This document shows, in pieces, positions 1-64,000 of a DNA stretch of 64,000 nucleotides. The stretch is from an uncultured Chloroflexia bacterium (GTDB lineage Bacteria; Chloroflexota; Limnocylindria; Limnocylindrales; CSP1-4). A model generated the notes under the pieces. The model did no database searches. It was not told the DNA's origin and saw only the letters and a list, made by a program, of their open reading frames with translations. The stretch lies in NCBI GenBank assembly GCA_963729175.1, contig CAVSMY010000010.1:264291-328290 (forward strand), in the 5' to 3' direction. How positions within the stretch are numbered: the first letter of the stretch is position 1; each line of letters begins with the position of its first letter. The position numbers and the translations under genes were made by a program.

Positions 1-330
1 TGAAGGCAGTCGTCGACGCACGGACGATTCCGCCGCGATAAGGACCAGCTTGCCGTCGATCTCGACGATCGTGAACCGGACATCCTCGCCGGGGCGGAGC
101 AGGTACGCGTTCGTCGATAGCGGAAGCAGGTAGTAGTCGAGCGGGTCGGACTGCTGTCGGTCCGGGCACGCCGGCGGATCGGCCGCCACCGTCGCGTCGA
201 TCGTCGTCGCTGGTAGGCCCCCGAGATCGGCGGATCCGACGCCCGTCACATCGAGGAACGCGCCGATCCTCGATCCACTGGATGAGGGCATCGCGGCCCT
301 CCTTGATCACCTCGGTCTTCCCGCGCGGGC
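1..330 (-). CDS. Partial hypothetical CDS running off the window start
   Basis: Reverse strand translates as ...DVTGVGSADLGGLPATTIDATVAADPP...YLLRPGEDVRFTIVEIDGKLVLIAAESSVRRRLPS with GC3-rich codons. No stop before position 1. The upstream part switches frame, so a further frameshift is possible. Confidence 0.3.
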
Positions 331-425
331 ACGGGTCGACATAGCCGGTCGCGACACGGAGGAGCGTCAGGACCCCGTCCGGCTGCCCCCGGGAACGGGT
401 CTAAATCAGGACCTCGATCCGGTCT

Positions 426-933
426 TCAACTCGCGTCCCTCCCCCCCCCCCCCCCGGCGCTGGTCCGGGTCAGCGACCGGACCGTCTCGCTCACGACGAC
501 CTCGCCCGGACCAGCGAGGGCGCACAGCCGCGCCGCGATGTTCACGGCCAGTCCGACATAGCCGTCGCCGTCCTCGACAGACTCGCCGGCATGGACCCGA
601 TCCCGACCCGGATCGGACGTGCCGGATCGTCGGACGTGGAGTTCTCGGCCGCGGCCACGATGTCGAGCCCACAGGAGATCGCCTGGCTGGCCGAGTCGAG
701 AACGAGGTAGAAGCTGTCGCCCTCGGTCCGGATTCGGCGCCGCGATGTCGCGCGGCGACCGCGCGGACGAGGTCGCGATAGCGGGCCAGGAGGTCTCGCC
801 CCGCCTGATCGCCATGGACGTCGACGTAGGCGGTATAGCCACGCAGGTCGGCGAACAGGTAGCCGCGCGTGATCGGCGGATGCGACGTGGCGCCCGCGCG
901 GTCGTCGCCCGGTTGCATCGCGCCATCTTGCAC
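426..933 (-). pseudogene. Class III adenylate/guanylate cyclase catalytic domain, split over three reading frames (at least two frameshifts)
   Basis: Three overlapping minus-strand ORFs carry consecutive cyclase motifs: [41 protein letters not shown] (frame of 406..933), EGDSFYLVLDSASQAISCGLDIVAAA...PIRVGIGS (frame of 542..1015), and GDGYVGLAVNIAARLCALAGPGEVVVSETV (frame of 426..1007). The C-terminus GGGGG is encoded by the C15 homopolymer at 441-455. Confidence 0.55.
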
Positions 934-1000
934 GACGCCCGCTGCGCATACGCGGGCACATCGCCCTCATGCCCGCCCAGACGGCCGGGCATCCAGGGTC

Positions 1001-1075
1001 TTGACACCTCGTCATTCAGACATCACACTACGTTCAGCTGTTGTTGAATGGTGACGAGGGACTGAATGACGAGGG
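1001..1075 (+). promoter_or_regulatory. Candidate promoter/operator of the ArsR-like gene
   Basis: TTGACA at 1001-1006 inside TGACACCTCGTCA, then a direct repeat GAATGGTGACGAGGG / GAATGACGAGGGTG spanning the start codon at 1066. Confidence 0.3.
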
Positions 1076-1719
1076 TGGAGCGGGCCGACGGATCGCTCGT
1101 GACCGAGATGCGGATCTCGGACGTCGAGACGCTCCGCGTCCTGGCGGATCCCCTGCGACTCCGGATCCTCGAATCCTTCGGTCAGCACGGTGGCCGGGCC
1201 GAGCTGACGGTCAAGGAGATCGCGGCGTCGCTCGGTGAGCCCGTCACGAAGCTCTACTACCACGTGAACCTGCTCGAGCAGCACGGGCTCATCGTCGTCT
1301 CGTCGAGCCGCCTCGTGTCGGGCATCCTCGAGAAGCGCTATCGACCCGCCGCGGACCGGTTCGAGATCGACAAGTCGATCCTCGCCACCGACACGGGTCT
1401 GGCCCACGAGGCGATGCGATCGGTCATGACGTCGGTCTTCAATTCGACCTCGGCCGACATCGAGGACGCCGTCCGGGCCGGCCGCGCCCGCCTGTCGGAG
1501 GATGAGGACGAAGACGACGGCCGTGAGCCGGTCCTGCTCTCGAAGGGCCTCGCCCGCCTCACCCACGCCCAGGCAGTGGCATTCCGGAAGCGGCTGATCG
1601 AGGTCTTCGCCGAGTTCGGTGAGGGGTCGATCGATCGACACCTCGACAGGCGACGAGACGCTCCATCCGTTCGGGCTCGTGCTGGTGCTCTATCCGATGG
1701 CCGATCCGCCCCGGAATAA
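1066..1719 (+). CDS. ArsR/winged-helix family transcriptional regulator
   Basis: HTH motif LADPLRLRILESFGQHGGRAELTVKEIAASLGEPVTKLYYHVNLLEQHGLI. Confidence 0.8.
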   Translation: MTRVERADGSLVTEMRISDVETLRVLADPLRLRILESFGQHGGRAELTVKEIAASLGEPVTKLYYHVNLLEQHGLIVVSSSRLVSGILEKRYRPAADRFEIDKSILATDTGLAHEAMRSVMTSVFNSTSADIEDAVRAGRARLSEDEDEDDGREPVLLSKGLARLTHAQAVAFRKRLIEVFAEFGEGSIDRHLDRRRDAPSVRARAGALSDGRSAPE

Positions 1720-1749
1720 GCGCGGGCGGGCCCGAGCGAAGGGAAAGCC

Positions 1750-3037
1750 GTGACGAGCACGACCACGCCGGCCGTCGGCGTCCGCGACCTCCTGCGGATC
1801 CACGACTTCCGGCGCATCTGGGGCGCCCAGGCGATCTCCGACATCGGCGACGGGCTGACGAACCTGACCCTGTTCATCGTCGTCCTCGGGCTGACCGGCT
1901 CGACCGCCGCGATCGCCCTTGTCGCGATCGCCCTGGCCGTCCCGATGATCCTTGTCGGACCGATCGCCGGCGTCTTCGTCGACCGCTGGGACCGCCGCCG
2001 GGTCATGCTCGTCTCGGACCTGCTCAGGGCGGCGATCGTGCTCGGCTTCATCGTCGCGGTCGCGGCCGACCAGCTGTGGCTGCTGTATCTCCTCGCCGTC
2101 GCCCACGCGACCGTCGGGACGTTCTTCACCCCGGCCCGGATGGCCCTCCTGCCGCTCGTCGTGCCGGAGGAGGGGCTGCTCGCGGCGAACTCCCTGACGC
2201 AGATCGACCCGGGTCATCGCCGGGGTCCTCGGGGCGTCGGCGGCCGGGCTGCTGGCTGGTGTCGCCGCAGTCACCTGGCCGGCGTTCCTCGTCGACGCCG
2301 CGACCTTCCTGGTCTCGTTCGTGCTCGTCCTGGGCGTCCGCGAGCATGGCCGGGTCGACGCGCCGACCGTGGCCGCTGAGCGGGCTGCCGGCGTTCTCGC
2401 GTCGCTGCGCGAGGGCCTCGGGATCGTCGCCGGCTCCCGGGTCCTGCTCGGCTGCATGGTCGCCGCGGCCGTGACCCTGCTCGGGCTCGGCGCCGTCAAC
2501 GTCCTGTTCGTCCCGTTCTTCGTCGACGAGCTCGGGCTGCCGGTGACCTGGCTGGGCCTCGCCGACATCGCCCAGACGAGCTCGATGATCCTCGCCGCGG
2601 GCCTCACGGCGGCGATCGCCTCGCGCCTCCTGCCGACCCGCATCATCGTGGTCGGGCTGGCCGGGATCGGGGTCTGCGTCGGCCTCCTCGGGGGCTCGCA
2701 GGAGATCTGGCAGGTCGGCCTGATCCTGTTCGCGGTCGGCTGGTTCGTGACGCCCCTCGAGGCGTCGCTCGCGACGATCCTCCAGACGACCGTCGAGGAT
2801 GCCCAGCGGGGCCGCGCGGCCTCGATGCTCCACGCGGTGATGTCCGCGGCGAACGTCACCTCGATGGTGCTCGCCGGCGTGTTCGGCGACGCGGTCGGCG
2901 TCCGGACGGCGTTCGTCCTGGCCGGTGGTGTGGTGCTCCTCGCGGCGGTCATCGCGGCGATCGCGTTCCGGGGCACGGCTGCGGCGATGCGCCGGGTCCC
3001 GACGCCCGCACCCACCCCGTCGACCGCCGAGGTCTGA
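1750..3037 (+). CDS. MFS transporter; apparent 1-nt frameshift near 2205-2215 (pseudogene or sequence error)
   Basis: Two adjacent ORFs (1750..2379 frame 1; 2321..3037 frame 2) together make a 12-TMS MFS protein. Shifting frame at ~2208 gives a continuous ...NSLTQI|VIAGVLGASAAGLLAGVAAVTWPAFLVDAATFLVSFVLVLGVREHG. Confidence 0.75.
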
Positions 3038-3072
3038 CGACACCCGTCAGACGGCGGCCGCCGTCGTGCGGG

Positions 3073-4785
3073 TCATTCGCGGTCGAGCCCTCGGATGTGC
3101 TGGATGATCGCGCCGACGATGACGATGAGGATGACGAGCAGCGTCAGGTGGACGAGCGGGTACGGGATCTCCCGGGGCACCATCGCCTCTGTCTCGTCGG
3201 GGTTGGCGAGGACGAGATACAGAACGGCGAAGACGACCAGCGCCGCCAAGCCGAGCGACACGAGCCGTCGGCGGGCCGACCGGATCCGCCGCCGGAACCC
3301 GAAGAGCGAGGTCTGGGCGTCGGTGATGAATGCCTGCTGACCCTCCAGGAACTCGACGAAGTCGATCGCTCGCTGGAGCCGGATGCCGCCGGCATACAGG
3401 CGCGGCATCGCCAGGCGTGGATCGAGCCAGCCGATCGCCTGCTGGCGGATGAGCCGCGAGAAGAACCGCCGGACCTGGCCTGCCAGGTCGTAGTCGCTGG
3501 CGAGCTGATGTCGGAGTGTCCCGAGCGTGACCATCATCTTCAGGTACGCGACGATGCTCGGCTCGAGCCGCAGCTCGTACGTCCGCATCGTCTTGAGGAT
3601 GTCGACGGCCAGCTTCGAGTACGGGTTGTCGGCCGACCGCGACACCGGCCCCACCGGACCAGCGGCCCGACGGCCGCTGGCCGACGCGAGGCCGCGCAGG
3701 TCATAGAAGAACGCCGAGTGGACGCGGATGAGCTCGCGCCGCGCTCCCACGACGTCGGTCGTGCCCGTCGGCGCGAGCCATCGCAGGAGCTCGTCGATCG
3801 CGTCTTCGACCTCGCCCCGGAAGAGCAGCCAGCTGTAGCGGGTCAGCGACTCGCGCAGGTCGTCCGAGAGCTGGCCGACGATCCCGTAGTCGACATAGCC
3901 GATCGCGTCGCCGGGGAGGACGAACAGGTTGGCCGGGTGCAGGTCGGCGTGGAAGTAGCCGTACACGAAGACCTGGTTGAGCATGTTCCAGTCCAGGTTG
4001 CGCACGACCCGATCGAGATCGACGCCGCGTGCCTCGAGCTTGGCCAGGTAGGCCGCGTTCCCGTCCCGTGACGCGACGACGATGTCGATGAGCGGGATGC
4101 CTTCGATGAGCTCGGTCGTGAGGACACGGGACGTCGTGTAGTCGGGGTGGACGCGGGCGATCCGCTCGTTCCGCTCGCCGTGCGCGTGCTCGTAGAGCAG
4201 CAACGCCTGGCGGGCCTCGACCAGATAGTCGAGCTCGTCACCGGTCCAGCGGGCGAACTCGTCGATGACGGTGCGACTCCGGGTGGCTCCGAAGAGATGG
4301 GTCCAGTCCAGGACCCGGGCGACCGCGTACATCAGGTCGATGTCCGCCTGGATGCTCTCGCGGATCCCCGGGCGCTGGACCTTGACCGCCACGGGCTCGC
4401 CGCTCGGCAGCACGGCCCGATGGACCTGGCCGATCGAAGCCGCCGCGAATGACGCCTCCTCGAAGGAGGCGAAGACGGCCTCCGGCGGCCCGCCCAGCTC
4501 GGTGATGACGATCTGGCGGACCTGGTCGTACGGGAACGGCCGGACCTGGTTGAGGAGCTTGAAGAGCTCATCGCAGTAGGCCGCCGGGAGGAGATCGAAC
4601 CGCATCGCCAGCATCTGCCCGAGCTTGACCCAGGCGCCGCCGAGCTCTTCGAGCGCCAGACGCATCCGGATCGGGCCGGGCTCCGCCGAAATCCGAACGA
4701 ACGGCAGCGACGGACCGATGACATACCGCCACCACACGACCAGGACCAGCCAGACGCGGCGGGGATGGCGGAGCAGCGTCCTCAT
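3073..4785 (-). CDS. ABC1/UbiB-family atypical protein kinase (AarF-domain) with C-terminal TM segments
   Basis: 570 aa. ABC1 kinase motifs (AASIGQVH, VAVKVQRPG, HADLHPANLFV, DYG) and hydrophobic C-terminal helices. Confidence 0.85.
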   Translation of the reverse strand: MRTLLRHPRRVWLVLVVWWRYVIGPSLPFVRISAEPGPIRMRLALEELGGAWVKLGQMLAMRFDLLPAAYCDELFKLLNQVRPFPYDQVRQIVITELGGPPEAVFASFEEASFAAASIGQVHRAVLPSGEPVAVKVQRPGIRESIQADIDLMYAVARVLDWTHLFGATRSRTVIDEFARWTGDELDYLVEARQALLLYEHAHGERNERIARVHPDYTTSRVLTTELIEGIPLIDIVVASRDGNAAYLAKLEARGVDLDRVVRNLDWNMLNQVFVYGYFHADLHPANLFVLPGDAIGYVDYGIVGQLSDDLRESLTRYSWLLFRGEVEDAIDELLRWLAPTGTTDVVGARRELIRVHSAFFYDLRGLASASGRRAAGPVGPVSRSADNPYSKLAVDILKTMRTYELRLEPSIVAYLKMMVTLGTLRHQLASDYDLAGQVRRFFSRLIRQQAIGWLDPRLAMPRLYAGGIRLQRAIDFVEFLEGQQAFITDAQTSLFGFRRRIRSARRRLVSLGLAALVVFAVLYLVLANPDETEAMVPREIPYPLVHLTLLVILIVIVGAIIQHIRGLDRE

Positions 4786-4827
4786 CGCGCCGTCAACGGC
4801 GCGGTGGCGGCGTGGACGTGCGGCGGA

Positions 4828-5223
4828 TCAGGCCTGGTCGTCGTCGATCGGCACGCGCCGGCGCTGGCTCGGCTCGGACACCTCCGACTCCCACTCGCGG
4901 CCGGCCCGGACGAGCTCGCCGTACATGTGCCGCGACCAGTGGAGCACGAGGCTCATCGCGCCCTCGGCTGCGAGCTGGGCCTCCCGGGGATACTTCCGCA
5001 TCATCCGCGACAGCTCGGCGGCGCGCTCCTCGCCGCTCAAGTCGCCGCGACGCCGTGCGCGCTCTCGCTCCGCGTACGCGGCGCGCTCCTCGGGGGTCGG
5101 CCCGGCGAGCCATGCCGCGCGACGCTTGCGCTCGCGCTCGACCCACTCTTCAAGCTCGGCTTCGGTCGGGTCGAGCCCGATCGGGTCTTCCACCGCCGGT
5201 GTCGGCTTGGTCGACATGCCACG
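4828..5223 (-). CDS. Hypothetical protein (131 aa), directly upstream and co-directional with the ABC1 kinase
   Basis: MSTKPTPAVEDPIGLDPTEAELEEWVERERKRRAAWLAGP...; strongly GC3-biased codons. The ATG is the first plausible start inside a longer low-complexity ORF. Confidence 0.55.
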   Translation of the reverse strand, partial: RGMSTKPTPAVEDPIGLDPTEAELEEWVERERKRRAAWLAGPTPEERAAYAERERARRRGDLSGEERAAELSRMMRKYPREAQLAAEGAMSLVLHWSRHMYGELVRAGREWESEVSEPSQRRRVPIDDDQA

Positions 5224-5505
5224 GCCCCTTCGCGCTGATGCAACCCCTCGTCGGACGGTCGAGGATACACCCCGTGGTTCCTCCCGTTCGCGGCCCGGCG
5301 GCGCCCTGTCGCGGTCCGAAACCGGCTGCCATCGGCCGACGTATCGGAGCACGGTGGATCGCCCCGCCCCCGGCATCCCACCTCGGGACGGCTGGGTCGT
5401 GAAGGAGGAGCGCGACCCAGCCGTCCGCGAACCCCTCCCCTGCGCGTCGTCGGTGACGGTGAGGCGCGCCTGGACCGGCCCCCACGGCCCGCGACGCTCC
5501 GTGAC

Positions 5506-6813
5506 GTGCCGCGCCATGGCGGCGTACGCGATGATGCGCGGGTGACGTCGCCGGTATCCTCGTCGACCCAGACCGCAGGTCCCGTGGATCGCACGACCGT
5601 GGGCCGCGCCCGGGCGGCTGTGATCATCGGGATCGTCATCCTGGCCCTGTCGGTGACGATCCTCACGGGCAACCTCGTCAGCCTGCTTTTCGCGGCCCCG
5701 TTCATGGTCGGCCCGTACGTCGTGACCGGCGGCATCCTGGCCATCCAGCGGCCCCACAACATCATCGGCTGGCTGCTCATCGCGACCGGCTGGACGCTGT
5801 GCTTCGGGATGTTCGTGCTGGTCCTGGATCCCGCGGCGCTCCAGGCGGGGACCGCCTCGGCCGCGGCCCGACTCATGGCCTGGTGCAGCGGCTGGGCCTG
5901 GAGCGGCCTGATCACCTGCCTCGTAGCGATCGCGGCGGTGTTCCCCAGCGGCCATCTACCTCGCGGTCGATGGGGGCCCGCCGCCGCCGCGATGATCGCC
6001 TTCGGGACCCTCCTGACCGCGATCACGGCGTTCGCCCCGACGATCGCGATCGGATCGTCCGTCGGGCCCGCCGTCGAAGCGACGAACCCGCTGGCGATCG
6101 CGCCCGACAGCGCCATCTGGGGACTCCTCCCGCGCGGTGGGACCCTGTACGCGATCCAGGTGTCGTTGCTCGCCTTGAGCGCGCTCCGGATCGTGTCGCG
6201 GTATCGCGTCTCGGAGGGCCTCGAGCGGCTCCAGCTCACCTGGCTCGTGGCGGCGCTGGTCTTCGCGGCGATCGCGCTGCCGATCTCCCTTGTCCTCGTT
6301 TCGAGCAGCTCGGTCGCGGCCGGTGACGTTCGCGACCCAGCCGCGCTGCTGCCGTGGACGCCGGTCCTGACCGCCGTCGCCGTGGTCCCGATCGCCATCG
6401 GCTTCGCGGTGATGCGCTATCGGCTGTACGAGATCGACCGGATCGTCAGCCGAGGCGTCGCCTGGGGCCTCGTCACCGCATTCCTCGTCGGGCTGTTCGT
6501 CGTCCTGGTCGTCGGACTCCAGGCGCTGCTCGCCCCACTGACGAACGGCAGCACCCTGGCGGTCGCCGCCTCGACGCTCCTTGTGGCGGCTGTCTTCCAG
6601 CCATTCCGGCGGCGGATCCAGTCCGCCGTCGATCGACGTTTCGACCGAGCTCGCTACGACGCCGTGATCGTCGTCGAGGGCTTCGCGGAGCACCTTCGCG
6701 ACGAGCTGGATCTCGACACCCTCGGTGCGGACATCGCCCGGGTCGCACGCGAGACGGTGCGACCGACGAGCGCGGCAGTGTGGCTCCGCAGTCGGTCCGA
6801 CCCGAGCGCCTGA
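5506..6813 (+). CDS. Polytopic membrane protein resembling the N-terminal sensor/membrane region of a histidine kinase, but lacking the HisKA/HATPase core
   Basis: At least 8 predicted TM helices. The C-terminal RYRLYEIDRIVSRGVAWGLV...FQPFRRRIQSAVDRRFDRARYDA is typical of the segment before the dimerisation domain of actinobacterial sensor kinases. The ORF stops without a kinase domain. Confidence 0.55.
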   Translation: MPRHGGVRDDARVTSPVSSSTQTAGPVDRTTVGRARAAVIIGIVILALSVTILTGNLVSLLFAAPFMVGPYVVTGGILAIQRPHNIIGWLLIATGWTLCFGMFVLVLDPAALQAGTASAAARLMAWCSGWAWSGLITCLVAIAAVFPSGHLPRGRWGPAAAAMIAFGTLLTAITAFAPTIAIGSSVGPAVEATNPLAIAPDSAIWGLLPRGGTLYAIQVSLLALSALRIVSRYRVSEGLERLQLTWLVAALVFAAIALPISLVLVSSSSVAAGDVRDPAALLPWTPVLTAVAVVPIAIGFAVMRYRLYEIDRIVSRGVAWGLVTAFLVGLFVVLVVGLQALLAPLTNGSTLAVAASTLLVAAVFQPFRRRIQSAVDRRFDRARYDAVIVVEGFAEHLRDELDLDTLGADIARVARETVRPTSAAVWLRSRSDPSA

Positions 6814-6903
6814 TCGGGCGTCCCGCGGAGCAGCGATCCCTGAAACCGGTCCGCCGTCCCGGTCGTACAGGCGAGAGTAACCATCGCGCCACGGAGGACC
6901 GGC

Positions 6904-7440
6904 ATGCCACGGACCATCCGACTGGTCGCAGCAGCCATCGGGCTGTCCGCGATCATCGCCGCCTGTACGAGCGGCGCCACCCCTGCCCCGGCGTCCCCCA
7001 GCCCGGCGGCATCCCCAAGCCCTGCGGCGTCCGCCGCCGCTTCCGCGAGTCCGGCTGCTTCCGCCGCCGCCTCCGCGAGCGCCGCCGTCGGCGGCGGATC
7101 GGTCAGCCTCGCCGACTCGTCGCTCGGCAAGATCCTCGTCGGGCCGGATGGCAGGACGCTCTACATCTTCACGAACGACACCGGCGGGACACCGTCGTGC
7201 TACGACGCGTGCGCCACGAAGTGGCCGCCGCTCACCGTCGCCGTCACACCCGGGACCGGCCTCGATGCCGAGGACTTCAAGACGGTCGCCCGGACCGACG
7301 GCACCATGCAGGTGACGTTCTACGGCCAGCCGCTCTACTACTTCGCCAGCGACACGAACGCCGGCGACACGAACGGCCAGGGCTTCAGCGACAAGTGGTG
7401 GGTCGTCGGGGCCGACGGCGCACCGATCAAGACCAAATAG
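6904..7440 (+). CDS. Secreted lipoprotein with a Lipoprotein_15-type repeat domain (PF03640-like)
   Basis: Signal peptide plus lipobox (SAIIAAC). Ala/Ser/Pro-rich linker. Motifs CYDACATKWPPL, GQPLYYFASDT, GFSDKWWVVG. Confidence 0.75.
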   Translation: MPRTIRLVAAAIGLSAIIAACTSGATPAPASPSPAASPSPAASAAASASPAASAAASASAAVGGGSVSLADSSLGKILVGPDGRTLYIFTNDTGGTPSCYDACATKWPPLTVAVTPGTGLDAEDFKTVARTDGTMQVTFYGQPLYYFASDTNAGDTNGQGFSDKWWVVGADGAPIKTK

Positions 7441-7515
7441 CGGACCAACAGGATCATCCCAGCCGGGGGCGGCTCACACCCCCTGGGGCGAACACTCCTC
7501 CACCCTGGGGGATCC

Positions 7516-7548
7516 GGCCGGGTCGCGGCCACTGCGACCCGGCCGGTC
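7516..7548. terminator. Bidirectional hairpin between convergent genes
   Basis: Perfect 13-bp inverted repeat CCGGCCGGGTCGC-ggccact-GCGACCCGGCCGG. Confidence 0.5.
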
Positions 7549-7556
7549 CATGTCCG

Positions 7557-8903
7557 TCAGGTGACCTCGTCGCCCTCTCTGGCGGCCGTCCCGCCGGCGA
7601 TGCCCTGCTCGAGCATCAGCCGGGCGAACCGCAGCCACGACACGTCGGCGTCCGCCATGTCCCAGCGGTCGACGGGGTCGAGTGACGCGAGGATCGCCTC
7701 GTAGCTCTCGACCTGGAGCAGCGAGCCGACGACGAGCGCGAGTCTGCCCGCTTCGGCCAGCCCATCCTCCGACAGGGTGTCGGACCAGCGACCAAGGAAG
7801 GCGTCGACGACCGCGTGGCGGAGCGCGAGCTCCGGGATCCGGCGGATGAAGGCGGGCAGGTCGAGGAACGGGTGGCTGACGGCCGCATCCGACCAGTCGA
7901 ACACCACCGGCCCCTCGTCCGTGACCGCGATGTTCCCGGCGTGGAGGTCGCCGTGGATCAGGGTCGCGGGCGGACCGAGGCGCTCGAGTCGCTCGCAGGC
8001 GGCGACGAACCCGGGCAGCGCCGCGACGATCGCGGCGACCTCGTCAGCATCCAGGCGGTCGCCGAGTCCCAGCCGATCCGGGAGGTCATGGATGCGCCGG
8101 GCCAGCCCGGAGACGGGTCGGACCGCCGCACCGGCACGTTCAAGCTCGGCGGCTGCACCGTCCCACGCTCGCTGGATCGAAGCGAACGCGGCGAACGCCG
8201 CCGGCCATCCTTCCCGCGGCGTCCCGTCGAGGATCCGTCCACCGAAGTCCGCCAGGAGCAGCCAGCCCTCGGTCGGCTCGGTCGCCAGGACCCGGACGGT
8301 CGCGGCCGGCGACCGCTCGGCGATCGCTGTCGTGACCAGCGGCTCGCGCTGGAAGACGGGCGCGCAGGACTTGAGGAAGACCGCGCCATCGGCCGTCGGA
8401 GCGCGGAGGATCGCGCTGATCGACCAGATCGCGTGGAGTCGCGGTGGACCCTGGAGCGGTCGTCCGATCTCCGCCATCCGGTGAGTCATCCAGGCCGAGG
8501 CACGTGTCATCCAGCCCGGTCGAGCCCACGGCGCACGGCGCTCCGAGATCCTGCCGTCGAGCGACCCGAGCCAGGCGGCGATGTGCGGCCCGATGTCGGC
8601 GGGTCGGACGGCTGCAGGATCGACCGCCTCGATCGGCAGCCAGGTGAACCCATCGGGGGCTCCGACATCGACGCCATCGATCTCGACGACCATCAAGGTC
8701 GCGGCGTCATGTCCGCCCGCGACCTGGGCGACCCGCAGGATCGTCGGCTCGACCGTGAGGAGGGCCGCGATGCGGGACCCGATCTCGTCCGGCCGGGCCT
8801 CGTCCGTCGCGTCGAACATCGGCAGCGTCGTCGCGTCCGCGGCGAGGATCGCCCGACCGCCGACGCGCGGGATGCAGACCACGAAGGGGACCATCCGGCG
8901 CAC
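7557..8903 (-). CDS. Aminoglycoside phosphotransferase (APH)/phosphotransferase-enzyme-family protein
   Basis: HGDLHAGNIAV and FDWSDAAVSHPFLDL (Brenner/APH catalytic and Mg-binding motifs). Confidence 0.8.
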   Translation of the reverse strand: MRRMVPFVVCIPRVGGRAILAADATTLPMFDATDEARPDEIGSRIAALLTVEPTILRVAQVAGGHDAATLMVVEIDGVDVGAPDGFTWLPIEAVDPAAVRPADIGPHIAAWLGSLDGRISERRAPWARPGWMTRASAWMTHRMAEIGRPLQGPPRLHAIWSISAILRAPTADGAVFLKSCAPVFQREPLVTTAIAERSPAATVRVLATEPTEGWLLLADFGGRILDGTPREGWPAAFAAFASIQRAWDGAAAELERAGAAVRPVSGLARRIHDLPDRLGLGDRLDADEVAAIVAALPGFVAACERLERLGPPATLIHGDLHAGNIAVTDEGPVVFDWSDAAVSHPFLDLPAFIRRIPELALRHAVVDAFLGRWSDTLSEDGLAEAGRLALVVGSLLQVESYEAILASLDPVDRWDMADADVSWLRFARLMLEQGIAGGTAAREGDEVT

Positions 8904-8975
8904 AGTACAGGTCCGACCCGACGCCGCAGGCGCCCATCGCGCGTGCTCCGAGCGGGCCGGTCAGGCGGAGGCGGG

Positions 8976-9302
8976 ATGGAGACGATCGGCGTCGTCCTCT
9001 CGGTCGCGACCGAGCATGTCGAGGCCTTCGAATTGGGCTTCCGCGAGCACGAGGTGGCCGTCTGGGAGGACCTCCAGGCCCGTGGTCACCTGGTCCGAGC
9101 CTCGCTCAACCGACTCGACATCTCGTCGGCGTCCGTCGAGGGCGCGACCCAGTACCTCATCGTCGCCGTCTTCGCGACCGGAGAGGGCCATCACGAGCAC
9201 GACCACCACCCCGGCTTCGCGGCCTGGAACGCGATCGCCGACACGTACCAGGTCTCGGATGGGCTGGCATTCGGCGGCGAGACCATCGTGTCGCTCGGCT
9301 GA
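8976..9302 (+). CDS. Hypothetical small protein (108 aa) with a His-rich segment (HHEHDHHPG)
   Basis: GGAGG Shine-Dalgarno 5-9 nt upstream of ATG 8976. Codon bias is coding-like. Confidence 0.55.
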   Translation: METIGVVLSVATEHVEAFELGFREHEVAVWEDLQARGHLVRASLNRLDISSASVEGATQYLIVAVFATGEGHHEHDHHPGFAAWNAIADTYQVSDGLAFGGETIVSLG

Positions 9303-9323
9303 TCGACCGGCTACCGTTCCGCC

Positions 9324-9863
9324 ATGGACCGACACGACGGTGCGAGCTATGAGCTCGCCCAGCTCAACATCGGACGCCTCGTGGCGCCGGTCGACGCTCC
9401 GGCGATCGCCGGGTTCGTCGCCCTGCTGGAGCCGATCAACGCCCTCGCCGAAGCGAGCCCCGGGTTCCGCTGGCGCCTCGTCGGAGACGGCGGGAACGCG
9501 ACCGACGTCCGGGTCTTCGACGACGACCTCGTCATCGTCAACCTGACCGTCTGGGCGTCGCTCGAGGATCTCCGGGCCTTCGCCTACGACTCGCGCCACG
9601 TCGAGGTCCTGCGCCGACGGCGCGAGTGGTTCGAGCGGCCGGCCGAGGCGCATCTCGTGCTGTGGTGGGTCCCGACGGGTCACCGACCGAGCACGACCGA
9701 GGCCGTCGAGCGGCTCGAGCTGCTGCGCCGCCTTGGACCCACGCCCGACGCGTTCACGTTCCGTGCGCCGTTCGATCCGCCGCGGCCGGATCGCCGGGCC
9801 GCCGGACCGGGCTCGTCTCTGGTGGGGGCGGAGTTCTGCTGGCCGGAGGTGCCCGCCGGCTGA
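9324..9863 (+). CDS. DUF3291 domain protein
   Basis: MDRHDGASYELAQLNIGRLVAPVDAPAIAGFVALLEPINALAE...VNLTVWASLEDLRAFAY matches the DUF3291 family. The 3' end overlaps 29-bp direct repeats, so the true stop may lie earlier. Confidence 0.7.
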   Translation: MDRHDGASYELAQLNIGRLVAPVDAPAIAGFVALLEPINALAEASPGFRWRLVGDGGNATDVRVFDDDLVIVNLTVWASLEDLRAFAYDSRHVEVLRRRREWFERPAEAHLVLWWVPTGHRPSTTEAVERLELLRRLGPTPDAFTFRAPFDPPRPDRRAAGPGSSLVGAEFCWPEVPAG

Positions 9864-9917
9864 CCGGAGTTCCCGGTCGGCTGACTGCGGGTGCTGGCCG
9901 GAGGTCCCGGCCGGCTG
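9837..9917. repeat. Two imperfect 29-bp direct repeats (TGCTGGCCGGAGGTSCCSGCCGGCTGACC) 52 bp apart
   Basis: Copies at 9837-9865 and 9889-9917, downstream of DUF3291 and upstream of the marR promoter. Confidence 0.5.
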
Positions 9918-9938
9918 ACCGGGCACTTGCGCATTTGC

Positions 9939-9973
9939 TCAATGTCCGATATACCTTCAATGTGACATTGAAG
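9939..9973. promoter_or_regulatory. Candidate MarR operator in an AT-rich promoter island
   Basis: Perfect palindrome CTTCAATGT-G-ACATTGAAG at 9955-9973 plus an extra CAATGT half-site at 9939-9944. The local GC drop (9930-9990) lies ~40 nt upstream of the marR start. Confidence 0.55.
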
Positions 9974-10012
9974 ACCAGCCCGCGACCAGCCCGAGGGAAA
10001 AGGCGTTCTGCC

Positions 10013-10498
10013 GTGCCCACAGGCACCTCGCCCGACCGTCAGCAGCTCGCCGATGAGCTGCTCGACGAGCTCACCTCGTGGAAGCCGCGCGACTGGCTCC
10101 AGACGTTCAAGCGCTGGCAGCGCGGCTCGCTCAGTCTCGTCCATCTGAACGTCGTCGCGATCCTCGAGCAGAACGGTCCGACATCGATGAGCCAGCTGGC
10201 GGACGCGACGGACGTCTCCGTCGCGAGCATGACCGGCATCGTGAGCCGGATGGAGCAGCGCGGCCTCGTCGAGCGGCGCCACGCCGAAGAGGATCGGCGG
10301 CTCGTCGTCGTCCACCTCAGCACCCGCGGTGCCGCGGTCTTCGAACGCGTCGAGCTCCATCGTCGCGACCGCCTCCAGCGGCTCCTCCGGGAACTTGACG
10401 AGGAGCAGATGGCGGGCTTCCTGGCGGGGCTGCGCGGCCTGCGGGAGGCTCGCGCGCGGCTGGCCGCGACCGAACCGGACGACGAGACGGCCGGATGA
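10013..10498 (+). CDS. MarR-family transcriptional regulator (GTG start)
   Basis: MarR wHTH motif MSQLADATDVSVASMTGIVSRMEQRGLVERRHAEEDRRLVVVHLSTRG. The stop overlaps the start of the next gene (ATGA). Confidence 0.8.
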   Translation: MPTGTSPDRQQLADELLDELTSWKPRDWLQTFKRWQRGSLSLVHLNVVAILEQNGPTSMSQLADATDVSVASMTGIVSRMEQRGLVERRHAEEDRRLVVVHLSTRGAAVFERVELHRRDRLQRLLRELDEEQMAGFLAGLRGLREARARLAATEPDDETAG

Positions 10499-12225
10499 TC
10501 CCGCTGCTGCGGATGTATCTCCGCCCCTACAGGCTCCAGCTCGTCATCGTCCTCACGCTCCTGCTCATCCAGGCGATCGCGAACCTCTACCTGCCCGAGC
10601 TCAACGCCGAGATCATCAACAACGGCGTCCTCAAGGGCGACATCGACTACGTCATCCAGACCGGCGGGGTCATGCTCGTCGTGACCTTCCTGCTCGGCAT
10701 CGCCGCGATCATCGGCGTGTACTTCGGCGCTCGGGTCGCGATGGGCTTCGGGCGCGATGTCCGGAGCGCGATCTTCCGCAGAGTCGAGTCGTTCTCCCAG
10801 ACCGAGATCAACGGCTTCGGGACGGCCTCGCTCATCACCCGCAACACGAACGACGTCCAGCAGGTCCAGCAGGTCGTCTTCCTGGCCCTCACGGTCATCA
10901 TCTCGGCGCCGATCCTCGCCATCGGCGGGGTCATCATGGCCGTCCGCCAGGACGTCCCGCTGTCCGGCCTGCTGATCATCATCCTGCCGCTCATGTTCCT
11001 CGTCGTGGGCGTCGTCATGAGTCGGGCGATCCCGCTCTTCCAGGCGATCCAGAAGAAGCTGGACCGGATCAACCAGGTCATGCGGGAGACGCTCGCAGGC
11101 GTCCGTGTCATCCGGGCGTTCGTTCGGACCGAGCACGAGGAGCAGCGGTTCGACGAGGCCAGCCGGGACCTCTTCGTGACCTCGCTCCAGGTCAACCGCC
11201 TGTTCGCGGTGACGCTCCCGACCATCACCCTCATCTTCAATCTCTCGACCGTCGCGGTCCTGTGGTTCGGCAGCATCCGCGTCGACAGCGGCGAGATGCC
11301 GATCGGCAACCTGACCGCCTTCCTGGCCTATCTCATGCAGATCCTGTTCGCCGTCCTGACCGCGGTGATCCTGTTCATCACGGTCCCTCGAGCGGCCGTG
11401 TCGGCCGACCGGATCATGGCCGTCCTCCGGACCGAGACCTCGGTCGCCGACCCGGAGACCCCCGCCCCGCGCGCCATCGGGCGCGGTCGGATCGAGTTCC
11501 GGGACGTCGAGTTCGGCTACCCCGCCGCGGAGGATCCGGTGCTCCGGGCGATCTCGTTCACCGCCGAGCCGGGGACGACGACGGCGATCGTCGGCAGCAC
11601 CGGCAGCGGCAAGTCCACCCTCATCAACCTGGTGCCACGCTTCTACGACGTCACCGGCGGTGCGGTCCTGCTCGACGGTGTCGACATCCGCTCGATGCCC
11701 AAAGCCGAGCTCTGGAGACAGATCGGCGTCGTCCCCCAGAAGGCGTTCCTGTTCAGCGGGACCGTCGCGAGCAACCTTCGATACGGCGATGTGGAGGCGA
11801 CCGACCACCAACTCTGGCACGCCCTCGAGGTCGCCCAGGCCCGCGACTTCGTGGAGGAGATGGAGGGTGGGCTGGAGGCCCCGATCGCCCAGGGCGGCGC
11901 GAACGTCTCGGGTGGCCAGCGCCAGCGTCTCGCGATCGCCCGGGCGCTCACGAAACGCGCCGACGTCTACCTCTTCGACGACAGCTTCTCGGCGCTCGAC
12001 GTGAAGACCGACGCGCTCCTCCGGGCCGCGCTCAAACGCGACCTGAGCGGCTCGACCGTGATCATCGTCGCCCAGCGGATCGCGACGATCCTCGGGGCGG
12101 ACCAGATCGTCGTGCTCGAGAATGGGTCGATCGTCGGCATCGGCGGTCACGCCGAGCTGCTCGAGACCTGTGAGACCTACCGCGAGATCGTGTACTCGCA
12201 GATGAGCGCCGAGGAGGCGGCATGA
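10495..12225 (+). CDS. ABC transporter, fused permease/ATP-binding subunit (exporter type)
   Basis: 6 TMS then Walker A GSTGSGKST, signature LSGGQRQR, Walker B VYLFDD. Confidence 0.9.
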   Translation: MIPLLRMYLRPYRLQLVIVLTLLLIQAIANLYLPELNAEIINNGVLKGDIDYVIQTGGVMLVVTFLLGIAAIIGVYFGARVAMGFGRDVRSAIFRRVESFSQTEINGFGTASLITRNTNDVQQVQQVVFLALTVIISAPILAIGGVIMAVRQDVPLSGLLIIILPLMFLVVGVVMSRAIPLFQAIQKKLDRINQVMRETLAGVRVIRAFVRTEHEEQRFDEASRDLFVTSLQVNRLFAVTLPTITLIFNLSTVAVLWFGSIRVDSGEMPIGNLTAFLAYLMQILFAVLTAVILFITVPRAAVSADRIMAVLRTETSVADPETPAPRAIGRGRIEFRDVEFGYPAAEDPVLRAISFTAEPGTTTAIVGSTGSGKSTLINLVPRFYDVTGGAVLLDGVDIRSMPKAELWRQIGVVPQKAFLFSGTVASNLRYGDVEATDHQLWHALEVAQARDFVEEMEGGLEAPIAQGGANVSGGQRQRLAIARALTKRADVYLFDDSFSALDVKTDALLRAALKRDLSGSTVIIVAQRIATILGADQIVVLENGSIVGIGGHAELLETCETYREIVYSQMSAEEAA

Positions 12226-14198
12226 GCGGGCCGGGGATGGGCGGTCGGCGACCACCGCCGGGTGGCTTCCGCGGCCCGGGGGGTCCCGGCGGGCCAGGCT
12301 TCATGAGCATGGCCGCCGAGAAGCCGAAGGACTTCCGCACCACGTTCCTCCGCCTCCTCCAGCGCCTTCGACCGGAGGCCCCGCGGATCATCCTCGTCAT
12401 CCTGCTCGCCGTGGTGAGCGTCTCCCTCGTCGTGGTCGGACCGCGGCTGCTCGGCGAGGCCACGAACATCCTGTTCGAGGGCGTGGTCGGCGGACAGCTG
12501 CCTGCCGGGATGACCCAGCAACAGGCCGAGGCGGCACTCCGCGCCGCCGGTCAGGACCAGCTCGCCGACATGCTGTCGGGGATGACCGTCACGCCCGGGG
12601 AGGGCGTCGACTTCGAGGCGCTCGGACGCATCCTCGCCATCGTCGCCGTCATCTACATCATCAGCGCGGTCTTCTCGTGGGGCCAGGCGTACGTCATGGC
12701 CGGCGTGTCGCAGCGGACCGTCTACCGCCTCCGACAGGACGTCGACGAGAAGCTGTCGCGCCTCCCGCTCAAGTACTTCGACGATCACCCGCGGGGCGAC
12801 ATCCTCAGTCGCGTGACGAACGACATCGACAACATCTCGCAGACGCTCCAGCAGAGCCTGACCCAGCTCATCACCGCGGTGCTGACGCTCATCGGCATCC
12901 TGCTGATGATGTTCCTCATCAGTCCCCTCCTCGCGGTGATCTCGTTGCTGACCGTGCCCCTGTCGGTCGTCCTCACGATCTTCATCGCCAGGCGCTCGCA
13001 GAAGGAGTTCGCGGCCCAGTGGCAGCGGACCGGCGCGCTCAACGGCCACGTCGAGGAGATGCATACCGGCCACGCCATCGTCAAGGTGTTCGGCCGGCAG
13101 GAGGAGGCGATCGCGAAGTTCGAGATCGAGAACGATGGCCTCTACGACGCCTCGTATCGGGCCCAGTTCATCTCCGGCATCATCCAGCCGGCCCTGAGCT
13201 TCATCTCGAACATCAACTACGTCGCCATCTGCGTCATCGGCGGGATCCAGGTGGCCAACGGCCAGATGTCGCTGGGTGACGTCCAGGCGTTCATCCAGTA
13301 CTCACGCCAGTTCACCTTCCCGATCATCCAGACGGCGAGCATCGCGAACGTCATCCAGTCGGCCGTCGCCTCGGCCGAGCGGGTCTTCGAGCTCCTCGAC
13401 GAGGCCGAGGAGGTGCCCGACACGGCCACGCCGCGAGTCCTCGGCGATGTCGCCGGCAGGGTCGTCCTCCAGGACGTCTCGTTCCGCTACCGGCCCGAGA
13501 CGCCGCTCATCGATGACCTGAGCGTCAGCGTCGAGCCGGGCCGGACCGTCGCGATCGTCGGGCCGACAGGCGCCGGCAAGACCACCGTCGTCAACCTCCT
13601 CATGCGGTTCTACGAGATCGACGCCGGCAGCATCTCCATCGACGGCATCGACACCCGGGAGCTGACCCGAGACGGCCTGCGGCGGACATTCGGGATGGTC
13701 CTCCAGGACACCTGGCTGTTCGGCGGGACGATCCGCGACAACATCGGCTACGGGCGCGAGGGCGCGACCGAGGCGCAGATCGTGGCCGCGGCCGAGGCGG
13801 CCCATGTCGACCACTTCGTGCGGACCCTGCCGGACGGCTACGACACGGTCGTCGACGACGACGCGACGAACCTCTCGGCCGGCGAGAAGCAGCTCCTCAC
13901 GATCGCCCGGGCGTTCCTCGCCGACCCGCCCATCCTCATCCTCGACGAGGCGACGTCGTCGGTCGACACCCGGACCGAGGTCCTGATCCAGCGCGCGATG
14001 CGGCGGCTGATGGAGGGCCGGACGACCTTCGTCATCGCCCACCGGCTCTCGACGATCCGGGACGCCGACACGATCCTCGTGATGGACCACGGCGCGATCG
14101 TGGAGCAGGGCACCCACGAGGAGCTGCTCGCGCGCCACGGCTTCTACGCCGACCTGTACGAGAGCCAGTTCGCCGAGCCGCTGGAGGAAGCCTCCTGA
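12222..14198 (+). CDS. ABC transporter, fused permease/ATP-binding subunit (heterodimer partner)
   Basis: Walker A GPTGAGKTT, signature LSAGEKQL, Walker B ILILDEATS. ATGA overlap with the upstream gene. Confidence 0.9.
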   Translation: MSGPGMGGRRPPPGGFRGPGGPGGPGFMSMAAEKPKDFRTTFLRLLQRLRPEAPRIILVILLAVVSVSLVVVGPRLLGEATNILFEGVVGGQLPAGMTQQQAEAALRAAGQDQLADMLSGMTVTPGEGVDFEALGRILAIVAVIYIISAVFSWGQAYVMAGVSQRTVYRLRQDVDEKLSRLPLKYFDDHPRGDILSRVTNDIDNISQTLQQSLTQLITAVLTLIGILLMMFLISPLLAVISLLTVPLSVVLTIFIARRSQKEFAAQWQRTGALNGHVEEMHTGHAIVKVFGRQEEAIAKFEIENDGLYDASYRAQFISGIIQPALSFISNINYVAICVIGGIQVANGQMSLGDVQAFIQYSRQFTFPIIQTASIANVIQSAVASAERVFELLDEAEEVPDTATPRVLGDVAGRVVLQDVSFRYRPETPLIDDLSVSVEPGRTVAIVGPTGAGKTTVVNLLMRFYEIDAGSISIDGIDTRELTRDGLRRTFGMVLQDTWLFGGTIRDNIGYGREGATEAQIVAAAEAAHVDHFVRTLPDGYDTVVDDDATNLSAGEKQLLTIARAFLADPPILILDEATSSVDTRTEVLIQRAMRRLMEGRTTFVIAHRLSTIRDADTILVMDHGAIVEQGTHEELLARHGFYADLYESQFAEPLEEAS

Positions 14199-14250
14199 GG
14201 CCCGGATCCCGAGCCGGCTGAGGGCGACTGCCCCGGGCGCGTCTCGGGTG

Positions 14251-14835
14251 TCAGTCCGTCGAGCGAGGCTGGTTCGCCCGCTCGCCGCGCTGGGCGAGCG
14301 TCGCCGTCTCGGTGATCCGGGCAGACCGCGTCTCCGCCCGCTTCGCGACGGCGATCCAGGTGAGGATCTGCTTGCGGACGCTCGGCGAGAAGGTCGCCCA
14401 GTGGGTCGCCGCCGGCGGTGAGGCGTCGAGGGCCGCTTCGAGATCGGCCGGCACCTCCAGGCGTTCCGGCCCATCGAGGACCGTCCACGACCCGTCCGCC
14501 TTGGCTCGCTCGATGGCCGCGAGTCCGGCCGGTGCCATCCGCCCCTCGGCCGTGAGCCGCTCCACCCGGGCCTTGTTCGTCGCCGCCCACCCGCTGCCCC
14601 GACGCCGAGGCGCGAAGTACAGCTTGGAGCGCTCGTCGTCGACTCGACCGCCCTGGCTGTCGACCCAGCCGAAGCACAGCGCTTCCTCGACCATCACGTC
14701 GTAGTCCAGGCCGACCCGATCCGACGAGCTCCGCCACGTCACCAGCCACACGCCCGATCCCGAGGCATGGTTCGCCTCGAGCCACGAGCGCCACGTCTGA
14801 CGGTCGTGGGCCTCGACGATCGGCGCGTCCTCGAG
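14251..14835 (-). CDS. YdeI/OmpD-associated family protein (DUF1801-like)
   Basis: WRSWLEANHASGSGVWLVTWRSS...EEALCFGWVDS...YFAPRRRGSGWAATNK pattern of the OmdA/YdeI family. Start probably GTG near 14835. Confidence 0.6.
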   Translation of the reverse strand, partial: LEDAPIVEAHDRQTWRSWLEANHASGSGVWLVTWRSSSDRVGLDYDVMVEEALCFGWVDSQGGRVDDERSKLYFAPRRRGSGWAATNKARVERLTAEGRMAPAGLAAIERAKADGSWTVLDGPERLEVPADLEAALDASPPAATHWATFSPSVRKQILTWIAVAKRAETRSARITETATLAQRGERANQPRSTD

Positions 14836-15182
14836 TGCACCCACGCCCGAACGATACCGGTGCCGGTGCGACCCTCGCCGTCGGTCGCGCACGTGGTCTC
14901 GGTCCGGCCACTCACTGCCGATGGGCGCGTGGTGCGCAGAACGACGGAGGAACGGTCGAAGCGGGTCCGCAGGGCGGCAGGCGCGGCGTCGGTCCGCCGG
15001 ATCGCTCACTCGGGTCGCACATCGACGCAGGAGGGCCGGCCCGCTCGCCTCCACCGGTGCTGCTCCCTCGTTGCGCGCGTGTGGTGTGCATCGACCGCCC
15101 GGTCATGACCTCCAGCCCTTGTCGAACGTCCACCGCCGGGTCGATGCTCGATGTCAGTCGTACGCGACCACGGAGGTGACCG

Positions 15183-15389
15183 ATGACAGTCAAGCCGGGA
15201 GACACGATCACGATCGAGTCGGAGCGGGTCGGACAGCCCCCACGCCGGGGCGAGATCCTGGAGGTGATCGAGTCGCCCACCGGGACGGACTACCGTGTCC
15301 GCTGGGAGGACGGTCGCGAAACGGCGATCCGCCCAGCAGCCGGGAGCGCGACGATCCACGCCCGTCAGAGGGCAGAGACACCGCGCTGA
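15183..15389 (+). CDS. DUF1918 domain protein (68 aa)
   Basis: MTVKPGDTITIESERVGQPPRRGEILEVIES...YRVRWEDGRETAIRPAAGSATIH; GGAGGTG SD upstream. Confidence 0.65.
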   Translation: MTVKPGDTITIESERVGQPPRRGEILEVIESPTGTDYRVRWEDGRETAIRPAAGSATIHARQRAETPR

Positions 15390-15391
15390 TA

Positions 15392-15432
15392 CGACCACGC
15401 CGCCGTCCGGCACCCACGGAGAGCCAGGACGG
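15392..15432. terminator. Hairpin between convergent genes
   Basis: GCCGCCGTCC-N18-GGACGGCGGC (10-bp arms). Confidence 0.4.
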
Positions 15433-15474
15433 CGGCTGCCGCCAGGGAGACGACCCGGCGCGAGCGTGCCGGAG

Positions 15475-17154
15475 CTATGCCCCGGCAGCGACCTTCGCGC
15501 GGTCCTTGAGGATCTGGCCGGCCGCGAGCTTGCCCGGGGCGCCCATCACGCAGCCGCCCGGATGCGTCCCCGAGCCGCACTGGTAGTAGCCATGGATCGG
15601 GGTCCGGTACTGCGACCAGCCCGGCGCGGGTCGGAAGAAGAACATCTGGGGGGCGAGGAACTCGCCAGCGAAGATGTTGCCCTCCGACAGTCCGACGGTC
15701 CGCTCGATATCGAGCGGCGTCCGGATCTCGCGCTGCAGGACCAGGTCGCCGAAGCCCGGGAAGAACGACTCGAGGGTCGCCTGGACGGTGTCGCCCAGGT
15801 TCTCCTTCTCGGTGTCCCAGTCGCTCTCGCGGAGGTGGTAGGGCGCGTACTGGACGAAGCAGCTCATCACCGCCTTGCCGGGCGGGGCCATGTCCGGGTC
15901 GACCTGGCTCTGGATGGCGCAGTCGAGGTATGGCCGCTTCGAGTACCAGCCGTACTTCGCGTCGTCATAGGCCCGCTCGAGGTATTCCATCGATGGGCCG
16001 ATGTTCGTGAAGCCGCGGTACTGGTCGGTCCGGTCGCCCAGGGCCGGGTAGCGCGGGACGCCATCGAGCGCGAAGTTCACCTTGGCCGAGGTGCCCTGGA
16101 AGCGGAAGCGCTGGATCGTGTCGACGAGATCGGTCGGCAGCTCGCGTGGCTCGACCAGCTGGAGGAACGTCCGCCGCGGGTCGAGGGCCGAGACGACGAC
16201 CGGAGCGTAGAACTCGGTCCCATCGGTCAGGGCGACACCGGTCGCCTCGCCGTTCTTCGTGATGACGTGGTCGACCGGCGACTCCAGCTTGATCTCCACC
16301 CCGAACGACTCAGCCGCCCGGGCCAGGACCTGGGTGAAGCCGCCGTTGCCGCGCTTGTGGAAGGCCCAGGCCCCGAACTCGCCGTCGTGCTCGCCCAGGA
16401 TGTGATACAGGAGCACCAAGCCGGAGCCCTGCGAGTACGGCCCGACCTTGGTGCCGATGATCGCCGATGAGGCCATGTAGCCCTTGAGGATGTCCGACTC
16501 GAAGTAGTCGTCGAGGAAGTCGGCGGCCGAGCCGGTCAGCAGACGGACGGCATCGTGGACGACCTTCTTGTCGAGCTTGCGGAACCGCGAGCCGAGCGCG
16601 GCGAGCGCCACGAGCTCCTCCGGGTCGTCGCTGAAGATGTCCGGCGGGACCTGGTCCAGCAGCGGCTTGATCGCCTGGATGACCTTGTTGACGTCGTGAT
16701 TGAACGCGTCGTACGCGTCTGCGTCGTGCTTGCTGTGCCGGGCGATCTCGGCCTGGTTCTCCTGGTGGTCCTGCCCGAGCAGCATGTGATCGCCGTTCTC
16801 CATCGGGCAGAACGTCGTCGGCATGAGGATCGGCATGAAGCCGTGCTTGACGAGCTCGAGCTCCTGGATGATGTCGGGCCGCAGCAGGCTCAGGGCGTAC
16901 GAGAACGTCGTGAACCAGAACCCCGGGCGCAGCTCCTCGGTGATCGCCGCGCCGCCGACGAGATGGCGGCGCTCGAGGACCAGGACCCTGAGGCCCGACT
17001 TGGCGAGGTAGGCCCCGTTGGTCAGACCGTTGTGGCCGCCTCCGATGACGATCGCGTCGTACGTCCGGTCAGCGGCCGTCGACGCCCGGCTCGTCCGGGC
17101 GCGGGTCGGCTTCCTGGGCTCGGGCTTCTTCGGCGCGGGCTTGGTCTTCGGCAT
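15475..17154 (-). CDS. FAD/NAD(P)-binding oxidoreductase, phytoene-desaturase/amine-oxidase superfamily
   Basis: Rossmann motif YDAIVIGGGHNGLTNGAYLAKSGLRVLVLE and a C-terminal flavin-binding region. Unusual 35-aa Lys/Pro-rich N-terminal tail. Confidence 0.85.
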   Translation of the reverse strand: MPKTKPAPKKPEPRKPTRARTSRASTAADRTYDAIVIGGGHNGLTNGAYLAKSGLRVLVLERRHLVGGAAITEELRPGFWFTTFSYALSLLRPDIIQELELVKHGFMPILMPTTFCPMENGDHMLLGQDHQENQAEIARHSKHDADAYDAFNHDVNKVIQAIKPLLDQVPPDIFSDDPEELVALAALGSRFRKLDKKVVHDAVRLLTGSAADFLDDYFESDILKGYMASSAIIGTKVGPYSQGSGLVLLYHILGEHDGEFGAWAFHKRGNGGFTQVLARAAESFGVEIKLESPVDHVITKNGEATGVALTDGTEFYAPVVVSALDPRRTFLQLVEPRELPTDLVDTIQRFRFQGTSAKVNFALDGVPRYPALGDRTDQYRGFTNIGPSMEYLERAYDDAKYGWYSKRPYLDCAIQSQVDPDMAPPGKAVMSCFVQYAPYHLRESDWDTEKENLGDTVQATLESFFPGFGDLVLQREIRTPLDIERTVGLSEGNIFAGEFLAPQMFFFRPAPGWSQYRTPIHGYYQCGSGTHPGGCVMGAPGKLAAGQILKDRAKVAAGA

Positions 17155-17155
17155 G

Positions 17156-18355
17156 TCAGGCGGTCCTTCGCTCGGGGTTGAACAGGGGTGTCCGGGCGAC
17201 CTGCGCGTCGAAGTACTCGTAGCGGTGGTTCACCGCCAGCTCGAGCTTGACCCGTGACCCGATCGCCGTCCGGTCCAGCGGCACCCGCGCGAGGGCGATG
17301 TGGCGCTGCAGCATCGGCGAGTACATCTGGCTCGTCGCGTAGCCGAGCTGGTTGAGGTCGTCGTCGTAGATGTAGTACTCGTCCTGGATGGGGGTGTGGT
17401 CCTTGGGCGGGATGAGCCCCGCCGCGTCGTAGATCCGGTCGTAGTCCTGCCAGTCGACGACGAGCCCGCTGAGCCGCCAGCGCGACGACTTGTCGCGGAT
17501 CTCCCGGATGATCGCGTCGCGCCCGATGAACTCGCGGTCGTCGGTCTCGATGCCCCGGAGCATCCAGCCCAGGCCGAGCTCGACCGGCGACGACCGGTCG
17601 GCGTCCGTCCAGGCGAACCGGCTGGAGTGGAAGTCCACGTCGAGAAGGATGAGACCGGCCTCGATCCGGGTCATGTACAGCGCGGTCATCCCGAACGGGA
17701 TGACGCCGCGTCCGCGGCTGCCGTCCCAGACCGCGTCCCAGACCTTGAGCGCGTCTCCGGCGGGGATCCAGATCTCGTAGCCCAGGTCGCCGCTGTAGCC
17801 GGTCCGCGAGACATGGACCGGGACCTTCGCGACCTTGGTCGAGGTCAGGCCGAAGTACGGCAGCCCAGCGATCGCGTCCGAGAGCGGCGCGAGGATCTCG
17901 CGCGACCGGGGGCCCTGGACCGACAGGATCGCCCAGTCGTCGGTCACGTCATCGATGCCGACGTCGAGGCCGCCGCGGAGCTCGTCGAAGTAGGCGAGAT
18001 TCGGTTCGGCCGCGGTGAGGACGAAGTCCTGTCGCCCGTGCCGGAGGACGACCCCATCCTCGACGACGTAGCCGCGGTCGTCGCACCAGATCGTGTATTG
18101 GGCATGGCCGGGCGGGCAGGTCCGGATGTCGCGGGCCATGACGCCGGCCAGGTAGCGCTCGGCGTCGGGGCCGTGGAAGCGGTACTTGTACAGCGGCGAG
18201 GTGTCGAACAGGGCGGCCGCGTTGCGGACCGCGAAGTACTCGAACTTCTCGGACATCTGGTAGCGGGTGGCCACGAGATGGTTCGACCAGTGTTCCCACA
18301 GGCCGGTCTCGTTGAGCGCGCTGGTGCGCTCGTGGAACGGCGTCGTCCGGATCAT
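17156..18355 (-). CDS. Aminomethyltransferase (GcvT/folate-binding) family protein
   Basis: GcvT-family domain architecture. Its stop overlaps the start of the downstream oxidoreductase, giving an operon. Confidence 0.85.
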   Translation of the reverse strand: MIRTTPFHERTSALNETGLWEHWSNHLVATRYQMSEKFEYFAVRNAAALFDTSPLYKYRFHGPDAERYLAGVMARDIRTCPPGHAQYTIWCDDRGYVVEDGVVLRHGRQDFVLTAAEPNLAYFDELRGGLDVGIDDVTDDWAILSVQGPRSREILAPLSDAIAGLPYFGLTSTKVAKVPVHVSRTGYSGDLGYEIWIPAGDALKVWDAVWDGSRGRGVIPFGMTALYMTRIEAGLILLDVDFHSSRFAWTDADRSSPVELGLGWMLRGIETDDREFIGRDAIIREIRDKSSRWRLSGLVVDWQDYDRIYDAAGLIPPKDHTPIQDEYYIYDDDLNQLGYATSQMYSPMLQRHIALARVPLDRTAIGSRVKLELAVNHRYEYFDAQVARTPLFNPERRTA

Positions 18356-18394
18356 CGGCCCCTCGGTCGTGCGCAGCTTGGGACGTCGGACGCC

Positions 18395-18445
18395 TGGCGA
18401 CCGACGGTCCGCGCATCCTACGTTGTTATTGGACGGCTGCGCAAT
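18395..18445. promoter_or_regulatory. Candidate TetR operator in the divergent intergenic region
   Basis: TTATTG-gacggctgcg-CAATAg inverted repeat flanked by CCTACG direct repeats. It lies between the gcvT-like operon and the tetR start at 18457. Confidence 0.35.
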
Positions 18446-18456
18446 AGCGTCCTACG

Positions 18457-19302
18457 ATGCGGGCCATGGCTCGCCTGTCGCCCGCCGATCGCCGCGACAT
18501 GATCGTCGACGCCGCCCTCGCCGTGGCCCTCCGCAACGGCCTGGCCTCGACGACGGTCCGCGACGTGGCGGCCGAGATGGGCACGTCATCAGGGCTCATC
18601 CATCACTACTTCGACTCGATGGACGATGTCCTGGCCGCCGCCTTCGACCGGGCGGCCTCGGCGGATCTCGAGCGCTCCGCGGAACGGATCGCGGCGGCCC
18701 CCGATCCCTCGGCCGCGCTGGCCGGCTTCTTCGCGACCTATGCGCCGGTGGAAGCCGACTGGGCATTCCAGCTGTGGCTCGACGCCTGGGCCGAGGCGGC
18801 CCGCCGACCTGCCCTCCGGGCGACCTCGCGTCGTCTCAATCTGGCCTGGCAGCGCCTGCTCGCGACGACGATCCAGGCGGGTGTCGCGGACCGGTCCTTC
18901 CGGTGTGCCGATCCGGCGGGGGCCGCGTGGCGGATCCTGTCGCTGCTCGATGGGCTGGCTCTCCAGGTCGTCGCCCACCGGACGACTCTCCGCCGCGCGG
19001 ATGTCCTCGTCTGGGCCAGCGCGTTCGCCGAGGCAGAGCTGGATCTTCCGCCCGGGGCGCTCGCGGCGGCCTCTCGCCGGGCGCCGCGGCCGGATCAGGG
19101 CCGGCGGTCGGAACCGGGCGCGATGGCCCAGCGACCCGCGAGCACCGAGCTGAGTCGCCCAGCGACTGAACCGACGTCGGACCGGCGCTCGCGCCAGCCC
19201 GATCGACCATTCCTCCCTCGATCGAGTCGCCCAGCGGCTCAAGCGACGGCGGTGCGGAAGCTGCGCGACCCTTCTTCGTCCGTTGACTCGCCCAGAGAGT
19301 GA
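18457..19302 (+). CDS. TetR-family transcriptional regulator (C-terminal ~70 aa encoded by repeat DNA)
   Basis: N-terminal TetR HTH (TTVRDVAAEMGTSSGLIHHYFDS). The ORF runs into the 19.1-19.3 kb repeat block, which is low complexity and rich in P/R/S. Confidence 0.8.
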   Translation: MRAMARLSPADRRDMIVDAALAVALRNGLASTTVRDVAAEMGTSSGLIHHYFDSMDDVLAAAFDRAASADLERSAERIAAAPDPSAALAGFFATYAPVEADWAFQLWLDAWAEAARRPALRATSRRLNLAWQRLLATTIQAGVADRSFRCADPAGAAWRILSLLDGLALQVVAHRTTLRRADVLVWASAFAEAELDLPPGALAAASRRAPRPDQGRRSEPGAMAQRPASTELSRPATEPTSDRRSRQPDRPFLPRSSRPAAQATAVRKLRDPSSSVDSPRE

Positions 19303-19420
19303 CGCCGAACGTCGCGGCCGAGGCGTCGCGGAAGCGCCGAACGTCGCGGCCGAGGCGTCGCCGAAGCGCCGAACGTCACCGCCGCGTCGCGGCCGGATCA
19401 GGGCCGGCGTTCCCGGCTGA
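19150..19420. repeat. Repeat block: 25-mer GAGTCGCCCAGCGACTGAACCGACG, ~2.5 tandem copies of a ~32-bp unit (19293-19390), and a duplicated 21-mer GCGGCCGGATCAGGGCCGGCG
   Basis: Direct inspection. A related 25-mer and further 'gagtcgcccag' units recur at 21.2-21.45 kb. Confidence 0.6.
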
Positions 19421-21125
19421 CGGCGCGCGTCGGTCGATCCGTCGTCCCGAGCGATCGGCGGACGGGGATCAGCCAGATGAGGCCGACGATCGACTGCCCG
19501 AGGATGGCGAGGATGACGAGGAAGCCCGGGATCGAGACGACGAACAACGGCACGAGCCACTCGCGGCCGCCGTCGAGCATGCCGAGCGCCTGAAGACCGA
19601 CGCCCGTCGAGTCGCTGATCGGCTCGAGGGTGTCTCCGCCGGCCAGGCCGATCGCCGGCTGATCGCCGCCGCCCGTCCCGCCTGGGCCCGATCCACCGCT
19701 GCCGGATCCGCCGGGCGTCGACCCGACGATGCCGCCGCCGGATGGCGGGAGCGAGGCGCCGTCGGAGGATGAGGGCGATGGGGAAGGCTCGAGCGACGCC
19801 GAGGCCGAGGCGCCGGGGCTCGCTGAGACCCCGGGCGATGGCGAGGCACTCGGGAGGCCCGCGCCCGCGCTGGCCGACGGGGTCGGCGATGCCGTGGACG
19901 GCAAGCTCGGCGACGGCAGCAGCGAAGTCCCGGGCGAGGACCTCGCCGGCAGCGACGCCGCCGGGCTCGACGAAGGGCTGGGCGCTGGCGTGCGACTCGG
20001 CAGTGGGCTCGGCGACGGCGCCCGCGACGGGAGCGGCGACGCCGCGACGCTGGGCAGCGGCGAGACGCTGGGCCGCGGCGACACGCTCGGCAACGGCGAC
20101 CCGACATCGTGGCCGTTCGTGTCGTTGAGCAGGCGGAAGTTGTCGATGTCGAGCAGGGCGAGGCAGGCCGTCGGAGCCAGGTCCGCGGCCGGCGGTCCCG
20201 TCGGCGCATCGAGCCCCGGGGTGTCGCGACGGCGCTCCTCGGAGAGCGTCTCGAGCTCGGTCGCGAGCAGGCCGATGGCGGTCCCGTGGGTGTACAGGCC
20301 GGTCAGGGCATCGCGCCTCTCGGCCTCGATGAGCTGGGCGGTCTGGCGGAGGAGCCGGACGTGGGCGGCCCGGAAGATCCAGACGAGCAGCAGGGCAAGA
20401 AACCCCGCCGCGCCGACAGTGACGAGGAGGATGTCGCGACGGGTCTCCTCGAGGCGGGCGAGGATCGGCGCGGCCGGCCGCTCGACGATCACGACGCCGT
20501 CGACGCCACCACCCGGGGTCGTGAGCGGGAAATACTCGACCAGCGTCGTCGCACTCGGGCCGGCCGATCCGGTCGGTTCCGCGGGTGGCGTTCCGCCGTC
20601 CGACTCCGACGACCGGATCTCCGAGCCGACCTGGCCGGCGGCAGCGGTCGACCAGGGCGCGGATGCGCCGACCGACACGCCGTCGAGCGCGGCGTCTGTC
20701 GAGACGACGACCGTGCCGTCGGGCGCGACGACGGCGAGCGTCTGGACGTCATCGCGAGAGGCGATGTCGGCCAGTCGGGCGCGGAGCGCCCCGCGTCGTT
20801 CGGGCGTGACCGCCGACGGGTCGAGGTCGGTCGTGCGGAGCTCGGGCAGGACGATCAGTCGAACGAGGCTCCGATCGCGCCCGGCTGCGGCATCGAGCGC
20901 GGTGGCCGAGAAGTGGACCGTGATGAGGACCGCCTGCGCAGCCGTCGTCACGCCGAGCAGCGCGAGGAACACCCCGAACACGAGCGCAAGGAGGTGCGGC
21001 CGGCGACGTCGCTCGGTCGGCGACCCCGTCGGCGCCGGCCTCCGCGCCATCTGGCTCGGCAGCTGGATGAGCGTCAACGGCGAAGCCTCGGCGGATGGAC
21101 CCGATGTGGCCGCTACCGTCGCCAC
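19398..21125 (-). CDS. Membrane-anchored sensor protein with a truncated GGDEF domain joined to a Pro/Ser-rich repeat region and a C-terminal TM helix (probably non-catalytic or remodelled)
   Basis: TM1, ~200-aa extracytoplasmic region, TM2, then GGDEF N-terminal blocks (RDALTGLYTHGT...ACLALLDIDNFRLLNDTNGHDVG). The domain ends there. Next comes ~190 aa of SPLPSVSPRPS...-type imperfect tandem repeats, then a TM helix. No GG(D/E)EF motif in any frame. Confidence 0.6.
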   Translation of the reverse strand: MATVAATSGPSAEASPLTLIQLPSQMARRPAPTGSPTERRRRPHLLALVFGVFLALLGVTTAAQAVLITVHFSATALDAAAGRDRSLVRLIVLPELRTTDLDPSAVTPERRGALRARLADIASRDDVQTLAVVAPDGTVVVSTDAALDGVSVGASAPWSTAAAGQVGSEIRSSESDGGTPPAEPTGSAGPSATTLVEYFPLTTPGGGVDGVVIVERPAAPILARLEETRRDILLVTVGAAGFLALLLVWIFRAAHVRLLRQTAQLIEAERRDALTGLYTHGTAIGLLATELETLSEERRRDTPGLDAPTGPPAADLAPTACLALLDIDNFRLLNDTNGHDVGSPLPSVSPRPSVSPLPSVAASPLPSRAPSPSPLPSRTPAPSPSSSPAASLPARSSPGTSLLPSPSLPSTASPTPSASAGAGLPSASPSPGVSASPGASASASLEPSPSPSSSDGASLPPSGGGIVGSTPGGSGSGGSGPGGTGGGDQPAIGLAGGDTLEPISDSTGVGLQALGMLDGGREWLVPLFVVSIPGFLVILAILGQSIVGLIWLIPVRRSLGTTDRPTRAVSRERRP

Positions 21126-21189
21126 AGACCCGCCGCTGGTGCATCCCCCGAACGTACCGTTGCCGAGAGGTCGCGGTGACGCGCGTCAC

Positions 21190-21450
21190 CGCCCGGTCGT
21201 CACCACCCCGACTCACTGCGGCGAGTCGCCCCGACGTCACTGCAGCGAGTCGCCCAGACGTCATTGCCGCGAGTCGCCCAGCGAGTGAACCGACGCCCGA
21301 CCGATCCCCACGGATGCCCGCTCGACGGTTCCTTCGACGTTCGAGTCGTCCAGCGGCTCAGACGGCCGCCGGGCGGCTGTCTGCTGGGGCTCCGTCGTCT
21401 GTTGAGTCGCCTGGCGACTGACCGCACAAGACTGCGGTGCCGCGGCGACT
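21190..21450. repeat. Repeat block: three tandem copies of a 24-bp unit (CACTGCRGCGAGTCGCCCMGACGT, 21222-21293), the 25-mer GAGTCGCCCAGCGAGTGAACCGACG, and further gagtcg(c/t)ccag units
   Basis: Near-identical to the 25-mer at 19153. These repeats bracket the GGDEF-like gene. Confidence 0.6.
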
Positions 21451-21550
21451 GATCGCCGAACGACGTCGCCGCCGATGCCCACACCCCGCCGCGGCATCGC
21501 CGGGCGCACCGAACGACGCCGCGCGGCCGGGCCCGACAGCGGCCCGGGTG

Positions 21551-22114
21551 TCAGCCGAACCGGAACCGGGTGACGTCGGTCGGGAAGGCCGTCCAGGCGA
21601 ACGCGACGCGGGGCCGGATCGCGATCGGACCGGGACCGGTGTACAGCTCCGGCGTCACGCCGTACTGCGGGTACTTCTCGTTCGAGAGCGCCGCGAGCCG
21701 GACCGCCGTATCGAGCGACACGCCCTCATCGAGCGACTCGGCGACCCCCTCGAGGATCACGACATCCATCCCATCGTCGAGATGGACCGCGACCTCGGGG
21801 TTGTCGAGCAGATCACGGACCCAGCGGGTCTCCGGGCTGCCGCCGACATACAGGACGCCGTCATGCCACAGCCCGTCGACCGGCCGGACGCGCGGCCGCC
21901 CACCGGGTCCCGAGGTCGCGATCCAGTAGACACGGGCGGCCGCGAGCCGGCCCTCGACATGGCTCCAGGGCAGGAGGTCGGCGGTCGACGCCGGGACGCC
22001 GTATTCGGAAGGCACGACGGGCCGGTCGATGGACCGTGGACGGGCTGGCGGGTCGGACCCGCGGGGCAGGGTCGGGGCAGTCTCGATCATCAGCAAAGCA
22101 TCGCGCGGTTTCAT
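21551..22114 (-). CDS. Pyridoxamine 5'-phosphate oxidase family protein (FMN-binding split barrel)
   Basis: ...ARVYWIATSGPGGRPRVRPVDGLWHDGVLYVGGSPETRWVRDLLDNPEVAVHLDD..., a PNPOx-like fold signature. Confidence 0.7.
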   Translation of the reverse strand: MKPRDALLMIETAPTLPRGSDPPARPRSIDRPVVPSEYGVPASTADLLPWSHVEGRLAAARVYWIATSGPGGRPRVRPVDGLWHDGVLYVGGSPETRWVRDLLDNPEVAVHLDDGMDVVILEGVAESLDEGVSLDTAVRLAALSNEKYPQYGVTPELYTGPGPIAIRPRVAFAWTAFPTDVTRFRFG

Positions 22115-22132
22115 GACACCTCATGTCAGGAA
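22110..22132. promoter_or_regulatory. Imperfect palindrome TTCATGACA-cct-CATGTCAGGAA overlapping the RBS and start codon of the PNPOx-like gene
   Basis: TGACA/TGTCA arms. Related sites at 27940-27959, 29216-29229 and 30518-30530. Confidence 0.35.
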
Positions 22133-22219
22133 CCGCCGGCCATCAGCCGGCGGCGCGTCGCATCTGCGCCCGCCCACGGTGAGTCGCCAGGCCGCCCGCC
22201 CGCGGTGGGTCGCCGAGCG

Positions 22220-23470
22220 TCAGCCGCGCCCGAGCGCCGCCTCCCGTGCAGCAGCGAACCCGCGGATGCCCTGCTCGACCATCGCGTCCGACGCCGTGAG
22301 GCTGATCCGGAACCAGCCCGGGACCTCGACCACGCTGCCGGCGAGGACGAGCACATCGTGCTCGCTGAGGATCGCCGCGAACGCCTGGTCGTCGTCGATC
22401 GGCGCCTTGGCCATGACGTAGAAGGTGCCCTCGGGCATCGTCGGCGCATAGCCGAGTGTGGTCAGCGCGGGCACGAGCCGGTCGCGTCGCCGCTCGAGCG
22501 CCCCGATGTCGATCGACAGCGCCTCGAGCTCCTCGATCGAGTGCTGCAGGAGGGCGTTCGGGAAGGCATAGCCGGTCGCGACCTGGCTCAGGGTGATGAC
22601 CTGCCGCAGCTGCTCGCGCTCGGCCAGAGGGAGTGTCGGTGGCCAGGTGATGTAGCCGATCCGCTGCCCCGGGGTCAGGAGCGTCTTGCCGTACGAGTAG
22701 GTGATGATCGTGTGGGGATACGCCTCGGCCGGGCTGTGGAAGACGCGGCCGTCGTAGACGATCCGGTTGTACGGCTCGTCGGACACGATCCAGATCGGCG
22801 CCCCGTTGCGCTCCGATGCCCGCAGAAGCATCTCCCCGAGGGCCGTCCACGTCTCGAGCGGGTAGACCCGGCCGCTCGGGTTGTGGGGGCTATTGATGAT
22901 GATCGCCCGGGTCCGCGGCGTGATCGCCGCCTCGATCGCCGCGGGGTCGATCTCGAACGTCGGAGCCTCGAGCTTCACCCGGACCGGGACACCGTCCGCG
23001 GCGACGATCAGCAGCTCGTAGAAGAACCACGGTGGCGACAGGAAGATGACCTCGTCGCCCGGCTCGACCAGCGCCCGGATCGTGACCGCCAGGGCGCCGA
23101 AGCCGCCGTTCGTCATCTGGACGTCGGCCGGGTCCCACTCGAGCCCGGTCCGCGGCGTGAGCGACCGGGCCACGACCGCCTGCGAGTTCGGCTCGCTCAT
23201 CTTGTAGGCGTACCAGTCCTTGTCGCGTGGCTCGACGTGGTCCCGCAGGGCCGAGACGTACCCCGGCAGGGCGAGCTCCTGGGGATTGCCGACGGCGAAG
23301 TTCGCGACCGCAGGGTCGGTCATGCGGCGACCGATCGGTCCGCTGATGAAGGAGATCGGGAGCTCGATCGTCGACCACCAGCGCTGGAGGCGGGCCGGCG
23401 GGACGAAGGCGGGTCCGGTGGACGAGGCGGGGCCGGGCATGGTGGTCGTCATCGGGGCGTGGATCTCCAT
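22220..23470 (-). CDS. PLP-dependent aminotransferase, class I/II
   Basis: SPHNPSGRVY and YSYGKTLL (PLP lysine region) motifs. Start at ATG 23470 (MEIHAPM) or 23452. Confidence 0.85.
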   Translation of the reverse strand: MEIHAPMTTTMPGPASSTGPAFVPPARLQRWWSTIELPISFISGPIGRRMTDPAVANFAVGNPQELALPGYVSALRDHVEPRDKDWYAYKMSEPNSQAVVARSLTPRTGLEWDPADVQMTNGGFGALAVTIRALVEPGDEVIFLSPPWFFYELLIVAADGVPVRVKLEAPTFEIDPAAIEAAITPRTRAIIINSPHNPSGRVYPLETWTALGEMLLRASERNGAPIWIVSDEPYNRIVYDGRVFHSPAEAYPHTIITYSYGKTLLTPGQRIGYITWPPTLPLAEREQLRQVITLSQVATGYAFPNALLQHSIEELEALSIDIGALERRRDRLVPALTTLGYAPTMPEGTFYVMAKAPIDDDQAFAAILSEHDVLVLAGSVVEVPGWFRISLTASDAMVEQGIRGFAAAREAALGRG

Positions 23471-23487
23471 GGATCGGGGCGACGGAT

Positions 23488-24432
23488 GTGGTCGCGATCG
23501 AGTATGCGCCGCCATGGGCACGACGTCGGCTGGCCTATCCTTCGCTCGTGCCGATCTACTCACTCGAGGACCCAGGCGAGCTCATCGCGCCGACGATCGT
23601 CGTCGCGTTCGATGGCTGGGTCGACGCCGGCTCCGCGGCCACGGCGGCGGTCGAGCAGCTGGCGAGCGGCGGTGACGACGACGGCGCGGTCGTCGCGACC
23701 TTCGACCCCGACGAGCTGTTCGACTACCGGTCCCGCCGGCCGACCCTCGAGGTCGTCGATGGCAGGCTGGCCGAGCTGACCTGGCCCGAGCTGAGCCTCA
23801 AGCGCTCCCGGATCGCCGGGCGCGACGTCCTGGTGCTGACCGGCCACGAGCCCGACTACCGCTGGCGCGCCGTCAGCCAGGCGGTCATCGAGCTGATGCA
23901 GCGCCTCGACGTCGCGGAATGGATCAGCCTCGGGGCGATCCCGGCGGCGGTCCCCCACACCCGGCCGGTGCCGGTCCTCGGGACGGCCTCGCGGCCGGAT
24001 CTCATCAAGGCCGACGTCCCGACCGGGCCGCAGGGCACCTTGCGTGTCCCGTCGGCGGCGCTCTCGGTCCTCGAGATGGCGGTGACCGAGGCCGGCTTCC
24101 CGGCCGTCGGCTACTTCGCCCAGGTCCCCCACTACGTCTCGGGTCCCTATCCCGCGGCGTCGGTCGAGCTCCTCCGAGCGGTCGGTCGCCAGCTCGGCGT
24201 CGATGCCCCGCTCGGCGTCCTCCCCGACGAGGCCCGCCAGCTCCGGACCCGGCTCGACCTCGCCGCAGCGGCGGACGAGACGACCCGCTCCTACGTCGAG
24301 CGGCTCGAGGCGATGGTCGACGAGGAACGGCTGCCCGCAGGAGACGACCTGATCGGCGAGATCGAGCGCTTCCTCCGCGATCGTGGCGTCGAAGGTCCGC
24401 CGGGCGGGCCGGGGAGCGGTCTCCCGAACTGA
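23488..24432 (+). CDS. PAC2 (proteasome assembly chaperone 2-like) family protein
   Basis: LVPIYSLEDPGELIAPTIVVAFDGWVDAGSAA... is a typical PAC2-family N-terminus. The true start may lie a few codons in. Confidence 0.7.
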   Translation: MVAIEYAPPWARRRLAYPSLVPIYSLEDPGELIAPTIVVAFDGWVDAGSAATAAVEQLASGGDDDGAVVATFDPDELFDYRSRRPTLEVVDGRLAELTWPELSLKRSRIAGRDVLVLTGHEPDYRWRAVSQAVIELMQRLDVAEWISLGAIPAAVPHTRPVPVLGTASRPDLIKADVPTGPQGTLRVPSAALSVLEMAVTEAGFPAVGYFAQVPHYVSGPYPAASVELLRAVGRQLGVDAPLGVLPDEARQLRTRLDLAAAADETTRSYVERLEAMVDEERLPAGDDLIGEIERFLRDRGVEGPPGGPGSGLPN

Positions 24433-24673
24433 GGCTCCTCGGAGCATCCGACCGGTCTGCGCGGGCGCGAGACGCAGAGACGCGTCGATGCCAGGGGCTC
24501 GGTCAAGGGGGAGAGCGTTCGGACCGCCGTGTCGCAAATGTTGCCGGCTCCGCCGCCGCCCGGCATCCCGCCGGAGGGTCGACGCGCCGCCGGTCCTCGT
24601 ATCGCTGTCCGGCGGTCCGTTTCGCTGATGAGGAGACTACGCCCGCCCTCCGGCCTTTCCCATCTGCCAACCG

Positions 24674-25594
24674 TCAGGGGGAGGGTCGGCTGGATGACGT
24701 AGCCGGAAGGTGCCGAACGGCCCATGCATCGAGGACGGCATCGGAGAGGGCGGGCCAGGCGGTCAGCGCCCACGGGCCGAACTCGCGGTCGGTCAGGCAG
24801 GCCAGCGCGAGGCCGGCATCAGGGTCGACCCACAGGAACGTGCCGGCGCCGCCGAAGTGCCCGAACGTCCGAGGCGAGTTCGCCGACCCCGTCCAGTGGG
24901 GGACCTTGGCGTCGCGGATGTCGACTCCGAGGCCCCAGTCCATCGGGTCGTACCGCCCGAAACCCGGCAGGATGCCGCGCAGCCCGGGGAACGCGACGCT
25001 GGTCATGAGCCGGACCGACGATGGTGCGAGGACCCGGGGCCGCAGCAGCTCTGCGCCGAAGCGGGCGAGCTCGCTGACCGGTCCCCACAGCCCCGCCGAC
25101 GGCCGCTCCCGGAGCTCGGTCCGCTCGATCCCGAGAGGGCGGAGCAGACGCCCGGCGAGGACCGCCGCGAACGGCTCGCCGGCCCGCTCCGCGACCAGCT
25201 CCCCGAGCATGTCGAACCCGGCGTTCGAGTAGATCCGGGTCCGCTCCGGCAGGCTGATCGGCTGGCGACCCTCGAACGGCAGGCCCGACGCGTGGGCGAG
25301 CAGATGGCGGACGGTCGCGCCGGGCGGCCCGGCCGGCTCGTCGAGGTCGATCGTCCCGGCCTCGACCTCGAGCAGGACGACCGCGGCGGTGAACGGCTTC
25401 GTCACCGAGGCCCACCGGAAGATCCGGTCGACATCGCCTCGCGAGGCCACCGGACCGTCTGGAGCGACGACGATCGCGGCGGCGTGGTCGACCTCCCAGC
25501 CGTCGATCGCCTCGAGCGCGACCGCCACGCGCGCGGCGGGGACGAGCGCGGCGGATCCGCCCGCGGCGCGCGGATCCGGGTCGGCGGATGTCAT
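24674..25594 (-). CDS. Serine hydrolase, beta-lactamase (class C-related) family
   Basis: SVTKPFTA (S-x-x-K) and YSNAGF (Y-x-N) motifs. 306 aa. ATG at 25594. Confidence 0.8.
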   Translation of the reverse strand: MTSADPDPRAAGGSAALVPAARVAVALEAIDGWEVDHAAAIVVAPDGPVASRGDVDRIFRWASVTKPFTAAVVLLEVEAGTIDLDEPAGPPGATVRHLLAHASGLPFEGRQPISLPERTRIYSNAGFDMLGELVAERAGEPFAAVLAGRLLRPLGIERTELRERPSAGLWGPVSELARFGAELLRPRVLAPSSVRLMTSVAFPGLRGILPGFGRYDPMDWGLGVDIRDAKVPHWTGSANSPRTFGHFGGAGTFLWVDPDAGLALACLTDREFGPWALTAWPALSDAVLDAWAVRHLPATSSSRPSP

Positions 25595-25648
25595 CGGGCC
25601 AAGTCTGCGACCTCCCGGGGGCGGTCCGCTTCGCGGTACGCTCGCCGC

Positions 25649-26473
25649 ATGACCGATCCAGGCGGCCCGGCCCTCCGCACCGTCGCGGCGACCCGCTACG
25701 TGACGCCGCTCCGGGAGGGCGGCTCGCTGCCCGGGTTGATCGAGGCCGATGACGACGGGCTGTACGTCCTGAAGTTCCGTGGCGCGGGCCAGGGTGTCCG
25801 GGCGCTGACCGCCGAGGTGATCGCCGGCGAGGTCGGTCGGACCCTCGGTCTCGCCGTCCCGGAGCTCGTCCTCGTCGAGCTCGATCCCGCGCTCGGGAAG
25901 GCAGAGCCCGACAGCGAGATCCGCGAGCTCATCGTCCGGTCGCCCGGGCTGAACCTCGGGCTCGACTTCCTGCCCGGTGCCCTGCCGTTCGATCCGGCGA
26001 GCGGCCCGGTCACGGACCCCGACCTGGCCGCCTCGATCGTCTGGCTCGATGCACTGCTCACGAACCCCGACCGCTCGGCGCGGAACCCGAACCTGTTGCG
26101 CTGGCACGGCCGGCTGTTCTGCATCGACCACGGCGCGGCGCTCTACATCCATCACACCTGGCGCGACCCCGAGGCTCACGCGGTCGGTCGCTTCCCGCCG
26201 ATCCGGGATCACGTCCTGCTGCCCTTCGCGAGCTCGATCCCCGAGGCCGAGGCACGGCTCGCGCCGTTGCTCGACGCCCCGACCCTCGCGGCGATCGTCG
26301 CGCTCGTCCCCGACGACTGGCTGGTCGAGGGACCGGTCGCCGACGGGTCGTCGCCCGGCGCCACGCGGGCCGCCTATCTCCACTACCTGGTGACCCGCCT
26401 CGGGGGCCCGAGGGCCTGGGTCGAGGAGGCCGAGCAGGCCCGCCTGGAGGCGATCGAACGTGCCGTCGCCTGA
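25649..26473 (+). CDS. Kinase-like protein with HipA/PI3-4K-type catalytic-loop motifs (putative Ser/Thr kinase)
   Basis: 274 aa. NPDRSARNPNLL and CIDHGAAL resemble the D-x-H-x-x-N catalytic loop and DFG-like motifs of HipA and PI3/4-kinase-fold proteins. The 3' end overlaps the next gene by 14 nt. Confidence 0.55.
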   Translation: MTDPGGPALRTVAATRYVTPLREGGSLPGLIEADDDGLYVLKFRGAGQGVRALTAEVIAGEVGRTLGLAVPELVLVELDPALGKAEPDSEIRELIVRSPGLNLGLDFLPGALPFDPASGPVTDPDLAASIVWLDALLTNPDRSARNPNLLRWHGRLFCIDHGAALYIHHTWRDPEAHAVGRFPPIRDHVLLPFASSIPEAEARLAPLLDAPTLAAIVALVPDDWLVEGPVADGSSPGATRAAYLHYLVTRLGGPRAWVEEAEQARLEAIERAVA

Positions 26474-26879
26474 GCCGCGCGGCGCCACGCGGGCGCCGTT
26501 CGAGTACGCCGTCCTCCAGGTGGTGCCGGACCTCGAGCGCGATGAGCGCCTGAACGTCGGGCTCGTGCTGATGTGTCGGCCGCGCCGCTTCCTCGGGGCC
26601 CGCGTCGAGCTCGACGCGACGCGTCTCGCGGCGATCGCGCCGGGCTGCGATCCCGCGGCGATCGCGGCCCACCTCGACGTCGTCAGCCGGATCGCGGCCG
26701 GCGACCCGAGCGGTGGACCGATCGCCCGGCTCCCATACCCGGAGCGGTTCCACTGGCTCGTGGCGCCCTCGTCGACGATCGTCCAGCCCTCGGCCGTCCA
26801 CACCGGTCTGACGAGCCAGCCCGGCCGGGAGCTCGACCGCCTGTTCGGGCGCCTCGTCTCCGCCCCTCGGTCGAGCTGA
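26460..26879 (+). CDS. DUF3037 domain protein, translationally coupled to the upstream kinase-like gene
   Basis: FEYAVLQVVPDLERDERLNVGLVLMC matches DUF3037 (PF11236) from memory. GTG start inside the kinase stop region. Confidence 0.6.
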   Translation: MPSPEPRGATRAPFEYAVLQVVPDLERDERLNVGLVLMCRPRRFLGARVELDATRLAAIAPGCDPAAIAAHLDVVSRIAAGDPSGGPIARLPYPERFHWLVAPSSTIVQPSAVHTGLTSQPGRELDRLFGRLVSAPRSS

Positions 26880-26889
26880 GCCGGATCGG

Positions 26890-26913
26890 CGCTGCGATGT
26901 CGCTGCAGCGCCC
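26890..26913 (+). terminator. Hairpin (attenuator or terminator) between DUF3037 and the zinc peptidase
   Basis: GCGCTGC-gatgtcgct-GCAGCGC. Confidence 0.3.
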
Positions 26914-26994
26914 GGCCCCGGTCGTGGCGGCGCCCCGTGACATCGTCGGTGGCAAGATGACGGCGCGCGCCCGAGCGTGGGAGGAAGCCGCTCG

Positions 26995-27873
26995 ATGACA
27001 CTCGACCCGAATGCCCATCTCGATCCGAGTCAGATCCGCGACGTCCGCGGCCGCCGGATCGGCGGCGGGACGATGGCGCTGGGAGCCGGCGGGGGCGGCA
27101 TCACGCTCCTCATCATCCTCGTCTACACGCTGCTCGGTGGGAACCCCGGCGACCTGACGGACCTGACCGGGACGACGATCGGCGACCAGCCGGTCGCCAG
27201 CGGCGCGGCCTCCGAGTGCACCAGCGGTGCCCAGGGCAGCACCCGCGACGACTGCCGGATCGTCGGCTACGTGAACAGCGTCCAGGCGTATTGGGATCAC
27301 GAGTTCCAGAGCGCCGGCGAGACGTATGAACCGGCCCAGACGACCTTCTTCACCCAGGCGATCCAGACCGGCTGCGGCACCGCCAGCGCCGACAGCGGGC
27401 CGTTCTATTGCCCCGCCGACGGCTATGTCTACCTCGACCTCGGGTTCTTCGACGAGCTCCGAACCCAGTTCGGCGCGCAAGGCGGCCCGCTCGCACAGGC
27501 CTACGTGATCGCCCACGAATACGGCCATCACGTCCAGGACCTCCTCGGCATCCTGCGGCAGACCTCCGGGGGCTCGGGCGCGGGCAGCGATTCGGTCCGG
27601 ACGGAGCTCCAGGCCGACTGCTTCGCCGGGGTCTGGGTCGACCATGCCCAGGGCACCGGGTATCTCGAGCCGGTCACCCAGGCCCAGATCTCGGATGCCC
27701 TCGATGCGGCCTCCGCGGTCGGTGACGACCGGATCCAGCAGAGCGTCCAGGGCGTCGTCAACCCCGAGACATGGACCCACGGGTCGTCGGAACAGCGGCA
27801 GCGCTGGTTCCTCACCGGCTACAAGGCCGGGGACCCGAACGCCTGCGACACGTTCAACGCGACCAACCTCTGA
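26995..27873 (+). CDS. Neutral zinc metallopeptidase (YpfJ/PF04228 family)
   Basis: N-terminal TM segment. HEYGHH zinc-binding motif and a conserved QADCFAG block. GGGAGGA SD upstream. Confidence 0.85.
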
Positions 27874-27939
27874 GCGCCCCTGCGCGCGCCGGCCCTAGAC
27901 CCGCCCGGGACGGTCCGCGTGAAGCGGCAGGCTCGCGCA

Positions 27940-27974
27940 TTCATGACAACTACTGTCAACCATCGCGCTACGAT
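27940..27974 (+). promoter_or_regulatory. Candidate operator/promoter of the WYL regulator gene
   Basis: TTCATGACA-actac-TGTCAA palindrome, then TGTCAACC-N7-TACGAT (GTC-containing upstream element plus TAnnnT), ending 9 nt before ATG 27983. Confidence 0.4.
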
Positions 27975-27982
27975 GTCACGCG

Positions 27983-28969
27983 ATGCGCGCCTCGCGTCTC
28001 GTCTCGCTGCTCCTGCTGCTCCAGACGCGCGGTCAGCTGACCGCCGCCGAGCTCGCGCGCGAGCTGGAGGTCTCCGTCCGGACGGTCCACCGTGACGTCG
28101 AGGCGCTGGCGGAGTCAGGCGTCCCGATCTACGCCGAGCGCGGCCCGCACGGCGGCATCCGGCTCGTCGACGGCTATCGGACCCGCCTCACCGGCCTGAC
28201 CCCCGACGAGGCCGAGGCGATCTTCCTCTCGGGACTGCCCGGACCCGCGGCCGAGCTCGGGCTCGGGACGGTGGTCGCCGCGGCTCGCCTCAAGGTCCTG
28301 GCTGCGCTGCCGACGGAGCTTCGGGCGCGGGCCTCGCGGCTGGTCGAGCGGTTCCACCTCGACGCCGCGTACTGGTTCGATACGGGCGAGCCGGTCCCGA
28401 ACCTGGCGCTCGTCTCGGAGGCCGTCTGGGAGGGCCGCCGGCTGGAGATCGAGTACGACCGTGGCGAGGTGGTCGCCCGGGTCATCGACCCGCTCGGCTT
28501 GGTGATCAAGGGCGGCGTCTGGTATCTCGTCGCCCTGAGCGACGGCCAGACCCGGACGTACCGCGTCTCGCGCGTCGTCTCGGCGAGCATCCTCGACGAG
28601 CGGGTCGTCCGGCCGCCGGACTTCGACCTGGCGACGTACTGGGAGGAGTCGAGCGCGGCGTTCGAGCGCGACGTCCCCCGGATCACGATCATCGTCCGCG
28701 TCCGACCCGATCGGATGGACAGCCTTGCGCGGGCCGTCGGCAGTCGCGCGGTGAGAGCTGCCGAGACCCTCGACCGGCCCGACCCGGAAGGCTGGCACCA
28801 CCTCCGGATCCGGCTGGCGTGGCCGGACGAGGCGGCCTCGATCCTGCTGGCTGGTGGATCCGACATCGAGGTCCTCGAGCCGGCCGACGTCCGCGAACGG
28901 ATCGTCCGGAAGGCCGGTCGGATCCTCGAGCGCTACGGGGTGACTTCGCCGGTCCCGACCGGCCGATGA
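27983..28969 (+). CDS. WYL-domain transcriptional regulator (HTH-WYL-WCX; PafBC/CapW/BrxR-like)
   Basis: N-terminal wHTH (LTAAELARELEVSVRTVHRDVEAL), central WYL region (GGVWYLVAL), C-terminal extension. Confidence 0.85.
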   Translation: MRASRLVSLLLLLQTRGQLTAAELARELEVSVRTVHRDVEALAESGVPIYAERGPHGGIRLVDGYRTRLTGLTPDEAEAIFLSGLPGPAAELGLGTVVAAARLKVLAALPTELRARASRLVERFHLDAAYWFDTGEPVPNLALVSEAVWEGRRLEIEYDRGEVVARVIDPLGLVIKGGVWYLVALSDGQTRTYRVSRVVSASILDERVVRPPDFDLATYWEESSAAFERDVPRITIIVRVRPDRMDSLARAVGSRAVRAAETLDRPDPEGWHHLRIRLAWPDEAASILLAGGSDIEVLEPADVRERIVRKAGRILERYGVTSPVPTGR

Positions 28970-29221
28970 GGATGCGACCGCGTCGGTCGTGAGGCCGGCC
29001 GGGCGAGCGTGGCGACGCGCCCGGCGGCGGCCTTGATCTCCTGGACGAGGGCGTGATCGCGGGCATAGTCCTCGATCCGCCGCTGTCGCTCGACGTGGAG
29101 TGCATGGGTGAGCTGGTGCTGTGGGAGGAGCATCGGGCCTGTCCTCGTGCCTGCGATCGGCGGTCGATCGCGTGGTCTCGCTGGTTTCCCAGACCCTACC
29201 GCCTGAACCTGCCAGGTTCTG

Positions 29222-30481
29222 TCATGAACTAGCCAGGATGGTCGGATCGGCCCGGACGACGTCCCCCACGTCGCCGCGGAGGGCCGGATGGATCAGCCCG
29301 ACAAGGCCCGGGACCGCGATGCACGCCGCCGCAGCCAGCGCGACGAGCTCGACCGGCGATCCCGTCAGGGCGATGCCGGCGAGCGCTCCGCCGATCGGCG
29401 GGGTCGACTGCATCAACGTCCGGAGCGACGCGAAGACGCGGCCCCGCATCGCCGGCGGGATGAGCCGCATCCGGATCGTCTGGGCCCAGATCGTCAGGGG
29501 CGAGACGAGCAGCCCGAACACGGCGAGCATGACGAGCGTCCCGGCAAGGGCCGGGCGAAGCGCCAGGCCGGCCAGGACGATCCCGGCGCTCGCCTGGGCG
29601 ATGGCGACGGAACGGCCGAGTGGCCAGCGCCAGCGGATCGCCCCGACCACGGTCGAGCCGAGCAGCATCCCCGCGGTCATCGCGCTGACGAGCGCGCCGT
29701 ACGTGGCGGCATCGCCGGCCAGGACCTCGCGGGCGATCGTCGGGAGGAGGACGAGCAGGGCGCCCTCGCCGATGTTCGCGCCCATGAACATCAGGGTGAT
29801 CGCGAGGATCGCCGGGGTCGTGACGATGAACACGAAGGCCGGCCGGAGGCCACGGGCGGCCGCATCAGGAGACCCGTCCTCGTCCGCGTCGCGTGGATCG
29901 CGGCCGCGCCAGCGCATCGCGACCAGGCAGCCGACGAAGACCGCGTAGCTCGCGGCATCGACGAGCAGGACCCACCGCGCCCCGACGAAGCCGATCAGGA
30001 TGCCGGCGATCGCCGGACCGGCGAGCCCGCCCAGCGAGTAGCTGATCGTCTCCATCGCGTTGGCCGTCTCGAGCCGGTCGCTCGGGACGAGCGAGGGGAG
30101 CATCGACGGGATCCCCGCAAGGCTGACCATGTAGAGCAGCCCGTAGACCGCGGCGACGACGAACAGCCAGCCCGATCCGAGGATGCCGAGGCCGGCCGCG
30201 ACCGGCACCGACGCGACGGCGAGCCCCCGGATCGTGTTGTCGGCGATGAGGACCCGGCGCTTGTCGAAACGATCGAGGACGAGGCCGGCGGCGAGCCCGC
30301 CGACGATGACCGGCGCCGTGTAGCAGACGACCAGGAGGCCGACGTCGGCCGACCCGCCGCCGAGCTCATAGACGAGCCAGACGAGCGTCACCCACGACAG
30401 GCCATCGCCGAGGATCGATGCCGTGGCTCCGAGCCACAGCAGGGCGAAGTCCCGGTGTCGGAGCAGTTCGAGGTATCGCAT
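29222..30481 (-). CDS. MFS transporter
   Basis: 12 TMS. MFS motif GLVLDRFDKRRVL. Confidence 0.85.
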   Translation of the reverse strand: MRYLELLRHRDFALLWLGATASILGDGLSWVTLVWLVYELGGGSADVGLLVVCYTAPVIVGGLAAGLVLDRFDKRRVLIADNTIRGLAVASVPVAAGLGILGSGWLFVVAAVYGLLYMVSLAGIPSMLPSLVPSDRLETANAMETISYSLGGLAGPAIAGILIGFVGARWVLLVDAASYAVFVGCLVAMRWRGRDPRDADEDGSPDAAARGLRPAFVFIVTTPAILAITLMFMGANIGEGALLVLLPTIAREVLAGDAATYGALVSAMTAGMLLGSTVVGAIRWRWPLGRSVAIAQASAGIVLAGLALRPALAGTLVMLAVFGLLVSPLTIWAQTIRMRLIPPAMRGRVFASLRTLMQSTPPIGGALAGIALTGSPVELVALAAAACIAVPGLVGLIHPALRGDVGDVVRADPTILASS

Positions 30482-30563
30482 CGGCCTGACCGGCAGCCTA
30501 CGGAGCAGTCCTGCCGGGACATGTCAGGAAATGGCCCACCGGGCTCGGGCTACCATCGCCGCG

Positions 30564-31304
30564 ATGACGTCCCCCGCCGCCGTCGCGCGCTGGCTCGTCG
30601 CCGACCCGCCGGCTTACCCCGAGCGACCGATCGACCGGCTCAGGCTGCCGATCCTCGGTCTCGACGTACCGGCGTTCGCGACCCTGACGCTGGCGGTCGT
30701 GACGATCCTGCTCCTGTACGACCGCAACTACGACATCCTGCCGCGGTTCGGCGAGATCGACCCGCGGAGCCTGCGCAACCAGGCGATCGAGCGGCTCGTG
30801 TTCTTCGGGATCGTGCCGGTCGTCCTGCTGCTGCTCCTGCGCGAGGACCCCCGCGTCTATGGGCTGCGGATCGGCGACGCGCGGCGCGGGCTCGTGCTCC
30901 TTCTCCTCCTCTCGATCGTGACGGTCCCGGCGATCGTCATCGTCGCCACGGTGCCGACGATCCGGGACTGGTATGCGCCGTCGATGACGACCGTCTCGAG
31001 CGTGGCGGTCACGAATGTCCTGGACCTCTATGCGAGCGAGTTCCTCCTCCGCGGCTTCCTCCTGTTCGCCCTCGTCCGGGCGATCGGTCCACTGGGCGTC
31101 ATCGTCGCGATCGTCCCGTTCACGTTCACCCATATCGGCAAGCCGGACATCGAGGCGGCCTCGACGCTCCTGGGCGGGCTCGTGTTCGGCTGGATGGTCT
31201 GGCGGACCGGATCGATCTGGTACTCCGGCACGTACCACGTGATCATCCAGACGACCGTGATCGTCGCCGCGGCGGCGTGGGCCGGGCAGGGCGTGTCGCT
31301 GTGA
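30564..31304 (+). CDS. CPBP-family intramembrane metalloprotease (CAAX protease/Abi)
   Basis: EFLLRGFL (EExxxR), FTHIGKP (FxxxH), WRTGSIWYSGTYH motifs. Polytopic membrane protein. Confidence 0.8.
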   Translation: MTSPAAVARWLVADPPAYPERPIDRLRLPILGLDVPAFATLTLAVVTILLLYDRNYDILPRFGEIDPRSLRNQAIERLVFFGIVPVVLLLLLREDPRVYGLRIGDARRGLVLLLLLSIVTVPAIVIVATVPTIRDWYAPSMTTVSSVAVTNVLDLYASEFLLRGFLLFALVRAIGPLGVIVAIVPFTFTHIGKPDIEAASTLLGGLVFGWMVWRTGSIWYSGTYHVIIQTTVIVAAAAWAGQGVSL

Positions 31305-32593
31305 TCCCACTCCCGCGGATCCGGGCTCTGCTCGCCTTGATCGCGTCCGGCGTCGTGCTCGTCTCGGCCTGTGGGCCGACATCGGCGCCATCGGCGACCC
31401 GGACCGAGGCGACGTCGGGCACGACGAGCCCCTCGTCCTCGCCGTCGCCGAGCCCCTCCCCGATCACGGGTCTGACGTGGGGTCGGGCGGACGCGGTCGA
31501 GCGGCCGCAGATCGCGTTCGAGCTGCCGTCAGGGCCACCGCCGTCGGGACCCTCGGGGCCGGGCACCGCCGGTCACCCAGGGCACTTCCCCGGCCAGTCG
31601 ATCGTCCAGGGTCTCGCCGTCGGCCCGGACTCGCTCGTCGCGATCGGATCGACCTATCCGGGCTGGACGCCGACCGCGTGGCGCTCGACCGACGCTCGCC
31701 ACTGGCAGCTCGTCGCGATGGGCGCGGAGACGGCGACGTTCCCGGTCGCCATCACGACCGGCGCACAGGGAGAGCTCGTCGCGGTCGGCCGGTCGGATCG
31801 CATCGCCGTCGCCTGGACCTCGACCGACGGCCTCGGGTGGGCGATGCACAAGCTCCCGGTCGACTCTGCCACCTCGGAGCGTGCCTGGGCAGTGCTCCCG
31901 TACGGTGACGGGTACCTCGCCGGCGGGTCGATCGGGCCGGAGATCGGCGAGCGCCACGCGCGCTTCTGGCGCTCGGAGGACGGCGCGTCATGGCGGGCGG
32001 TCGCCGACGATCCCGCGTTCGAGGGCGCGGAGATCCGCGACATCGTGGACACGCCACGGGGCTTCGTCGCCCTGGCGACGACAGGCCCGGGCGAACGGCC
32101 GACCGGTTCGGTCGCGTTCGTTTCGCGGGACGGAGACATGTGGACGAGGGTCGACGACCCATCGCTGGCCGCTGGGCTCGTCGCCGGCGCGACGGTCGGG
32201 CCGCACCAGCAGATCGTCGCCGTCGGGACCACGCCCCAGCAGGACGAGGCGGTCGTCTGGAGCTCAGACGTCGGGACGAGCTGGCAGCGTCAGCCAGCCG
32301 AGTACAGCCGTGACGGGCTTGGCGGCAAGGTCCTCATGACCGCGGTGGCGCGATGGGCCGACTCGCTCGTGGCCGTCGGCGAGTCAAATGCCCTCCAGTA
32401 CCCCGATGCCCGGATCTGGACCTCGGCGGATGTCCGGACGTGGTCGACTGCGCCGCGCCAGCCGATCCTGAACCAGGGAGAGATGACGGCGGTCGCTCCG
32501 TTCCGGGACGGGCTCGTGGCGGTCGGGACGTTCGGAGCCCCCGACGACTCCATCCCCCAGGTCTGGCTCAGCCCGCCATCGCTCGGCGGCTGA
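31301..32593 (+). CDS. Lipoprotein with six W-x-S-x-D-G-x-x-W repeats (predicted beta-propeller)
   Basis: GTG start overlapping the CPBP stop (GTGA). Signal peptide plus lipobox LVSAC. Repeats AWRSTDARHW, AWTSTDGLGW, FWRSEDGASW, FVSRDGDMW, VWSSDVGTSW, IWTSADVRTW. Confidence 0.7.
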   Translation: MIPLPRIRALLALIASGVVLVSACGPTSAPSATRTEATSGTTSPSSSPSPSPSPITGLTWGRADAVERPQIAFELPSGPPPSGPSGPGTAGHPGHFPGQSIVQGLAVGPDSLVAIGSTYPGWTPTAWRSTDARHWQLVAMGAETATFPVAITTGAQGELVAVGRSDRIAVAWTSTDGLGWAMHKLPVDSATSERAWAVLPYGDGYLAGGSIGPEIGERHARFWRSEDGASWRAVADDPAFEGAEIRDIVDTPRGFVALATTGPGERPTGSVAFVSRDGDMWTRVDDPSLAAGLVAGATVGPHQQIVAVGTTPQQDEAVVWSSDVGTSWQRQPAEYSRDGLGGKVLMTAVARWADSLVAVGESNALQYPDARIWTSADVRTWSTAPRQPILNQGEMTAVAPFRDGLVAVGTFGAPDDSIPQVWLSPPSLGG

Positions 32594-32607
32594 CTGCCCA
32601 TCGGGCG

Positions 32608-32660
32608 CTTGACATCGCGATCGCGGGACCGGTATTCTGCCGCACAGTTAATTAGCCATG
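32608..32660 (+). promoter_or_regulatory. Near-consensus promoter and operator for the arsR–FAD oxidase operon
   Basis: TTGACA-N17-TATTCT, then inverted repeat TGCCGCA-N14-TGCGGCA. AT-rich island. Confidence 0.5.
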
Positions 32661-32693
32661 CGGCAAAGTACAGGACGACGACCGGCACCCAGG

Positions 32694-33059
32694 ATGGACA
32701 CCGACCCACTCAGCACGACCCTCAACGCGCTCGCCGATCCGACCCGACGGGCGATCCTGACTCGACTGGCTCAGGGCGAAGCGACCGTCTCGGAGCTCGC
32801 CGCCCCGTTCGACATGAGCCTGCCTGGCGTGTCGAAGCATCTGAAAGTCCTCCGCAACGCGGGTCTCATCACGCAGGGTCGTGATGCCCAGTGGCGACCA
32901 TGCAAGATCGAGCCCGCGCCGCTGCGCGACGTCTCCGATTGGGTCGGTCAGTACCGCAGGCTGTGGGAGGAGCGGCTCGACAGGATGGACGCCGTGCTGC
33001 GCGAGATGCAGGGCCTGCCGCCCAGCTCCCCCAGCGACGGACAAGGAGAAGACCGATGA
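32694..33059 (+). CDS. ArsR/SmtB-family transcriptional regulator
   Basis: LADPTRRAILTRLAQGEATVSELAAPFDMSLPGVSKHLKVLRNAGLI. Confidence 0.85.
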   Translation: MDTDPLSTTLNALADPTRRAILTRLAQGEATVSELAAPFDMSLPGVSKHLKVLRNAGLITQGRDAQWRPCKIEPAPLRDVSDWVGQYRRLWEERLDRMDAVLREMQGLPPSSPSDGQGEDR

Positions 33060-34450
33060 CCGTGACGCGCGACGACACCGCCACCGCCCTGGCGTCGCTC
33101 CAGGCGTCCCTGCGCGGGACCGTGATCGGACCGGAGGACGCCGAGTACGACGCCGCCCGCCGGGTCTTCCTCGGTGACGTCGACGGCCGCCCGGCAGCGA
33201 TCGCCCGCGTCGCTGACACCGAAGACGTCGCTCGGGTCATCGAGATCGCCCGCGAGTCGGGTCTGGAGCTGGCGGTCCGGAGCGGCGGTCACAGTGCCGC
33301 CGGCCACAGCACGACCGACGGTGGCATCGTCCTCGACCTCCACGATCTGACGAGCCTCGACATCGACGCCGACGACCGTTCGGCGTGGGCCGGTGGGGGT
33401 CTGACAGCCGGCGCGTACTCGAGCGCGGTCGGCGCCCAGGGGCTCGCGACGGGCTTCGGCGACACGGCATCCGTCGGGATCGGCGGGATCACCCTCGGCG
33501 GTGGGATCGGCTACCTCGTCCGCAAGCACGGTCTGACGATCGACTCGCTGCTCGGCGCGGAGATCATCACGGCCGATGGCCGGGCCAGGGTCGTCGACGC
33601 CGAGCACGAGCCGGATCTCTTCTGGGCCCTCCGCGGCGGTGGCGGCAACTTCGGCGTCGTCACCCGGTTCCGGTACCGGCTCCATCCGCTGCCGGAGGCG
33701 TTCGGTGGGCTCCTCGTCCTGCCCGCGACGGCGGAGACGATCGCCGGCTTTCTCGCTGCGGCCGAAGCGGCCCCGGACGAGCTCTCGACGATCGCGAACG
33801 TCATGCCGTGCCCGCCGCTGCCCTTCGTCGCGGAGGAGCATCACGGCCGGCTGGTGATCTTCGGCATCCTCCTGTTCGCCGGCGACCCGGCCGATGGGCA
33901 GCGTGCCGTCGCACCGTTCCGGGCGCTGGCGACGCCGCTCGGGGACCTCCTCCGACCGATGCCGTACGCCGAGATCTACCCGCCGGAGGACGAGTCGTAT
34001 CGACCGCTGGCGTTCAGCCGGACGCTGTTCACCGATCACATCGACGAGTCGACCGCGGCAAACATCCTGGAGCGCCTGGCGGCGATCGACGCACCGATGC
34101 GGGTCGCCCAGCTCCGGGCCCTGGGTGGCGCGATGGCCCGGGTGCCCCCGGACGCGACCGCGTTCGCTCACCGCGACAGCCGGCTGATGGTCAGCGTCGC
34201 CGCGTTCTATGGCGGTCCGGAGGACCTTCCCGAGAAGCAGGCGTGGGTCGAGGACCTCGCGGCCGACCTTCGCCAGGGCGCGCCACGGGCGTACGTGAAC
34301 TTCCTGGCCGATGAAGGCGAGGCGCGGATCCACGACGCCTACCCGGGCGCGACCTGGGACCGCCTCGCGGCGATCAAGGCCGCCGTCGACCCGGACAACC
34401 TGTTCCACCTGAACCAGAACGTCCGACCCGCGCAGGAGCGGGCCCGATGA
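33056..34450 (+). CDS. FAD-linked oxidase (PCMH-type FAD-binding, BBE-like)
   Basis: AAGGAG SD. ATGA overlap with arsR. FAD-binding GGGHS..G motifs and a BBE-like C-terminus. Confidence 0.85.
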   Translation: MTVTRDDTATALASLQASLRGTVIGPEDAEYDAARRVFLGDVDGRPAAIARVADTEDVARVIEIARESGLELAVRSGGHSAAGHSTTDGGIVLDLHDLTSLDIDADDRSAWAGGGLTAGAYSSAVGAQGLATGFGDTASVGIGGITLGGGIGYLVRKHGLTIDSLLGAEIITADGRARVVDAEHEPDLFWALRGGGGNFGVVTRFRYRLHPLPEAFGGLLVLPATAETIAGFLAAAEAAPDELSTIANVMPCPPLPFVAEEHHGRLVIFGILLFAGDPADGQRAVAPFRALATPLGDLLRPMPYAEIYPPEDESYRPLAFSRTLFTDHIDESTAANILERLAAIDAPMRVAQLRALGGAMARVPPDATAFAHRDSRLMVSVAAFYGGPEDLPEKQAWVEDLAADLRQGAPRAYVNFLADEGEARIHDAYPGATWDRLAAIKAAVDPDNLFHLNQNVRPAQERAR

Positions 34451-34574
34451 CGCCGCGGATCGCAGCCCTCGAGGCGTCCCCGACCAGCTGACCGTCGGGG
34501 CGTCAGGCGGCCGACGCTCGCCGAGTCCGCCGTCCCGCTGCGACCCTCGTGTCGCCTCGGGTACGGTCACCACA

Positions 34575-34603
34575 TCAGCGCCGGCCTCGGTCTCCGAGGC
34601 CGG
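34575..34603 (+). terminator. Strong hairpin downstream of the FAD oxidase
   Basis: GCGCCGGCCTCGG-tct-CCGAGGCCGGCGC (13-bp perfect stem). Confidence 0.45.
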
Positions 34604-34640
34604 CGCATCCGCGTTCCACGCCCGGCGCTACAGTCAGGCC

Positions 34641-34919
34641 GTGACCTACGACGATCTGCTCAAGCTTGCTCGTCGAGCCGAGGGTCAGACCCTCGAGACC
34701 GTCACCGGACGCCGGTTCACGGTCGGGATCTACCTCGACTGCCCGTTCTTCACGCCGGCCTCGAGCGGTCTCGGGCGGAGCGATGGCCGGCGGGCGGCCG
34801 AGGCGTTCGTCGAGCGGTACACCGCCACCGGCAGCCTCCGGCCCGCCGACTACGCTCGGACGACCCGCAACGCCTCGTACTTCATCGGGCTCGTCCTGTG
34901 GGGCATGTCGCATCCTTGA
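34641..34919 (+). CDS. Hypothetical small protein (92 aa)
   Basis: GTG start. GC3-biased codons. MTYDDLLKLARRAEGQTLETVTGRRFTVGIYLDCPFF... Confidence 0.45.
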   Translation: MTYDDLLKLARRAEGQTLETVTGRRFTVGIYLDCPFFTPASSGLGRSDGRRAAEAFVERYTATGSLRPADYARTTRNASYFIGLVLWGMSHP

Positions 34920-35098
34920 CCCAGCGTCCTCTGACTCTGAGGCCGTGGATGGCCCATCCGATGTCCTGGTCGACGGCCCCACCGCGCTCACGGTCGAGTT
35001 CACGTCGCCCTCCGGCGGCATCGTCCCCGACGAGTCCGACATCATGCAGACGTTGACCTTCACGTCCTAGGCGTCCCGGAGCGCCCGCCGCTCGCCTG

Positions 35099-35449
35099 TC
35101 AGCCGATGTCGACCACGCAGAAGCGATTGCCCTCGGGGTCGGCCAGGATCACGTAGTCGGCGTCGGGCGGGCGCTTGTCCCAGTGGACCTCGGTGGCGCC
35201 CAACCCGATCAGGCGCTCGACCTCGGCCGCCTGGTCCTCCGCGTACAGGTCGAGGTGGATCTTCGGCGGGATCTGGACCGGCGCCCGGACCTGATCGAGG
35301 GACAGATTCGGGCCCGCGCCATCGTGGGGTCGCAGGATCGCGAAGTCGCCGTCGCGATGCCCGACCTCGTAATCAAGGGCGGCCGTCCAGAACGCGATCT
35401 GGCGCTCGGTGTCCTCGGTCCGGATGACGATCGAGCCGACGCGCAGCAT
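35099..35449 (-). CDS. VOC (glyoxalase/bleomycin-resistance/dioxygenase) family protein
   Basis: 117 aa, VOC-fold signature. Directly downstream of the ribosomal-protection gene. Confidence 0.75.
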   Translation of the reverse strand: MLRVGSIVIRTEDTERQIAFWTAALDYEVGHRDGDFAILRPHDGAGPNLSLDQVRAPVQIPPKIHLDLYAEDQAAEVERLIGLGATEVHWDKRPPDADYVILADPEGNRFCVVDIG

Positions 35450-35474
35450 GGCCCGAGGATATCGCCGGATCACC

Positions 35475-37481
35475 TCAACCGCGACGGACGAGATGCGCCA
35501 GCCACGCGTCCCGGTCGAGGGGGCTCGGAGCGGTCCGCTCGCGCCGCGGCGGCGACACCGGGACCGGCTGGTAGCCACCGGGCCGGGTCTCGATCACGCC
35601 TTCGCCGCCGGTCAGGCCCGACAGCTGATGCTGGAGATCGCGGACCCGGGCCACGGGCAGGACGGCGTCGACGGTCGAGAGCCCGTTCGCCGAGAACTGG
35701 CTCCGGACCCGTCCCCCGAGACGTCCGAGGGCGGCGAGGACCCCTGGAGCGCTGGCCGACGGCATCTCGAGGGCGGCTGTGACGAGCGGCTCGCAGACCC
35801 ACGTCCCGGCCTGTTCCAGGGCCGTCATGAGGACCAGCTGGGTGAGCCGGCGGAAGTCGGCCGGGGTGGTGGTCGGCGACATGTAGCCGCAGTCCCACAT
35901 CGTCACTCGGCAATCATTCACCTGCCAGCCGCTCAGCCCCTCGGCCAGCGCCTCGCGGACGTAGACCTCCATCTGCTGGGTCATCGCCTCGACGGTCCGG
36001 TAGATGTACAGCGGGACGAGCCGGACCTCGACATCGAGCCGAAACTCGATCCCCGATCCGGGCGGGAGCGGTTCGATGCGGAGGCCGCTCGTCGCGGGGA
36101 ACGGGTTCGTGCTGAGCGGCGAGCTCCGACCGGTGATGTTCGACTTCGAGCGGGCGTGGATCACTTCGTCGGCCGAGCCGGTCCGGGCCGGCCACTCCAT
36201 GCACAGGGTCGTCGTCTCGCGGAAGTCGGCCTCGATCCCGTAGTCGCGCAGGAGGGTCGCCCCGATGACCTCCTTCTGGACGTCGCCGTAGAGCGAGACG
36301 GAGATCTCGTGCCGGCGGTCGTCCTGCCGGACGTTGATGAGGGGGTCCTGCTCGGCCAGCTGTGACAGCGCCGCGCGGAGGCTGCCGCTCTGCTCCGGAT
36401 GGACCGCGTAGACGACCGACTCGAGGGTCGGCAGCGGGAAGTGCCGCTCGGTCGGATCGACCGGGGCCTCGCCGATCGCGTCGCCCACCTGGACGGCGCC
36501 GAGCCCCCAGACCCGGGCCATCTGACCGGCGGTCACCGACGCACGACCCGGCACGGGCCCGGGCAGGAAGGTGCTGATGGACGACGGCTTGGCCTCGGTC
36601 TCGCCGATCCAGACGCGGCGGCGAGGTCTCAGCGCGCCGGAGAAGAGCCGGACGTAGGCGACCCGTTCGCCCGACGCCGTCCGCTCGATCTTGAACACCC
36701 GACCGGAGACGGGCCCGTCCGGGACACCATCGGAGGCCGGGAGGAGCTCGGCGATGCCCGTGAGCAGCGCATCGATCCCCTGGCCGTTCATCGCCGACCC
36801 CGCGAAGACCGGGTGGACCAGACCCTGGCGCGTCTGGCGGGCGAGCGCGCGCCGGAGCCGGGGGCCGGTCAGCGCGGCCTCGTCGGTGAGGTAGTCGCGG
36901 AGGAGCGCCTCATCCCGCTCCGCGAGGGTCTCGGCAAGACGCTGGCGGAAGGCCGGGTCGTCATCGTCGCAGCGCGAGAAGGTGGCAGCCTTCGTGCCCG
37001 GGTCATGGACGGTCCCCATCGCCAGGACGCCCGGCGACAGCCGGCGCGCCATCGCGGCGAGGACGCGTCGATCGTCGGCCCCCGCGCGGTCGATCTTGTT
37101 GAGGAAGATCAGGGTCGGGACGCCCATCCGCCGGAGGGCCCGCATGAGCAGCGGTGTCTGGGGCTGGACGCCCTCGACGGCCGAGACGACGAGGACCGCC
37201 CCGTCGAGCACGCCAAGGACGCGCTCCACCTCGGCGATGAAGTCCGGGTGGCCGGGCGTGTCCACGAGATCGACCGCCAGGTCGCCGATCGCGAACGTCG
37301 CGACCGCGGAGCGGATGGTGATGCCGCGTTCGCGCTCGAGGTCGAGGAAGTCGGTCTGGGTGGTGCCGGCGTCGACGCTGCCGATCGAGGCGATCGCGCC
37401 GGAGGTGTAGAGAAGGCGCTCGGTGAGAGTGGTCTTACCGGCGTCGACGTGAGCGAGGATGCCGAGATTTAGGGTGCGCAT
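35475..37481 (-). CDS. Ribosomal protection protein, Tet(M)/Tet(O)/OtrA-like translational GTPase (EF-G family)
   Basis: 668 aa. G1 AHVDAGKTT, G3 DTPGH, G4 NKID. Domain organisation EF-G-like without the EF-G insertion. Confidence 0.85.
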   Translation of the reverse strand: MRTLNLGILAHVDAGKTTLTERLLYTSGAIASIGSVDAGTTQTDFLDLERERGITIRSAVATFAIGDLAVDLVDTPGHPDFIAEVERVLGVLDGAVLVVSAVEGVQPQTPLLMRALRRMGVPTLIFLNKIDRAGADDRRVLAAMARRLSPGVLAMGTVHDPGTKAATFSRCDDDDPAFRQRLAETLAERDEALLRDYLTDEAALTGPRLRRALARQTRQGLVHPVFAGSAMNGQGIDALLTGIAELLPASDGVPDGPVSGRVFKIERTASGERVAYVRLFSGALRPRRRVWIGETEAKPSSISTFLPGPVPGRASVTAGQMARVWGLGAVQVGDAIGEAPVDPTERHFPLPTLESVVYAVHPEQSGSLRAALSQLAEQDPLINVRQDDRRHEISVSLYGDVQKEVIGATLLRDYGIEADFRETTTLCMEWPARTGSADEVIHARSKSNITGRSSPLSTNPFPATSGLRIEPLPPGSGIEFRLDVEVRLVPLYIYRTVEAMTQQMEVYVREALAEGLSGWQVNDCRVTMWDCGYMSPTTTPADFRRLTQLVLMTALEQAGTWVCEPLVTAALEMPSASAPGVLAALGRLGGRVRSQFSANGLSTVDAVLPVARVRDLQHQLSGLTGGEGVIETRPGGYQPVPVSPPRRERTAPSPLDRDAWLAHLVRRG

Positions 37482-37540
37482 GGAGCCTCATGCCTTCCAA
37501 GGAGGTGGTCACCTTCTGGCTGGTCACGAGTGCTCCCATG
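37435..37540 (-). CDS. Candidate leader peptide (35 aa) overlapping the start of the ribosomal-protection gene
   Basis: ATG preceded by AAAGGAGCG SD. MGALVTSQKVTTSLEGMRLHAHPKS... ends 46 nt inside the main ORF in another frame. Confidence 0.3.
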
Positions 37541-37703
37541 TCGCTCCTTTCCGGTGTCGATGGTGTGTCTGTGTCGCAGAAGAGAGTGCCACGGCCGGTC
37601 AACACGATCCGACCGCCGGATCGGCGCGCGCAGCGATCTCGTCCGCTCTCACGACGATGAGGCGTGAGGACGGGTAGATCGCCGGGATGGCGACGACCGT
37701 TCG

Positions 37704-38087
37704 TCAGCCCTTCGGCTGGACGACCGCGAGGACGTTGCCGCTCGGGTCGACGAACCAGGCGGCCCACGAGTGACCCATGTCGGCGATGCCGTCGGTCGTG
37801 ACGGGATCCGGGGCGACGTACTCCTCGATCCGGACGCCACGAGCACGCAGATCCGCGAGCGCCGCATGGATGTCCGACACGCGCCACGCAGCCTGCGTCT
37901 GGGTGTCGCTGGTCCCGACCGTGCTGAGGGTCACGACCAGCTGGGATCCACCGCCGCTCCGGAAGACGATCCGGTCGCCCGCGTCCTCGCGGGCGATCTC
38001 GAGGCCCAGGACGCCGTGATAGAAGTCGCGGCTGGCGTCGAGGTCTTTGGCGAGGAGGATCGGGAAGACGAGGTGCTCGCTCAACAT
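37704..38087 (-). CDS. VOC (glyoxalase/bleomycin-resistance) family protein
   Basis: 127 aa. VFPILLAKDLDASRDFYHGVLGL... Confidence 0.8.
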   Translation of the reverse strand: MLSEHLVFPILLAKDLDASRDFYHGVLGLEIAREDAGDRIVFRSGGGSQLVVTLSTVGTSDTQTQAAWRVSDIHAALADLRARGVRIEEYVAPDPVTTDGIADMGHSWAAWFVDPSGNVLAVVQPKG

Positions 38088-38688
38088 CGTTGGTGCTCCA
38101 TGGCGTATCGGTCGCGCGGCGACCGCGGCCGGTGGCCGGGTACGGGGTCGACCACGAGAGCGTGCCGCATCGAGCGCCGCCGCGCGCTGGCGCGATCCTT
38201 GGCGGCGATTTGGGAACCATCAGCCACCCGACGACGCCATCCATCATGAGCCGGTCATCCGTGCTCGACCCGCGTCCTGGGGGACTCCCGGCGGCGACGG
38301 ACTCCTGAGCGTCGCCGCCGGGAGGGGATGCGAGGCAGAACCGGGGGCCATCGTCTACCGGTTCGCGGGTTGCGTGGCGTGCGTCGGAGGCCTAGCATCG
38401 TCTGGTCTGCTGGAGTCACGATCACGGCCCGCCACGCACCCCGGCGAGGGCCGCTCTGCAGGCGCCCAGAGGAGGTATCCGAACACCGGTCACGCATCGT
38501 CGGTGGGCGCCTCTGCCGGGGGGCGACGGGACACCTGATCCCGGATGACCGACGTCCGATCCACCTGCACGCTGTGGTCCCGATCCACGAGGTCCGTCTC
38601 GTCGGACGATCGCCGGTCGAGGCTCACACGAAGTTCGCGTCGCTACTCCCGTGGGGTACCACGGTCCTGCTGAGAGGAGACTCGCTCG

Positions 38689-39861
38689 ATGGCCGAAGAA
38701 TATGGTCAGACGCTCGCGGTATTCGTCCTGGACAAGGCCAAGGCATCGCGCCGACTCCTGAAGCGGATCCAGGAGATCGACGATGTCGACCCCAACGTGA
38801 AGATCGTGGATGCCGCGATCGCCGAGCGGACCAGGTTCCGCGTCAAGGTCCACCAGACCAAGGACCTCGGCGGCGCGAAGGGCACCGTCCGTGGCGCCGG
38901 GCTCGGCGTCATCGTCGGAGCGATCCTCCTGGGGCCCGGCGGGGCGATCGTCGCCGGCGCGGCGGGCGGCGTCCTGAACGGGCTGCGGAACCGCCTGCAC
39001 GACATCGGGATCGACGACAAGTTCATGCGCCAGATCACGAAGGAGATCGAGAAGGGCAAGAGCGCCCTCTTCATCCTCTACGAGGGCAACTGGTCCGGGT
39101 CGATCGGGATGATCGAGCAGGCCGTCGCGGCCGAGAAGGCCCTCCTGATCCACAGCACGCTGCCGGCCAAGACCGAAGCCGCCCTGAAGGCGCTCGTCGA
39201 CCCGGCCGTCGAGGAGCTCGGCGGCGAGGAGGTCGTCGAGGACTACGAGGTCGAGGTGGCCGACGAAGCCGTGACGACCGAGGCGGAGGCGGCGGCCGAG
39301 GCGGAGGAGCCGGCCGAGGCTGCCGCACCGGCGGCGGCCCCTGATGACCTGACCCAGCTCGCTGGCGTCGGGCCGAAGGCGAGCGAGGCGCTCGCGGCGG
39401 CGGGCATCACGACCTACGCGGCGCTGGCCGAGGCCAACGAGCCGCAGCTCCGACACGCCCTGCACTCCGCGGACATGGTCCCGCCCGCCAACGTGGCGTC
39501 GTGGCCGATGCAGGCCAGCTATGCCGCCCGGGGCGACTGGCAGGGCCTGATGAAGTACAACAACAAGCGAGCCGAGCCGAAGCACGCCGGCGAGAAGAAG
39601 AAGGCCGCAGCCACCAAGGCGGCGGCGCCCGACGATCTGACGCAGCTGAGCGGCATCGGACCCAGGATCTCCACGATCCTGTCGGCCGGCGGTGTGACGA
39701 CGTACGAGGAGCTCGAGCACACCGATCCATCGGAGCTGCGGACGATCATCGCCCAGGGCGGGGCGCTGCCACCCTCGGCCCTCGACACGTGGCCGACGCA
39801 GGCGTCATACGCGGCGCGCGGCGACTGGTCTGGCCTCGCGACCTACAACAGCCGCCACTAG
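38689..39861 (+). CDS. DUF1269-type membrane/general-stress protein with two C-terminal helix-hairpin-helix (DUF4332-like) repeats
   Basis: N-terminal DUF1269-like region with a Gly-rich TM segment. Two repeats DDLTQL(A/S)G(V/I)GP(K/R)...AGITTY..LA. GAGAGGAGA SD. Confidence 0.7.
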   Translation: MAEEYGQTLAVFVLDKAKASRRLLKRIQEIDDVDPNVKIVDAAIAERTRFRVKVHQTKDLGGAKGTVRGAGLGVIVGAILLGPGGAIVAGAAGGVLNGLRNRLHDIGIDDKFMRQITKEIEKGKSALFILYEGNWSGSIGMIEQAVAAEKALLIHSTLPAKTEAALKALVDPAVEELGGEEVVEDYEVEVADEAVTTEAEAAAEAEEPAEAAAPAAAPDDLTQLAGVGPKASEALAAAGITTYAALAEANEPQLRHALHSADMVPPANVASWPMQASYAARGDWQGLMKYNNKRAEPKHAGEKKKAAATKAAAPDDLTQLSGIGPRISTILSAGGVTTYEELEHTDPSELRTIIAQGGALPPSALDTWPTQASYAARGDWSGLATYNSRH

Positions 39862-39922
39862 TCCCTGGACGGGACGGGCGTCGGGCCACCCGACACCCGT
39901 CCCGTGGATCGGAGAGGCGGCA

Positions 39923-40617
39923 GTGGATCTCGTCCTCATCCATGGCTCGTACTTCGGCGCGTGGTCGTGGGACCTCCTGACGCCCGAGCTCGAGCGCCAG
40001 GCCACACGGTCACGGCGGTCGACCTGCCGATCAGCGAGCGCGGTCTCGGCGCCTCCGACTATGCGGATGCGGTCCTGGCCGCATCGGACGGTGGCGAGCC
40101 TCCCGTCCTCATCGCCCATTCCATGGCGGGCCTCGTCGCGCCGATCGTGGCGGCGCGGCGCGAGGTCCGGCAGATGATCTTCATCGCGGCGTTCCTCGCC
40201 AAGCCCGGACTGAGTGCCCAGGACCAACGCGCCGCCGAACCCATCGACCCGACGACACCGGCCACGACCGCCGAATGGATCGACATGGGAGATGGCCTCT
40301 GGTCCGTCGGACCGAACACCGCGCGCGAGCTGTTCATGCACGACGCCGACGACGGGGTTGCCGCGTGGGCTCTGCCGCAGCTCCGGCCGCAGTTCTACGG
40401 AGTCATGTCGGAGATCACGCCACTCGGCGAGTGGCCGGCGATCCGGAGCGACTACATCGTGTGCCGCGACGACCACGCGTCGAACCCGGAGTGGGGTCGG
40501 ACCGCTGCGCGCGAGAGGCTCGGCGTGACCGCGACCGAGATCGACGGCGGTCACTCGCCGATGCTGTCGCGGCCGGCCGAGCTCGCCATCGTCCTGGACG
40601 GGCTCATCCGGGGATGA
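39923..40617 (+). CDS. Alpha/beta hydrolase (esterase) with an apparent 1-nt deletion near 39995-40005
   Basis: N-terminus MDLVLIHGSYFGAWSWDLLTPELERQ in frame 2. The rest (GHTVTAVDLPISERG...HSMAGLVAP...) is in frame 1. Inserting one G in CAGGCC restores continuity. Confidence 0.7.
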
Positions 40618-40631
40618 GCCCGACGCCCTGG

Positions 40632-41030
40632 CTATCCGGTCGACACGAAGTGAAGGTCGTCGCGGCCTTCGAGTGAGAACGTGTCACCTGCGCCGGAGGC
40701 GACGTCGATGACGAAGAGCGGGTGGCGCCAGCGCTCGTCCATCTCGCGGTCGATGTAGAAGGATGCAGGCCCGATGACGCCGATCAGGGCGTCACCGGGC
40801 CCGAGGAGCAGCTCGCCGCGGCGCATGCATACGGGCGCGCTGCCGTCACAGCAGCCTCCCGACTGGAGGAAGACCAGCGGCCCGTGCTCGGCGGCGAGAC
40901 GCTCGATCAGCTCGAGCGCCGCGGGTGTCGCTTCGACGCGGGTCTCGGTCCGAGACCTCGCCCCAGGACCAGTCCGGGGCCTCGTCTCGGGCCGTGTCCG
41001 GGGCCCTGCCCCGGACCGGTCACCCTCCAT
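40632..41030 (-). CDS. DUF779 domain protein
   Basis: ATPAALELIERLAAEHGPLVFLQSGGCCDGS, the typical aldehyde-dehydrogenase partner. Confidence 0.8.
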   Translation of the reverse strand: MEGDRSGAGPRTRPETRPRTGPGARSRTETRVEATPAALELIERLAAEHGPLVFLQSGGCCDGSAPVCMRRGELLLGPGDALIGVIGPASFYIDREMDERWRHPLFVIDVASGAGDTFSLEGRDDLHFVSTG

Positions 41031-41045
41031 CGGTCGGTCCTAGTC

Positions 41046-42587
<1,542 letters not shown>

Positions 42588-42784
42588 GGCGGCCTCCTTT
42601 GTCCCCGCAGGGACGACTCGTCGAGGCGACGCGGGCGTCGGAGTCGGCGCACGCGCAGCGGCGGCGCACAGGGTCGACCGGTGACCCCGGCCGACATGAT
42701 CGGTATACGACGGTCGGCCGGGCGTTGCCCAGTGCCCGATGGCCCGAATCGCGTCGCCGATGCCGGCCCGCCGCGTCATCGCGG

Positions 42785-43471
42785 TCACCCGCCGGAGGCG
42801 ACCTCCGTCAGGTCCCGGTCCTGCATCTCCCAGGTGTGGTCGAGCACGTGGTAGGCCGTGTGGCGGAGCAGGTATGGGATCGTCCACTTACCGAGCGGCT
42901 TCCCCTCCGCGTACCAGTCGCGCATCGCCTCGACGAAACGGTCGCGGTGATGGGCCAGCCCGCCGGGCGTCTGGAGGTCATCAAGCTCGGACGGCACCTT
43001 CACGCGCCTCGAGAAGTCGCGACCCTCGTTCCCCAGGACATGCCGAACGATCACGTCGCGGGAGCGGCCGCCGCCCCGGACTCCCGGCCGGAGCTCCGCC
43101 GAGACGCGGGCGGCCGTCTCGTCGAACTCGGCCCACGCCGCACGCAGCAGTCGCACCTGGCGGTCGAAGGTCGGCGCATCGAACGGCTCGCGGTCGAGCG
43201 GCGACGGCGCGAACGAGATGCCCCAGAAGTCGGTCGAGCCGACTCCCGGGTACCGCCCGATGATCTCGGGGTCGGTCTGGGTGGCGAGCTCGGAGTCCCG
43301 CCCGACGCGCCTCGCGACCGGGAGGTACCGCGGCACGTAGCGGGCGAGCTTCTCGACCGCCTCGTCCTCCGTCTTGCCACCTCGCTCGAGTCCTGGCCAA
43401 TCCGCCGCGACGGCGACCCAGCGCTTGCCCCGAGTGGGCTGTTCGACGAGCACGCGAAGCCGGGACGTCAT
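42785..43471 (-). CDS. Hypothetical protein: N-terminal HicB/UPF0150-like segment plus C-terminal DinB/YfiT-like His motif
   Basis: [30 protein letters not shown] (HicB-like) and [21 protein letters not shown]. Confidence 0.45.
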
Positions 43472-43562
43472 CCGCTCACGACCTTCTCGACACCGATGAG
43501 CACCGGCTCATCTTGCCGGAAATAGAATCAGCCGGCTGCCGACCGGCTGGCTCTCGTGTCCG

Positions 43563-43660
43563 ATCTCGTCCACGTACTGCACCGGCGTGGCCACGACGTC
43601 GTCCGGCAGCTTCACTCCGGTCGCGTGGTTCGGGCAGTCCCCGCCGGGGTTCTCGGCTAG
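43563..43660 (-). pseudogene. Remnant of an msrA 3' end (~95 bp, ~85% identical to 44155-44250)
   Basis: Reverse strand encodes ...GGDCPNHATGVKLPDDVVATPVQYVDEI, matching the MsrA C-terminus YCPNHATGVKLPDDFVVTPLQYVD. No start and no upstream body. Confidence 0.55.
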
Positions 43661-43668
43661 ATCGCTCT

Positions 43669-44109
43669 TCAGCTGAGTCGCTCGGCCAGTCCGACGATGA
43701 TGCCCTCGGGGCCGCGGACGTAACAGAGCAGGTAGCTGTCCTCGTACCGCACCAGCTCGCCGATGAGCTCGGCGCCGTGGGCCTCCAGGCGGGCGAGGAC
43801 GTCCGCGATGTCGTCGACCGCGAACATGATGCGACGGATGCCCAGGGCGTTCACCGGCGCGTCTTCCGGCTCGGCCCTGACCGCCGCTGGCGTGTGGAAC
43901 TTGTCCAGCTCGATCCGCCCGTGGCCGTCCGGGGTCCGCATCGAGGCGATGGTGGCTCGGACGCCGTCGAGCCCGATGAGGCGGTCGACCGACCGGCCCT
44001 CGACGACCGTCTCGCCCTCAAGCTCCAGGCCGAGTTCGGCGAAGAACGCCTTTACAGCCTCGAGGTCGTCGACGACCAGGAGGACGTTATCCATCCGCAG
44101 AACAGTCAT
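43669..44109 (-). CDS. VOC (glyoxalase) family protein
   Basis: 146 aa. MTVLRMDNVLLVVDDLEAVKAFFAELGLE... Confidence 0.8.
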   Translation of the reverse strand: MTVLRMDNVLLVVDDLEAVKAFFAELGLELEGETVVEGRSVDRLIGLDGVRATIASMRTPDGHGRIELDKFHTPAAVRAEPEDAPVNALGIRRIMFAVDDIADVLARLEAHGAELIGELVRYEDSYLLCYVRGPEGIIVGLAERLS

Positions 44110-44154
44110 CGCCCGACGATCAGTCGGGCCGGCGACCGGCGCAACTGACAGGAC

Positions 44155-44832
44155 TCAATCGACGTACTGGAGCGGCGTGACCACGAAGTCGTCCGGCAGC
44201 TTCACGCCGGTCGCATGGTTCGGGCAATAGCCGTACGGGTTCTTGTCGAGGTACTGCTGGTGGTAGTCCTCGGCGAAGTAGAACGCCGGCGCGGGCGGCC
44301 CGACGATCTCGGTCGTGATCGCCCCGTAGCCGGCCGCCGAGAGCCGCTCCTGATACATCGCCCTGGACGCCTCCGCGGCGGCGCGCTGGGCCGCGTCGTG
44401 GACGAAGATCGCAGACCGATACTCGCTCCCGCGGTCATTGCCCTGGCGCATGGACTGGGTCGGGTCGTGGCTCTCCCAGAAGACCTTGAGCAGTGCCTCG
44501 TAGGTCGTCACCGACGGGTCGAAGACCACGCGCACGGTCTCGGCATGACCCGTGCGGCCCGTGCACGACTCCTCGTACGTCGGGTTCGGCGTGGAGCCGC
44601 CCTCGTAGCCGACGGCGGTCGTCCAGACGCCGGGCTGCTGCCAGAACGCCTTCTCCTCGCCCCAGAAGCAGCCGAGCGCGAACTCGGCGATCCGCGAGCC
44701 GGCCGGGTACGGGCCGCCGATGGGGGTGCCGAGGACGCGGTGCGTGCCCGGCGTCATGATCGGCGACGATCGCCCGGGGAGGGCATCGGCGGGAGACGGG
44801 ATGGCGTCGGGCTTGGAGCTGAAGAACCTCAT
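44155..44832 (-). CDS. msrA: Peptide methionine-S-sulfoxide reductase
   Basis: GCFWG active-site motif and overall MsrA signature. 225 aa. Confidence 0.9.
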   Translation of the reverse strand: MRFFSSKPDAIPSPADALPGRSSPIMTPGTHRVLGTPIGGPYPAGSRIAEFALGCFWGEEKAFWQQPGVWTTAVGYEGGSTPNPTYEESCTGRTGHAETVRVVFDPSVTTYEALLKVFWESHDPTQSMRQGNDRGSEYRSAIFVHDAAQRAAAEASRAMYQERLSAAGYGAITTEIVGPPAPAFYFAEDYHQQYLDKNPYGYCPNHATGVKLPDDFVVTPLQYVD

Positions 44833-44869
44833 GCCCGCAGTCTAGTGAGCGAGCGTGACGGCTCGGTGA

Positions 44870-44905
44870 CGTCGGACGGGCCGTCGGACGGGCCGTCGGA
44901 CCGGC
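44870..44905. repeat. Three tandem copies of a 12-bp unit (GTCGGACGGGCC)
   Basis: Direct inspection; intergenic. Confidence 0.5.
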
Positions 44906-44911
44906 CGTTTC

Positions 44912-45283
44912 CTACTCGACGACGATCCGGACGCCGTCGCCGTCCTCGTCGAGCGTGGCGATGATCGGCCCCTGGAAGCCCGTCCGGACTGCCTCGCGGA
45001 TCCGGTCGAGCTCGGGTCGGGCGAGGCCGGGGATCCGGCCCATCGCGAGCTCCCCGAGCGAGGTCGGCAGGCGGAGGTCCACGGCGCGCTTGCCGTTCTC
45101 CATCACCTCGATCCGGAGGTAGCGCGGCTGACCGGGCTCGGCTCGACGGGTCTCGGGCTCCTCCGAGAGGCCCTCCGACACCCTGTCCGCCTGGTCGAGC
45201 GCCGCGAGGATCTCGTCCGCCTCGTCCGCCGTCAGGCGGCCCTCGGCGACGAGGCGGAGGACGGTCTCAAGCGATGCGGACAC
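44912..45283 (-). CDS. Hypothetical protein (123 aa), last gene of the DUF2089–DUF4097 operon
   Basis: Overlaps the DUF4097 gene stop. LRLVAEGRLTADEADEILAAL, a SHOCT-like segment. Confidence 0.5.
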   Translation of the reverse strand: MSASLETVLRLVAEGRLTADEADEILAALDQADRVSEGLSEEPETRRAEPGQPRYLRIEVMENGKRAVDLRLPTSLGELAMGRIPGLARPELDRIREAVRTGFQGPIIATLDEDGDGVRIVVE

Positions 45284-46310
45284 GGGACGATCGCTCCATC
45301 GTGGCGAGGCGACGCTCCGCCTCGATCAGGTCGATCCGCCCGGCCTCGAGGTCGCGCAGGACGCCGAGCTCGGGGTCATCGTCAGCCTGCTCGACTGACT
45401 GATGCGGCTCGAACGCCGGTGCGGCCTGTGGCGGCGGCGGCTCCGCGACCGAACCCGCCGGTGATGCATCGATGGGCATCACGGTCGATGCCTCGCTCAT
45501 GACCGGTGCGGGCGCAGCGGCCGGGGCCGTGGGGCCATGACCGCGCGGCGCGGCGATCGGGAGCCGCACGTCTCCGGACAGCGTCCGGACCCGGATCGTC
45601 GGGCCGTCGCCGGCGACCATCGAGCGTCGGCCCTTGCCACCGCTGAACAGGTCGGCCGACCCGTCGATGATGTCGCCCGAGAAGGTGGTGATCTCGATCC
45701 GGGCCGGCCCGTCGAGCTGGAGGTCGGCGTCGCCGCTCACCGACTCGATGCTGAACGGCCCCTCCCCCATCAGCTGGCCGGAGATCCTGACGTCTCCGCT
45801 CGTGGTCTTCATCACCGCGCGCGACACGGCCGGGACGGCGACGTCGATGTCGCCGGACACCGTCCGGGTGCCGATCGCGAGCGCCACCCCGGCCCGGATC
45901 TTCACGTCGCCCGAGACCGTCTCGGCGGTCTGTTCGCCGCCGACTCCGACGAGCTCGACGTCGCCCGACACGGTCCGCAGGGCAGCGGACCCGACCACGT
46001 CGAGCACCCGGATGGTGCCGCCGGTCGACTCGATCCGCATCCGGGTCCCGGTCGGGACGGCCAGCTCGAGCGGTCCCGGCTCATGGCGCAGGTCGAAGAT
46101 CCCCTGGTGGAGCGGGCGGAGGTCGAGCCGCCCGAGCCCCTTGTCGACCGCGTACTCCTCGGCAAGGTCGCCGTCCCGGAGGGTGACGGTCGCGACCGGA
46201 CCGTCGACCCCCCGGACGAGGATCTCGGCCGACGTAGTGCGGACGGTCAGGCTGCCCTCGAGCCCGATCTCGTGGCTGTCGGAGACGGACGTCGTGGTCG
46301 TGAAGCTCAT
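45267..46310 (-). CDS. DUF4097 ('toastrack'/putative adhesin) domain protein
   Basis: Repeated (T/V)SGD(V/I) beta-solenoid units. GGAGG SD. ATGA overlap with the upstream DUF2089 gene. Confidence 0.75.
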   Translation of the reverse strand: MSFTTTTSVSDSHEIGLEGSLTVRTTSAEILVRGVDGPVATVTLRDGDLAEEYAVDKGLGRLDLRPLHQGIFDLRHEPGPLELAVPTGTRMRIESTGGTIRVLDVVGSAALRTVSGDVELVGVGGEQTAETVSGDVKIRAGVALAIGTRTVSGDIDVAVPAVSRAVMKTTSGDVRISGQLMGEGPFSIESVSGDADLQLDGPARIEITTFSGDIIDGSADLFSGGKGRRSMVAGDGPTIRVRTLSGDVRLPIAAPRGHGPTAPAAAPAPVMSEASTVMPIDASPAGSVAEPPPPQAAPAFEPHQSVEQADDDPELGVLRDLEAGRIDLIEAERRLATMERSSRVRIA

Positions 46311-46741
46311 CGTGTCCTCCCAAGGGCGCGGATGGCGACGGCGGCCTCTTCCGCCGTCAGCTCGTGACTGGCGAGTCGGGCCAGGATCGCCTGGCGACCC
46401 GCGGCGATCCCCGCTTCGTCGGATGACGGCGTGTCGGCCATCGCCGACTCGGGCGGCTCCTCGACCTCCGCCGCCTCCCCGAGGCCGAGGGCCCGGACGA
46501 GGGCCTCGACGCGGTTCCGGACCGTCGGATACGAGATGCCGAGCTCGCGCTCCATCTCGCGGAGGTTGCCCCGCGAGCGGAGGAAGCTCTCGAGCAGGCC
46601 GAGCTGCTCCCGGTCGAGGCGGGCGAACCGGCCGACGCTGAAGTCCCCTTCCAGCGCAGTGCCGCAGCTGCGGCACTGCAGCCGGGTCACGCCGAGGTCG
46701 CCGGCGCAGACGGGGCAGATCGCGATGACGTCGTGTCCCAT
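46307..46741 (-). CDS. DUF2089 (zinc-ribbon plus HTH) protein
   Basis: CPVCAGDLGVTRLQCRSCGTALEGDF zinc ribbon, then an HTH (RELGISYPTVRNRVEAL). An AT-rich promoter island lies upstream (46745-46810). Confidence 0.7.
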   Translation of the reverse strand: MGHDVIAICPVCAGDLGVTRLQCRSCGTALEGDFSVGRFARLDREQLGLLESFLRSRGNLREMERELGISYPTVRNRVEALVRALGLGEAAEVEEPPESAMADTPSSDEAGIAAGRQAILARLASHELTAEEAAVAIRALGRTR

Positions 46742-46833
46742 ATGCACATCGTGACGTTGGACTTTCTCTTTGTCAATACCAAGCATCACTTTGTTGCGCC
46801 AGCTCGACACGTCTGGCGAGAAACGAGAGTCGA

Positions 46834-47352
46834 TCAGCCGGTGCCGAGGAACGCGATGATCGAAGTCACGAGCTCATCAGGACGGGCGTGATCGACGTCC
46901 AGGACCAGGTCGGCCAGCCGTGCCAGGACCGGGCCGCGGATCGCCTCACGCTCCGCCAGGTAGGCGACGAGGGGTCCGTGGTCGGGCCGATGGCTGCCGG
47001 TCGCGGCGCGGACCGCGAGGACCTCCGGCGACCCGCGCAGCCAGACGACGGCCAGGTCATCGGCCTCGAGAGCCACGACCGAGGCCGGGTCCTCGAGAAC
47101 GCTCGCCGCGGGACCGATGACCGATGGTCGGTCCTTCGCGAGGAGATACCGCAGGACCATCGCCTCGTCCGCATGGAGGGCGGCGACGCCACCCGTCTCG
47201 GCGATCTGCGCGGCGGTCAGCCCGCGAAGCGCCTCGAGGGTCACATCGCCATCGAGGAACGGGCGCCCGAGGCGGTCGGCCAGGAGCCGGCCGACGGTCG
47301 TCTTGCCGGCGCCCATCTCGCCGAGCAGGACGACATGCCGCGGGTCGGCCAT
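46834..47352 (-). CDS. P-loop kinase, shikimate-kinase/gluconokinase-like
   Basis: VVLLGEMGAGKTTVGRLLADRLGRPFLDGD. Confidence 0.6.
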   Translation of the reverse strand: MADPRHVVLLGEMGAGKTTVGRLLADRLGRPFLDGDVTLEALRGLTAAQIAETGGVAALHADEAMVLRYLLAKDRPSVIGPAASVLEDPASVVALEADDLAVVWLRGSPEVLAVRAATGSHRPDHGPLVAYLAEREAIRGPVLARLADLVLDVDHARPDELVTSIIAFLGTG

Positions 47353-47372
47353 GGGACGAGGACCCGATGGCG

Positions 47373-47975
47373 TCAGACGCGCTTGCCCTGGGCCCGCAGC
47401 TCGGCCTTCTTCGCCCGCTTGCCGGCCTGGTATGCGGCCAGCGACTCGGCCGAGTCGACGTCGCCCAGGGTCGGCCACGTCGGCGCGACGTCATCCCAGC
47501 CCGGCGGCTTGACGCCGAACTTCTTGCCGAGGATCGCGATGAGCGTCTTGGCCTTCATCTCGCCGATCCCCGGCAGGTCCATGAGCCGGGCCTCCAGGTC
47601 CTTGCCGTCACGGGCCTCGGTCCAGACACGGGCCACATCGCCGTCATAGCGCTCGGCGATGTAGGCCGCGAGCTTCTGGGTCTTCTCGGCGAAGCTGCCG
47701 GGGAAGCGGTGGAGCGCCGGCGGCGTCCGGAAGGCCGTCGCGAGGACCTCCGGGTCGATCGCGGCGATCTTCTTCGCGTCGAGCGTGCCGATCCGCCGCT
47801 GAAGCTCGAGCGGTCCCGAGAAGGCCTTCTGGACTGTGACCTGCTGATCGAGCAGGAAGCCGATGACGAGGGCCATCGGATCGGCGACGAGCAGTGCGTC
47901 GGCGTCGGGATCCCCGGTGAACGGCAGGCTCGGGGATCGCGTCGTGTCGGAGGTCGATGCCTTGGCTGCGGTCAT
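47373..47975 (-). CDS. HhH-GPD-like base-excision-repair-type protein (putative)
   Basis: LMDLPGIGEMKAKTLIAILGKKFGV helix-hairpin-helix. ~200 aa. Start position ±2 nt. Confidence 0.5.
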   Translation of the reverse strand: MTAAKASTSDTTRSPSLPFTGDPDADALLVADPMALVIGFLLDQQVTVQKAFSGPLELQRRIGTLDAKKIAAIDPEVLATAFRTPPALHRFPGSFAEKTQKLAAYIAERYDGDVARVWTEARDGKDLEARLMDLPGIGEMKAKTLIAILGKKFGVKPPGWDDVAPTWPTLGDVDSAESLAAYQAGKRAKKAELRAQGKRV

Positions 47976-48174
47976 GGGGTCGATGCTACAGCCGTCCGAG
48001 CCGCTTCGGGGACGAGGACGGCTAGCGCGGCCGGCGCGATGCCAGCTTCGAGCCGCCCGCACCGACGTGGCATCCAGGGCGGCTCCGTGCGGGCTGGTCA
48101 GAGCTTGCGGCCGCAGGGCAAGATGGGCGGCCACGCCGCCGTTGAGGGAAGGCGGCCGAGTCGCAGGGGGACGT

Positions 48175-51100
48175 GTGGGCGACGGGGTCGACCAGGTCAG
48201 GCCGCCGGACGGGGTCAGGCCGCCGGACGGGTCCTGCCACATCTGCGGGACGGCGAACCCGGCCGGGGATCGCTTCTGCGGGTCGTGCGGGGCGGCTCTT
48301 GGTCGGGTCTGCGCCGCCTGCGGGACGCCCGCGCCGGCGACATCCAAGTTCTGCGGGTCCTGCGGGGCGGCGCTCGAGGCGCCTTCGGTCGCGGCGCGGG
48401 GATCGCCAGCGGCCACCGCGACCGCCGAGGCGCTCGAGGAGCGCAGGGTCGTGACCGTCGTCTTCGCCGACCTGGCGGCGTCGACCGAGCTTGCCACCCG
48501 CCTCGACCCCGAGGAGCTGCGGGGCGTCCTGCAGCCGTTCTTCCGGGCGATGAAGGAGGAGGTCGAGCGCCACGGCGGGACGATCGAGAAGTTCATCGGC
48601 GATGCTGTCGTCGCGGTCTTCGGCTATCCGGCCGCGCATGACGACGACCCCGAGCGAGCGGTCCGGGCTGCCCTGGCGATGCAGGTCCGCATGCCGAAGC
48701 TTCGGGCCGGACGGGCCGACGAAGCGGCGTTGCTGACCCTGCGCGTCGCCGTCAACACGGGCGACGTCCTGGCCGCCCACGGCGCGGCGCACGAGGGCTT
48801 CGTGACCGGCGATGCCGTGAACCTCGCGAGCCGCCTCCAGGCCGTGGCGCCGGCAGGTTCTGTCGTCGTCGGGGAGCGGACCTATCGCTCGACCCGCCAC
48901 GCGATCGCGTACCAGGCCCGCGAGGACGTCCCGGTCAAGGGCGTCGAGCGGCCCGTGCCGATGTGGGAAGTGGTCGCCGGCGCGCCGCAGCCCGCGGAGT
49001 CCTTCGGCGCCGATGCGCCGATCGTCGGCCGCGAGCGCGAGCTGGCCCTCCTGGCCGCCGTCCTCGACCGCGCAGCCGACGAGGGCTCGGCGGCGCTCGT
49101 GTCGATCGTCGGCCCGCCCGGGATGGGCAAGAGTCGGCTCGCGAACGAGTTCGCGACCAACGCCGGGACGTCGGCGAGGGTCGTCCGCGCGCGCTGCCAG
49201 CCATTCGGCGGCGGGATCGGCTACTCCCCCCTGGCCGCGATCCTCTGGGACGATGCTGCGATCCTGGAAAGCGATCCGACCTCCACCGTCGAGGCGAAGG
49301 CCCGTGCCGTCGTCCAGCCTCGGTTCGGCGGGGTCGACGCCGAGCGGACGACCGACGTCCTGCTGTCGTCGATCGGCACGATGACGGGCACAGACCCACT
49401 CATCGGGCTGGAGGCGTCGGCCGCCAGGCGAGCGATCGCAGCGGCGTGGCGTCGGTACCTCGGATCGATCACGCGGACCGCGCCGCTCGTCGTCGTCCTC
49501 GAGGACATCCACTGGGCAGAGGCCAGCCTCCTGGAGCTGCTGGAGTCGCTCGCCGCGGGGGTATCCGGCCCGCTCGTGCTGGTCTGCACGGCGCGACCCG
49601 AGATCTTCGAGCGCCGCGCGAGCTGGGGTGGAGGGCTCGCGAACGCGAGCTCGATCTCCCTCCGCCGCCTGTCGATCATGGAAGGCGAGGCACTCATCGG
49701 ACACCTCCTCGGCGGGCCTCCACCGCCCCAGGTCGTCGGGCCGCTGCTGGGACGCTCCGAGGGCAACCCCTTCTTCGTCGGCGAGCTGCTTCGGATGGTC
49801 GTGGAGGATGGCACGCTCCGGCGCGATCCAGGCGGCTGGACGCTCACTCGGGAGGTCCCGACCGAGCTGCCGGACACGGTCCAGGGCGTCATCGCATCGC
49901 GGCTCGACCTCCTGCCGGCCGAGCAGAAGCGGGTGGTCCAGGACGCCGCCGTCGTCGGCCGGATCTTCTGGGCGGGCGCGATCGTGCGGCTCGGCGGTCC
50001 GGTGGCCCTGGCGGCCCTGCCCGAGCTCCTCGATAAGGGGCTGATCCGAGAGCGCGACTCCTCGGCCGTCGAAGGCGAGCGAGAGCTGATCTTCAACCAC
50101 ATCCTCATCCGCGACGTCGCCTACGCCAGCGTCCCGCGGCGTCGCCGTCGGGAGGCTCACGGCGAGGTCGTCGCCTGGCTGGAAGCCGTCGCCCGCGGCC
50201 GCGACGAGACGCTCTCGGAGGCCCTCTGGTACCAGGCATCCGAGGCGGGCGACGACCGACGCTCGGCCCGCTATGCGATGCTCGCCGGCCACCGCCATCG
50301 CCGCGTGTTCGCGGCGGACGATGCGCTCCGCTGGTATGACCGGGCGGTCGACGCCCTCGACGCGATGCCGCCCGACGACGCATCGCTCCCGCTCATCGAG
50401 ACGACGCTCTCGCGGGCCGAGGCAGCCGTCCAGCTCGGACACCTCGAGGCCGCACGGGCCGACTGCGAGCGCGCGCTCGCGGCCGCCAGGACGCGCCCAC
50501 CGGGCAGCCGCGAGTGGCTCGAAGGCCGGGCCCTGGCCGCCCTGGTCGAGGTCCTCTGGGCCGAGGAGCGCTACGACGACGCCGAGGCCCTGCTGCCCGA
50601 AGCCCTCCTGGCAGCGCGGGACCAGCTTGCCGACGACCTCATCGGCCGGTTGCTGTGCGGGACCGGCCGCGTGGCCCTCGATCGCGGCCGCCCGACCGAG
50701 GCACTGTCGCGCTTCGAGGAAGCGCTCGCCGTCGCGGAAGACGCCGAGGATCGCGAAGGCCAAGCGCTCGCGCGCATGGGTCTCATGGAGGTCCGACTGG
50801 CCGTCGGCCCGTTCGAGGACGGGCTGGACCAGGGCCGCCGCGCCGAGGCTCTGCTGCGGGCCCTCGGACAGCGACCACTCGTCCATCGAGCGGAACGGAC
50901 CATGGCCGCCCTCCACTGGCTCGAAGGGCGGTACGCCGAGGCGCGCGACCTCGCCGAAGCCGCCGTGACCGGGGGCCGCGACGTCGGGACCCGAGCCGAC
51001 CTCTCCGGGGCGCTGTCCGTCCTCGGCCTCGCCGACCTCGCGCTCGGCGACATCGAGGGTGCCAGGCGATCGGCGGACGAGGCGGTCGCGATCGCGCTGG

Positions 51101-51429
51101 AGCTGGGTTCGACACGGCTCGAGCTCACGGTGCGGGCCGCTCGGGTCGTCGTCCTGGCCGAGCTCGGGGCGCGCGACCCGCTGGCCGTGGACGTCGAGGC
51201 CGGGCTGGCGGCCAGCGCCACCCTCGGCCGGCCGGCGATGGCCCGCCCGTTCCTTGCCGGACGCGCCTGGCTCGAAGCCCGCGACGGTGACGTACCGGCC
51301 GCTCGCGAGACCCTTGCGGCCGCCGCCGAACTCGGATCCGACGATCGGCTCGCCGAGGCCCTGGCCGACCGGGTCGCCGTTCTAGTCCTTGGTGCCTCCG
51401 GGATGTCCGAGGCGCGCGCTCAGGCGTAG
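48175..51429 (+). CDS. STAND-type signalling protein: double zinc ribbon, class III adenylyl/guanylyl cyclase, AAA/NB-ARC ATPase, then TPR array
   Basis: CHICGTANPAGDRFCGSCGAAL and CAACGTPAPATSKFCGSCGAAL. Cyclase VTVVFADLAAST...FIGDAVVAVFG...VAVNTGDV. P-loop GPPGMGKSRL. Long alpha-helical, TPR-like C-terminus. GTG start inferred. An 18-bp tandem duplication (VRPPDG x2) lies at ~48199-48234. Confidence 0.85.
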   Translation: MGDGVDQVRPPDGVRPPDGSCHICGTANPAGDRFCGSCGAALGRVCAACGTPAPATSKFCGSCGAALEAPSVAARGSPAATATAEALEERRVVTVVFADLAASTELATRLDPEELRGVLQPFFRAMKEEVERHGGTIEKFIGDAVVAVFGYPAAHDDDPERAVRAALAMQVRMPKLRAGRADEAALLTLRVAVNTGDVLAAHGAAHEGFVTGDAVNLASRLQAVAPAGSVVVGERTYRSTRHAIAYQAREDVPVKGVERPVPMWEVVAGAPQPAESFGADAPIVGRERELALLAAVLDRAADEGSAALVSIVGPPGMGKSRLANEFATNAGTSARVVRARCQPFGGGIGYSPLAAILWDDAAILESDPTSTVEAKARAVVQPRFGGVDAERTTDVLLSSIGTMTGTDPLIGLEASAARRAIAAAWRRYLGSITRTAPLVVVLEDIHWAEASLLELLESLAAGVSGPLVLVCTARPEIFERRASWGGGLANASSISLRRLSIMEGEALIGHLLGGPPPPQVVGPLLGRSEGNPFFVGELLRMVVEDGTLRRDPGGWTLTREVPTELPDTVQGVIASRLDLLPAEQKRVVQDAAVVGRIFWAGAIVRLGGPVALAALPELLDKGLIRERDSSAVEGERELIFNHILIRDVAYASVPRRRRREAHGEVVAWLEAVARGRDETLSEALWYQASEAGDDRRSARYAMLAGHRHRRVFAADDALRWYDRAVDALDAMPPDDASLPLIETTLSRAEAAVQLGHLEAARADCERALAAARTRPPGSREWLEGRALAALVEVLWAEERYDDAEALLPEALLAARDQLADDLIGRLLCGTGRVALDRGRPTEALSRFEEALAVAEDAEDREGQALARMGLMEVRLAVGPFEDGLDQGRRAEALLRALGQRPLVHRAERTMAALHWLEGRYAEARDLAEAAVTGGRDVGTRADLSGALSVLGLADLALGDIEGARRSADEAVAIALELGSTRLELTVRAARVVVLAELGARDPLAVDVEAGLAASATLGRPAMARPFLAGRAWLEARDGDVPAARETLAAAAELGSDDRLAEALADRVAVLVLGASGMSEARAQA

Positions 51430-51785
51430 GCGATCGTCTTCGCGCCCGCCACGACCTCTTCGATGACCCTGGCCGCCCCGACGATCTTCGCGCCCTCGGC
51501 GAGCAGCTCGTCCGTGATCGAACGGGGCTTGGTGCATGTCCCGCACAGCCAGACCTCGCCGCCGTTCTCGATGTACTCGGCGTACAGCTCGGGCAGCGGC
51601 CGGAAGCCCTCCTTCTCGACGCCCTCGGTCCCGCCCTTCGTCCCGAGCCATACACCCTCGATCGTGCACATGATGGCCGTTTCCTGGCCGGCCATGGCCG
51701 CGACGTTCGCGGCGACGAACGGAAGGATCGCCCGCTCCGGATCATCCTTGCCGTGGCTGCAGATAAAGATCAACCGGTCGCTCAT
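51420..51785 (-). CDS. DsrE/DsrF-like family protein
   Basis: LIFICSHGKDDPERAILPF..., the DsrE/peroxiredoxin-like fold family. Confidence 0.7.
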   Translation of the reverse strand: MSDRLIFICSHGKDDPERAILPFVAANVAAMAGQETAIMCTIEGVWLGTKGGTEGVEKEGFRPLPELYAEYIENGGEVWLCGTCTKPRSITDELLAEGAKIVGAARVIEEVVAGAKTIAYA

Positions 51786-51793
51786 GGCCTCCC

Positions 51794-52250
51794 TCAACGC
51801 ATCCGCTCGACACCGATGCGAAGGGCGCCGTCATCCTGGGGTTTGATCCAGCGCACGCGGTGGCCGAGCATCCGAGCGAATGGCGGAACGTCCTCCTTGG
51901 AGGACGGGTCGTAGACGACGAACTCGACGACGTCGCCCACGTCGACCGCCTGGAGCTGGCGGCGTTGGATCGATCGGTAGCCGATCGCAGCCCAACCAGC
52001 CGGCGTCGAAGCGGACCACCCGACCGATGGGCTCGCCGTCCTCTCCGATGATCTTCGGGACGGTCTCTGGACCGAGAGCGGCTGTCGGCTCTTCCGATGA
52101 GGCCATCGGCGTCTCCCTCCCTGAGCCGGCGCGCCCGGGCGTCGCAGACCCGGGCCGACCGGACTCGACTATACCGCGCCGGTCGACCCAGCCATCCCGG
52201 GCCGCGCGCGTCCCATATGCGACGATGGCCGCAGATGCCAGGCGACCCAC
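51794..52250 (-). CDS. Hypothetical protein split over two frames (apparent frameshift near 52020)
   Basis: N-part MASSEEPTAALGPETVPKIIGEDGEPIGRVVRFDAGW (one frame). C-part ...IQRRQLQAVDVGDVVEFVVYDPSSKEDVPPFARMLGHRVRWIKPQDDGALRIGVERMR (other frame), ending just before the DsrE SD. Confidence 0.35.
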
Positions 52251-53008
52251 GGCTCCACTTCCTCGGCCACTCGACGTTCCTCATCGAGCTCGACGGCCTC
52301 CGGATCCTGACCGACCCGGCGCTGCGCGGGATCATCGGGCCGCTGGTCCGATCGGGCCCGCTGCCGACGGAGGACGACTACCGCGACATCGACCTGATCC
52401 TCATCAGCCACCTCCATCTCGACCACCTCGACATGCCGTCGTTGCGGCGCATCCGCGGGCATCCACCGGTCGTCGCGCCACAGGGCAGCGGCGACCTCAT
52501 CCGCCGGAACCGCGTCCGGGAGGTCATCGAGATGGTCCCCGGTCGACGACTCCGGTTCGGCGGGATCACGATCCGCCCGACCCGGGCCGACCATCCCGGG
52601 ATGCGCCCGCCGTTCGGCCCGACCGGGCCGGCGCTCGGGTTCATGCTCGAAGGCGCCGAGCGGCGGATCTACTTCGCCGGCGACACCGAGGTCTTCCCCC
52701 AGATGGCCCGGTTCGATGGCCCGGACATCGCCCTCCTGCCGGTCGGCGGCTGGGGCCTGACGCATGGTCCGGGACACATGGACCCCGAGGAGGCGGCAAG
52801 GGCGACGGCGATGATCCGGCCGCGCGTCGTCGTCCCGATGCACTGGGGCACATTCTGGCCACGCGGTCTCTCGATGCTCGCGCCCGAACGGCGGCACGGC
52901 GCGGCGGCACTGTTCGTCCGCCACGCCCGCGAGCTCGCCCCTGATGCGGCGGTCCGCGTCGCCTTGCCCGGCGAGCGCGTGTCGCTGCCCCGCAGCCACG
53001 GCCGATGA
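52235..53008 (+). CDS. MBL-fold metallo-hydrolase
   Basis: HLHLDHLD (HxHxDH) motif. The stop overlaps the map start (ATGA). Confidence 0.8.
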   Translation: MPGDPRLHFLGHSTFLIELDGLRILTDPALRGIIGPLVRSGPLPTEDDYRDIDLILISHLHLDHLDMPSLRRIRGHPPVVAPQGSGDLIRRNRVREVIEMVPGRRLRFGGITIRPTRADHPGMRPPFGPTGPALGFMLEGAERRIYFAGDTEVFPQMARFDGPDIALLPVGGWGLTHGPGHMDPEEAARATAMIRPRVVVPMHWGTFWPRGLSMLAPERRHGAAALFVRHARELAPDAAVRVALPGERVSLPRSHGR

Positions 53009-53796
53009 CCGCGACCGGACTCGTCACCCGCAAGTCGAGCCGTGAGATCGCGGCGATGGAGCGCGCCGGCCGGGTCGTCGCCGAGGTCCTCGCGCTCGTC
53101 GAGTCCGAGCTGCGACCGGGCGTCACCGCAGCCCACCTCGATGCCGTCGCCGAGGCCCACATCCGAAGCTCCGGGGCGACGCCGTCGTTCAAGGGCTACA
53201 TCGTCTCGCCCGACGACCCGCCGTTCCCTGGCTCGATCTGTGTCTCGATCGACGACGAGGTCGTCCACGGGATCCCGGATCAGCGGGTCATCCGGGCGGG
53301 CCAGCTGGTCTCGATCGACGCCGGCGCGATCGTCGACGGCTGGCACGGCGACGCGGCGCGGTCGTTCTGGGTCGCCGACGCTGATGACGACCCGCCGGTC
53401 GCGGTCGCGATGCTGATCGAGACGACCCGCCTGGCCCTGCTGGCCGGCATCGCTGCCGCTCAGCCAGGCGCCCGGATCGGCGACATCTCAGGGGCGATCG
53501 AGGACGTCGCGGATGCCGCCGGGCTCGGCATCGTCCGCGAGTGCGTGGGCCACGGGATCGGGACGAGGATGCACGAGCCACCGGACGTGCCGAACTTCCG
53601 GACGCGCTCAGCGGGGCTTCGGCTCGAGCCTGGGTTGTGCCTGGCGATCGAGCCGATGCTCACCCTCGGCGACCCGGACATCGGGATCCTCGACGATGGC
53701 TGGACGATCGTGACCCAGGACGGCTCGCTGGCCTGTCACTTCGAACACACCATCGCGATCACGGCCGACGGCCCCAGGATCCTCACGACCGTCTGA
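53005..53796 (+). CDS. map: Methionine aminopeptidase, type I
   Basis: Pita-bread fold metal ligands (D..D..H..E..E context, VGHGIGTRMHEPPDVPNF). Confidence 0.9.
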   Translation: MTATGLVTRKSSREIAAMERAGRVVAEVLALVESELRPGVTAAHLDAVAEAHIRSSGATPSFKGYIVSPDDPPFPGSICVSIDDEVVHGIPDQRVIRAGQLVSIDAGAIVDGWHGDAARSFWVADADDDPPVAVAMLIETTRLALLAGIAAAQPGARIGDISGAIEDVADAAGLGIVRECVGHGIGTRMHEPPDVPNFRTRSAGLRLEPGLCLAIEPMLTLGDPDIGILDDGWTIVTQDGSLACHFEHTIAITADGPRILTTV

Positions 53797-53969
53797 CCAC
53801 TGAGGCGCAAGGACGCCGCGGTCCGGGCCGACCATTCGACCTGTCCGGGAGACCGTCGTTCGTCCATGCCGAGGAGCGACCGACGTCGCTCGCCCGCGAC
53901 AGGCGCGAGGGGCGAGGATGACGGCACGACAGCACGGACGCTGCCGCAGACGAAAGGAGGTGTTGCACG

Positions 53970-54090
53970 ATGGCCACCCAGACCTGGACGCACGAGATCG
54001 ACGCCAGCCTCGGCCGGCTGACGGCCCTCCTCCTGGCGCTGCTCGCCGTCCTGCTGGCGCTCGGGATCGTGGCTCACGTCGCGGCCGCCT
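53970..54090 (+). CDS. Small hydrophobic protein (40 aa), not in the ORF track
   Basis: AAAGGAGGTG SD 7 nt upstream of ATG. MATQTWTHEIDASLGRLTALLLALLAVLLALGIVAHVAAA with a single TM helix. Confidence 0.4.
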
Positions 54091-54162
54091 GATCCCGGAC
54101 CCGCTGCTCGGTCCGGTCGATCCCCCCTCGATCCGGGCCGAGCAGCCCGGCATAGACATGGA

Positions 54163-54191
54163 TCAGGCCTCGGCGCTCACCGCCGAGGCCT
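54163..54191. terminator. Bidirectional hairpin
   Basis: CAGGCCTCGGCG-ctcac-CGCCGAGGCCTG (12-bp perfect stem). Confidence 0.45.
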
Positions 54192-54212
54192 GACCGTCCC
54201 TGGGATGCGTTC

Positions 54213-54770
54213 TCAGACGGGCGAGAGCTCCTCGTCGGCGAACATGCCGATCGTCTCGGTCCCATCGTCGCTGTCGCCGAGCACCTCGAGATGTGCCCCG
54301 GGGAAGAAGAACCCGAGCATCAGCGCTGCGGAGACCGCCTCGACGTCGTAGCGGTTCACGAGGATCCGGCCGTGGAGGGCGATGACGATGTCGTGGTCCT
54401 CGCGGAGCCGGACGGTCGCCTCGCGCAGCAGCACGAAGGTGCCGGTCGGGCGTGCCAGGGCCCGCCCCGGATCGAACCCCGGGAGCGTCGGCAGCTGGCC
54501 GGTGATGTGATACGGGCCGATATCGAGCGAGACGTCATGCCAGGTCGCGTGGACCGGCACCTCGGTCTCGTCGGGTACGACCAGCAGCAGCGCATCGGAG
54601 CGCAGGATCGCCGCGGCGGCTTCCTCGCGTCGGCCGTCCAGTCCCAGGCCGTGGTACGGGGCGACCCGCACCTCGCCGAATGTCTCGAGGACATCCCGGA
54701 GCCGGCCGGGTGCGTCGACCACGCCGGTGAGGACCCCCTCGCCGGTATAGGCCTCGATCGGGATCGCCAT
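54213..54770 (-). CDS. Hypothetical protein (186 aa)
   Basis: MAIPIEAYTGEGVLTGVVDAPGRLRDVLETFGE...; coding-like codon usage. The upstream part of the long ORF is antisense to the helicase leader and was rejected. Confidence 0.5.
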   Translation of the reverse strand: MAIPIEAYTGEGVLTGVVDAPGRLRDVLETFGEVRVAPYHGLGLDGRREEAAAAILRSDALLLVVPDETEVPVHATWHDVSLDIGPYHITGQLPTLPGFDPGRALARPTGTFVLLREATVRLREDHDIVIALHGRILVNRYDVEAVSAALMLGFFFPGAHLEVLGDSDDGTETIGMFADEELSPV

Positions 54771-55118
54771 GTCTCGCTCCCCGCGCGGACGGCGAGCCTG
54801 CGCCGCGCCGGAGCGGCCCGCCAGCCCCGCCCGTACCGCGCGCGGGCGGCATTCGTACCCGCTCACGAGGTGGGCGCGCGCCTTCCCGGTGCGTCGGTGC
54901 ACCGCGATGAGACTGGACCGCCGCGCGTCATCCGCTATGCTTGCGTTCCGGAAGGGCAAACACATGGTCCTTCCGTCGACCGGCCGGCCGCCGACCGCTC
55001 GACTCATCCCGTCGAGCGAGGCGCATCCCGGTGCCACCAGAGACCCAGGCACCGCCCCCGGATCGACACCCCAGCCACGAGCCGGAGACATGATCCCGGC
55101 CGTCATGGAGATACGGAC

Positions 55119-56420
55119 CTGACGTTCAGCGACCTCGGCCTTTCGGCCGAACTCCTCCGCGCTATCGCGGACGAGGGTTATACCGAACCCACCCCCATCC
55201 AGCAGCAGGCCATCCCCGTCGTGCTCGCCGGTCGCGATGTCCTCGCGACGGCCCAGACAGGGACTGGCAAGACCGCCGCCTTCGTCCTGCCGATCCTGCA
55301 GCGCCTGGCACCCCACGGCAACGTGAGCTTCTCGCCGGCCCGCCACCCCGTCCGGGCCCTCGTGCTGGCACCGACCCGCGAGCTCGCGGTCCAGGTCGAG
55401 GAGATGGCCCGCGGCTACGGCCGCCACCAGCGGCTCCGGAGCGCCGTCGTCTATGGCGGCGTGCCGATCGATCCCCAGGCAAAGCAGCTCCTGGCCGGGG
55501 TCGAGATCCTTGTCGCGACCCCGGGTCGGCTGCTCGATCACATGGGCAGCCGCACGGCGAACCTCGGCCAGGTCGAGATCCTCGTCCTCGACGAGGCCGA
55601 TCGGATGCTCGACATGGGCTTCATGCCCGACATCCGGCGCATCCTCGACGCCCTGCCGGCACGACGCCAGAACCTGCTCTTCTCGGCGACCTTCTCGGAT
55701 GACGTCCGGGCGCTGTCGTCGACGATCCTCCGCGATCCCGAGCGGATCGCCGTCGCGCCGGCCAATGCGACCGCCGACCGCGTCCGACAGCTCGTCTACC
55801 CGGTCGACCGCGACCGCAAGGAGGAGCTCCTCGCCCACCTCATCCGTCGCTACGACCTCCGCCAGGCCCTCGTCTTCACTCGGACGAAGATCGCCGCCGC
55901 CCGGCTCGCCTCGTGGCTCGACCGGCGGGGCATCGAGGCGACCGCGATCCACGGCGACCGCAACCAGGTCGAGCGGATGAAGGCCCTCGAGATGTTCAAG
56001 TCCGGCGAGGTCCGGGTCCTCGTGGCGACCGATGTCGCGGCCCGAGGCCTCGATATCGAGGAGCTGCCGCACGTCATCAACTTCGAGCTGCCGTTCGATC
56101 CCCAGGACTACATCCACCGGATCGGTCGGACCGCCCGGGCCGGGTCCGACGGCGACGCGATCAGCCTCGTCTGCATCGACGAGACGGATCTCCTCCGAGC
56201 GGTCCAGCGACTCCTCAAGACGGCGATCCCGTGGACGGTCGAAGAGGGATTCGTCCCCGATCGCAACGTCGAGCCACGGCCGGTCCGCATCCCCGGCGGC
56301 GCTCGACCGTCCGGCGGCGGCCACGCATCATCGTCGGCAGGTCGCTCGCGCGGTGGTCCGCGGTCCGGCGGTCCCCGCCGTGGTGGTCGCGGATCGCGTC
56401 GTTCCGAGGCCGCCGCCTAG
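55119..56420 (+). CDS. DEAD-box ATP-dependent RNA helicase (RhlE/DeaD-like) with an Arg/Gly-rich C-terminal tail
   Basis: Q motif, TGTGKT (motif I), DEAD, SAT, HGD, HRIGRTAR. No in-frame ATG or GTG start; ATG 55105 is at +1 frame (MEIRT*), suggesting a 1-nt indel or a non-canonical start. Confidence 0.85.
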   Translation: MTFSDLGLSAELLRAIADEGYTEPTPIQQQAIPVVLAGRDVLATAQTGTGKTAAFVLPILQRLAPHGNVSFSPARHPVRALVLAPTRELAVQVEEMARGYGRHQRLRSAVVYGGVPIDPQAKQLLAGVEILVATPGRLLDHMGSRTANLGQVEILVLDEADRMLDMGFMPDIRRILDALPARRQNLLFSATFSDDVRALSSTILRDPERIAVAPANATADRVRQLVYPVDRDRKEELLAHLIRRYDLRQALVFTRTKIAAARLASWLDRRGIEATAIHGDRNQVERMKALEMFKSGEVRVLVATDVAARGLDIEELPHVINFELPFDPQDYIHRIGRTARAGSDGDAISLVCIDETDLLRAVQRLLKTAIPWTVEEGFVPDRNVEPRPVRIPGGARPSGGGHASSSAGRSRGGPRSGGPRRGGRGSRRSEAAA

Positions 56421-56753
56421 CCCCTCTCGTCAGAACCCCGCCCGGAGCGGGCCGAGCCACGCCCCGAGCAGAGCGGGCGCAGACACTGCGGCCGAACCCA
56501 TCGGTCGGGATGGCCAGCCAGCGGCCCTGTCGTCGAACGCTCGACGGACCGATCCCCGGCCGACCGCGATCCTCCGACGTCCGGTCCGCCAGGTGAGTCA
56601 TCCGTCGGAGGAACACGCCCTGGGCGCCTCGCCCCCTGCGGGCGCCGGGCGTTCCTTCGACTGTAGGGCCGCTGGATGGACACCTGGAACGCTACGAGGC
56701 TCGGGTCACCCCGCTCCGAGCTGGCGACAGCCCGCTCTGCCGGCGACGGCCCG

Positions 56754-58343
56754 CTAGGCGACCGCTCGCTCCGAGCTGACGACGACCGGAGGCGCCCCCG
56801 CAGCGTCGGCGCCCGCAGCATCGGCGCCCGCGGGCGCCGTCGAAGCCGCCTTCGCCGGCATTCCGACGACCGCGACCACCGAGCCCGCGATGGCGAAGCC
56901 GATGCCGATGACCGACGTCCACGACTGGGCTGCGACGAACGCCTCGCGAGCCGCCGTCGCCAGGGCCAGACCGGCGTCGCCACCGAGCTGGCCGGCGATC
57001 GTCAGGGCCGCGACGAGCGACTCCTTCGCCGCCGCTGCCGCCTCCGGCGGGAGCCCGGCGACCGCCGGGGCCATCGCCGCGGCGTAGCTCGCTGCGAACA
57101 GGCTGCCCAGGACCGCGACGCCCAGCGCTCCGCCGATCTCGCGGACCGTGTCGTTGACGGCCGACCCGACGCCGAACTGCTCCCTCGGCACGGCGGCCAT
57201 GATCGAGTCGGTCGCCGGCGTCATCGCCAGCCCGATGCCGGCCGCGACGATGAGCAGGACCATGCTCAGCTCGAGGTCGCCCGACCGCGTCCCGAGGGTC
57301 GCCATGAGCCCCAGCCCGGCCGCCACGACGAGCAGCCCGAGCGCGGTGGTGAAGCGCGGCCCGATGCGGCTCGTCAGGGTCGCCGCGATCGGGGCGACCG
57401 CGATCACGCCGACGGCGATCGGGATGAACCGGATCCCGGTGTCGAAGGCCGACAGGCCAAGGACCCCCTGGAGATATTGGGTCAGGAAGAACAGGGCGCC
57501 CATGAGGCTGAAGAAGACGAGCGTGATCGACAGGCTGGCGGCGCTGAACCGGCGGTCCCGAAAGAGTCGGATGTCGAGCATCGGCGACTCGATCCGGCGC
57601 TCCCAGGCGACGAACGACCCGAGCGAGACGGCTGCCACGGTCAGAGAGACCCAGATGACCGGGTCGCCCAGGCCGCGGACCGGCACCTCGATGATGCCGT
57701 AGACGAGGGTCGCCAAGCCGACGACCGAGAGGGCCGCCCCGACCAGATCGAGCGACACTCGCCCCGGCGCCCGCGATTCGGGGACGACGAGCAGCGTCAT
57801 CACGATGCCGACGATGACGAACGGGATGTTCACGAGGAAGACCGACGACCAGGCGAAGTGCTCGAGCAGCCAGCCGCCGAGGATCGGGCCGACGACGATC
57901 CCGAGACCCGAGACCGCCGACCAGGTCGCGATCGCCTTCGGCCGCTCGGCGGCCGAGAAGACGTCGGCCAGGATCGACAGCGTCGAGGGCATCGCGAAGG
58001 CCGCGCCGAGGCCCATGAAGCCCCGCAGGGCGATCAGGGTCGTGGTGTCGCTGACGAGCGGCGCCAGGGCCGAGCCGAGACCGAACAGGACCAGGCCGAT
58101 GATGAGCATCCGGCGGCGGCCGAAACGGTCCGACAGCGCTCCGGCGACGAGGAGCATGCCGGCGAAGACGAGGATGTAGGCGTCGACCATCCACTGGAGC
58201 TCGCTGTTCGTCGCACCCAGGGCGACCGACAGCGTCGGCAGCGCGATGGTGAGGATCGTGTTGTCGAGGCTGATCGCGAACAGGGCCAGGATGAGGACCC
58301 CGAGGATCGCCCAGCGGCGAGGATGTCCGGTCTGCTGCTCCAC
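56754..58343 (-). CDS. MFS drug:H+ antiporter, 14-TMS DHA2 (EmrB/QacA) family
   Basis: 529 aa, 14 predicted TM helices. Motifs LDNTILTIALP and GALSDRFGRRRML. Confidence 0.9.
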   Translation of the reverse strand: MEQQTGHPRRWAILGVLILALFAISLDNTILTIALPTLSVALGATNSELQWMVDAYILVFAGMLLVAGALSDRFGRRRMLIIGLVLFGLGSALAPLVSDTTTLIALRGFMGLGAAFAMPSTLSILADVFSAAERPKAIATWSAVSGLGIVVGPILGGWLLEHFAWSSVFLVNIPFVIVGIVMTLLVVPESRAPGRVSLDLVGAALSVVGLATLVYGIIEVPVRGLGDPVIWVSLTVAAVSLGSFVAWERRIESPMLDIRLFRDRRFSAASLSITLVFFSLMGALFFLTQYLQGVLGLSAFDTGIRFIPIAVGVIAVAPIAATLTSRIGPRFTTALGLLVVAAGLGLMATLGTRSGDLELSMVLLIVAAGIGLAMTPATDSIMAAVPREQFGVGSAVNDTVREIGGALGVAVLGSLFAASYAAAMAPAVAGLPPEAAAAAKESLVAALTIAGQLGGDAGLALATAAREAFVAAQSWTSVIGIGFAIAGSVVAVVGMPAKAASTAPAGADAAGADAAGAPPVVVSSERAVA

Positions 58344-58379
58344 CGTCGGTCTCCGTTCAAAGTCCGCGCCTGGACGCGG

Positions 58380-58495
58380 CGTCGTACACTGGTCGGGTCG
58401 GCTCGTACAGTGTTCGAGTCGACGAATGAAGGGAGGCTACTCGTACGGTGTGCGAGTGTCAAGGACAGTGTACCACTACCTCGTACGACGTTCGA
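58380..58495. promoter_or_regulatory. Divergent promoter/operator region with five copies of a CGTACASTG half-site
   Basis: cgtacactg (58383), cgtacagtg (58404), cgtacggtg (58442), cagtgtacc (58466, inverted), cgtacgacg (58482). AT-enriched. Confidence 0.5.
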
Positions 58496-58515
58496 CGTAG
58501 TCGGCCGTCGGACAG

Positions 58516-59340
58516 GTGACGCAGAAGCGGGCCGGGTCGGGCGAGCGGCGGGCCGGGTCGAGCGAGCAGCGGGCCGGGTCGGGCGAGCGGCGACCCGAGA
58601 CGGCGAGCGACGTCGACCTTCCGTGGTGGCCGGCCGATCGAGGCCGCGTCGAACGGACCCCCCTGACTCGGGACCAGATCGTCCAGGCCGCCATCAGGCT
58701 GCTCGACACCGAGGACCTCGAAGCTCTCTCGATGCGGCGCCTCGGCCAGGAGCTCGGGTCCGGCGCGACGTCGCTCTACTGGCACGTCAAGAGCAAGGAC
58801 GAGCTCCTCGACCTCGTGATGGATGAGATCCTCGGCGAGGTCGGGGGCGAACTCGCCATCGACGATCACGCTCCCTGGCAGGAGCAGGTCGCGGAGGCCG
58901 CCCGCGCATTCCGCCGCACGATCCTCCGTCATCGAGGCGCGGCGATCCTGCTGGGGACGCGGGTCACGATCGGGCCGAAGACGCTGGCGGTGAGCGAGCG
59001 GGCCGTCGGGATCTTCCGGATGGCGGGATTCGACGGCCAGGGGCTCGTCCTCGCCTTCCAGACGGTCATCAACTTCGCCACCGGTTCGGCGGTGTTCGAG
59101 ACGCGTGGTCCGTCGGGTCCGATGGTCGAGGACCTCTCGAACGACGAGCTGGCGGACCTGATGGGCGAGCTGCTCGCCGGCCTCCCGCCCGCCCAGTTCC
59201 CGAACCTTGTCGCCCTGGCCGGGGGTGTCCCGGGCATCACCGACGAGATGCAGTTCGAGTACGGCCTGGCCCGGATCATCGACGGTCTCGAGGCCGAGTT
59301 GCGGCGCGAACGACGGAAGCGGCGCGATGGCGGCCGCTGA
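58516..59340 (+). CDS. TetR-family transcriptional regulator (divergent from the DHA2 MFS gene)
   Basis: HTH LSMRRLGQELGSGATSLYWHVKSKDELL. The 5' region carries 3 copies of a 21-bp tandem repeat (58521-58585, encoding RAGSGER), so the true start may be downstream. Confidence 0.8.
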   Translation: MTQKRAGSGERRAGSSEQRAGSGERRPETASDVDLPWWPADRGRVERTPLTRDQIVQAAIRLLDTEDLEALSMRRLGQELGSGATSLYWHVKSKDELLDLVMDEILGEVGGELAIDDHAPWQEQVAEAARAFRRTILRHRGAAILLGTRVTIGPKTLAVSERAVGIFRMAGFDGQGLVLAFQTVINFATGSAVFETRGPSGPMVEDLSNDELADLMGELLAGLPPAQFPNLVALAGGVPGITDEMQFEYGLARIIDGLEAELRRERRKRRDGGR

Positions 59341-60070
59341 TCCCGTCGCCGTCGGCAGCGGGCGGGGGCCAGGGCCGACAGGGGCGGCGGATCGCGGGGA
59401 TGCGGCGGCTGGCGAACGTGCGCCGGATCCGTTCCCGTGGGATGGCTTCGGGGCCCTGGTCCGGCGGACGCCGCGCTATCTCAAGCTGGCCTGGCTCCTC
59501 GCCGGGGAGCCCGCGGTCCCCCGCACCAGGCGGGCCGCCGTCATCGCTGCGGCCGCCTATCTCGCCTCGCCGGTCGACCTCGTGCCCGGGATCATCCCGG
59601 TCGTCGGCCAGCTCGACGACCTCGCGATCGCGATGCTGGCGCTCCGCGCGGCGCTCCGCTCGCTTGACGAGCCGACGCGGACCCGGGTCCTGACCGAGGC
59701 GGACATCGGGCGCGACGACCTCGACGCCGACATCGGCACCATCGGCGCGGCGGCCGGCTGGCTGCTCCGGCGCGGCGTCCGGGTCACGCTCCGACTCGCC
59801 CGTCTCGCGATGGCCGCGGCGGTGGCGGCGGGGCGGGTCGGGGTCCGCGTCGGCGGCTCGGCCGGGCGGGCCGCCGTCCGGGGTGGCGTCGTCGTCGCGC
59901 GGCGCGGCTCGGCGATCGCGGGTGACGCTGGTCGAGCGGGGATCGGCGCGACGACCTCGACCGCGGGACGTGCGGCGCGGGGCACGGGACTCAGGGTCGG
60001 CACGGTCCGCGATGCGGTCCGCGGCCGTCTGGTCAGCCGGCCGCCGGTGGACCCGCCAGCGCCAGCTTGA
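59327..60070 (+). CDS. DUF1232 (YkvA-like) membrane protein
   Basis: YLKLAWLLAGEPAVPRTRRAAVIAAAAYLASPVDLVPGIIPVVGQLDDLAIAMLALR. Overlaps the tetR stop by 14 nt. Confidence 0.65.
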   Translation: MAAADPVAVGSGRGPGPTGAADRGDAAAGERAPDPFPWDGFGALVRRTPRYLKLAWLLAGEPAVPRTRRAAVIAAAAYLASPVDLVPGIIPVVGQLDDLAIAMLALRAALRSLDEPTRTRVLTEADIGRDDLDADIGTIGAAAGWLLRRGVRVTLRLARLAMAAAVAAGRVGVRVGGSAGRAAVRGGVVVARRGSAIAGDAGRAGIGATTSTAGRAARGTGLRVGTVRDAVRGRLVSRPPVDPPAPA

Positions 60071-61370
60071 TCAGCTGCCGCTCGAGCGCCTGCGGCTCGA
60101 GCCGGCTCTGGTTCGTCAGGATGACGACCGAGATCTGCTGCACGGGCAGCCAGCGCATCTGGTTCTTGAAGCCGACGAACGAGCCGCTGTGGCCGTAGGT
60201 GACGACCTTGTCGTACTTCACGTACTGGACTCCCAGGCCGTAGCGGGTCTTGGGGTGGAACTGGTCGACCCGCTTCACGTCGGCGATCTGGGCCTTGACC
60301 AACGCCTTCGGATAGACCTGGCCCGTGTAGAGCGCCTGGGCCCAGCGGGCGACGTCCTCGGCCGTGGAGGCGATCGCGCCGGCCGAGCCGGCCGCGGTCA
60401 CGACCGAGGTGAACGGCGTCAGCGGATCGTTCCCGCCGAGCGGGGTCTTGGTCGTCGAGGCCGGCGGGCCGGTCACGCGATGGCCGCGGACGACCGGGCC
60501 GGGGGGCCGCTCGGCACCCTGGACGTACGTGTGGGTCAGGCCGAGCGGGTCGAGCAGTCGCTGCCGGACCAGGGTCGCCCAGGGGATGCCGGTCACCCGC
60601 TCGACGAGCTGGCCGAGATAGACGTAGCCGGTGTTCGAGTACCGCCAGAAGGTGTCGGGATGGACGCGATCCTTCCAGCCGAAGGCGAGCGCGTCGTCGA
60701 CGGTCCAGACCTTGTGGGTGTCCGAGTTCAGGGCGGGCTCGATGCCAGCCACCCGGAACATGTCGGGCAAGCCGCTGGTGTGGTCGAGCAGGTGGCGGAC
60801 GGTCATCTTGGGGTCGAGCCTGGCCTCCGGCAGGAGCGGCGCGACGAGCTGGTCCAGGCCGAGCTTGCCCTCGTCGACGAGCTGGAGGACCAGGGCTGCG
60901 GTGAAGGTCTTGGTGATGCTCGCGAGTGCGAACTCCGACGACGTCGTCACCGGCGCGCCGGTCGCTGCGTCGGCCACCCCGAACGCCCCGACCCAGACTC
61001 GACCGTCGGGCCAGATGACGGCCGCGCTCACGCCGGGCGAGCCGGTGGTCTTCAGCCAGGCCCGGGCGGCGGCGTCGAGGGCCGCGTCGGCGACGTGGAC
61101 GGAGCCGGATCCCTGGCCGACGCCCGGGTCGGGTGACGTTCCGGGCGATCCGCTGCCCGGTGACCCGGACGGGGACGGCCGCGTCGAGGGGGCATCCAGG
61201 ATCGCGGGGCTCGCGGACGCGCCGGGGCCGGTGATGCCTGCGACGGAGGCCTGCGGGGACGGGCTCGGGGCCGGACTGCCGGTCGCCGAGGTCAAGGCGA
61301 CGCGGGCGGTCCCGGCAAGGAACGCCGCTGCGAGCACGACGACGACGACGGGGGCGACGAGCCGGCGCAC
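60033..61370 (-). CDS. Secreted serine hydrolase, beta-lactamase/DD-peptidase (class C-related) family
   Basis: Signal peptide, Pro/Ser/Gly linker, SITKTFTA (SxxK), YSNTGY (YxN), HSG. Confidence 0.8.
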   Translation of the reverse strand: MRRLVAPVVVVVLAAAFLAGTARVALTSATGSPAPSPSPQASVAGITGPGASASPAILDAPSTRPSPSGSPGSGSPGTSPDPGVGQGSGSVHVADAALDAAARAWLKTTGSPGVSAAVIWPDGRVWVGAFGVADAATGAPVTTSSEFALASITKTFTAALVLQLVDEGKLGLDQLVAPLLPEARLDPKMTVRHLLDHTSGLPDMFRVAGIEPALNSDTHKVWTVDDALAFGWKDRVHPDTFWRYSNTGYVYLGQLVERVTGIPWATLVRQRLLDPLGLTHTYVQGAERPPGPVVRGHRVTGPPASTTKTPLGGNDPLTPFTSVVTAAGSAGAIASTAEDVARWAQALYTGQVYPKALVKAQIADVKRVDQFHPKTRYGLGVQYVKYDKVVTYGHSGSFVGFKNQMRWLPVQQISVVILTNQSRLEPQALERQLIKLALAGPPAAG

Positions 61371-61429
61371 CGACGGAGTGTACGGCCTCGAGCGGTCGCA
61401 GCGGCCGGGACTCGAGTACGCTGTCCCCG

Positions 61430-62716
61430 ATGCCCCCTGATCACCCCCCGACGGGCGCCGACCTCCTGCGCGCGGTCGGTCTGCTCGCCGACGGTCCCGT
61501 CGCCTGGGATCGGCCGGTCCCGCTCGCGGGACCAGGTGTCTACACGATCGAGCTGGCCAACCCGCTGCCGAGCGCGCCGATCGAGCTGAGCCGGGTCGGG
61601 AAGTGGATCGAGCGGGTCCCGATGCTCCGGCTCGACGGCATCCGGCCGACCTCGAAGGCGCTCGACGCCCGGCTCGCGTCGTACTGGATCCCGGGTCAGG
61701 TCGTGGTGTTCATCGGATCGGCGGCGACGTCCGTCGGTGGCCGCGTGCAGGGACTCCGGGCCACCGTCCTCGGCGATCGCAAGCCCTACGCCGGCGCCCA
61801 GTGGCTCGCGACGCTGCGCGATCTGTCCCGGGCCCGGATCTGGTTCGCCGCGACCGACGCGCCCGAGGAGTACGAGGACGCGCTGCTGTCGGCGTTCGCC
61901 GAGGGGGTGCCACCGGAGGTCTCCGCCCGCACGCGCGACCCGCGACTGCTGCTGCCGTGGGCGGTGCTCCGACGTCCGACCGGCGAGCGTCGCGAGCACG
62001 GGATCAGTGGCGCGTTCCTGCCCGAGCCGGTCACCCGACCGACGCCCACGACCACACTGCGCGACGTCCCGCCCGCCGAGCCCGACCCGACTGCGCCGTC
62101 CCTCGGCGGCGTCCGGGCGCCGCGATCCGCGTCGACGCGAGCGGCCGGCGGATCCTCGGCCTCGGCTCCGGGCGGACGGACGTCATCGGGGACGTCGCGC
62201 TCGGGTGGTCGGCGGACCTCGGCGGCGGCCGGTGGTCCATCCGTCGCCCCGTCCGAGCTGTCGGCCGAGGGCAAGGCCCGGCTCGAGGCCGAGCTCGACG
62301 AGCTCCGGACCGTCCAGCGACCGGCGGCGATCGCCCGGGTGGCGACGGCCCGCGAACACGGTGATCTGAAGGAGAACGCCGAGTACCACGCCGCGCGCGA
62401 GGAGCTGGGGTTCATCGAGGGCCGGATCCAGGCCCTCGAGGCGCGGCTGCGCAACGCGGTGATCATCGATGCGGCCGGCAGCGTGACCGCGATGCTGGGC
62501 TCGACGGTCGTCGTCGAGATCGTCGACGAGATCAGCGAGCCGGAGCAGGTGACGTACCAGCTCGTCAGCTCGGCCGAGGCACGGCCGGCGGCGGGTCGGC
62601 TGTCGACGAGCTCGCCGGTCGGACAGGCGCTGCTCGGGCGGTCGGCCGGCGACGTCGCCATCGTCCGCACCCCGTCCGGCGACGACGTCCACTACCGGAT
62701 CGTGGAGGTCCGCTGA
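61430..62716 (+). CDS. GreA/GreB-family transcription elongation factor fused to a ~260-aa N-terminal extension
   Basis: C-terminal ~160 aa: LSAEGKARLEAELDELRTVQRPAAIARVATAREHGDLKENAEYHAAREELGFIEGRIQALEARL..., then an FKBP-like C-domain. N-terminal region has no recognised domain (YTIELANPLPSAPIELSRVGKWIERVP...), then a disordered linker. Confidence 0.65.
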   Translation: MPPDHPPTGADLLRAVGLLADGPVAWDRPVPLAGPGVYTIELANPLPSAPIELSRVGKWIERVPMLRLDGIRPTSKALDARLASYWIPGQVVVFIGSAATSVGGRVQGLRATVLGDRKPYAGAQWLATLRDLSRARIWFAATDAPEEYEDALLSAFAEGVPPEVSARTRDPRLLLPWAVLRRPTGERREHGISGAFLPEPVTRPTPTTTLRDVPPAEPDPTAPSLGGVRAPRSASTRAAGGSSASAPGGRTSSGTSRSGGRRTSAAAGGPSVAPSELSAEGKARLEAELDELRTVQRPAAIARVATAREHGDLKENAEYHAAREELGFIEGRIQALEARLRNAVIIDAAGSVTAMLGSTVVVEIVDEISEPEQVTYQLVSSAEARPAAGRLSTSSPVGQALLGRSAGDVAIVRTPSGDDVHYRIVEVR

Positions 62717-63058
62717 CCGTCCTCGGGCGTCACGGCGGCGCGCGGCGGATCGGACGCAGGCGCCGGGGCGGCGGGCCCGAGCGGGCACGCGGGCCCACGC
62801 ACGCGAAACGTGCGAGTGAGTGCACCAGACGCGAATGCCACGAGCCAGTCGTTCTGCTCCCGCATCGACTCGCACGCATCGCATGCGATCCGGCATCGGA
62901 GCGGGCGGTCGGCACGCAGTCGGGCCCTTGCCGAGTGTGGACATGCACGGGTGCCGTGCACTTGGCCTGGAAGACGGCGAGGAGTAGACGGCGAAGCCGC
63001 CACCGGGTGATCGAAGTCCGGTGGCGGCTCGTCGTGGGAGGGTCCCGCAGTCGCCCGG
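62717..63058. other. Structured 340-bp intergenic region between convergent genes (multiple palindromes)
   Basis: CGCACG-cgaaa-CGTGCG, the 12-bp palindrome ATCGCATGCGAT, GCACGG-gtg-CCGTGC, CCACCGG-N11-CCGGTGG. Confidence 0.3.
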
Positions 63059-63751
63059 CTAGGCGGCGTCCTCGACGATCCGGTGCTCGACCGCCCACAG
63101 GGCGGCCTGCGTCCGGCTCTGGAGGCCGAGCTTGCCGAGGATGTTCGAGACGTAGGTCCGGGCGGTCCGCTCGGTGATGAACAGGACCGCGCCGATCTCC
63201 TTGTTGCTCATGCCCTGGCCGAGCAGTCGGATCACGTCGCGCTCGCGTTCGGTCAGGGGCTCGACCGGCTCGGGCTCGTGGCGGGCGCGCAGCCGCTGGG
63301 CGAGGAGCCGGGCGACCTGGCGATCGAGATGCATCTCGCCGTGGAACGCGTCGCGGACCGCGGCGGCGACCTCCTCGGCGTCGGCATCCTTCAGGACATA
63401 GCCCGTCGCGCCGGCCTCGAGGGCGGCCGTGACCTTCGACTCCTCGATGAACGACGTCATCGTCACGACCTCGGTCTCCGGCCGCTCCTCCTTGATCCGG
63501 CCGATCGCCGTGACGCCATCCATGACCGGCATCATCAGGTCCATCAGCACGACGTCCGGCTCGAGGCGACGGGTCATCGCCACGCCCTCGCTACCGTCCC
63601 CGGCCTCGCCGACCACCGCGATGTCGTCCTGGAGGTCAAAGAAGGCGCGCAGGCCCGACCGGACGACCTGATGGTCGTCGACGAGGAGGACCCGGATCCG
63701 TTCCGGCGGTCCCGCCTCGACGGGCTCGGCTCCGGCGATGGGCTCGGACAT
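63059..63751 (-). CDS. LuxR/NarL-family two-component response regulator
   Basis: Receiver (VLLVDDHQVVRSGL...DVVLMDLMMPVMDG) plus C-terminal LuxR HTH (LTERERDVIRLLGQGMSNKEIGAVLFITERTARTYVSNILGKLG). Confidence 0.9.
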   Translation of the reverse strand: MSEPIAGAEPVEAGPPERIRVLLVDDHQVVRSGLRAFFDLQDDIAVVGEAGDGSEGVAMTRRLEPDVVLMDLMMPVMDGVTAIGRIKEERPETEVVTMTSFIEESKVTAALEAGATGYVLKDADAEEVAAAVRDAFHGEMHLDRQVARLLAQRLRARHEPEPVEPLTERERDVIRLLGQGMSNKEIGAVLFITERTARTYVSNILGKLGLQSRTQAALWAVEHRIVEDAA

Positions 63752-64000
63752 CAGACAGCCTCCTGCATGGGACGCCCAGTCGGGGCATCGGCCAGCTCGA
63801 TGACGCGCTCGACGAGCGCCTGAGGAGCGAGGGACTTCGGGAGGAGGGCGTCGGCCCCGGTCGTCAGGAGCTCCAGCTCGAGCGACTCACCCCAGTCGAG
63901 GACGAGGACCCTGACGTCCGGCGTGCGGCGCCGGAGGACGGAGATAAGGGCCAGGCCGCCGTCGACGTCCGGCAGGCGCGGGTCGAGGACGACGACGTCG
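63751..64000 (-). CDS. Partial CDS (3' end) with a receiver-like domain; the upstream partner of the response regulator runs off the window
   Basis: ...DVVVLDPRLPDVDGGLALISVLRRRTPDVRVLVLDWGESLELELLTTGADALLPKSL...; its TGA overlaps the ATG of the LuxR regulator. Confidence 0.5.
   Translation of the reverse strand, partial: DVVVLDPRLPDVDGGLALISVLRRRTPDVRVLVLDWGESLELELLTTGADALLPKSLAPQALVERVIELADAPTGRPMQEAV

Follow-up and report, generated by a model that had tools for sequence, protein, structure and literature searches.

A putative fusion of a sensor GGDEF-HD-GYP gene with its downstream neighbour, flanked by hairpin-headed repeats, in an uncultured Chloroflexota bacterium

A subfamily of sensor proteins in the Chloroflexota (P0002, P0003, P0009) combines a GGDEF domain (PF00990) with an HD-GYP domain (PF13487/PF01966). 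The protein described here is orthologous to this subfamily over its 317 N-terminal residues, but its HD-GYP domain is missing altogether, as are about two thirds of the GGDEF domain, and its C-terminus comes from another gene. That gene resembles those for P0050-like anchored surface proteins: a Pro/Ser-rich linker and a hydrophobic anchor with an RRSLG tail are common to both, while P0050 residues 1 to about 170-190, with the N-terminal signal/anchor sequence and the extracytoplasmic domain, have no counterpart in the fusion. Below, the two parental genes are called G and S, and the fused gene G::S.

The fused gene has a repeat array on each side, R_L on the left and R_R on the right. Among described repeats, mycobacterial interspersed repetitive units (MIRU) are 46-101 bp long, REP and BIME are enterobacterial hairpins, and MITEs, Correia and ERIC elements are imperfect palindromes of about 100-150 bp. 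The flanking arrays resemble MIRU, REP and BIME in that they consist of short hairpin-headed tandem units (72, 61 and about 65 nt), which lie in one fixed orientation in the spacers after the stop codons of co-directional genes, and in that the copy number varies between relatives. They differ in that no described family is similar to them in sequence and in that they occupy one locus in 64 kb with two full copies, unlike a typical genome-wide REP family. There is also a likeness to MITEs, Correia and ERIC elements, as the core of R_R (about 158 nt) can be folded into a long imperfect hairpin with inverted-repeat ends. However, the flanks have no clear target-site duplication (a 29-nt direct repeat brackets R_L only), no dispersed copies were found in the 64 kb or in 125 loci, the units are tandem instead of a single palindrome, and R_L folds poorly. 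An insertion sequence or composite transposon does not fit: the flanks are direct and not inverted, and no transposase, recombinase, integrase or cas gene was found among the ORFs scanned with Pfam in 14251-27873, which are a part of the ORFs there. The preliminary description of this locus had likewise seen no transposase.

The fused gene and its two halves

The window, that is the whole stretch of 64,000 nucleotides that was analysed, contains the following features in and directly upstream of the fused gene:

19398..21125, minus strand: fused G::S ORF, 575 aa from GTG 21125; the likely start at ATG 21050 gives 550 aa
20100..21050, minus strand: G-derived part, with TM1, extracytoplasmic region, TM2, coiled linker and the first ~55 GGDEF profile positions (DALTGL...LLDIDNFRLLNDTNGHDVG)
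19398..20099, minus strand: S-derived part, with a Pro/Ser/Gly-rich linker and a conserved C-terminal anchor (EWLVPLFVVSIPGFLV...RRSLG)
20047..20100, minus strand: 18-bp x3 tandem repeat (Tandem Repeats Finder), encoding SPLPSV/SPRPSV/SPLPSV (SPxPSV x3), at the junction 20099/20100
21141..21190, minus strand: conserved upstream region of G, with box CGGTACGTTCGGGGGATGC at 21141-21159 and hairpin GGTGACGCGCGTCACC at 21175-21190, between R_R and the gene
21551..22114, minus strand: PNPOx-family gene, directly upstream of R_R; the order PNPOx then G is common to the related contig L125

All sequence features of the preliminary description were found again with small offsets in coordinates, including the minus-strand ORF of 575 aa with its two transmembrane helices and the first GGDEF blocks. 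According to hydropathy, TM1 spans about residues 45-68 and TM2 about residues 232-254, and there is a C-terminal hydrophobic segment at 523-555. Alignment of the fused ORF with its orthologues favours ATG 21050 as the start, and P0001, the product of the fused ORF in the database, starts 16 codons downstream of GTG 21125. The G half comprises residues 26-342 and the S half residues 343-575.

The G half is 68% identical to residues 1-320 of P0002 (329 aligned columns, E 3e-131, BLASTP), and in tblastn residues 1-320/321 of P0002 map to 21050-20097/20100. In L125 the gene order is the same as in the window: PAC2, aminotransferase, PNPOx, G. The box CGGTACGTTCGGGGGATGC is shared with L115 and L125, and the hairpin GGTGACGCGCGTCACC with L125. 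By both identity and neighbourhood, the G half is an orthologue of the Chloroflexota sensor-GGDEF-HD-GYP gene.

In the S half, the composition of residues 344-489 is 29% Ser, 23% Pro, 14% Gly and 12% Ala. The anchor that follows (residues 490-575) is 67% identical to P0050 residues 337-418 (86 aligned columns, E 2e-30, BLASTP), and phmmer aligns residues 346-568 of the fusion to 200-415 of P0050. The anchor module after a Pro/Ser/Thr-rich linker is thus present, while the N-terminal signal/anchor and extracytoplasmic domain are absent; P0050 residues 1 to about 170 had no credible match anywhere in the window (tblastn, best E 2.3). P0050 also contains PLPSIA/PRPSVR units, which resemble the hexapeptides of the 20047-20100 repeat, and it is at the edge of this linker repeat that ...NDTNGHDVG is joined to SPLPSV....

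The genes for P0002 and P0050 abut on two JGI contigs, and in at least 13 metagenome loci G is followed by an S-like gene, mostly within 35 nt. As judged from these homologies, 19398..21125 is a G::S hybrid of two genes that are adjacent and co-directional in relatives. The Pro/Ser stretch had earlier been regarded as imperfect tandem repeats that replace the rest of the domain, and the C-terminal helix as new; neither stems from hypervariable repeats, and both are the native 3' part of the downstream gene S, and the same in relatives. The lesson is that a repeat-like low-complexity tail can be the native linker of the next gene.

The fusion itself was seen once. P0001 forms a singleton cluster, and an exhaustive phmmer search of 1.84 billion representative proteins found no other protein with a G sensor half and an S anchor: the matches to the G part stop before query residue 445, and those to the S part begin at residue 343 or later. 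Two candidates for second fusions, P0322 and P0316, apparently aligned across the junction but are actually out-of-frame G fragments.

The junction rests on one assembly. It could be that the 1.5-kb deletion or the repeat structure arose by mis-joining or collapse when the contig was assembled from a metagenome, and that the real G and S are intact; the source looks like an assembly from an uncultured organism, and the single observation of the protein would also agree with this. We consider an artefact quite unlikely, as the join is exactly in frame, the ORF is open with coding-type third-position GC on both sides, and there is no evident repeat common to both breakpoints that would mislead an assembler. 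Further, G is independently disrupted in L125, which makes decay of G in this clade plausible.

Apart from the fusion, it is a conserved trait of this Chloroflexota lineage that a gene for a sensor GGDEF(GPDEF)-HD-GYP protein is paired with one for an anchored surface protein. Pfam and NCBIfam have no family for P0050-like proteins, and no model in either covers the conserved C-terminal anchor module. NCBIfam reports no family at all on P0050, and hence no sorting-signal model on its anchor; the JGI label of this protein is 'TonB'.

Lost domains and the probable course of events

On the fused ORF the Pfam GGDEF family matches residues 321-342 only, corresponding to profile positions 34-55 of 161, with a score of 16.2 bits that is below the cut-off of 23.8 bits; TIGR00254 scores 24 bits, also below its cut-off (37.4). 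The GG(D/E)EF active-site motif is not in the fused ORF, and the lost part is absent in every frame of the window. A family profile of 609 positions, made from 48 G homologues, matched the six frames of the window only with positions 5-285, at 20100-21017, and positions 286-609 gave no match in any of them. Frame correction with four intact homologues (tblastn) and the family profile recovered nothing past the GHDVG block, and an HD-GYP domain with HHExxDGxGY was not found in any frame of the window. The six-frame search for leftover GGDEF sequence had been proposed in the preliminary description, whose view of a chimeric gene without the GGDEF catalytic core agrees with these results.

The preliminary description had spoken of an ancestral intact GGDEF gene. 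This ancestor did not encode a plain diguanylate cyclase: GPDEF is found in 61 of 70 G homologues and the HHExxDGxGY motif in 66 of the 70. Going by these homologues, the ancestor of G is a membrane sensor with a degenerate GGDEF (GPDEF) and an HD-GYP domain, and because of this combination it would more likely have been a phosphodiesterase than a cyclase.

The comparison with relatives shows that in the ancestral state gene G was followed immediately by gene S. The latter encoded a signal/anchor sequence and an extracytoplasmic domain, and after these a C-terminal membrane anchor preceded by a Pro/Ser/Thr-rich linker. The hybrid then probably arose by an in-frame deletion of about 1.5 kb that joined G to the tail of the downstream S, which takes the place of the remodelling by repeats suggested earlier. 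A single deletion of this kind would have taken G from about codon 322 to its end as well as the first 170-190 codons of S, and thereby two thirds of GGDEF, the entire HD-GYP domain and the 5' part of S.

The product would retain the sensor, both TM helices and a GGDEF stub of 55 positions, but neither the A-site nor HD-GYP, and without these it could presumably neither make nor degrade c-di-GMP. Further, the C-terminal anchor would now be entered from the cytoplasmic side, opposite to its native orientation. Because of the predicted absence of c-di-GMP turnover and the wrong side of entry, the fused protein is most likely a remnant with little or no function. The locus as a whole can with some confidence be seen as a decayed two-gene operon of a high-GC bacterium, probably a Limnocylindria-type Chloroflexota, and so as ordinary gene decay and not as a new system. 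For annotation this means that the fused ORF should not be labelled diguanylate cyclase or 'sensor GGDEF', but two-gene fusion remnant.

It should be noted that the third-position GC of the fused ORF is 0.80-0.97 in every 90-nt segment, with the exception of the last 18 nt. Such high values throughout indicate that the fusion is recent or still under coding constraint, and the dead remnant is what we infer. Selection might also have kept the fusion as a doubly anchored membrane sensor or scaffold without c-di-GMP turnover: besides its high third-position GC, the ORF runs uninterrupted for 550-575 codons and still has the conserved box upstream, and there is no extra divergence in either half (sensor 68% to P0002, anchor 67% to P0050). 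However, at 73% GC chance often yields long open frames, the cut through the GGDEF domain falls within its fold, and by the positive-inside rule an anchor with a basic tail would need reverse insertion. Given also that the architecture is unique among the proteins searched, we find a selected function unlikely and prefer the remnant.

Repeats on both sides of the fused gene

The repeats at the locus are:

19152..19356, plus strand: R_L, left flanking copy, units of 72, 61 and ~65 nt, hairpin heads at 19151, 19223 and 19284
21271..21478, plus strand: R_R, right flanking copy, hairpin heads at 21270, 21342 and 21403; the core 21267-21424 is foldable as one long hairpin
19303..19384, plus strand: 32-bp x2.6 tandem repeat (CGCCGAACGTCGCGGCCGAGGCGTCGCCGAAG), 94% matches, overlapping the 3' end of R_L and reaching slightly past it, directly downstream of the fused-gene stop
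21206..21279, plus strand: 24-bp x3.1 tandem repeat, in which the first R_R hairpin head is locally amplified
19081..19109, plus strand: 29-nt direct repeat, copy 1, inside the TetR tail, 93% identical to copy 2
19384..19412, plus strand: 29-nt direct repeat, copy 2, containing the fused-gene stop; the minus strand reads ...ERRP*
22168..22232, plus strand: third, partial cluster of motif heads (GAGTCGCC / GGGTCGCC), a 26-bp x2.3 repeat between the aminotransferase stop and the PNPOx start

R_L and R_R are direct copies of about 205 nt each and roughly three-quarters identical (76% over the first 106 nt). Each consists of three degenerate units of 61-72 nt, headed by a GAGTCGCCCAGCGACT hairpin with a 6-bp stem, and the hairpin motifs are found at equal offsets (0, 72 and 133 nt) in both. 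The local alignment of the two copies scores 98, while shuffles score 24 +/- 3. That the gene is bracketed by related repeats had been recognised before, but the similarity of the flanks, over 205 nt, is larger than was then noted. In the same way, the 25-mer common to both flanks is found, at 19152-19176 and 21271-21295 rather than at 19153 and 21267; both tandem arrays are present, at slightly different positions; and the duplicated 21-mer is real but part of the longer 29-nt direct repeat, whose copies are 303 nt apart and bracket R_L together with the 32-bp array.

Each of the repeats closely follows a stop codon, namely that of the aminotransferase, the PNPOx or the G::S gene, and every one lies on the plus strand; seven of the ten GAGTCGCC 8-mers in the window fall in 19152-22188, again all on the plus strand. 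At the orthologous site of L125 R_R is missing (about 95 nt there, about 375 nt in the window), and the third cluster is not present in the L125 spacer that corresponds to it. An nhmmer search with a model built on both copies found no further copies in the window beyond the two full ones and no relatives in 80 metagenome loci, 34 genome-scan loci and L115-L125 (125 loci). A scan for the two-hairpin pattern in reference genomes other than the source genome gave 34 scattered matches, and the three with several matches are tandem repeats. Two of these three, L106 and L110, are unrelated, the former being a coding SESPSP repeat and the latter a 69-nt repeat. The 25-mer was not found in viral contigs.

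Hairpin heads that recur every 61-72 nt could point to a structured non-coding RNA or a degenerate CRISPR-like array, and in an RNAalifold model of the two copies ten pairs are changed on both sides; this structure was, however, derived from the same two sequences that were later used to test it. The R_R core folds with -79.8 kcal/mol (z = -2.5), and the folding z-scores are weak in three of the four strand/copy combinations. Across the window Rfam gave no match at gathering thresholds, including no CRISPR-DR match, and at E <= 10 there were only three chance-level matches at the locus. A CRISPR array is further contradicted by heads that are about 80% alike, by 'spacers' that are themselves duplicated between R_L and R_R, and by the absence of cas among the scanned ORFs. 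We regard RNA and CRISPR-like readings as very improbable. The flank hairpins were not called as intrinsic terminators in a terminator/promoter scan.

The 3' side of the TetR gene to the left of R_L is a synteny breakpoint: what follows is G::S in the window, but an ABC-2 permease in L117 and a fatty-acid desaturase in one other relative. Together with the direct repeats around the gene, and the 29-nt repeat around R_L, this could suggest that the ~205-nt repeats are recombination sites, through which the 2.1-kb G::S segment was integrated or may be excised or duplicated, and that this segment is mobile or phase-variable. Against this, G lies directly downstream of PNPOx without the repeat in L125, which makes the position of G older than R_R. 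Copies of such low identity are also a poor substrate for homologous recombination, and neither a recombinase, integrase or transposase among the scanned ORFs nor a tRNA was found at the locus. A cassette is in our opinion improbable.

The junction 20099/20100 is about 700 bp from R_L and about 1,170 bp from R_R, and at distances of 0.7-1.2 kb there is no sign that the repeats brought about the fusion. The Pro/Ser repeats within the coding sequence are unrelated to the intergenic flank repeats, and the flanking repeats are a lineage-specific feature separate from the fusion. The locus is hypervariable, as had been proposed, only in the weak sense that the gene order around it differs among relatives. 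The comparison with relatives that had been called for provided intact homologues of G and the absence of R_R in L125; the PS-rich linker is native to a separate S gene, and the fusion is unique among the proteins searched.

One repeat copy (R_R) was probably inserted or expanded between PNPOx and the promoter region of G. The diverged second copy (R_L) lies after the S stop, and there it probably replaced the TetR stop codon and lengthened the TetR ORF. Replication slippage and local duplication are candidates for this spread.

The TetR gene and its repeat-derived tail

The gene on the left side of the locus is:

18457..19302, plus strand: TetR/BetI-type regulator ORF, 281 aa, domains ending at residue 195, TGA at 19300-19302

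Its TetR_N helix-turn-helix and TetR_C_6 domains (residues 16-195, Pfam) place it among the TetR/BetI-type regulators. At least 100 orthologues have 200-215 aa, compared with 281 aa here. As the preliminary description had pointed out, the tail is repeat DNA: the frame stays open for about 60-75 additional codons, through the 29-mer and R_L, and beyond about 19087 the third-position GC is 0.58-0.77, compared with 0.83-0.93 before. In annotation the TetR ORF beside the fused gene should accordingly be treated as artificially long. P0073 (351 aa), a candidate for a second extended TetR, owes its length to an internal duplication and is encoded on a contig of 1.5 kb.

There is a rather slim chance that the locus represents more than gene decay, either because the hairpin-headed 61-72-nt units are an undescribed MIRU-like system of Limnocylindria-type Chloroflexota that actively remodels gene ends and promotes local rearrangement, or because selection has kept the fused protein as a doubly anchored sensor that is blind to c-di-GMP. 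L117 has a different array, with a 72-nt period, at the same TetR 3' site. If the MIRU-like reading were true, the overwritten TetR stop and the bracketed 2.1-kb segment would be its effects in the window, and the L117 array would be a second instance.

The fused reading frame and its two parents

The 575-aa minus-strand ORF at 19398..21125 was found as claimed in the preliminary description, in DNA with a GC of about 72-75%. The database protein P0001 (559 aa), whose gene is on a contig of 581,864 nt, has the same sequence as the ORF from residue 17 of the latter on. Hydropathy supports the two transmembrane helices described (residues ~45-68 and 232-254), as well as the C-terminal one, a long hydrophobic segment at residues 523-555. 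Only the first GGDEF blocks are present, as had been noticed: the Pfam fragment at residues 321-342 corresponds to profile positions 34-55 of 161, and its score of 16.2 bits is below the cut-off of 23.8 bits. The Pro/Ser-rich stretch is also real, with residues 344-489 being 29% Ser, 23% Pro, 14% Gly and 12% Ala. In general, the observations of that description are confirmed; of its interpretation, one part stands and another does not.

The ORF joins a truncated orthologue from a known GGDEF-HD-GYP subfamily to a member of an anchored-protein family that has no name. It contains residues 1 to ~320 of G, a sensor-GGDEF-HD-GYP gene, followed by S, a gene for a Pro/Ser-rich anchored protein, from residue ~170-190 to the end. 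This identity is given by the G half matching the protein P0002, the S half matching the protein P0050, and the pair adjoining in relatives. Apart from its last 18 nt, the ORF has a third-position GC of 0.80-0.97 in every 90-nt window, therefore the frame is native on either side of the junction.

The homologues of G, which come from Chloroflexota / Limnocylindrales metagenomes, have about 590-650 aa and are built as TM, sensor, TM, GGDEF and HD-GYP (PF00990 + PF13487/PF01966). The closest is P0002 (644 aa, 68% identity), of which only residues 1-320 align, with fusion residues 26-342, and the alignment ends exactly at ...NDTNGHDVG. The remainder of the family was not found in any frame of the window by tblastn with four intact homologues. 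Further, when a family profile (609 positions, 48 homologues) was searched against all six frames without speed filters at E <= 10, only positions 5-285 matched, at 20100-21017. A full GGDEF domain is thus not recoverable by frame correction, and the proposed loss of the GGDEF core holds.

In 61 of 70 family members GPDEF replaces GG(D/E)EF, and the HD-GYP motif HHExxDGxGY is found in 66 of the 70. Judged by these motifs, the intact family itself is not a canonical cyclase. The ancestor of G is more likely to have been a c-di-GMP phosphodiesterase whose GGDEF-like domain had a regulatory role, given these two frequencies and what is generally known of tandem GGDEF-HD-GYP proteins.

The Pro/Ser tail, which had been described as tandem repeats, and the "new" helix are the linker and anchor of S, as the match to P0050 shows. 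This 421-aa protein, which has no Pfam family and no NCBIfam family, matches the ORF on the opposite, C-terminal side: its residues 337-418 align with fusion residues 490-575 (67% identity, E 2e-30), including EWLVPLFVVSIPGFLV...VRRSLG, and phmmer lengthens the match to query 346-568 against 200-415. On its N-terminal side P0050 has a hydrophobic segment of its own and then a domain of ~130 residues; these are followed by a Pro/Ser/Thr-rich linker of PLPSIA/PRPSVR-type units and by the same C-terminal anchor as in the fusion.

On two JGI contigs, of 12,111 nt from sample 3300043331 and 5,753 nt from sample 3300056388, the P0050 gene directly follows the P0002 gene, the stop and the start sharing one coordinate. 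A P0050-like gene is also found downstream of a G homologue, mostly at most 35 nt away, in at least 13 more distant metagenome loci (L003, L019, L012, L008, L020, L011, L009, L021, L014, L007, L005, L016 and L006). In Limnocylindria-type Chloroflexota these two genes, the first for a sensor GGDEF(GPDEF)-HD-GYP protein and the second for a Pro/Ser/Thr-rich anchored protein, form a conserved unit.

The C-terminal module (E/I)WxVPxFxxxxPGxLxxxAxxG(Q/A)xxxGxxWLxPxxRRxLG comes after Pro/Thr/Ser-rich linkers in proteins whose N-terminal domains differ, and seems to be a C-terminal anchor or sorting signal not described before. Its sites are:

Sites of the C-terminal module
P0050, residues ~365-418
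P0421, a further S-type protein, residues ~310-360
Window 19398-19570, minus strand, end of the fused ORF

The probable deletion and its product

A single in-frame deletion would have joined G to S. We estimate its size at about 1.5 kb, that is, 323 codons of G and ~170-190 codons of S. The junction, 20099/20100, is at the edge of the linker's 18-bp x3 tandem repeat (20047-20100, inside the ORF).

P0001 forms a singleton cluster. An exhaustive phmmer search of 1.84 billion representatives with the fused protein gave 488 matches, and none of them combines the sensor half of G with the anchor of S. No match to the G part reaches query residue 445, and those to the S part begin at residue 343 or later (P0050, P0351, P0382, P0420, P0421, P0444 and P0457). 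Seven G-type matches extend 20-100 residues beyond the junction; four of these were inspected as possible fusions and rejected, two being frameshifted G fragments and two GPDEF-bearing G homologues. As no protein with G sensor and S anchor was found, nothing indicates that related strains have the Pro/Ser segment as a conserved linker.

The suggestion of a dead enzyme agrees with the sequence, since the predicted product lacks any catalytic element. In S, the anchor is probably reached from outside the cell, with the basic tail RRSLG...RERRP facing the cytoplasm. In the fusion, where the linker comes after TM2 on the cytoplasmic side, insertion of the anchor would have to be reversed. We infer that the protein is a remnant, with a smaller chance that some role is retained.

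Gene fusion by deletion beside lineage-specific intergenic repeats is a well-known type of event; what is new here is this specific fusion and this specific repeat, as instances.

The flanking repeats

The tandem arrays and the two duplicated motifs that had been noticed are all present, the second motif as a 29-nt direct repeat.

Repeats around the fused ORF
19081-19109 and 19384-19412, 29-nt direct repeat
19152 and 21271, shared 25-mer
19152-19356, left copy of the flanking repeat
19303-19384, tandem array, 32 bp x2.6
21206-21279, tandem array, 24 bp x3.1
21271-21478, right copy of the flanking repeat
22168-22232, third, partial repeat cluster

About 205 nt are common to both flanks, in direct orientation. 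The local alignment of the two copies scores 98, compared with 24 +/- 3 for shuffled sequence, and over their first 106 nt they are 76% identical (family D1). Three degenerate units, of 72, 61 and ~65 nt, make up each copy, and all of them begin with a ~30-nt head, GAGTCGCCCAGCGACTGAACCGACG, with a 6-bp stem. The units correspond in order, the first of the left copy matching the first of the right, and so on. In the 24-bp array, the right copy's first head is amplified; the 32-bp array occupies the 3' end of the left copy and continues just past it.

The 8-mer GAGTCGCC occurs no more often in the window than expected (10 observed, 13 expected); seven of the ten occurrences fall within 19152-22188, all on the plus strand. 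A match at 15270 is not a repeat copy. It lies inside a small ORF (15184-15390, plus strand, ~68 aa, MTVKPGDTITIESERVGQPPRRGEILEVIESPTG...) between the OmdA-like and amine-oxidase genes.

The three repeat sites are spacers directly after the stop codons of consecutive minus-strand genes: aminotransferase, PNPOx and the fused gene. The core of the right copy folds into a single long hairpin (-79.8 kcal/mol, z = -2.5); for the left copy and the two minus strands, folding is no better than that of shuffled sequence. RNAalifold gives 10 pairs changed on both sides, which carries little weight as the model was derived from the two sequences on which it was tested. No Rfam family and no tRNA was found, and the hairpins gave no terminator-like call. 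A scan of reference genomes, not including the source genome, gave scattered matches only, and a scan of viral contigs gave none. At this locus the repeats behave like MIRU/REP/BIME intercistronic elements, and the palindromic core of the right copy resembles MITE/ERIC. They have no sequence similarity to any described family.

It had further been proposed that the repeats generated the chimera. Nothing shows this: ~700 bp separate the junction from the left copy, and ~1,170 bp from the right one. As substrates for recombination the copies are poor, having diverged too far, and no recombinase was found among the neighbouring ORFs scanned against Pfam. We regard fusion and repeats as distinct signs of relaxed constraint and local instability at this locus.

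Further tandem arrays are found at 58527-58592 (21 bp x3.1) and 40948-41021 (24 bp x3.1), and the source genome may carry small tandem repeats quite generally.

Gene order on the two sides of the locus

On the G side, the 56-kb ENA contig L125 is collinear with window 30285 to 20356, at 72-81% nucleotide identity. Both have the order Zn-peptidase, DUF3037, HipA_2/beta-lactamase, PAC2, aminotransferase, PNPOx and the N-terminal part of G; therefore, the position of G downstream of PNPOx is ancestral to both. At 24674-27001 of the window long ORFs overlap on opposite strands, HipA_2 (plus) and beta-lactamase (minus), and gene calls here need care at such GC content.

From the PNPOx stop to a conserved hairpin, GGTGACG..GTCACC, with the box CGGTACGTTCGGGGGATGC, there are ~95 nt in L125 and ~375 nt in the window. 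The right copy is thus a lineage-specific insertion or expansion; at its place L125 has only a single GAGTCGCCTGCGAC. Also found upstream of G in locus L115, the box is conserved in three genomes at a distance of ~95-130 nt before the start codon of G, and it may be a promoter or operator element.

Sites of the box
Window 21141-21159, minus strand
L115, 402-420
L125, ~10625

In L125 (11417-13600) the G match ends just after TM2, and unrelated DNA follows; either foreign DNA has disrupted G independently, or the contig is a chimera. The unrelated DNA contains an acidic 322-aa ORF without a family and an ORF resembling DUF559/AbiEi_4.

On the other side, the TetR_N and TetR_C_6 domains of the neighbouring regulator (18457..19302, plus strand) end at residue 195. 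Its orthologues (more than 100) have 200-215 aa, and the frame in the window is open to residue 281. As had been described, the tail, 60-75 residues long, is made of repeat DNA: it runs across the 29-nt repeat (residues 209-218) and all three heads of the left copy, with the TGA inside the third head, and its third-position GC drops to 0.58-0.77.

Contig L117, from a close relative, is 85% identical to window 16771-18986 (amine oxidase, GcvT, TetR) and has a 207-aa TetR, a 464-bp spacer and then an ABC-2 permease; in a third relative a fatty-acid desaturase adjoins TetR. The 3' side of TetR is thus a recurrent breakpoint, and its spacers are rich in repeats. The spacer of L117 contains, at 2537-2760, a three-fold repeat with a 72-73-nt period (TCGCTCACCCCGTGATCCAACGGGCC), which has the same geometry as the window repeat but an unrelated sequence. 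P0073, a 351-aa "TetR" with an internal duplication of ~160 residues on a 1.5-kb contig (L116), is probably an assembly artefact of two strain variants.

Follow-up and report, generated by a model that had tools for sequence, protein, structure and literature searches.

The 64 kb stretch of DNA analysed here (hereafter the window) carries on its minus strand a gene for an OtrA-like GTPase of the ribosomal-protection (RPP) family, preceded by a short upstream open reading frame (uORF) that overlaps the gene start, and flanked on each side by a gene of the VOC fold (Table 1). The RPP-like gene, both VOC genes and the uORF were recovered at the places given for them in a preliminary description of this DNA, all on the same strand, and the Shine-Dalgarno (SD) sequence reported there in front of the uORF is present. 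The VOC fold that it had assigned to the two flanking genes was borne out by Pfam matches (Glyoxalase, Ble-like_N, Glyoxalase_6), while its figure of 46 nt for the overlap of uORF and main ORF has to be replaced by 47 nt counted with the stop codon or 44 nt of sense codons.

Table 1. Features of the locus and of its wider surroundings, in window coordinates.
Feature	Position	Strand	Remarks
Upstream VOC gene	37704..38087	(-)	127 aa; Pfam Glyoxalase + Ble-like_N
TTGACC-N5-GTGGCAC motif upstream of leader	37586..37602	(-)	Candidate -35 element or regulator site
uORF Shine-Dalgarno AAGGAG	37544..37549	(-)	4 nt before ATG
Leader hairpin, 5' arm	37522..37544	(-)	uORF SD tail, uORF AUG and first roughly 5 codons
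Leader uORF	37435..37539	(-)	ATG 37539, TAA 37437-37435; 34 sense codons + stop
Leader hairpin, 3' arm	37476..37494	(-)	Main-ORF SD GAGG 37486-37489, start codon 37479-37481
P-loop codons GGT-AAG (Gly15-Lys16)	37434..37439	(-)	Contain the uORF stop TAA
OtrA-like ribosomal-protection-family GTPase gene	35475..37481	(-)	668 aa; five EF-G-type Pfam domains
Downstream VOC gene	35099..35452	(-)	Pfam Glyoxalase_6, 91 bits; start uncertain
APH-family gene	7557-8903		28 kb from RPP locus
PF00144 beta-lactamase-family genes	24674-27001 and 60033-61370		8.5 kb and 23 kb away

Family placement of the GTPase

The predicted GTPase has an EF-G-like architecture (Pfam GTP_EFTU, EF-G_D2, EFG_III, EFG_IV and EFG_C), and its GTPase motifs G1-G5 are intact (AHVDAGKT, RGITI, DTPGH, NKID and GSA). 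Its top matches among the NCBIfam models were Otr(A) with 636 bits and tet_protect with 630 bits, both short of the curated RPP cut-offs (900 bits for Otr(A) and 775 bits for the tet_protect equivalog), and the EF-G models gave 174-253 bits against cut-offs of 513-890, which places the protein outside EF-G membership. Ten actinobacterial members of the same clade scored 708-768 and 684-735 bits with the Otr(A) and tet_protect models, all ten again below the cut-offs. In the comparison with PDB sequences TetO (356 bits) and TetM (333 bits) were aligned over their full length and EF-G (214 bits) over the G domain only. In a neighbor-joining tree with EF-G as the outgroup, the RPP clade including the window protein received 100% bootstrap support, and the window protein was located inside an 81-member high-GC subclade, also with 100% bootstrap support. 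HMM scores, PDB alignments and tree agree: by sequence, the window GTPase groups with the Tet(M)/Tet(O)/Otr(A) RPPs and not with EF-G, as proposed in the preliminary description, which had named a phylogeny against these proteins as the means of separating it from a housekeeping EF-G.

The window protein is 32-36% identical to the mobile Tet proteins and about 52-54% identical to Streptomyces members of its clade; for one related actinobacterial member RGI gave 52% identity to Otr(A). Close relatives are labelled at NCBI only as 'translation factor GTPase family protein'. Chromosomes of soil bacteria that are non-producers carry members of this clade very widely: at least 8000 homologues were found at E <= 1e-10, and of the candidate stretches taken from species-representative genomes 585 were confirmed as relatives.

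Loop III of domain IV in the window protein (GYMSPTTTPADFR) was aligned as G-Y-M-S-P-T-T-T-P-A-D-F-R with Y-Y-S-P-V-S-T-P-A-D-F-R of TetM; at its tip the Ser-Pro pair is retained, Met stands in place of Tyr507 and Thr in place of Val510, and TPADFR then follows. The HDVDS translocation loop of EF-G is absent from the window protein, in which Y-M-S-P-T-T aligns with Y-H-D-V-D-S of EF-G. The Ser-Pro tip (Pro509 in TetM) is the part of the loop that we take to contact the tetracycline site, and it was reportedly seen touching this site in the TetM-ribosome structure of Arenz and colleagues from 2015. Compared with TetM, domain IV of the window protein has insertions of 11 residues before loop I and of 7 residues in loop II, and in many actinobacterial clade members an insertion of 12 residues that lacks the S-P motif stands in place of loop III. 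Because loop III varies in this manner, the members of the clade may differ in what they act on. The AlphaFold model of the window protein was of moderate confidence (pLDDT 66), and a fold search with this model did not tell TetM and EF-G apart.

Conservation and dual coding of the leader uORF

The uORF encodes MGALVTSQKVTTSLEGMRLHAHPKSRHPRSRRRR* and is preceded by AAAGGAGCG. Within the window alone it does not exceed chance expectation, the frame being open for 270 codons in DNA of 71% GC; its significance derives from its conservation in related loci and not from the window sequence by itself. For comparison, 82 related loci were taken from genomes of Chloroflexota, Actinomycetota, Acidobacteriota and Pseudomonadota, and a uORF was found in 76 of these loci with a strict scan and in 79 with a relaxed scan. 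Lack of conservation in orthologous loci was among the outcomes that the preliminary description had named as speaking against its proposal, and the uORF is retained across at least these four phyla. A scan blind to reading frame placed 77 of 79 SD-preceded starts in one frame, at distances of 73, 76, 79 or 82 nt, and either AAGGAG or GGGAG is kept at the position of the uORF SD in an alignment of 78 loci. The length of the uORF across the clade is 34-37 codons, and the same leader is present in Streptomyces members of the high-GC clade (L045, L048, L063, L066 and L067). The consensus of the leader peptide is MRxAFMSI...EGMT...PGACRRR* in Actinomycetota and MGAxMSSQKV...RRRR* in Chloroflexota, and synonymous codon changes keep its Arg2, Ala and Ser positions. 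Judged from these alignments, the uORF is under coding selection in a fixed frame and has a conserved peptide.

The 3' end of the uORF is read in a second frame within the P-loop region of the GTPase gene, and the codon choices at three positions of this region (the P-loop Gly, Val6 and Ala8) each preserve an Arg or the stop in the uORF frame. The P-loop Gly is encoded by GGT in 77 of 80 leader-bearing loci, compared with 3-29 of 80 at other invariant Gly codons. The three loci with GGC carry GTT-GAC instead, which yields a compensating TGA stop three codons earlier, and three leaderless loci are without GGT at this position (P = 2e-4). Val6 is encoded by GTA in 45 loci, by GTC in 30 and by GTG in none, GTA occurring at most once at other Val sites, and Ala8 is encoded by GCC in 70 loci and by GCG in 3. 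On this codon evidence, synonymous change in the RPP gene is limited by the need to keep the Arg-Arg-Arg-stop of the uORF.

Leader RNA structure and proposed mechanism

The minimum free energy (MFE) fold of the window leader had a value of -45.8 kcal/mol (z = -2.2), and the same stem was obtained when RNAalifold was applied to the Chloroflexota subset; RNAalifold independently gave a stem between uORF codons 5-7 and the region of the main SD. The core stem was 90.5% paired, compared with 26-56% in slid controls, and was part of the MFE structure in 54-74 of 78 sequences. The extended hairpin was 77% paired (34-53% in slid controls) and contained 68 double-change cells, where shuffling gave a mean of 41 and 0 of 500 shuffles reached the observed value. 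This support from covariation is modest: coding and the SD sequence also act on both arms of the stem, the sequences are related by descent, and their own MFE folds were the source of the extended structure. In the window the 8-bp consensus core stem has two mismatches, and the prediction is carried by a longer, clade-specific pairing.

The ribosome binding site (RBS) of the RPP gene was more paired than with a shuffled leader in all 78 sequences (mean unpaired probability 0.20 vs 0.42). When a ribosome footprint was modelled on the uORF start or on codon 6, the mean unpaired probability rose from 0.20 to 0.42-0.44, with an increase in accessibility in 77 of the 78 sequences, and a control footprint placed downstream left it at 0.20. 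For the window RBS the corresponding modelled values were 11% unpaired in the free RNA and 46% with the footprint on the uORF start. The RBS is thereby predicted to be sequestered by leader-ORF sequence and to be freed by a ribosome on the leader, as is expected of an attenuator.

No terminator-like site was found in 34900-38400, and the overlap of the uORF with the gene start leaves no space for one between the leader and the RPP gene. The translational attenuation suggested in the preliminary description is thus structurally plausible, given the conserved uORF, the pairing of the RBS and its modelled release, while the likeness to tet(M) leaders that it invoked fails for want of a terminator. 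The uORF and the hairpin are best read, on the folding models, as a translational attenuator of the cat/erm type and not as a terminator-based tet(M) leader. That the locus encodes an OtrA-like GTPase of the RPP branch with its translation under the control of a ribosome-sensing leader is what we regard as the favoured interpretation, held with some reserve.

In the free mRNA, the SD and the start codon of the RPP gene would be paired with the start codon and the first 5-8 codons of the uORF. A ribosome initiating on the uORF, which we infer to be translated in vivo, would keep the 5' arm single-stranded, especially if held there by an inhibitor, and the opened arm would expose the RPP RBS to a second, drug-free ribosome. 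In normal translation of the uORF the ribosome would pass over the start codon of the RPP gene and terminate at the P-loop TAA, 44 nt into that gene, after which the hairpin would re-form. Stalling would presumably depend on a drug, a translation inhibitor being the putative inducer. The GTPase probably serves as an intrinsic factor, made on induction, that releases ribosomes from an A-site inhibitor of the tetracycline type, and the window protein would by this account protect against tetracyclines. The leader of the OtrA-like gene has the look of a hitherto undescribed switch that turns on resistance-like genes of a widespread class.

Tetracycline arrests ribosomes without the need for a specific peptide, and the attenuator model for this reason leaves the strong conservation of the uORF peptide unexplained. 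The leader could tentatively be seen as encoding regulatory nascent peptides of a family not recognised before, which are dual-coded with the P-loop region and would sense tetracycline-class or other small-subunit inhibitors in a peptide-dependent manner, a proposal that we put forward as speculative. If true, no conserved translational attenuator would have been known earlier for ribosomal-protection GTPases, and the leader, carried together with the gene across phyla, would form with it a self-contained inducible cassette.

Alternatively, the leader could be a constitutive device without a drug sensor, in which translation of the uORF sets the basal translation of the RPP gene, either by opening the hairpin or through ribosomes that run through and occlude the start, and in which any induction is transcriptional. 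The structural data fit such a device as well as a sensor. A TTGACC-N5-GTGGCAC motif about 55-60 nt upstream of the uORF ATG aligns in the window and in loci L091, L092, L004, L002, L003, L005-L008 and L029, and would provide the Chloroflexota loci with a conserved promoter-proximal element, although it was not picked up by a scan for the sigma-70 consensus. A precedent is the chromosomal 'tetM' (SCO0783) of Streptomyces coelicolor/lividans, which belongs to the antibiotic-induced WblC/WhiB7 intrinsic-resistance regulon and is transcriptionally activated by WblC in S. coelicolor (PMC7157823). However, the peptide is selected at both ends, including by dual coding in the RPP gene, and unwinding by translation needs no such selection. 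Moreover, the leader moves with the gene into Acidobacteriota and Pseudomonadota, which is better explained by a self-contained cis sensor, and it is equally conserved in Chloroflexota, although WhiB-type regulators are to our knowledge restricted to Actinomycetota. We therefore consider a constitutive device rather unlikely.

Less probable still is that the protein is a stress-induced ribosome-rescue or remodelling GTPase of the EF-G family instead of a resistance factor, with a leader that senses a general slowing of translation. The scores below the curated RPP thresholds, the wide occurrence of the clade in non-producers, the insertions in domain IV and the variability of loop III would agree with such a role, but the protein branches clearly with the Tet/Otr proteins away from EF-G and has kept the Ser-Pro tip, and surveys count Otr(A)-clade genes as resistance genes (PMC7725328).

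Flanking genes and comparison with known systems

The downstream VOC gene begins at most 22 nt past the RPP stop codon or overlaps it, and in the window the two genes probably share a transcript. The downstream VOC gene is unrelated to the upstream one, the Ble-like_N match of which (26 bits) lies barely over the cut-off of 24.5. In L091 and L092 the RPP gene is closely followed by a gene for a 128-aa VOC to which the upstream VOC of the window is 72-75% identical, and a 128-aa Glyoxalase-family gene occupies the same position on the P0002 and P0014 contigs, so that linkage of this type of VOC gene to the RPP gene is seen in five of six nearest-clade contexts (the window and four of five contigs) and is nearly absent from more distant loci. 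Among the 82 related loci only three VOC matches were found, all weak; for the downstream VOC there were only two weak matches, neither adjoining the RPP gene, and L001 (76% identity) has no VOC gene at the locus. The closest orthologues of the upstream VOC (87-90%) follow a gene for an MFS transporter with no RPP gene nearby. No informative homologue of either VOC was found in NCBIfam or PDB, and VOC genes are common in the genome (three within 9 kb). Judged from gene order, the upstream VOC is a recurrent but non-obligate neighbour of the RPP gene and the downstream VOC is no conserved partner, since as a neighbour of the RPP gene it is found in the window only; the 'sandwich' of the preliminary description is accordingly not a conserved unit. 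The APH-family and beta-lactamase-family genes, which had been called nearby, are distant (Table 1) and unlinked to the locus, and no biosynthetic core genes (PKS, NRPS, terpene or other) were detected by Pfam in 53 of the 56 ORFs called across the 64 kb, nor in the related loci. Within the window the self-resistance or antibiotic-sensing cluster envisaged there is thus not supported. That RPP and VOC proteins form a module against one compound from a nearby biosynthetic cluster is accordingly very improbable, even though the upstream type of VOC gene adjoins the RPP gene in the nearest relatives, keeps this adjacency on either side of it (upstream in the window, downstream in the relatives) and occurs elsewhere behind a transporter gene, which suggests a xenobiotic-related role.

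The upstream VOC shares with the antibiotic-binding VOC proteins (bleomycin-resistance BLMA and mitomycin MRD) the Glyoxalase/Ble-like_N fold, the small size and a location next to resistance-type genes. It differs from them in the lack of an NCBIfam match or informative PDB relative and in its RPP linkage being confined to the nearest relatives, and a role in drug binding is putative.

With Otr(A) of Streptomyces rimosus and with Tet(M), Tet(O), Tet(W), Tet(S), Tet(Q) and TetB(P) the window protein shares the clade, the five-domain GTPase architecture and the S-P tip of loop III followed by TPADFR; it differs from the Tet RPPs in the Met at position 507, the insertions at loops I and II and the scores below the NCBIfam cut-offs. 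SCO0783 is likewise chromosomal and without linkage to a biosynthetic cluster, and is induced in response to translation inhibitors, but its host is a Streptomyces and that of the window gene most likely a member of the Chloroflexota (Limnocylindria-like), and the Streptomyces proteins of the clade carry the 12-residue insertion in loop III.

The model for the tet(M) leader of Tn916 (orf12/Ptet) is transcriptional attenuation at a rho-independent terminator (bioRxiv 10.1101/2021.03.24.436905, which cites Su et al. 1992); the leader there does not overlap the gene, and its translation is disputed. Common to both systems are a short leader ORF before a ribosomal-protection gene and a proposed coupling of expression to the state of translation. 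At the present locus, in contrast, the leader extends past the gene start and the predicted structure covers the RBS, and an attenuator of the Tn916 type was rejected, there being neither a terminator nor an intervening segment.

The closest parallels in mechanism are the translational attenuators of the cat and erm genes, the logic of which has been described for ermC (PMC6685928). As in ermC and cat-86/cmlA, a short SD-preceded leader ORF is found here, part of which pairs with the RBS of the resistance gene, and a leader-held ribosome is predicted, in our case computationally, to free the RBS. The cat-86/cmlA leaders reportedly form a single RBS-sequestering hairpin, as reviewed by Lovett and Rogers in 1996, and we know of no evident similarity between the uORF peptide and the Erm, Cat and Cml leaders. 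Unlike the leaders of cat-86/cmlA and ermC, leaders of the window type are longer (34-37 codons), overlap the gene by 44-47 nt, end in its P-loop codons and include their own start codon in the pairing, and the gene that they would regulate encodes a ribosomal-protection protein in place of the methylase or acetyltransferase of the erm and cat systems.

Locus anatomy and identity of the GTPase

Four co-directional features, the upstream VOC gene, the leader uORF, the GTPase gene and the downstream VOC gene, were located on the minus strand of the window, which has a GC content of about 71% over its entire length. Small details aside, this confirmed the anatomy of the preliminary description, i.e., a 668-aa GTPase flanked by two co-directional VOC genes, with a uORF preceded by a Shine-Dalgarno (SD) sequence. 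The overlap between the uORF and the GTPase gene, which had been put at 46 nt, does exist and measures 47 nt including the stop codon and 44 nt without it.

Features of the locus and its surroundings (positions in the window; L-numbers are related loci or contigs fetched for comparison)
Feature	Position	Strand	Remarks
Split MFS_1 ORFs	1750-2379 and 2321-3037	+	Adjacent and overlapping; half an MFS_1 domain each
PF00144 protein gene	24674-27001	-	775 aa; PF00144 domain only at residues 523-743; unusual architecture
WYL regulator and MFS pair	27983-30481		
Downstream VOC gene	35099-35452	-	Glyoxalase_6; at most 22 nt past the GTPase stop; unrelated to the upstream VOC
GTPase gene	35475-37481	-	668 aa; ATG falls within the uORF
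Leader uORF	ATG 37539, TAA 37437-37435	-	34 codons; AAAGGAGCG precedes the ATG
TTGAC(C/G) motif	37586-37602	-	Also in L091, L092, L004, L002, L003, L005-L008, L029
Spacer, upstream VOC to uORF region			164 nt
Upstream VOC gene	37704-38087	-	127 aa; Pfam Glyoxalase and Ble-like_N
Third VOC gene	43669-44094		
PMSR (MsrA) gene	44155-44832	-	In relatives: L001 2663-3334; L091 1616-2287; L092 993-1676
Cyclase/AAA_16/TPR gene	47863-51429		
Divergent MFS_1/TetR pair	56754-59340		MFS_1 transporter (529 aa, -); TetR-family regulator with TetR_C_1 (tetracycline-repressor-like) C-terminal domain
GreA/GreB-domain protein gene	61430-62716	+	N-terminal extension of about 275 residues; unusual architecture

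All five EF-G-type domains were detected in the GTPase using Pfam. The top NCBIfam models were Otr(A) (636 bits) and the generic tetracycline ribosomal-protection equivalog (630 bits), followed by TetM/W/O/S (399 bits) and the EF-G models (about 250 bits); both top scores lie under the curated cut-offs (900 and 775, respectively), and the Otr(A) cut-off was reached by none of the ten actinobacterial clade members tested. Alignments to solved structures ran end to end for TetO (356 bits) and TetM (333 bits) and were confined to the G domain for EF-G (214 bits). A neighbor-joining tree was constructed from 81 relatives, the Tet(M), Tet(O), Tet(W), Tet(S), Tet(Q), and TetB(P) sequences of annotated plasmids, and two EF-G outgroups. 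The ribosomal-protection proteins (RPPs) were split from EF-G with 100% bootstrap support and, with the same support, into a classical mobile group and a high-GC soil group that included the window protein. The latter is 32-36% identical to the mobile Tet proteins, 27-28% to EF-G and 54% to one actinobacterial member, which is itself 52% identical to Otr(A) of S. rimosus.

The GTPase motifs are intact, and loop III of domain IV has the tip Y-M-S-P-T-T-T-P-A-D-F-R, compared with Y-Y-S-P-V-S-T-P-A-D-F-R in TetM and H-D-V-D-S in EF-G. The short TetM-like loop is kept by the window protein and other Chloroflexota members; many Streptomyces, Nonomuraea, and Kribbella RPPs carry an insertion of about 12 residues (e.g., YAPRQSHSHGVFDKSMSST) without Ser-Pro, which replaces the Y-x-S-P tip in L063, L066, L076, L077, L082, and other actinobacterial loci. 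The predicted structure of the GTPase was of moderate quality (pLDDT 66, pTM 0.50), and Foldseek searches of the PDB with this model did not separate EF-G and TetM matches, the best query TM-score being 0.50 (TetM 3j9y, 31% identity); the model was given no weight in the family assignment. Based on the HMM scores, structure alignments, tree, and loop III motif the GTPase is a member of the known RPP family and, as had been suggested, not a housekeeping EF-G; its resistance activity is inferred.

The closest homologs of the GTPase (up to 78% identity) and of the upstream VOC protein (up to 90% identity) are from Chloroflexota MAGs assigned to Limnocylindrales/Limnocylindria or “uncultured Chloroflexia,” and a bacterium of this kind is the most likely source of the window. 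A large otr(A)-related clade of Actinobacteria has already been described by Berglund et al., with Otr(A)-like genes forming a large environmental reservoir that is thought to be the source of mobilized ribosomal-protection resistance (PMC7725328). The chromosomal “tetM” of S. coelicolor (SCO0783) belongs to the WblC/WhiB7 intrinsic-resistance regulon (PMC7157823).

Genomic context of the RPP gene

A search for VOC flanks in 82 loci gave three weak matches and none in L001, a 76% identical locus, so that general conservation of these flanks is not seen. A co-directional 128-aa Glyoxalase-family gene is located 67-103 nt 3' of the GTPase gene in four of five nearest-relative contigs that were examined, and three of these four proteins also match Ble-like_N weakly. 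The upstream VOC protein of the window is 72-75% identical to the two with readable sequences (contigs L091 and L092), so that the adjacency, upstream in the window and downstream in the relatives, has outlived a rearrangement. Even so, the genes for the closest orthologs of this VOC protein (87-90% identity) are preceded by an MFS transporter gene and lack a neighboring RPP gene, and the upstream VOC was therefore treated as a recurrent but non-obligate neighbor of resistance-type genes. The recurrent arrangement around these orthologs (L093-L095) is an MFS (Sugar_tr/TRI12) transporter gene, with a WYL/HTH_11 regulator gene diverging from it, followed by the 127-aa VOC gene; a DUF2652 gene and a large adenylate-cyclase/STAND gene are close by. 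The window itself carries a WYL regulator and an MFS pair, as well as a cyclase/AAA_16/TPR gene. PDB sequence searches with both flanking VOC proteins were uninformative. The window has three VOC/glyoxalase-family genes, mutually unrelated in sequence, in a stretch of 9 kb, and at such a density a single VOC adjacency carries less weight.

The PMSR (MsrA) gene is upstream of and co-directional with the RPP gene in the window and in its nearest relatives, and a GAF-histidine kinase gene is found further upstream in L001, L091, and L092. This placement represents residual synteny around the RPP locus.

The preliminary description had also considered a self-resistance cluster. No biosynthetic core enzymes were found with Pfam in the 64-kb window (53 of 56 called ORFs), and the RPP gene is separated by 28 kb from the APH-family gene and by 8.5 and 23 kb from the PF00144 beta-lactamase-family genes, which leaves this reading unsupported within the window. 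The neighborhood includes genes for a zinc peptidase, a WYL regulator, an MFS transporter, a CAAX protease, an ArsR regulator, a BBE-type oxidase, a DUF1269-HhH protein, a hydrolase, an aldehyde dehydrogenase, the third VOC protein, and MsrA. The divergent MFS_1/TetR pair, a classical regulated efflux arrangement, is situated about 19 kb from the RPP gene, and the split MFS_1 ORFs may be a frameshifted or mis-assembled transporter gene.

Conservation and dual coding of the leader uORF

In the window alone the uORF is not beyond chance, since its frame is open for 270 codons in GC-rich DNA. The comparison set consisted of 81 related loci: a single locus for each GTDB species, and one ENA contig. 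The sequence 5' of the GTPase gene was strikingly conserved in Chloroflexota, many Actinomycetota (Streptomyces, Kribbella, Nonomuraea, Gaiellaceae, Thermoleophilia, and Rubrobacter), one Acidobacteriota MAG (Vicinamibacterales), and one Burkholderiales MAG. An SD-preceded ORF of 34-38 codons was detected in 76 of the 82 loci using a strict scan and in 79 using a relaxed scan. When scanned without regard to frame, 77 of 79 SD-proximal start codons shared one frame with respect to the GTPase; their distances were 73, 76, 79, or 82 nt, and indels accordingly come in multiples of three. The predicted peptide reads M-R-x-A-F-M-S-I...E-(G/D)-M-T...P-G-A-(C/R)-R-R-R in Actinomycetota and M-G-A-x-M-S-S-Q-K-V...R-R-R-R in Chloroflexota, and its conserved residues vary synonymously, Arg2 being encoded by CGC, CGA, CGT, CGG, or AGG. 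The uORF, whose lack of conservation in orthologous loci would have refuted the preliminary description, thus recurs in them, and these comparisons identify it as a conserved and selected coding sequence.

Scans of the leader against Rfam gave chance-level matches and no matching family, and no description of a leader for otr(A)-like or actinobacterial “tetM” genes was found in the literature searchable here. A programmed frameshift joining the uORF to the RPP was rejected because the main ORF has its own SD sequence and a conserved ATG, GTG, or TTG start, with an in-frame TGA just 5' of this start in most loci.

The uORF stop is a TAA built from the P-loop codons GGT-AAG (Gly-Lys of GKT). The P-loop Gly is GGT in 77 of 80 leader-bearing loci, as against 3-29 of 80 for four further invariant Gly codons in these genes. 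In the three leader-bearing loci where it is GGC, Val-Asp is always encoded by GTT-GAC, which yields a TGA three codons earlier, and the three loci lacking a canonical leader have GGC or GGA (P = 2e-4). Val6 is encoded by GTA (45) or GTC (30), both giving Arg in the uORF frame, and never by GTG; at other Val sites GTA occurs at most once. For Ala8, 70 loci use GCC, which reads as Arg in the uORF frame, and three use GCG, which reads as Gly; the rare codon CAT is used for His5 in 54 of 80 loci. The synonymous sites of this essential GTPase motif are thus constrained to preserve Arg-Arg-Arg-stop in the uORF, which constitutes strong evidence for translation of the uORF and for the importance of its sequence. 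In many actinobacterial loci the rare His-Val codon pair CAT-GTA (GCG CAT GTA GAC) also gives rise, within the overlap, to an AUG-UAG start-stop in the third frame; the window (CAC GTC) lacks this start-stop, which may follow from the retention of Cys-Arg in the uORF frame or be a separate element.

Leader RNA structure and proposed regulation

RNAalifold analysis of 78 leaders independently predicted a stem between uORF codons 5-7 (UCAUGUCC) and GGACAUGA/GGGUAUGA, a segment overlapping the SD sequence and spacer of the GTPase gene. In this 8-bp stem, the arms of which are also constrained by coding and SD function in sequences related by descent, 90.5% of cells were paired compared with 26-56% when the partner was slid by 1-3 columns, with double changes from U-A to C-G and from G-C to A-U. 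Individual MFE folds formed a long hairpin from the uORF AUG through the GTPase start codon, with its core in 54-74 of the 78 leaders. Under the same constraints, and derived from the sequences' own folds, this extended hairpin was 77% paired (34-53% when slid) and had 68 double-change cells, a number that none of 500 shuffles (mean 41) attained. In the window and its Chloroflexota relatives AUGGGAGC..CGUGAC pairs with GGCAUGAG.GCUCCAU, which places the uORF and GTPase start codons opposite one another; the folding energy of the window leader is -45.8 kcal/mol (z = -2.2).

According to the partition function the GTPase ribosome-binding site (RBS) is 20% unpaired on average in the free RNA (11% in the window). 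With a ribosome-sized footprint on the uORF AUG or codon 6 this value was 42-44% (46% in the window), rising in 77 of 78 leaders, and with a control footprint downstream it stayed at 20%. Shuffling the upstream leader brought RBS accessibility up to 42%, in 78 of 78 sequences. The predicted RBS masking, the uORF conservation, and the P-loop constraint support the functional leader of the preliminary description.

We propose that the leader is laid out as a single-hairpin translational attenuator of the cat-86/cmlA type. A ribosome held on early uORF codons would unmask the downstream GTPase RBS, and read-through ribosomes would cross the GTPase start and terminate 44 nt into the gene. Tetracycline traps ribosomes at or near start codons, so that the footprint would fall exactly on the 5' arm of the hairpin. 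This attenuator model leaves the conservation of the uORF peptide unexplained and hereby gives room for a nascent-chain or termination-pause role.

A consensus promoter scan found none, a null result that is uninformative since the sigma-70 consensus is poorly suited to a 71% GC genome. Chloroflexota loci share a TTGAC(C/G)-N5-6-(C/A)GTG(G/C)(C/G)A(C/A) motif about 55-60 nt before the uORF ATG, which could be a -35 element plus regulator site. A sigma-54 reading of TGGCAC-N5-TCTGC 5' of the leader was rejected because the -12 element varies among relatives.

A cross-phylum leader ending inside P-loop codons offers a directly testable regulatory mechanism and a clear example of how synonymous sites in an essential GTPase motif are shaped by dual-coding constraint. 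The combination of SD sequence, uORF, and GGT-AAG stop can serve as a signature to recognize this gene class and predict its inducibility. Should the peptide turn out to be an arrest sequence specific to a drug, a sensor of 30S inhibitors would join a field in which macrolide and chloramphenicol sensors predominate.

Compared with known systems, the leader differs from that of Tn916 tet(M), where attenuation is transcriptional and uses a terminator, and where the leader does not overlap the gene and its translation is disputed (bioRxiv 10.1101/2021.03.24.436905). The tet(M)-like mechanism suggested in the preliminary description was discarded, because a consensus terminator scan found none and the leader has no space for one. 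Its layout is like that of the single-hairpin attenuators of cat-86/cmlA. The logic of a leader-held ribosome is shared with ermC attenuation (PMC6685928). If the peptide instead sensed translation stress in general, it would be for Chloroflexota/Actinomycetota what multi-drug-sensing uORFs such as toiL are for E. coli (PMC12121999). The regulatory type of the leader is known, and its dual-coding overlap is unusual.

Follow-up and report, generated by a model that had tools for sequence, protein, structure and literature searches.

Few regulators of bacterial RNA polymerase (RNAP) have been studied as thoroughly as the Gre factors, which are regarded as small and single-purpose. Whether the rescue of backtracked polymerase is linked to nucleotide-excision or break repair is debated in E. 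coli. Among described systems, Kaur, Iyer, Burroughs and Aravind (2021, eLife; PMC8195603) reported DNase effectors fused to TPR, GreA/B-C and PIN domains, and our literature search found no paper on a GreA-GIY-YIG fusion or on Gre factors of Limnocylindria. Here, we analysed a gene for a GreA of 428 aa, which departs from the small single-module size of Gre factors. The gene lies in a 64-kb stretch of DNA, referred to below as the window; its features are collected in Table 1. We find that the fusion is conserved across a group of Chloroflexota and is routinely missed by public annotation.

Table 1. Features of the fused greA gene and its neighbours (positions in the window)
Feature	Coordinates	Strand	Basis
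Single ORF: N-domain, linker and GreA	61430..62716	+	ATG start, 428 aa, stop included
N-terminal folded domain (aa 1-200), divergent GIY-YIG-superfamily-like	61430..62029	+	AF2, homologues, hhalign
'GVY' (aa 36-38), putative GIY motif on strand beta(36-41)	61535..61543	+	Motif and secondary-structure order
'VFIGSAATSVGGR' (aa 93-105), YIG-like motif and conserved Arg105	61706..61744	+	Aligned to UvrC '(V/L)YVGKAknLkkRv'
Glu149-Asp150 in helix 145-158	61874..61879	+	hhalign: on the Glu of UvrC '..LLE'
Disordered linker (aa 201-274), Ala/Pro/Arg/Ser/Gly-rich, net charge +5	62030..62251	+	pLDDT <50 for aa 224-271
GreA N-terminal coiled-coil domain (aa 277-345)	62258..62464	+	PF03449 GreA_GreB_N, E 7e-27
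Acidic tip D312-L-K-E315	62363..62374	+	Alignment to 1grj; equivalents of E. coli GreA D41/E44
GreA C-terminal globular FKBP-like domain (aa 355-427)	62492..62710	+	PF01272, E 5e-18
-10-like hexamer TACGCT, putative leaderless promoter	61417..61422	+	7 nt upstream of ATG
Divergent beta-lactamase-family gene, upstream neighbour	60033..61370	-	Upstream in 73/82 related loci; Pfam Beta-lactamase in relatives
Response regulator (Response_reg and GerE/LuxR HTH), downstream neighbour	63059..63751	-	Downstream in 52/82 related loci; Pfam in relatives

The fused gene and its conservation

The ORF is a real single gene encoding one polypeptide, in which a folded N-domain (aa ~1-200) and a linker (aa ~201-274) precede a complete GreA (aa 275-428). 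An identical full-length protein is present in NCBI/ENA as an unnamed entry. GC3 is 0.8-1.0 across the entire ORF, and in the linker (aa ~211-270) GC2 also reaches up to 0.8-1.0, as expected from its Ala/Pro/Ser/Gly/Arg-rich composition. The full-length AF2 model consists of two confidently folded modules and a disordered linker (pTM 0.53). Orthologues are 363-447 aa long, with linkers of 50-102 aa (median 70) that are rich in A/P/R/G and carry a net charge of -3 to +10. An earlier note on this DNA had described an uninterrupted, GC3-biased 428-aa ORF with a GreA module and a Pro/Ser/Gly/Arg disordered linker, and all of this was borne out. The 260-aa N-terminal domain that it proposed is corrected here to a folded domain of ~200 aa plus a disordered linker of ~75 aa.

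The GreA module is complete and its acidic coiled-coil tip is intact. Both Pfam domains score above their cut-offs (PF03449, E 7.4e-27, 93.8 bits against 24.5; PF01272, E 5.3e-18, 65.2 bits against 26.9), and aa 278-427 align to E. coli GreA (PDB 1grj) with an E value of 7e-33. The alignment includes GDLKENAEYHAARE, within which D312 and E315 are identical to E. coli, and the tip motif G[DE]L.EN..Y is present in 72 of the 73 fused orthologues. Two NCBIfam models are reached (NF001263, 146.3 against a cut-off of 145; TIGR01462, 142.4 against 139); the other GreA equivalog sub-models and the GreB models stay below the NCBIfam cut-off. The AF2 model places the coiled-coil helices at 279-309 and 317-341, and a Foldseek search with the full model matches 1grj (E 4e-13, TM 0.79, rmsd 2.8) and 9a7t_B (E 4.5e-15). 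One further Gre candidate in the window, a weak tblastn match at 33020-33202, falls within the ORF of an FAD-linked oxidase and was dismissed as chance similarity.

The related loci come from Limnocylindria-type Chloroflexota MAGs, the loci examined being the best-scoring 80 of 329 N-domain loci. Of 82 such loci, 74 have an open frame that runs uninterrupted from the N-domain into GreA, and read in this frame the linker shows amino-acid conservation. Six loci are broken by scattered indels, all of them on long-read contigs with other fragmented genes, and the break point differs in each. In the closest relative a 1-nt indel is followed by a shifted frame that runs on through the homologous linker into GreA. 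Because all six broken loci shift in one direction, a programmed +1 frameshift was considered; it was rejected, as the breaks fall right after the N-domain, early, in the middle or late in the linker, or inside GreA. The neighbours listed in Table 1 make the greA-fusion locus syntenic, and its inheritance looks vertical.

Public annotation gives a different picture of this gene. Pipelines call it as a GreA of ~150 aa with arbitrary or even CTG starts, and about 830 nt are left as 'intergenic'. The 'short GreA' database entries are the fused locus cut at arbitrary internal starts, in one case at a CTG. Stand-alone GreA was also looked for in close relatives, and all four candidates checked proved to be the fused locus, either mis-called or frame-broken.

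The start region suggests how the gene may be translated. A TAnnnT hexamer lies 6-8 nt upstream of the start in 44 of 73 fused loci (42 times as TACCAT), against 0.2% at random control positions. No SD-like sequence was found upstream of the ATG, and scans of 61200-63100 for sigma-70 promoter and intrinsic-terminator consensus returned nothing. The conserved hexamer just upstream of the start suggests that the mRNA is leaderless, with the hexamer as its putative promoter element, and translation would thus begin at the ATG of the N-domain. As for an internal start, which the earlier note had proposed to look for near 62230, the window ORF holds no in-frame ATG, GTG or TTG between aa 179 and 304. 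None is conserved in the orthologues either: 40 of 74 lack a start codon near the GreA N-terminus, and the others have scattered codons without an SD.

The N-domain and its probable relationship to GIY-YIG

Judged by homologue counts, the N-terminal part is far above chance: one search recovered 128 homologues at E<=1e-3, and an exhaustive search with a profile recovered 1207 cluster representatives. By these searches the N-domain is a member of a large unannotated family, which also occurs as stand-alone proteins of ~200 aa or fused to other small C-terminal modules. The family identity of an alternative C-terminal domain of ~70 aa in such relatives was searched for, and none was found. On Mycobacterium plasmids, stand-alone relatives adjoin DNA-metabolism genes; metagenome contigs with stand-alone relatives are too short for informative gene context.

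The N-domain is modelled with high confidence (AF2, pLDDT 95.5, pTM 0.90), so the structured-looking sequence reported at the N-terminus is indeed a folded domain of ~200 aa. Direct searches with it were mostly empty. The window N-domain has no Pfam match even at E<=10, PF01541 and PF20815 included, and no match in PDB sequences; NCBIfam, PADLOC and PHROGs gave nothing at threshold. Foldseek with the N-domain model found no GIY-YIG structure in the PDB and returned weak, non-significant viral matches only. In the stand-alone relatives GIY-YIG and GIY_YIG_2 are the sole sub-threshold Pfam matches, located at the YIG-Arg motif (best E 0.003, 18 bits against a cut-off of 22.4). UvrC models recur in the NCBIfam scan for 7 of 27 family members, and GIY-YIG/UvrC are the sole families to recur across these two independent libraries. 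PDB 1yd6 (UvrC) also matches at the YIG-Arg motif.

A signal also came from profile-profile comparison. With hhalign, the 184-sequence family alignment matched a 14-sequence UvrC-type alignment with a probability of 89.4% (E 2e-6, 63 columns), against 2.6% for the reversed control and 0-0.4% for 20 shuffles; with E. coli UvrC alone the probability was 72-73% (control 0.25%). The aligned block comprises the YIG motif, Arg, beta3 and the Glu helix. GIY and Asn lie outside it, and their equivalences therefore are by motif only. The AF2 model shows its elements in the order beta-[insert]-beta-alpha-(alpha)-beta-alpha, which is compatible with GIY-YIG. The spacing does not follow the family rule of ~10-11 residues in a beta-hairpin: GVY occupies aa 36-38 and (F/Y)IG aa 94-96, the two strands being separated by a ~55-residue insertion with two helices, and a second insertion precedes the final Asn. 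We consider the homology of the N-domain to GIY-YIG present, at a moderate rather than conclusive level. The 'weakly GIY-YIG-like' character proposed in the earlier note thus holds at the profile level, but not by curated-model thresholds or by fold search, where a confident AF2 fold was obtained but no GIY-YIG structure was retrieved.

The catalytic set of GIY-YIG nucleases such as UvrC and I-TevI comprises the Tyr of GIY, the Tyr of YIG, Lys, Arg, Glu and Asn. The window protein has Y38, F94, S97, R105, E149 and V179 at these positions, so the full set is not present. Within the fused clade (74 proteins) G36 is invariant; at position 38, 65 proteins carry F and 9 carry Y. G96 and R105 are invariant or nearly so, residue 94 is mostly Tyr (60 proteins, against 13 with Phe), and position 97 carries A or S in place of Lys. 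E149 is kept in 72 of 74, D150 in all 74, and Asn in 62 of 74; several Trp, Pro and Gly residues are invariant. The commonest pattern is F-Y-A-R-E-N, and both Tyr occur together in just 5 of 74. The stand-alone relatives have GVY or GIY at the GIY position and keep the Y-Y-(K)-R-E-N set. Residue comparison thus points to partial loss of the catalytic set in the fused clade.

Explanations for the fused protein

The reading that we prefer, with a probability of roughly 0.6, is that the protein serves as GreA in this lineage, being encoded at the conserved greA locus, and that the domain tethered to it is a GIY-YIG derivative which binds nucleic acid and is probably not catalytic. With the first Tyr mostly Phe, Lys lost and Arg, Glu-Asp and several Trp, Pro and Gly invariant in the fused clade, the N-domain is most likely a non-catalytic or weakly catalytic binding module. 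The mode of action that we infer is tentative. After translation of a probably leaderless mRNA from the N-domain's ATG, the GreA module may work as usual, inserting its coiled coil into the RNAP secondary channel and stimulating cleavage of backtracked RNA. The tethered N-domain may sit by the downstream DNA, immediately outside the opening of the channel, where it could target GreA to particular stalled or backtracked complexes, or retain it there. The suggestion of a new variant of RNAP secondary-channel factor, already made for this locus, is supported by the conserved in-frame fusion, by the lack of a conserved internal start, by synteny and by the predicted folding of both modules.

It is hardly credible that the window ORF joins two separate genes, whether through a frame that is open by chance or through faulty assembly. 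Many database entries list the N-domain and GreA apart, but these are frame-broken long-read contigs with differing break points or annotation truncations of an open frame. The in-frame state of 74 of the 82 loci, the linker conserved in the fusion frame, the lack of a conserved internal start, synteny and the scattered break points refute the chance read-through of two genes that the earlier note had allowed for. The outcomes by which the note would have been refuted, separate genes with an internal start and SD in orthologues, or an unconserved N-terminal region as in non-coding 5' sequence, did not occur, since apparent splits are indels or truncations and the N-domain is conserved and fused. 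One gene might also give two products, a free GreA of ~17 kDa and a free N-domain, through cleavage in the linker or minor non-canonical internal initiation, the fusion then serving mainly co-expression. We find this improbable. In its favour, the disordered linker is long and differs in length between orthologues, and a Met, Val or Leu codon stands near the GreA N-terminus in some orthologues; however, there is no conserved start or SD, a cleavage motif was not identified, and conservation of the fusion over many species argues that physical linkage is selected. Very improbable, too, is that the protein belongs to the anti-phage or conflict systems with 'effector + GreA/B-C' architecture (Kaur et al. 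2021), which use a Gre-derived domain to direct a toxic effector at RNAP that has been hijacked. In favour of this, a nuclease-like domain is joined to a Gre module here, and DNase effectors with TPR, GreA/B-C and PIN are reported there (PMC8195603). Against it stand the full GreA, with the C-domain and a coiled coil that carries the catalytic tip, the absence of TPR and PIN in Pfam searches, the conserved synteny, the vertical-looking inheritance, the eroded catalytic residues and the lack of any PADLOC or PHROG match.

The remaining alternatives concern the N-domain itself. It may be an active nuclease, a UvrC-like GIY-YIG site that GreA docking brings to backtracked or lesion-stalled RNAP, where it would nick DNA (transcription-coupled incision) or cut extruded RNA or R-loops. 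We hold this to be possible but doubtful. Almost all fused proteins keep R105, E149 and D150, most keep the YIG Tyr and Asn (60 and 62 of 74), the closest homology is to UvrC, downstream DNA is within possible reach of the long flexible linker, and stand-alone relatives combine the full Y-Y-K-R-E-N set with DNA-metabolism contexts. However, the first Tyr is Phe in 65 of 74 and Lys is always lost, the window protein moreover has F94 and V179, and a DNA nuclease constitutively tethered to RNAP would be hazardous. Its stronger form, in which the GreA of a whole bacterial class, at a conserved greA locus, carries a cutting-competent UvrC-related GIY-YIG domain and docking delivers incision to downstream DNA, extruded RNA or an R-loop, is distinctly unlikely. 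Also unlikely is an N-domain that is not derived from GIY-YIG, with another or novel alpha/beta fold that regulates GreA by binding a protein, a small molecule or RNAP, the YIG-like motif being convergent. Foldseek gave no PDB match despite a pLDDT of 95.5, the curated-model matches are all sub-threshold and rest largely on one motif of ~20 residues, and the insertions relative to the canonical core are large. Convergence is at odds with an hhalign block that reaches past the motif, via beta3, to the Glu helix (89% against controls of at most 2.6%), with the recurrence of GIY-YIG/UvrC, and of no other family, in two independent libraries, and with stand-alone members that have the complete motif order PGVY...YIGKA..L..R...E...P..N.

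The lineage-wide GreA would place a domain of a nuclease superfamily beside the downstream DNA, at the entrance of the secondary channel. Binding or cutting of nucleic acid there would tie the rescue of backtracked polymerase physically and directly to the processing of DNA or RNA; cutting competence, if true, would link transcript cleavage with transcription-coupled repair or processing in one polypeptide. About 1200 clusters of GIY-YIG-like proteins remain without a family name, and the corrected annotation alters the gene model and the domain catalogue alike.

Comparison with known systems

The C-terminal part of the protein (aa 275-428) shares with E. coli GreA (1grj) the coiled coil with its GDLKENAEY tip and the C-terminal globular domain, at an identity of ~39-41%. 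Canonical GreA has ~160 aa (~155-165) and nothing N-terminal of the coiled coil, whereas here a 274-aa extension, the folded ~200-aa domain plus the disordered linker, precedes it. Longer proteins with a C-terminal GreA and an uncharacterised N-terminal part are covered by two models, NF004969/PRK06330 ('transcript cleavage factor/unknown domain fusion protein', 718 aa) and NF011309/PRK14720 (906 aa). Only the GreA part matches them, however (model positions 572-703 of 718 and 761-899 of 906), scoring 38 bits (cut-off 697) and 75 bits (cut-off 714); their N-terminal parts are unrelated to the N-domain, and the host lineage differs too.

What the N-domain has in common with GIY-YIG of the UvrC N-terminal type (1yd6; PF01541/PF20815) is the sequence of motifs PGVY...(L/V)Y(I/V)G(K)A..L..R...E...P..N and the beta-beta-alpha-beta-alpha order. 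It differs by ~55 residues from GIY to YIG, in place of ~10 in the UvrC type, by the insertion before Asn and, in the GreA-fused clade, by changes of Tyr to Phe, Lys to Ala or Ser and sometimes Asn to Val; the curated models are not reached and a Foldseek match is absent. With the effector-TPR-GreA/B-C-PIN systems (PMC8195603) the fused protein shares a Gre-derived RNAP-docking module and nuclease-type domains in one polypeptide. Those systems evolve fast, occur sporadically and have just the C-terminal domain of Gre, which they combine with TPR and PIN; the protein described here lacks TPR and PIN, and its GreA is complete, conserved and encoded on the chromosome in a syntenic position.

A single gene encoding a complete GreA with an N-terminal extension

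The GreA fusion is encoded by a single ORF, and the last 154 residues of its product form a complete GreA. The cut-offs of two NCBIfam models are exceeded (NF001263, 146.3 bits vs 145; TIGR01462, 142.4 vs 139), both Gre domains are found by Pfam (see the table), and aa 278-427 align to E. coli GreA (PDB 1grj, E 7e-33), whose GDLKENAEYHAARE tip is identical. Comparison of the whole-protein AF2 model with 1grj by Foldseek gave E 4e-13 and TM 0.79. The tip motif, intact in the window protein, is kept in 72 of 73 orthologues. GC3 stays at 0.8-1.0 along the entire ORF, while GC2 climbs to 0.8-1.0 within the linker because this segment is rich in Ala, Pro, Ser, Gly and Arg. The ORF is thus as the earlier note described it, a single GC3-biased frame with a full GreA at its C-terminus.

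The same note had considered two genes read through by chance, with an internal start before GreA. No in-frame ATG, GTG or TTG occurs from aa 179 to aa 304 of the window ORF, and the GreA module therefore has no canonical initiation of its own. With aa 1-206 as the sole query we found 128 proteins. Every one comes from a Chloroflexota/Limnocylindrales-type MAG, and their lengths vary widely (full GreA fusions, Arg-rich tails or a different C-terminal domain); no Pfam domain was detected in the N-domain region of any of them. In a GTDB scan with one genome per species the N-domain was encoded in 329 genomes, and the best 80 loci were classified together with the closest relative, L001, and the window. 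N-domain and GreA share one stop-free frame in 74 of these 82 loci; the remainder are six frame-shifted loci, one truncated contig and one locus with an alternative C-terminal domain. Around the GreA N-terminus (-12 to +6 codons), 40 of the 74 fused loci have no start codon, and the others have nothing but Val or Leu codons at scattered positions, with no SD-like sequence.

L001 (80% identity, syntenic) has fragmented genes. Its DNA alignment to the window shows one extra base directly after the N-domain, and the shifted frame continues through a homologous linker into GreA without a stop; it is the same GreA fusion, broken by an indel. The six shifted loci all come from long-read 'contig_' assemblies, and no two break at the same point: the frame is lost directly behind the N-domain, at an early, middle or late linker position, or within GreA. 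Apart from the shift, one of them, L040, has almost the same linker as the in-frame L055. A recoding site was rejected, since the break point differs in each of the six contigs, and the shifted loci are indel errors or recent lesions. All six breaks share the same frame-shift direction (+1). In long-read MAGs ('contig_', MFD / ERZ2503xxxx), 1-nt indels split the fusion gene and its neighbours (L001, L032, L040, L057, L072, L077, L101, L104); in L001 the beta-lactamase and DEAD helicase genes are also split.

With the GreA module as sole query, numerous entries of the same clade named 'GreA' and 138-270 aa long were retrieved, their starts dispersed through the linker or, for some, within helix 1. 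The four entries examined all map to this syntenic locus, two in frame-broken long-read contigs and two as annotation truncations. In L102 (3001-3465) the frame is open for 262 codons 5' of the called ATG, with the entire N-domain inside; in L103 (3001-3459), where a CTG start is called, it is open for 419 codons further upstream. The short entries are annotation artefacts. Public annotation shortens the gene at arbitrary internal starts (L102, L103; also P0256-P0310), and in L102 and L103 the ~830 nt upstream that encode the N-domain are left without a gene call. The exact window protein is present in NCBI/ENA, unnamed. Since the N-domain is conserved and fused in frame, internal starts are not conserved, the breaks are scattered and the short GreAs are artefacts, the two-gene or chance-ORF reading is refuted.

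Features of the GreA fusion and its upstream region (residue roles assigned by motif or alignment; residue counts over 74 fused proteins)
Feature	Position	Strand	Details	Window residue
GreA fusion ORF	61430-62716	+	single ORF, ATG start, 428 aa	
GreA_GreB_N	aa 277-345		Pfam, E 7e-27	
GreA/GreB C-terminal domain	aa 355-427		Pfam, E 5e-18	
TACGCT (TAnnnT hexamer)	61417-61422	+	7 nt before GreA-fusion ATG at 61430	
Intergenic gap	61371-61429		59 nt, between beta-lactamase-family GTG (61370, -) and GreA-fusion ATG (61430)	
TACACT (TAnnnT hexamer)	61377-61382	-	6 nt before beta-lactamase-family GTG	
GIY Tyr	aa 38		Phe 65, Tyr 9	Y
YIG Tyr	aa 94		Tyr 60, Phe 13	F
Lys in UvrC and many stand-alone members	aa 97		Ala or Ser 68, never Lys	S
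Arg	aa 105		73/74	R
Glu	aa 149		72/74	E
Asp	aa 150		74/74	D
Asn	aa 179		Asn 62, Val 10	V

The N-domain and its probable kinship to GIY-YIG

The 260-aa domain proposed earlier is real as an extension but consists of a ~200-aa folded domain and a ~75-aa disordered linker. The AF2 model of the N-domain (62-sequence alignment) reached pLDDT 95.5 and pTM 0.90, with the order alpha, beta(21-25), beta(36-41), two helices, beta(92-98), alpha(102-111), short helix, beta(136-141), alpha(145-158). In the full-length model confidence is high for the N-domain and for GreA, and linker aa 224-271 fall below pLDDT 50, which bears out the disorder suspected earlier; pTM is 0.53, as expected because the modules are oriented independently. 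The linker is flexible, and in orthologues it measures 50-102 aa, is A/P/R/G-rich and carries a net charge of -3 to +10. Just after the N-domain, 52 of the 74 fused orthologues have a short acidic motif, ...P.TR(I/V)V.VPDGDAEGARGEPP... (e.g., L040:~4600-4650, L057, L072, L077, L103), which may serve as a short linear motif for interaction; the window linker has ...TTTLRDVPPAEPDPTAPS... in its place.

An exhaustive profile search gave 1207 cluster representatives of the N-domain family, which extends beyond the GreA fusion. Stand-alone members of ~200 aa carry more canonical motifs: PGVY, then (I/V)LYIGKAG.SLR.RV.QYY, then E, then PFAN. The sole Pfam matches of wider-family relatives were GIY_YIG_2 and GIY-YIG at the YIG-Arg motif (5/10 members, best E 0.003, sub-threshold); NCBIfam UvrC models recurred below threshold in 7/27, and a PDB profile search placed UvrC 1yd6 at the same motif with E 1.3. 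In profile-profile comparison the family matched the E. coli UvrC N-terminus alone at 72% (0.25% for an unrelated control). The 184-sequence family alignment matched 14 UvrC-type sequences from annotated records at 89.4% probability (hhalign, E 2e-6), over 63 columns that run from YIG through the Arg helix and beta3 to the Glu helix, against 2.6% for the reversed control and 0-0.4% for 20 column shuffles. The GIY and Asn equivalences are by motif, outside this block, and a ~55-residue two-helix insertion replaces the canonical ~10-residue GIY-YIG spacing. The likeness noticed earlier as weak therefore stands at the profile level, but scores stayed below curated GIY-YIG thresholds and the fold search of the N-domain did not recover it. 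We consider homology to the GIY-YIG superfamily probable (about 0.75).

The residues that perform chemistry in characterised GIY-YIG enzymes are known from UvrC, I-TevI and Eco29kI. Both Tyr are retained in only 5/74 fused proteins, whereas W59, G115, P119, W125, P176, R187 and G191 are (near-)invariant. Chemistry residues thus appear eroded in fused N-domains and pocket-shaping residues strongly kept, a pattern that would be expected of a domain kept for binding and not for cutting.

The full Y-Y-K-R-E-N set occurs among stand-alone proteins (members: P0174, P0182, P0183, P0198, P0200, P0213, P0229, P0247, P0250, P0251). Elsewhere the N-domain is fused to a C-terminal ~90-aa 'GRIRIP...W(D/N)PR..ERSG' module (P0216, P0222, P0232, P0234) or to a weak HARE-HTH match (P0235); such small modules are probably DNA-binding, and the arrangement recalls that of modular GIY-YIG endonucleases. 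Two mycobacterial plasmid members are annotated 'hypothetical protein': one (L087:6962-7576, Mycobacterium sp. JS623 pMYCSM02) overlaps the end of a uracil-DNA-glycosylase-family gene beside a large HNH endonuclease, and the other (L088:6938-7423, Mycobacterium sp. ELW1 pELW1-1) shares its gene block with WhiA, RNase HI and a DNA methyltransferase. These neighbours and fusion partners connect the other family members with DNA transactions. A paralogous architecture in the same clade has N-domain, linker and a ~70-aa Cys-containing helical domain instead of GreA (L044:4001-5002), with the pattern ...LN..LQ..AC......AA.EL...G.LR....P...LR.LL..G.I.G..QD.D(R/G)RW.I.C (P0016, P0019, P0022-24, P0026, P0029, P0039, P0046, P0048, P0050-52, P0055, P0067, P0079, P0109-111, P0118); neither Pfam nor PDB offers a match for it, and its HTH-like signals are faint.

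Genomic setting and a putative leaderless start

A divergent beta-lactamase-family gene lies upstream in 73/82 loci and a Response_reg+GerE regulator downstream in 52/82, and these conserved neighbours indicate a vertically inherited chromosomal locus. The window has a G+C content of 71%, and its best matches are all Limnocylindria-type MAGs. A second Gre factor was considered at 32891-34450 (+) and rejected: this 519-aa ORF is FAD-linked oxidase-like, and its weak tblastn match to the GreA coiled coil (E 0.01) is due to chance.

No SD-like sequence precedes the window ATG, and a generic sigma-70 promoter and terminator scan gave no match. A TAnnnT hexamer (42x TACCAT) stands 6-8 nt before the start codon in 44/73 fused loci, compared with 0.2% of random control positions. 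This spacing would fit the geometry of a -10 element from which a leaderless mRNA is transcribed; if so, translation would begin at the N-domain start codon. In the window the gap between the divergent genes holds two such hexamers back to back, one per gene, and both transcripts may lack a leader. Orthologous loci have a further conserved block, GCACCATAGCGCG, ~30 nt upstream, and its reverse complement includes TATGGT.

Proposed role and comparison with known systems

The GreA fusion adds a new accessory domain to a Gre factor, and the finding is real; the earlier suggestion of a new secondary-channel factor variant holds for one conserved polypeptide with a complete GreA, an intact tip and an extra folded domain. 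From established Gre biology, the coiled coil would enter the RNAP secondary channel and the C-domain would bind at its rim. Because the coiled coil would have its N-terminus outside the channel, the extension would sit at the mouth, on the side of the enzyme where the downstream DNA lies, with a possible reach of many tens of Angstroms. We propose that the N-domain binds DNA, or some other nucleic-acid feature that stalled complexes present, and might thereby bias GreA recruitment or residence.

An active nuclease tethered to GreA, which the full residue set of stand-alone relatives would allow, seems unlikely for the fused proteins with their altered tyrosines and missing Lys. That the N-domain is a regulatory domain outside GIY-YIG would agree with the sub-threshold family scores and disagree with the hhalign result; we regard it as rather unlikely. 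Post-translational separation of the two halves, which are joined by a flexible linker and kept in one frame, is improbable. A conflict system is very improbable, since the window protein has all of GreA and its locus is syntenic, and a chance ORF, set against 74 in-frame loci, is scarcely credible.

A lineage-wide, mis-annotated GreA with a putative nuclease-superfamily domain is directly testable. Our literature search found no paper on a GreA-GIY-YIG fusion. NCBIfam PRK06330 and PRK14720 already catalogue GreA with a long uncharacterised N-terminal region, but the GreA parts alone match the window protein. The effector-TPR-GreA/B-C-PIN conflict proteins of Kaur et al. 2021 (PMC8195603) are sporadic and without the Gre coiled coil, whereas the window protein retains the whole of GreA at a conserved locus.
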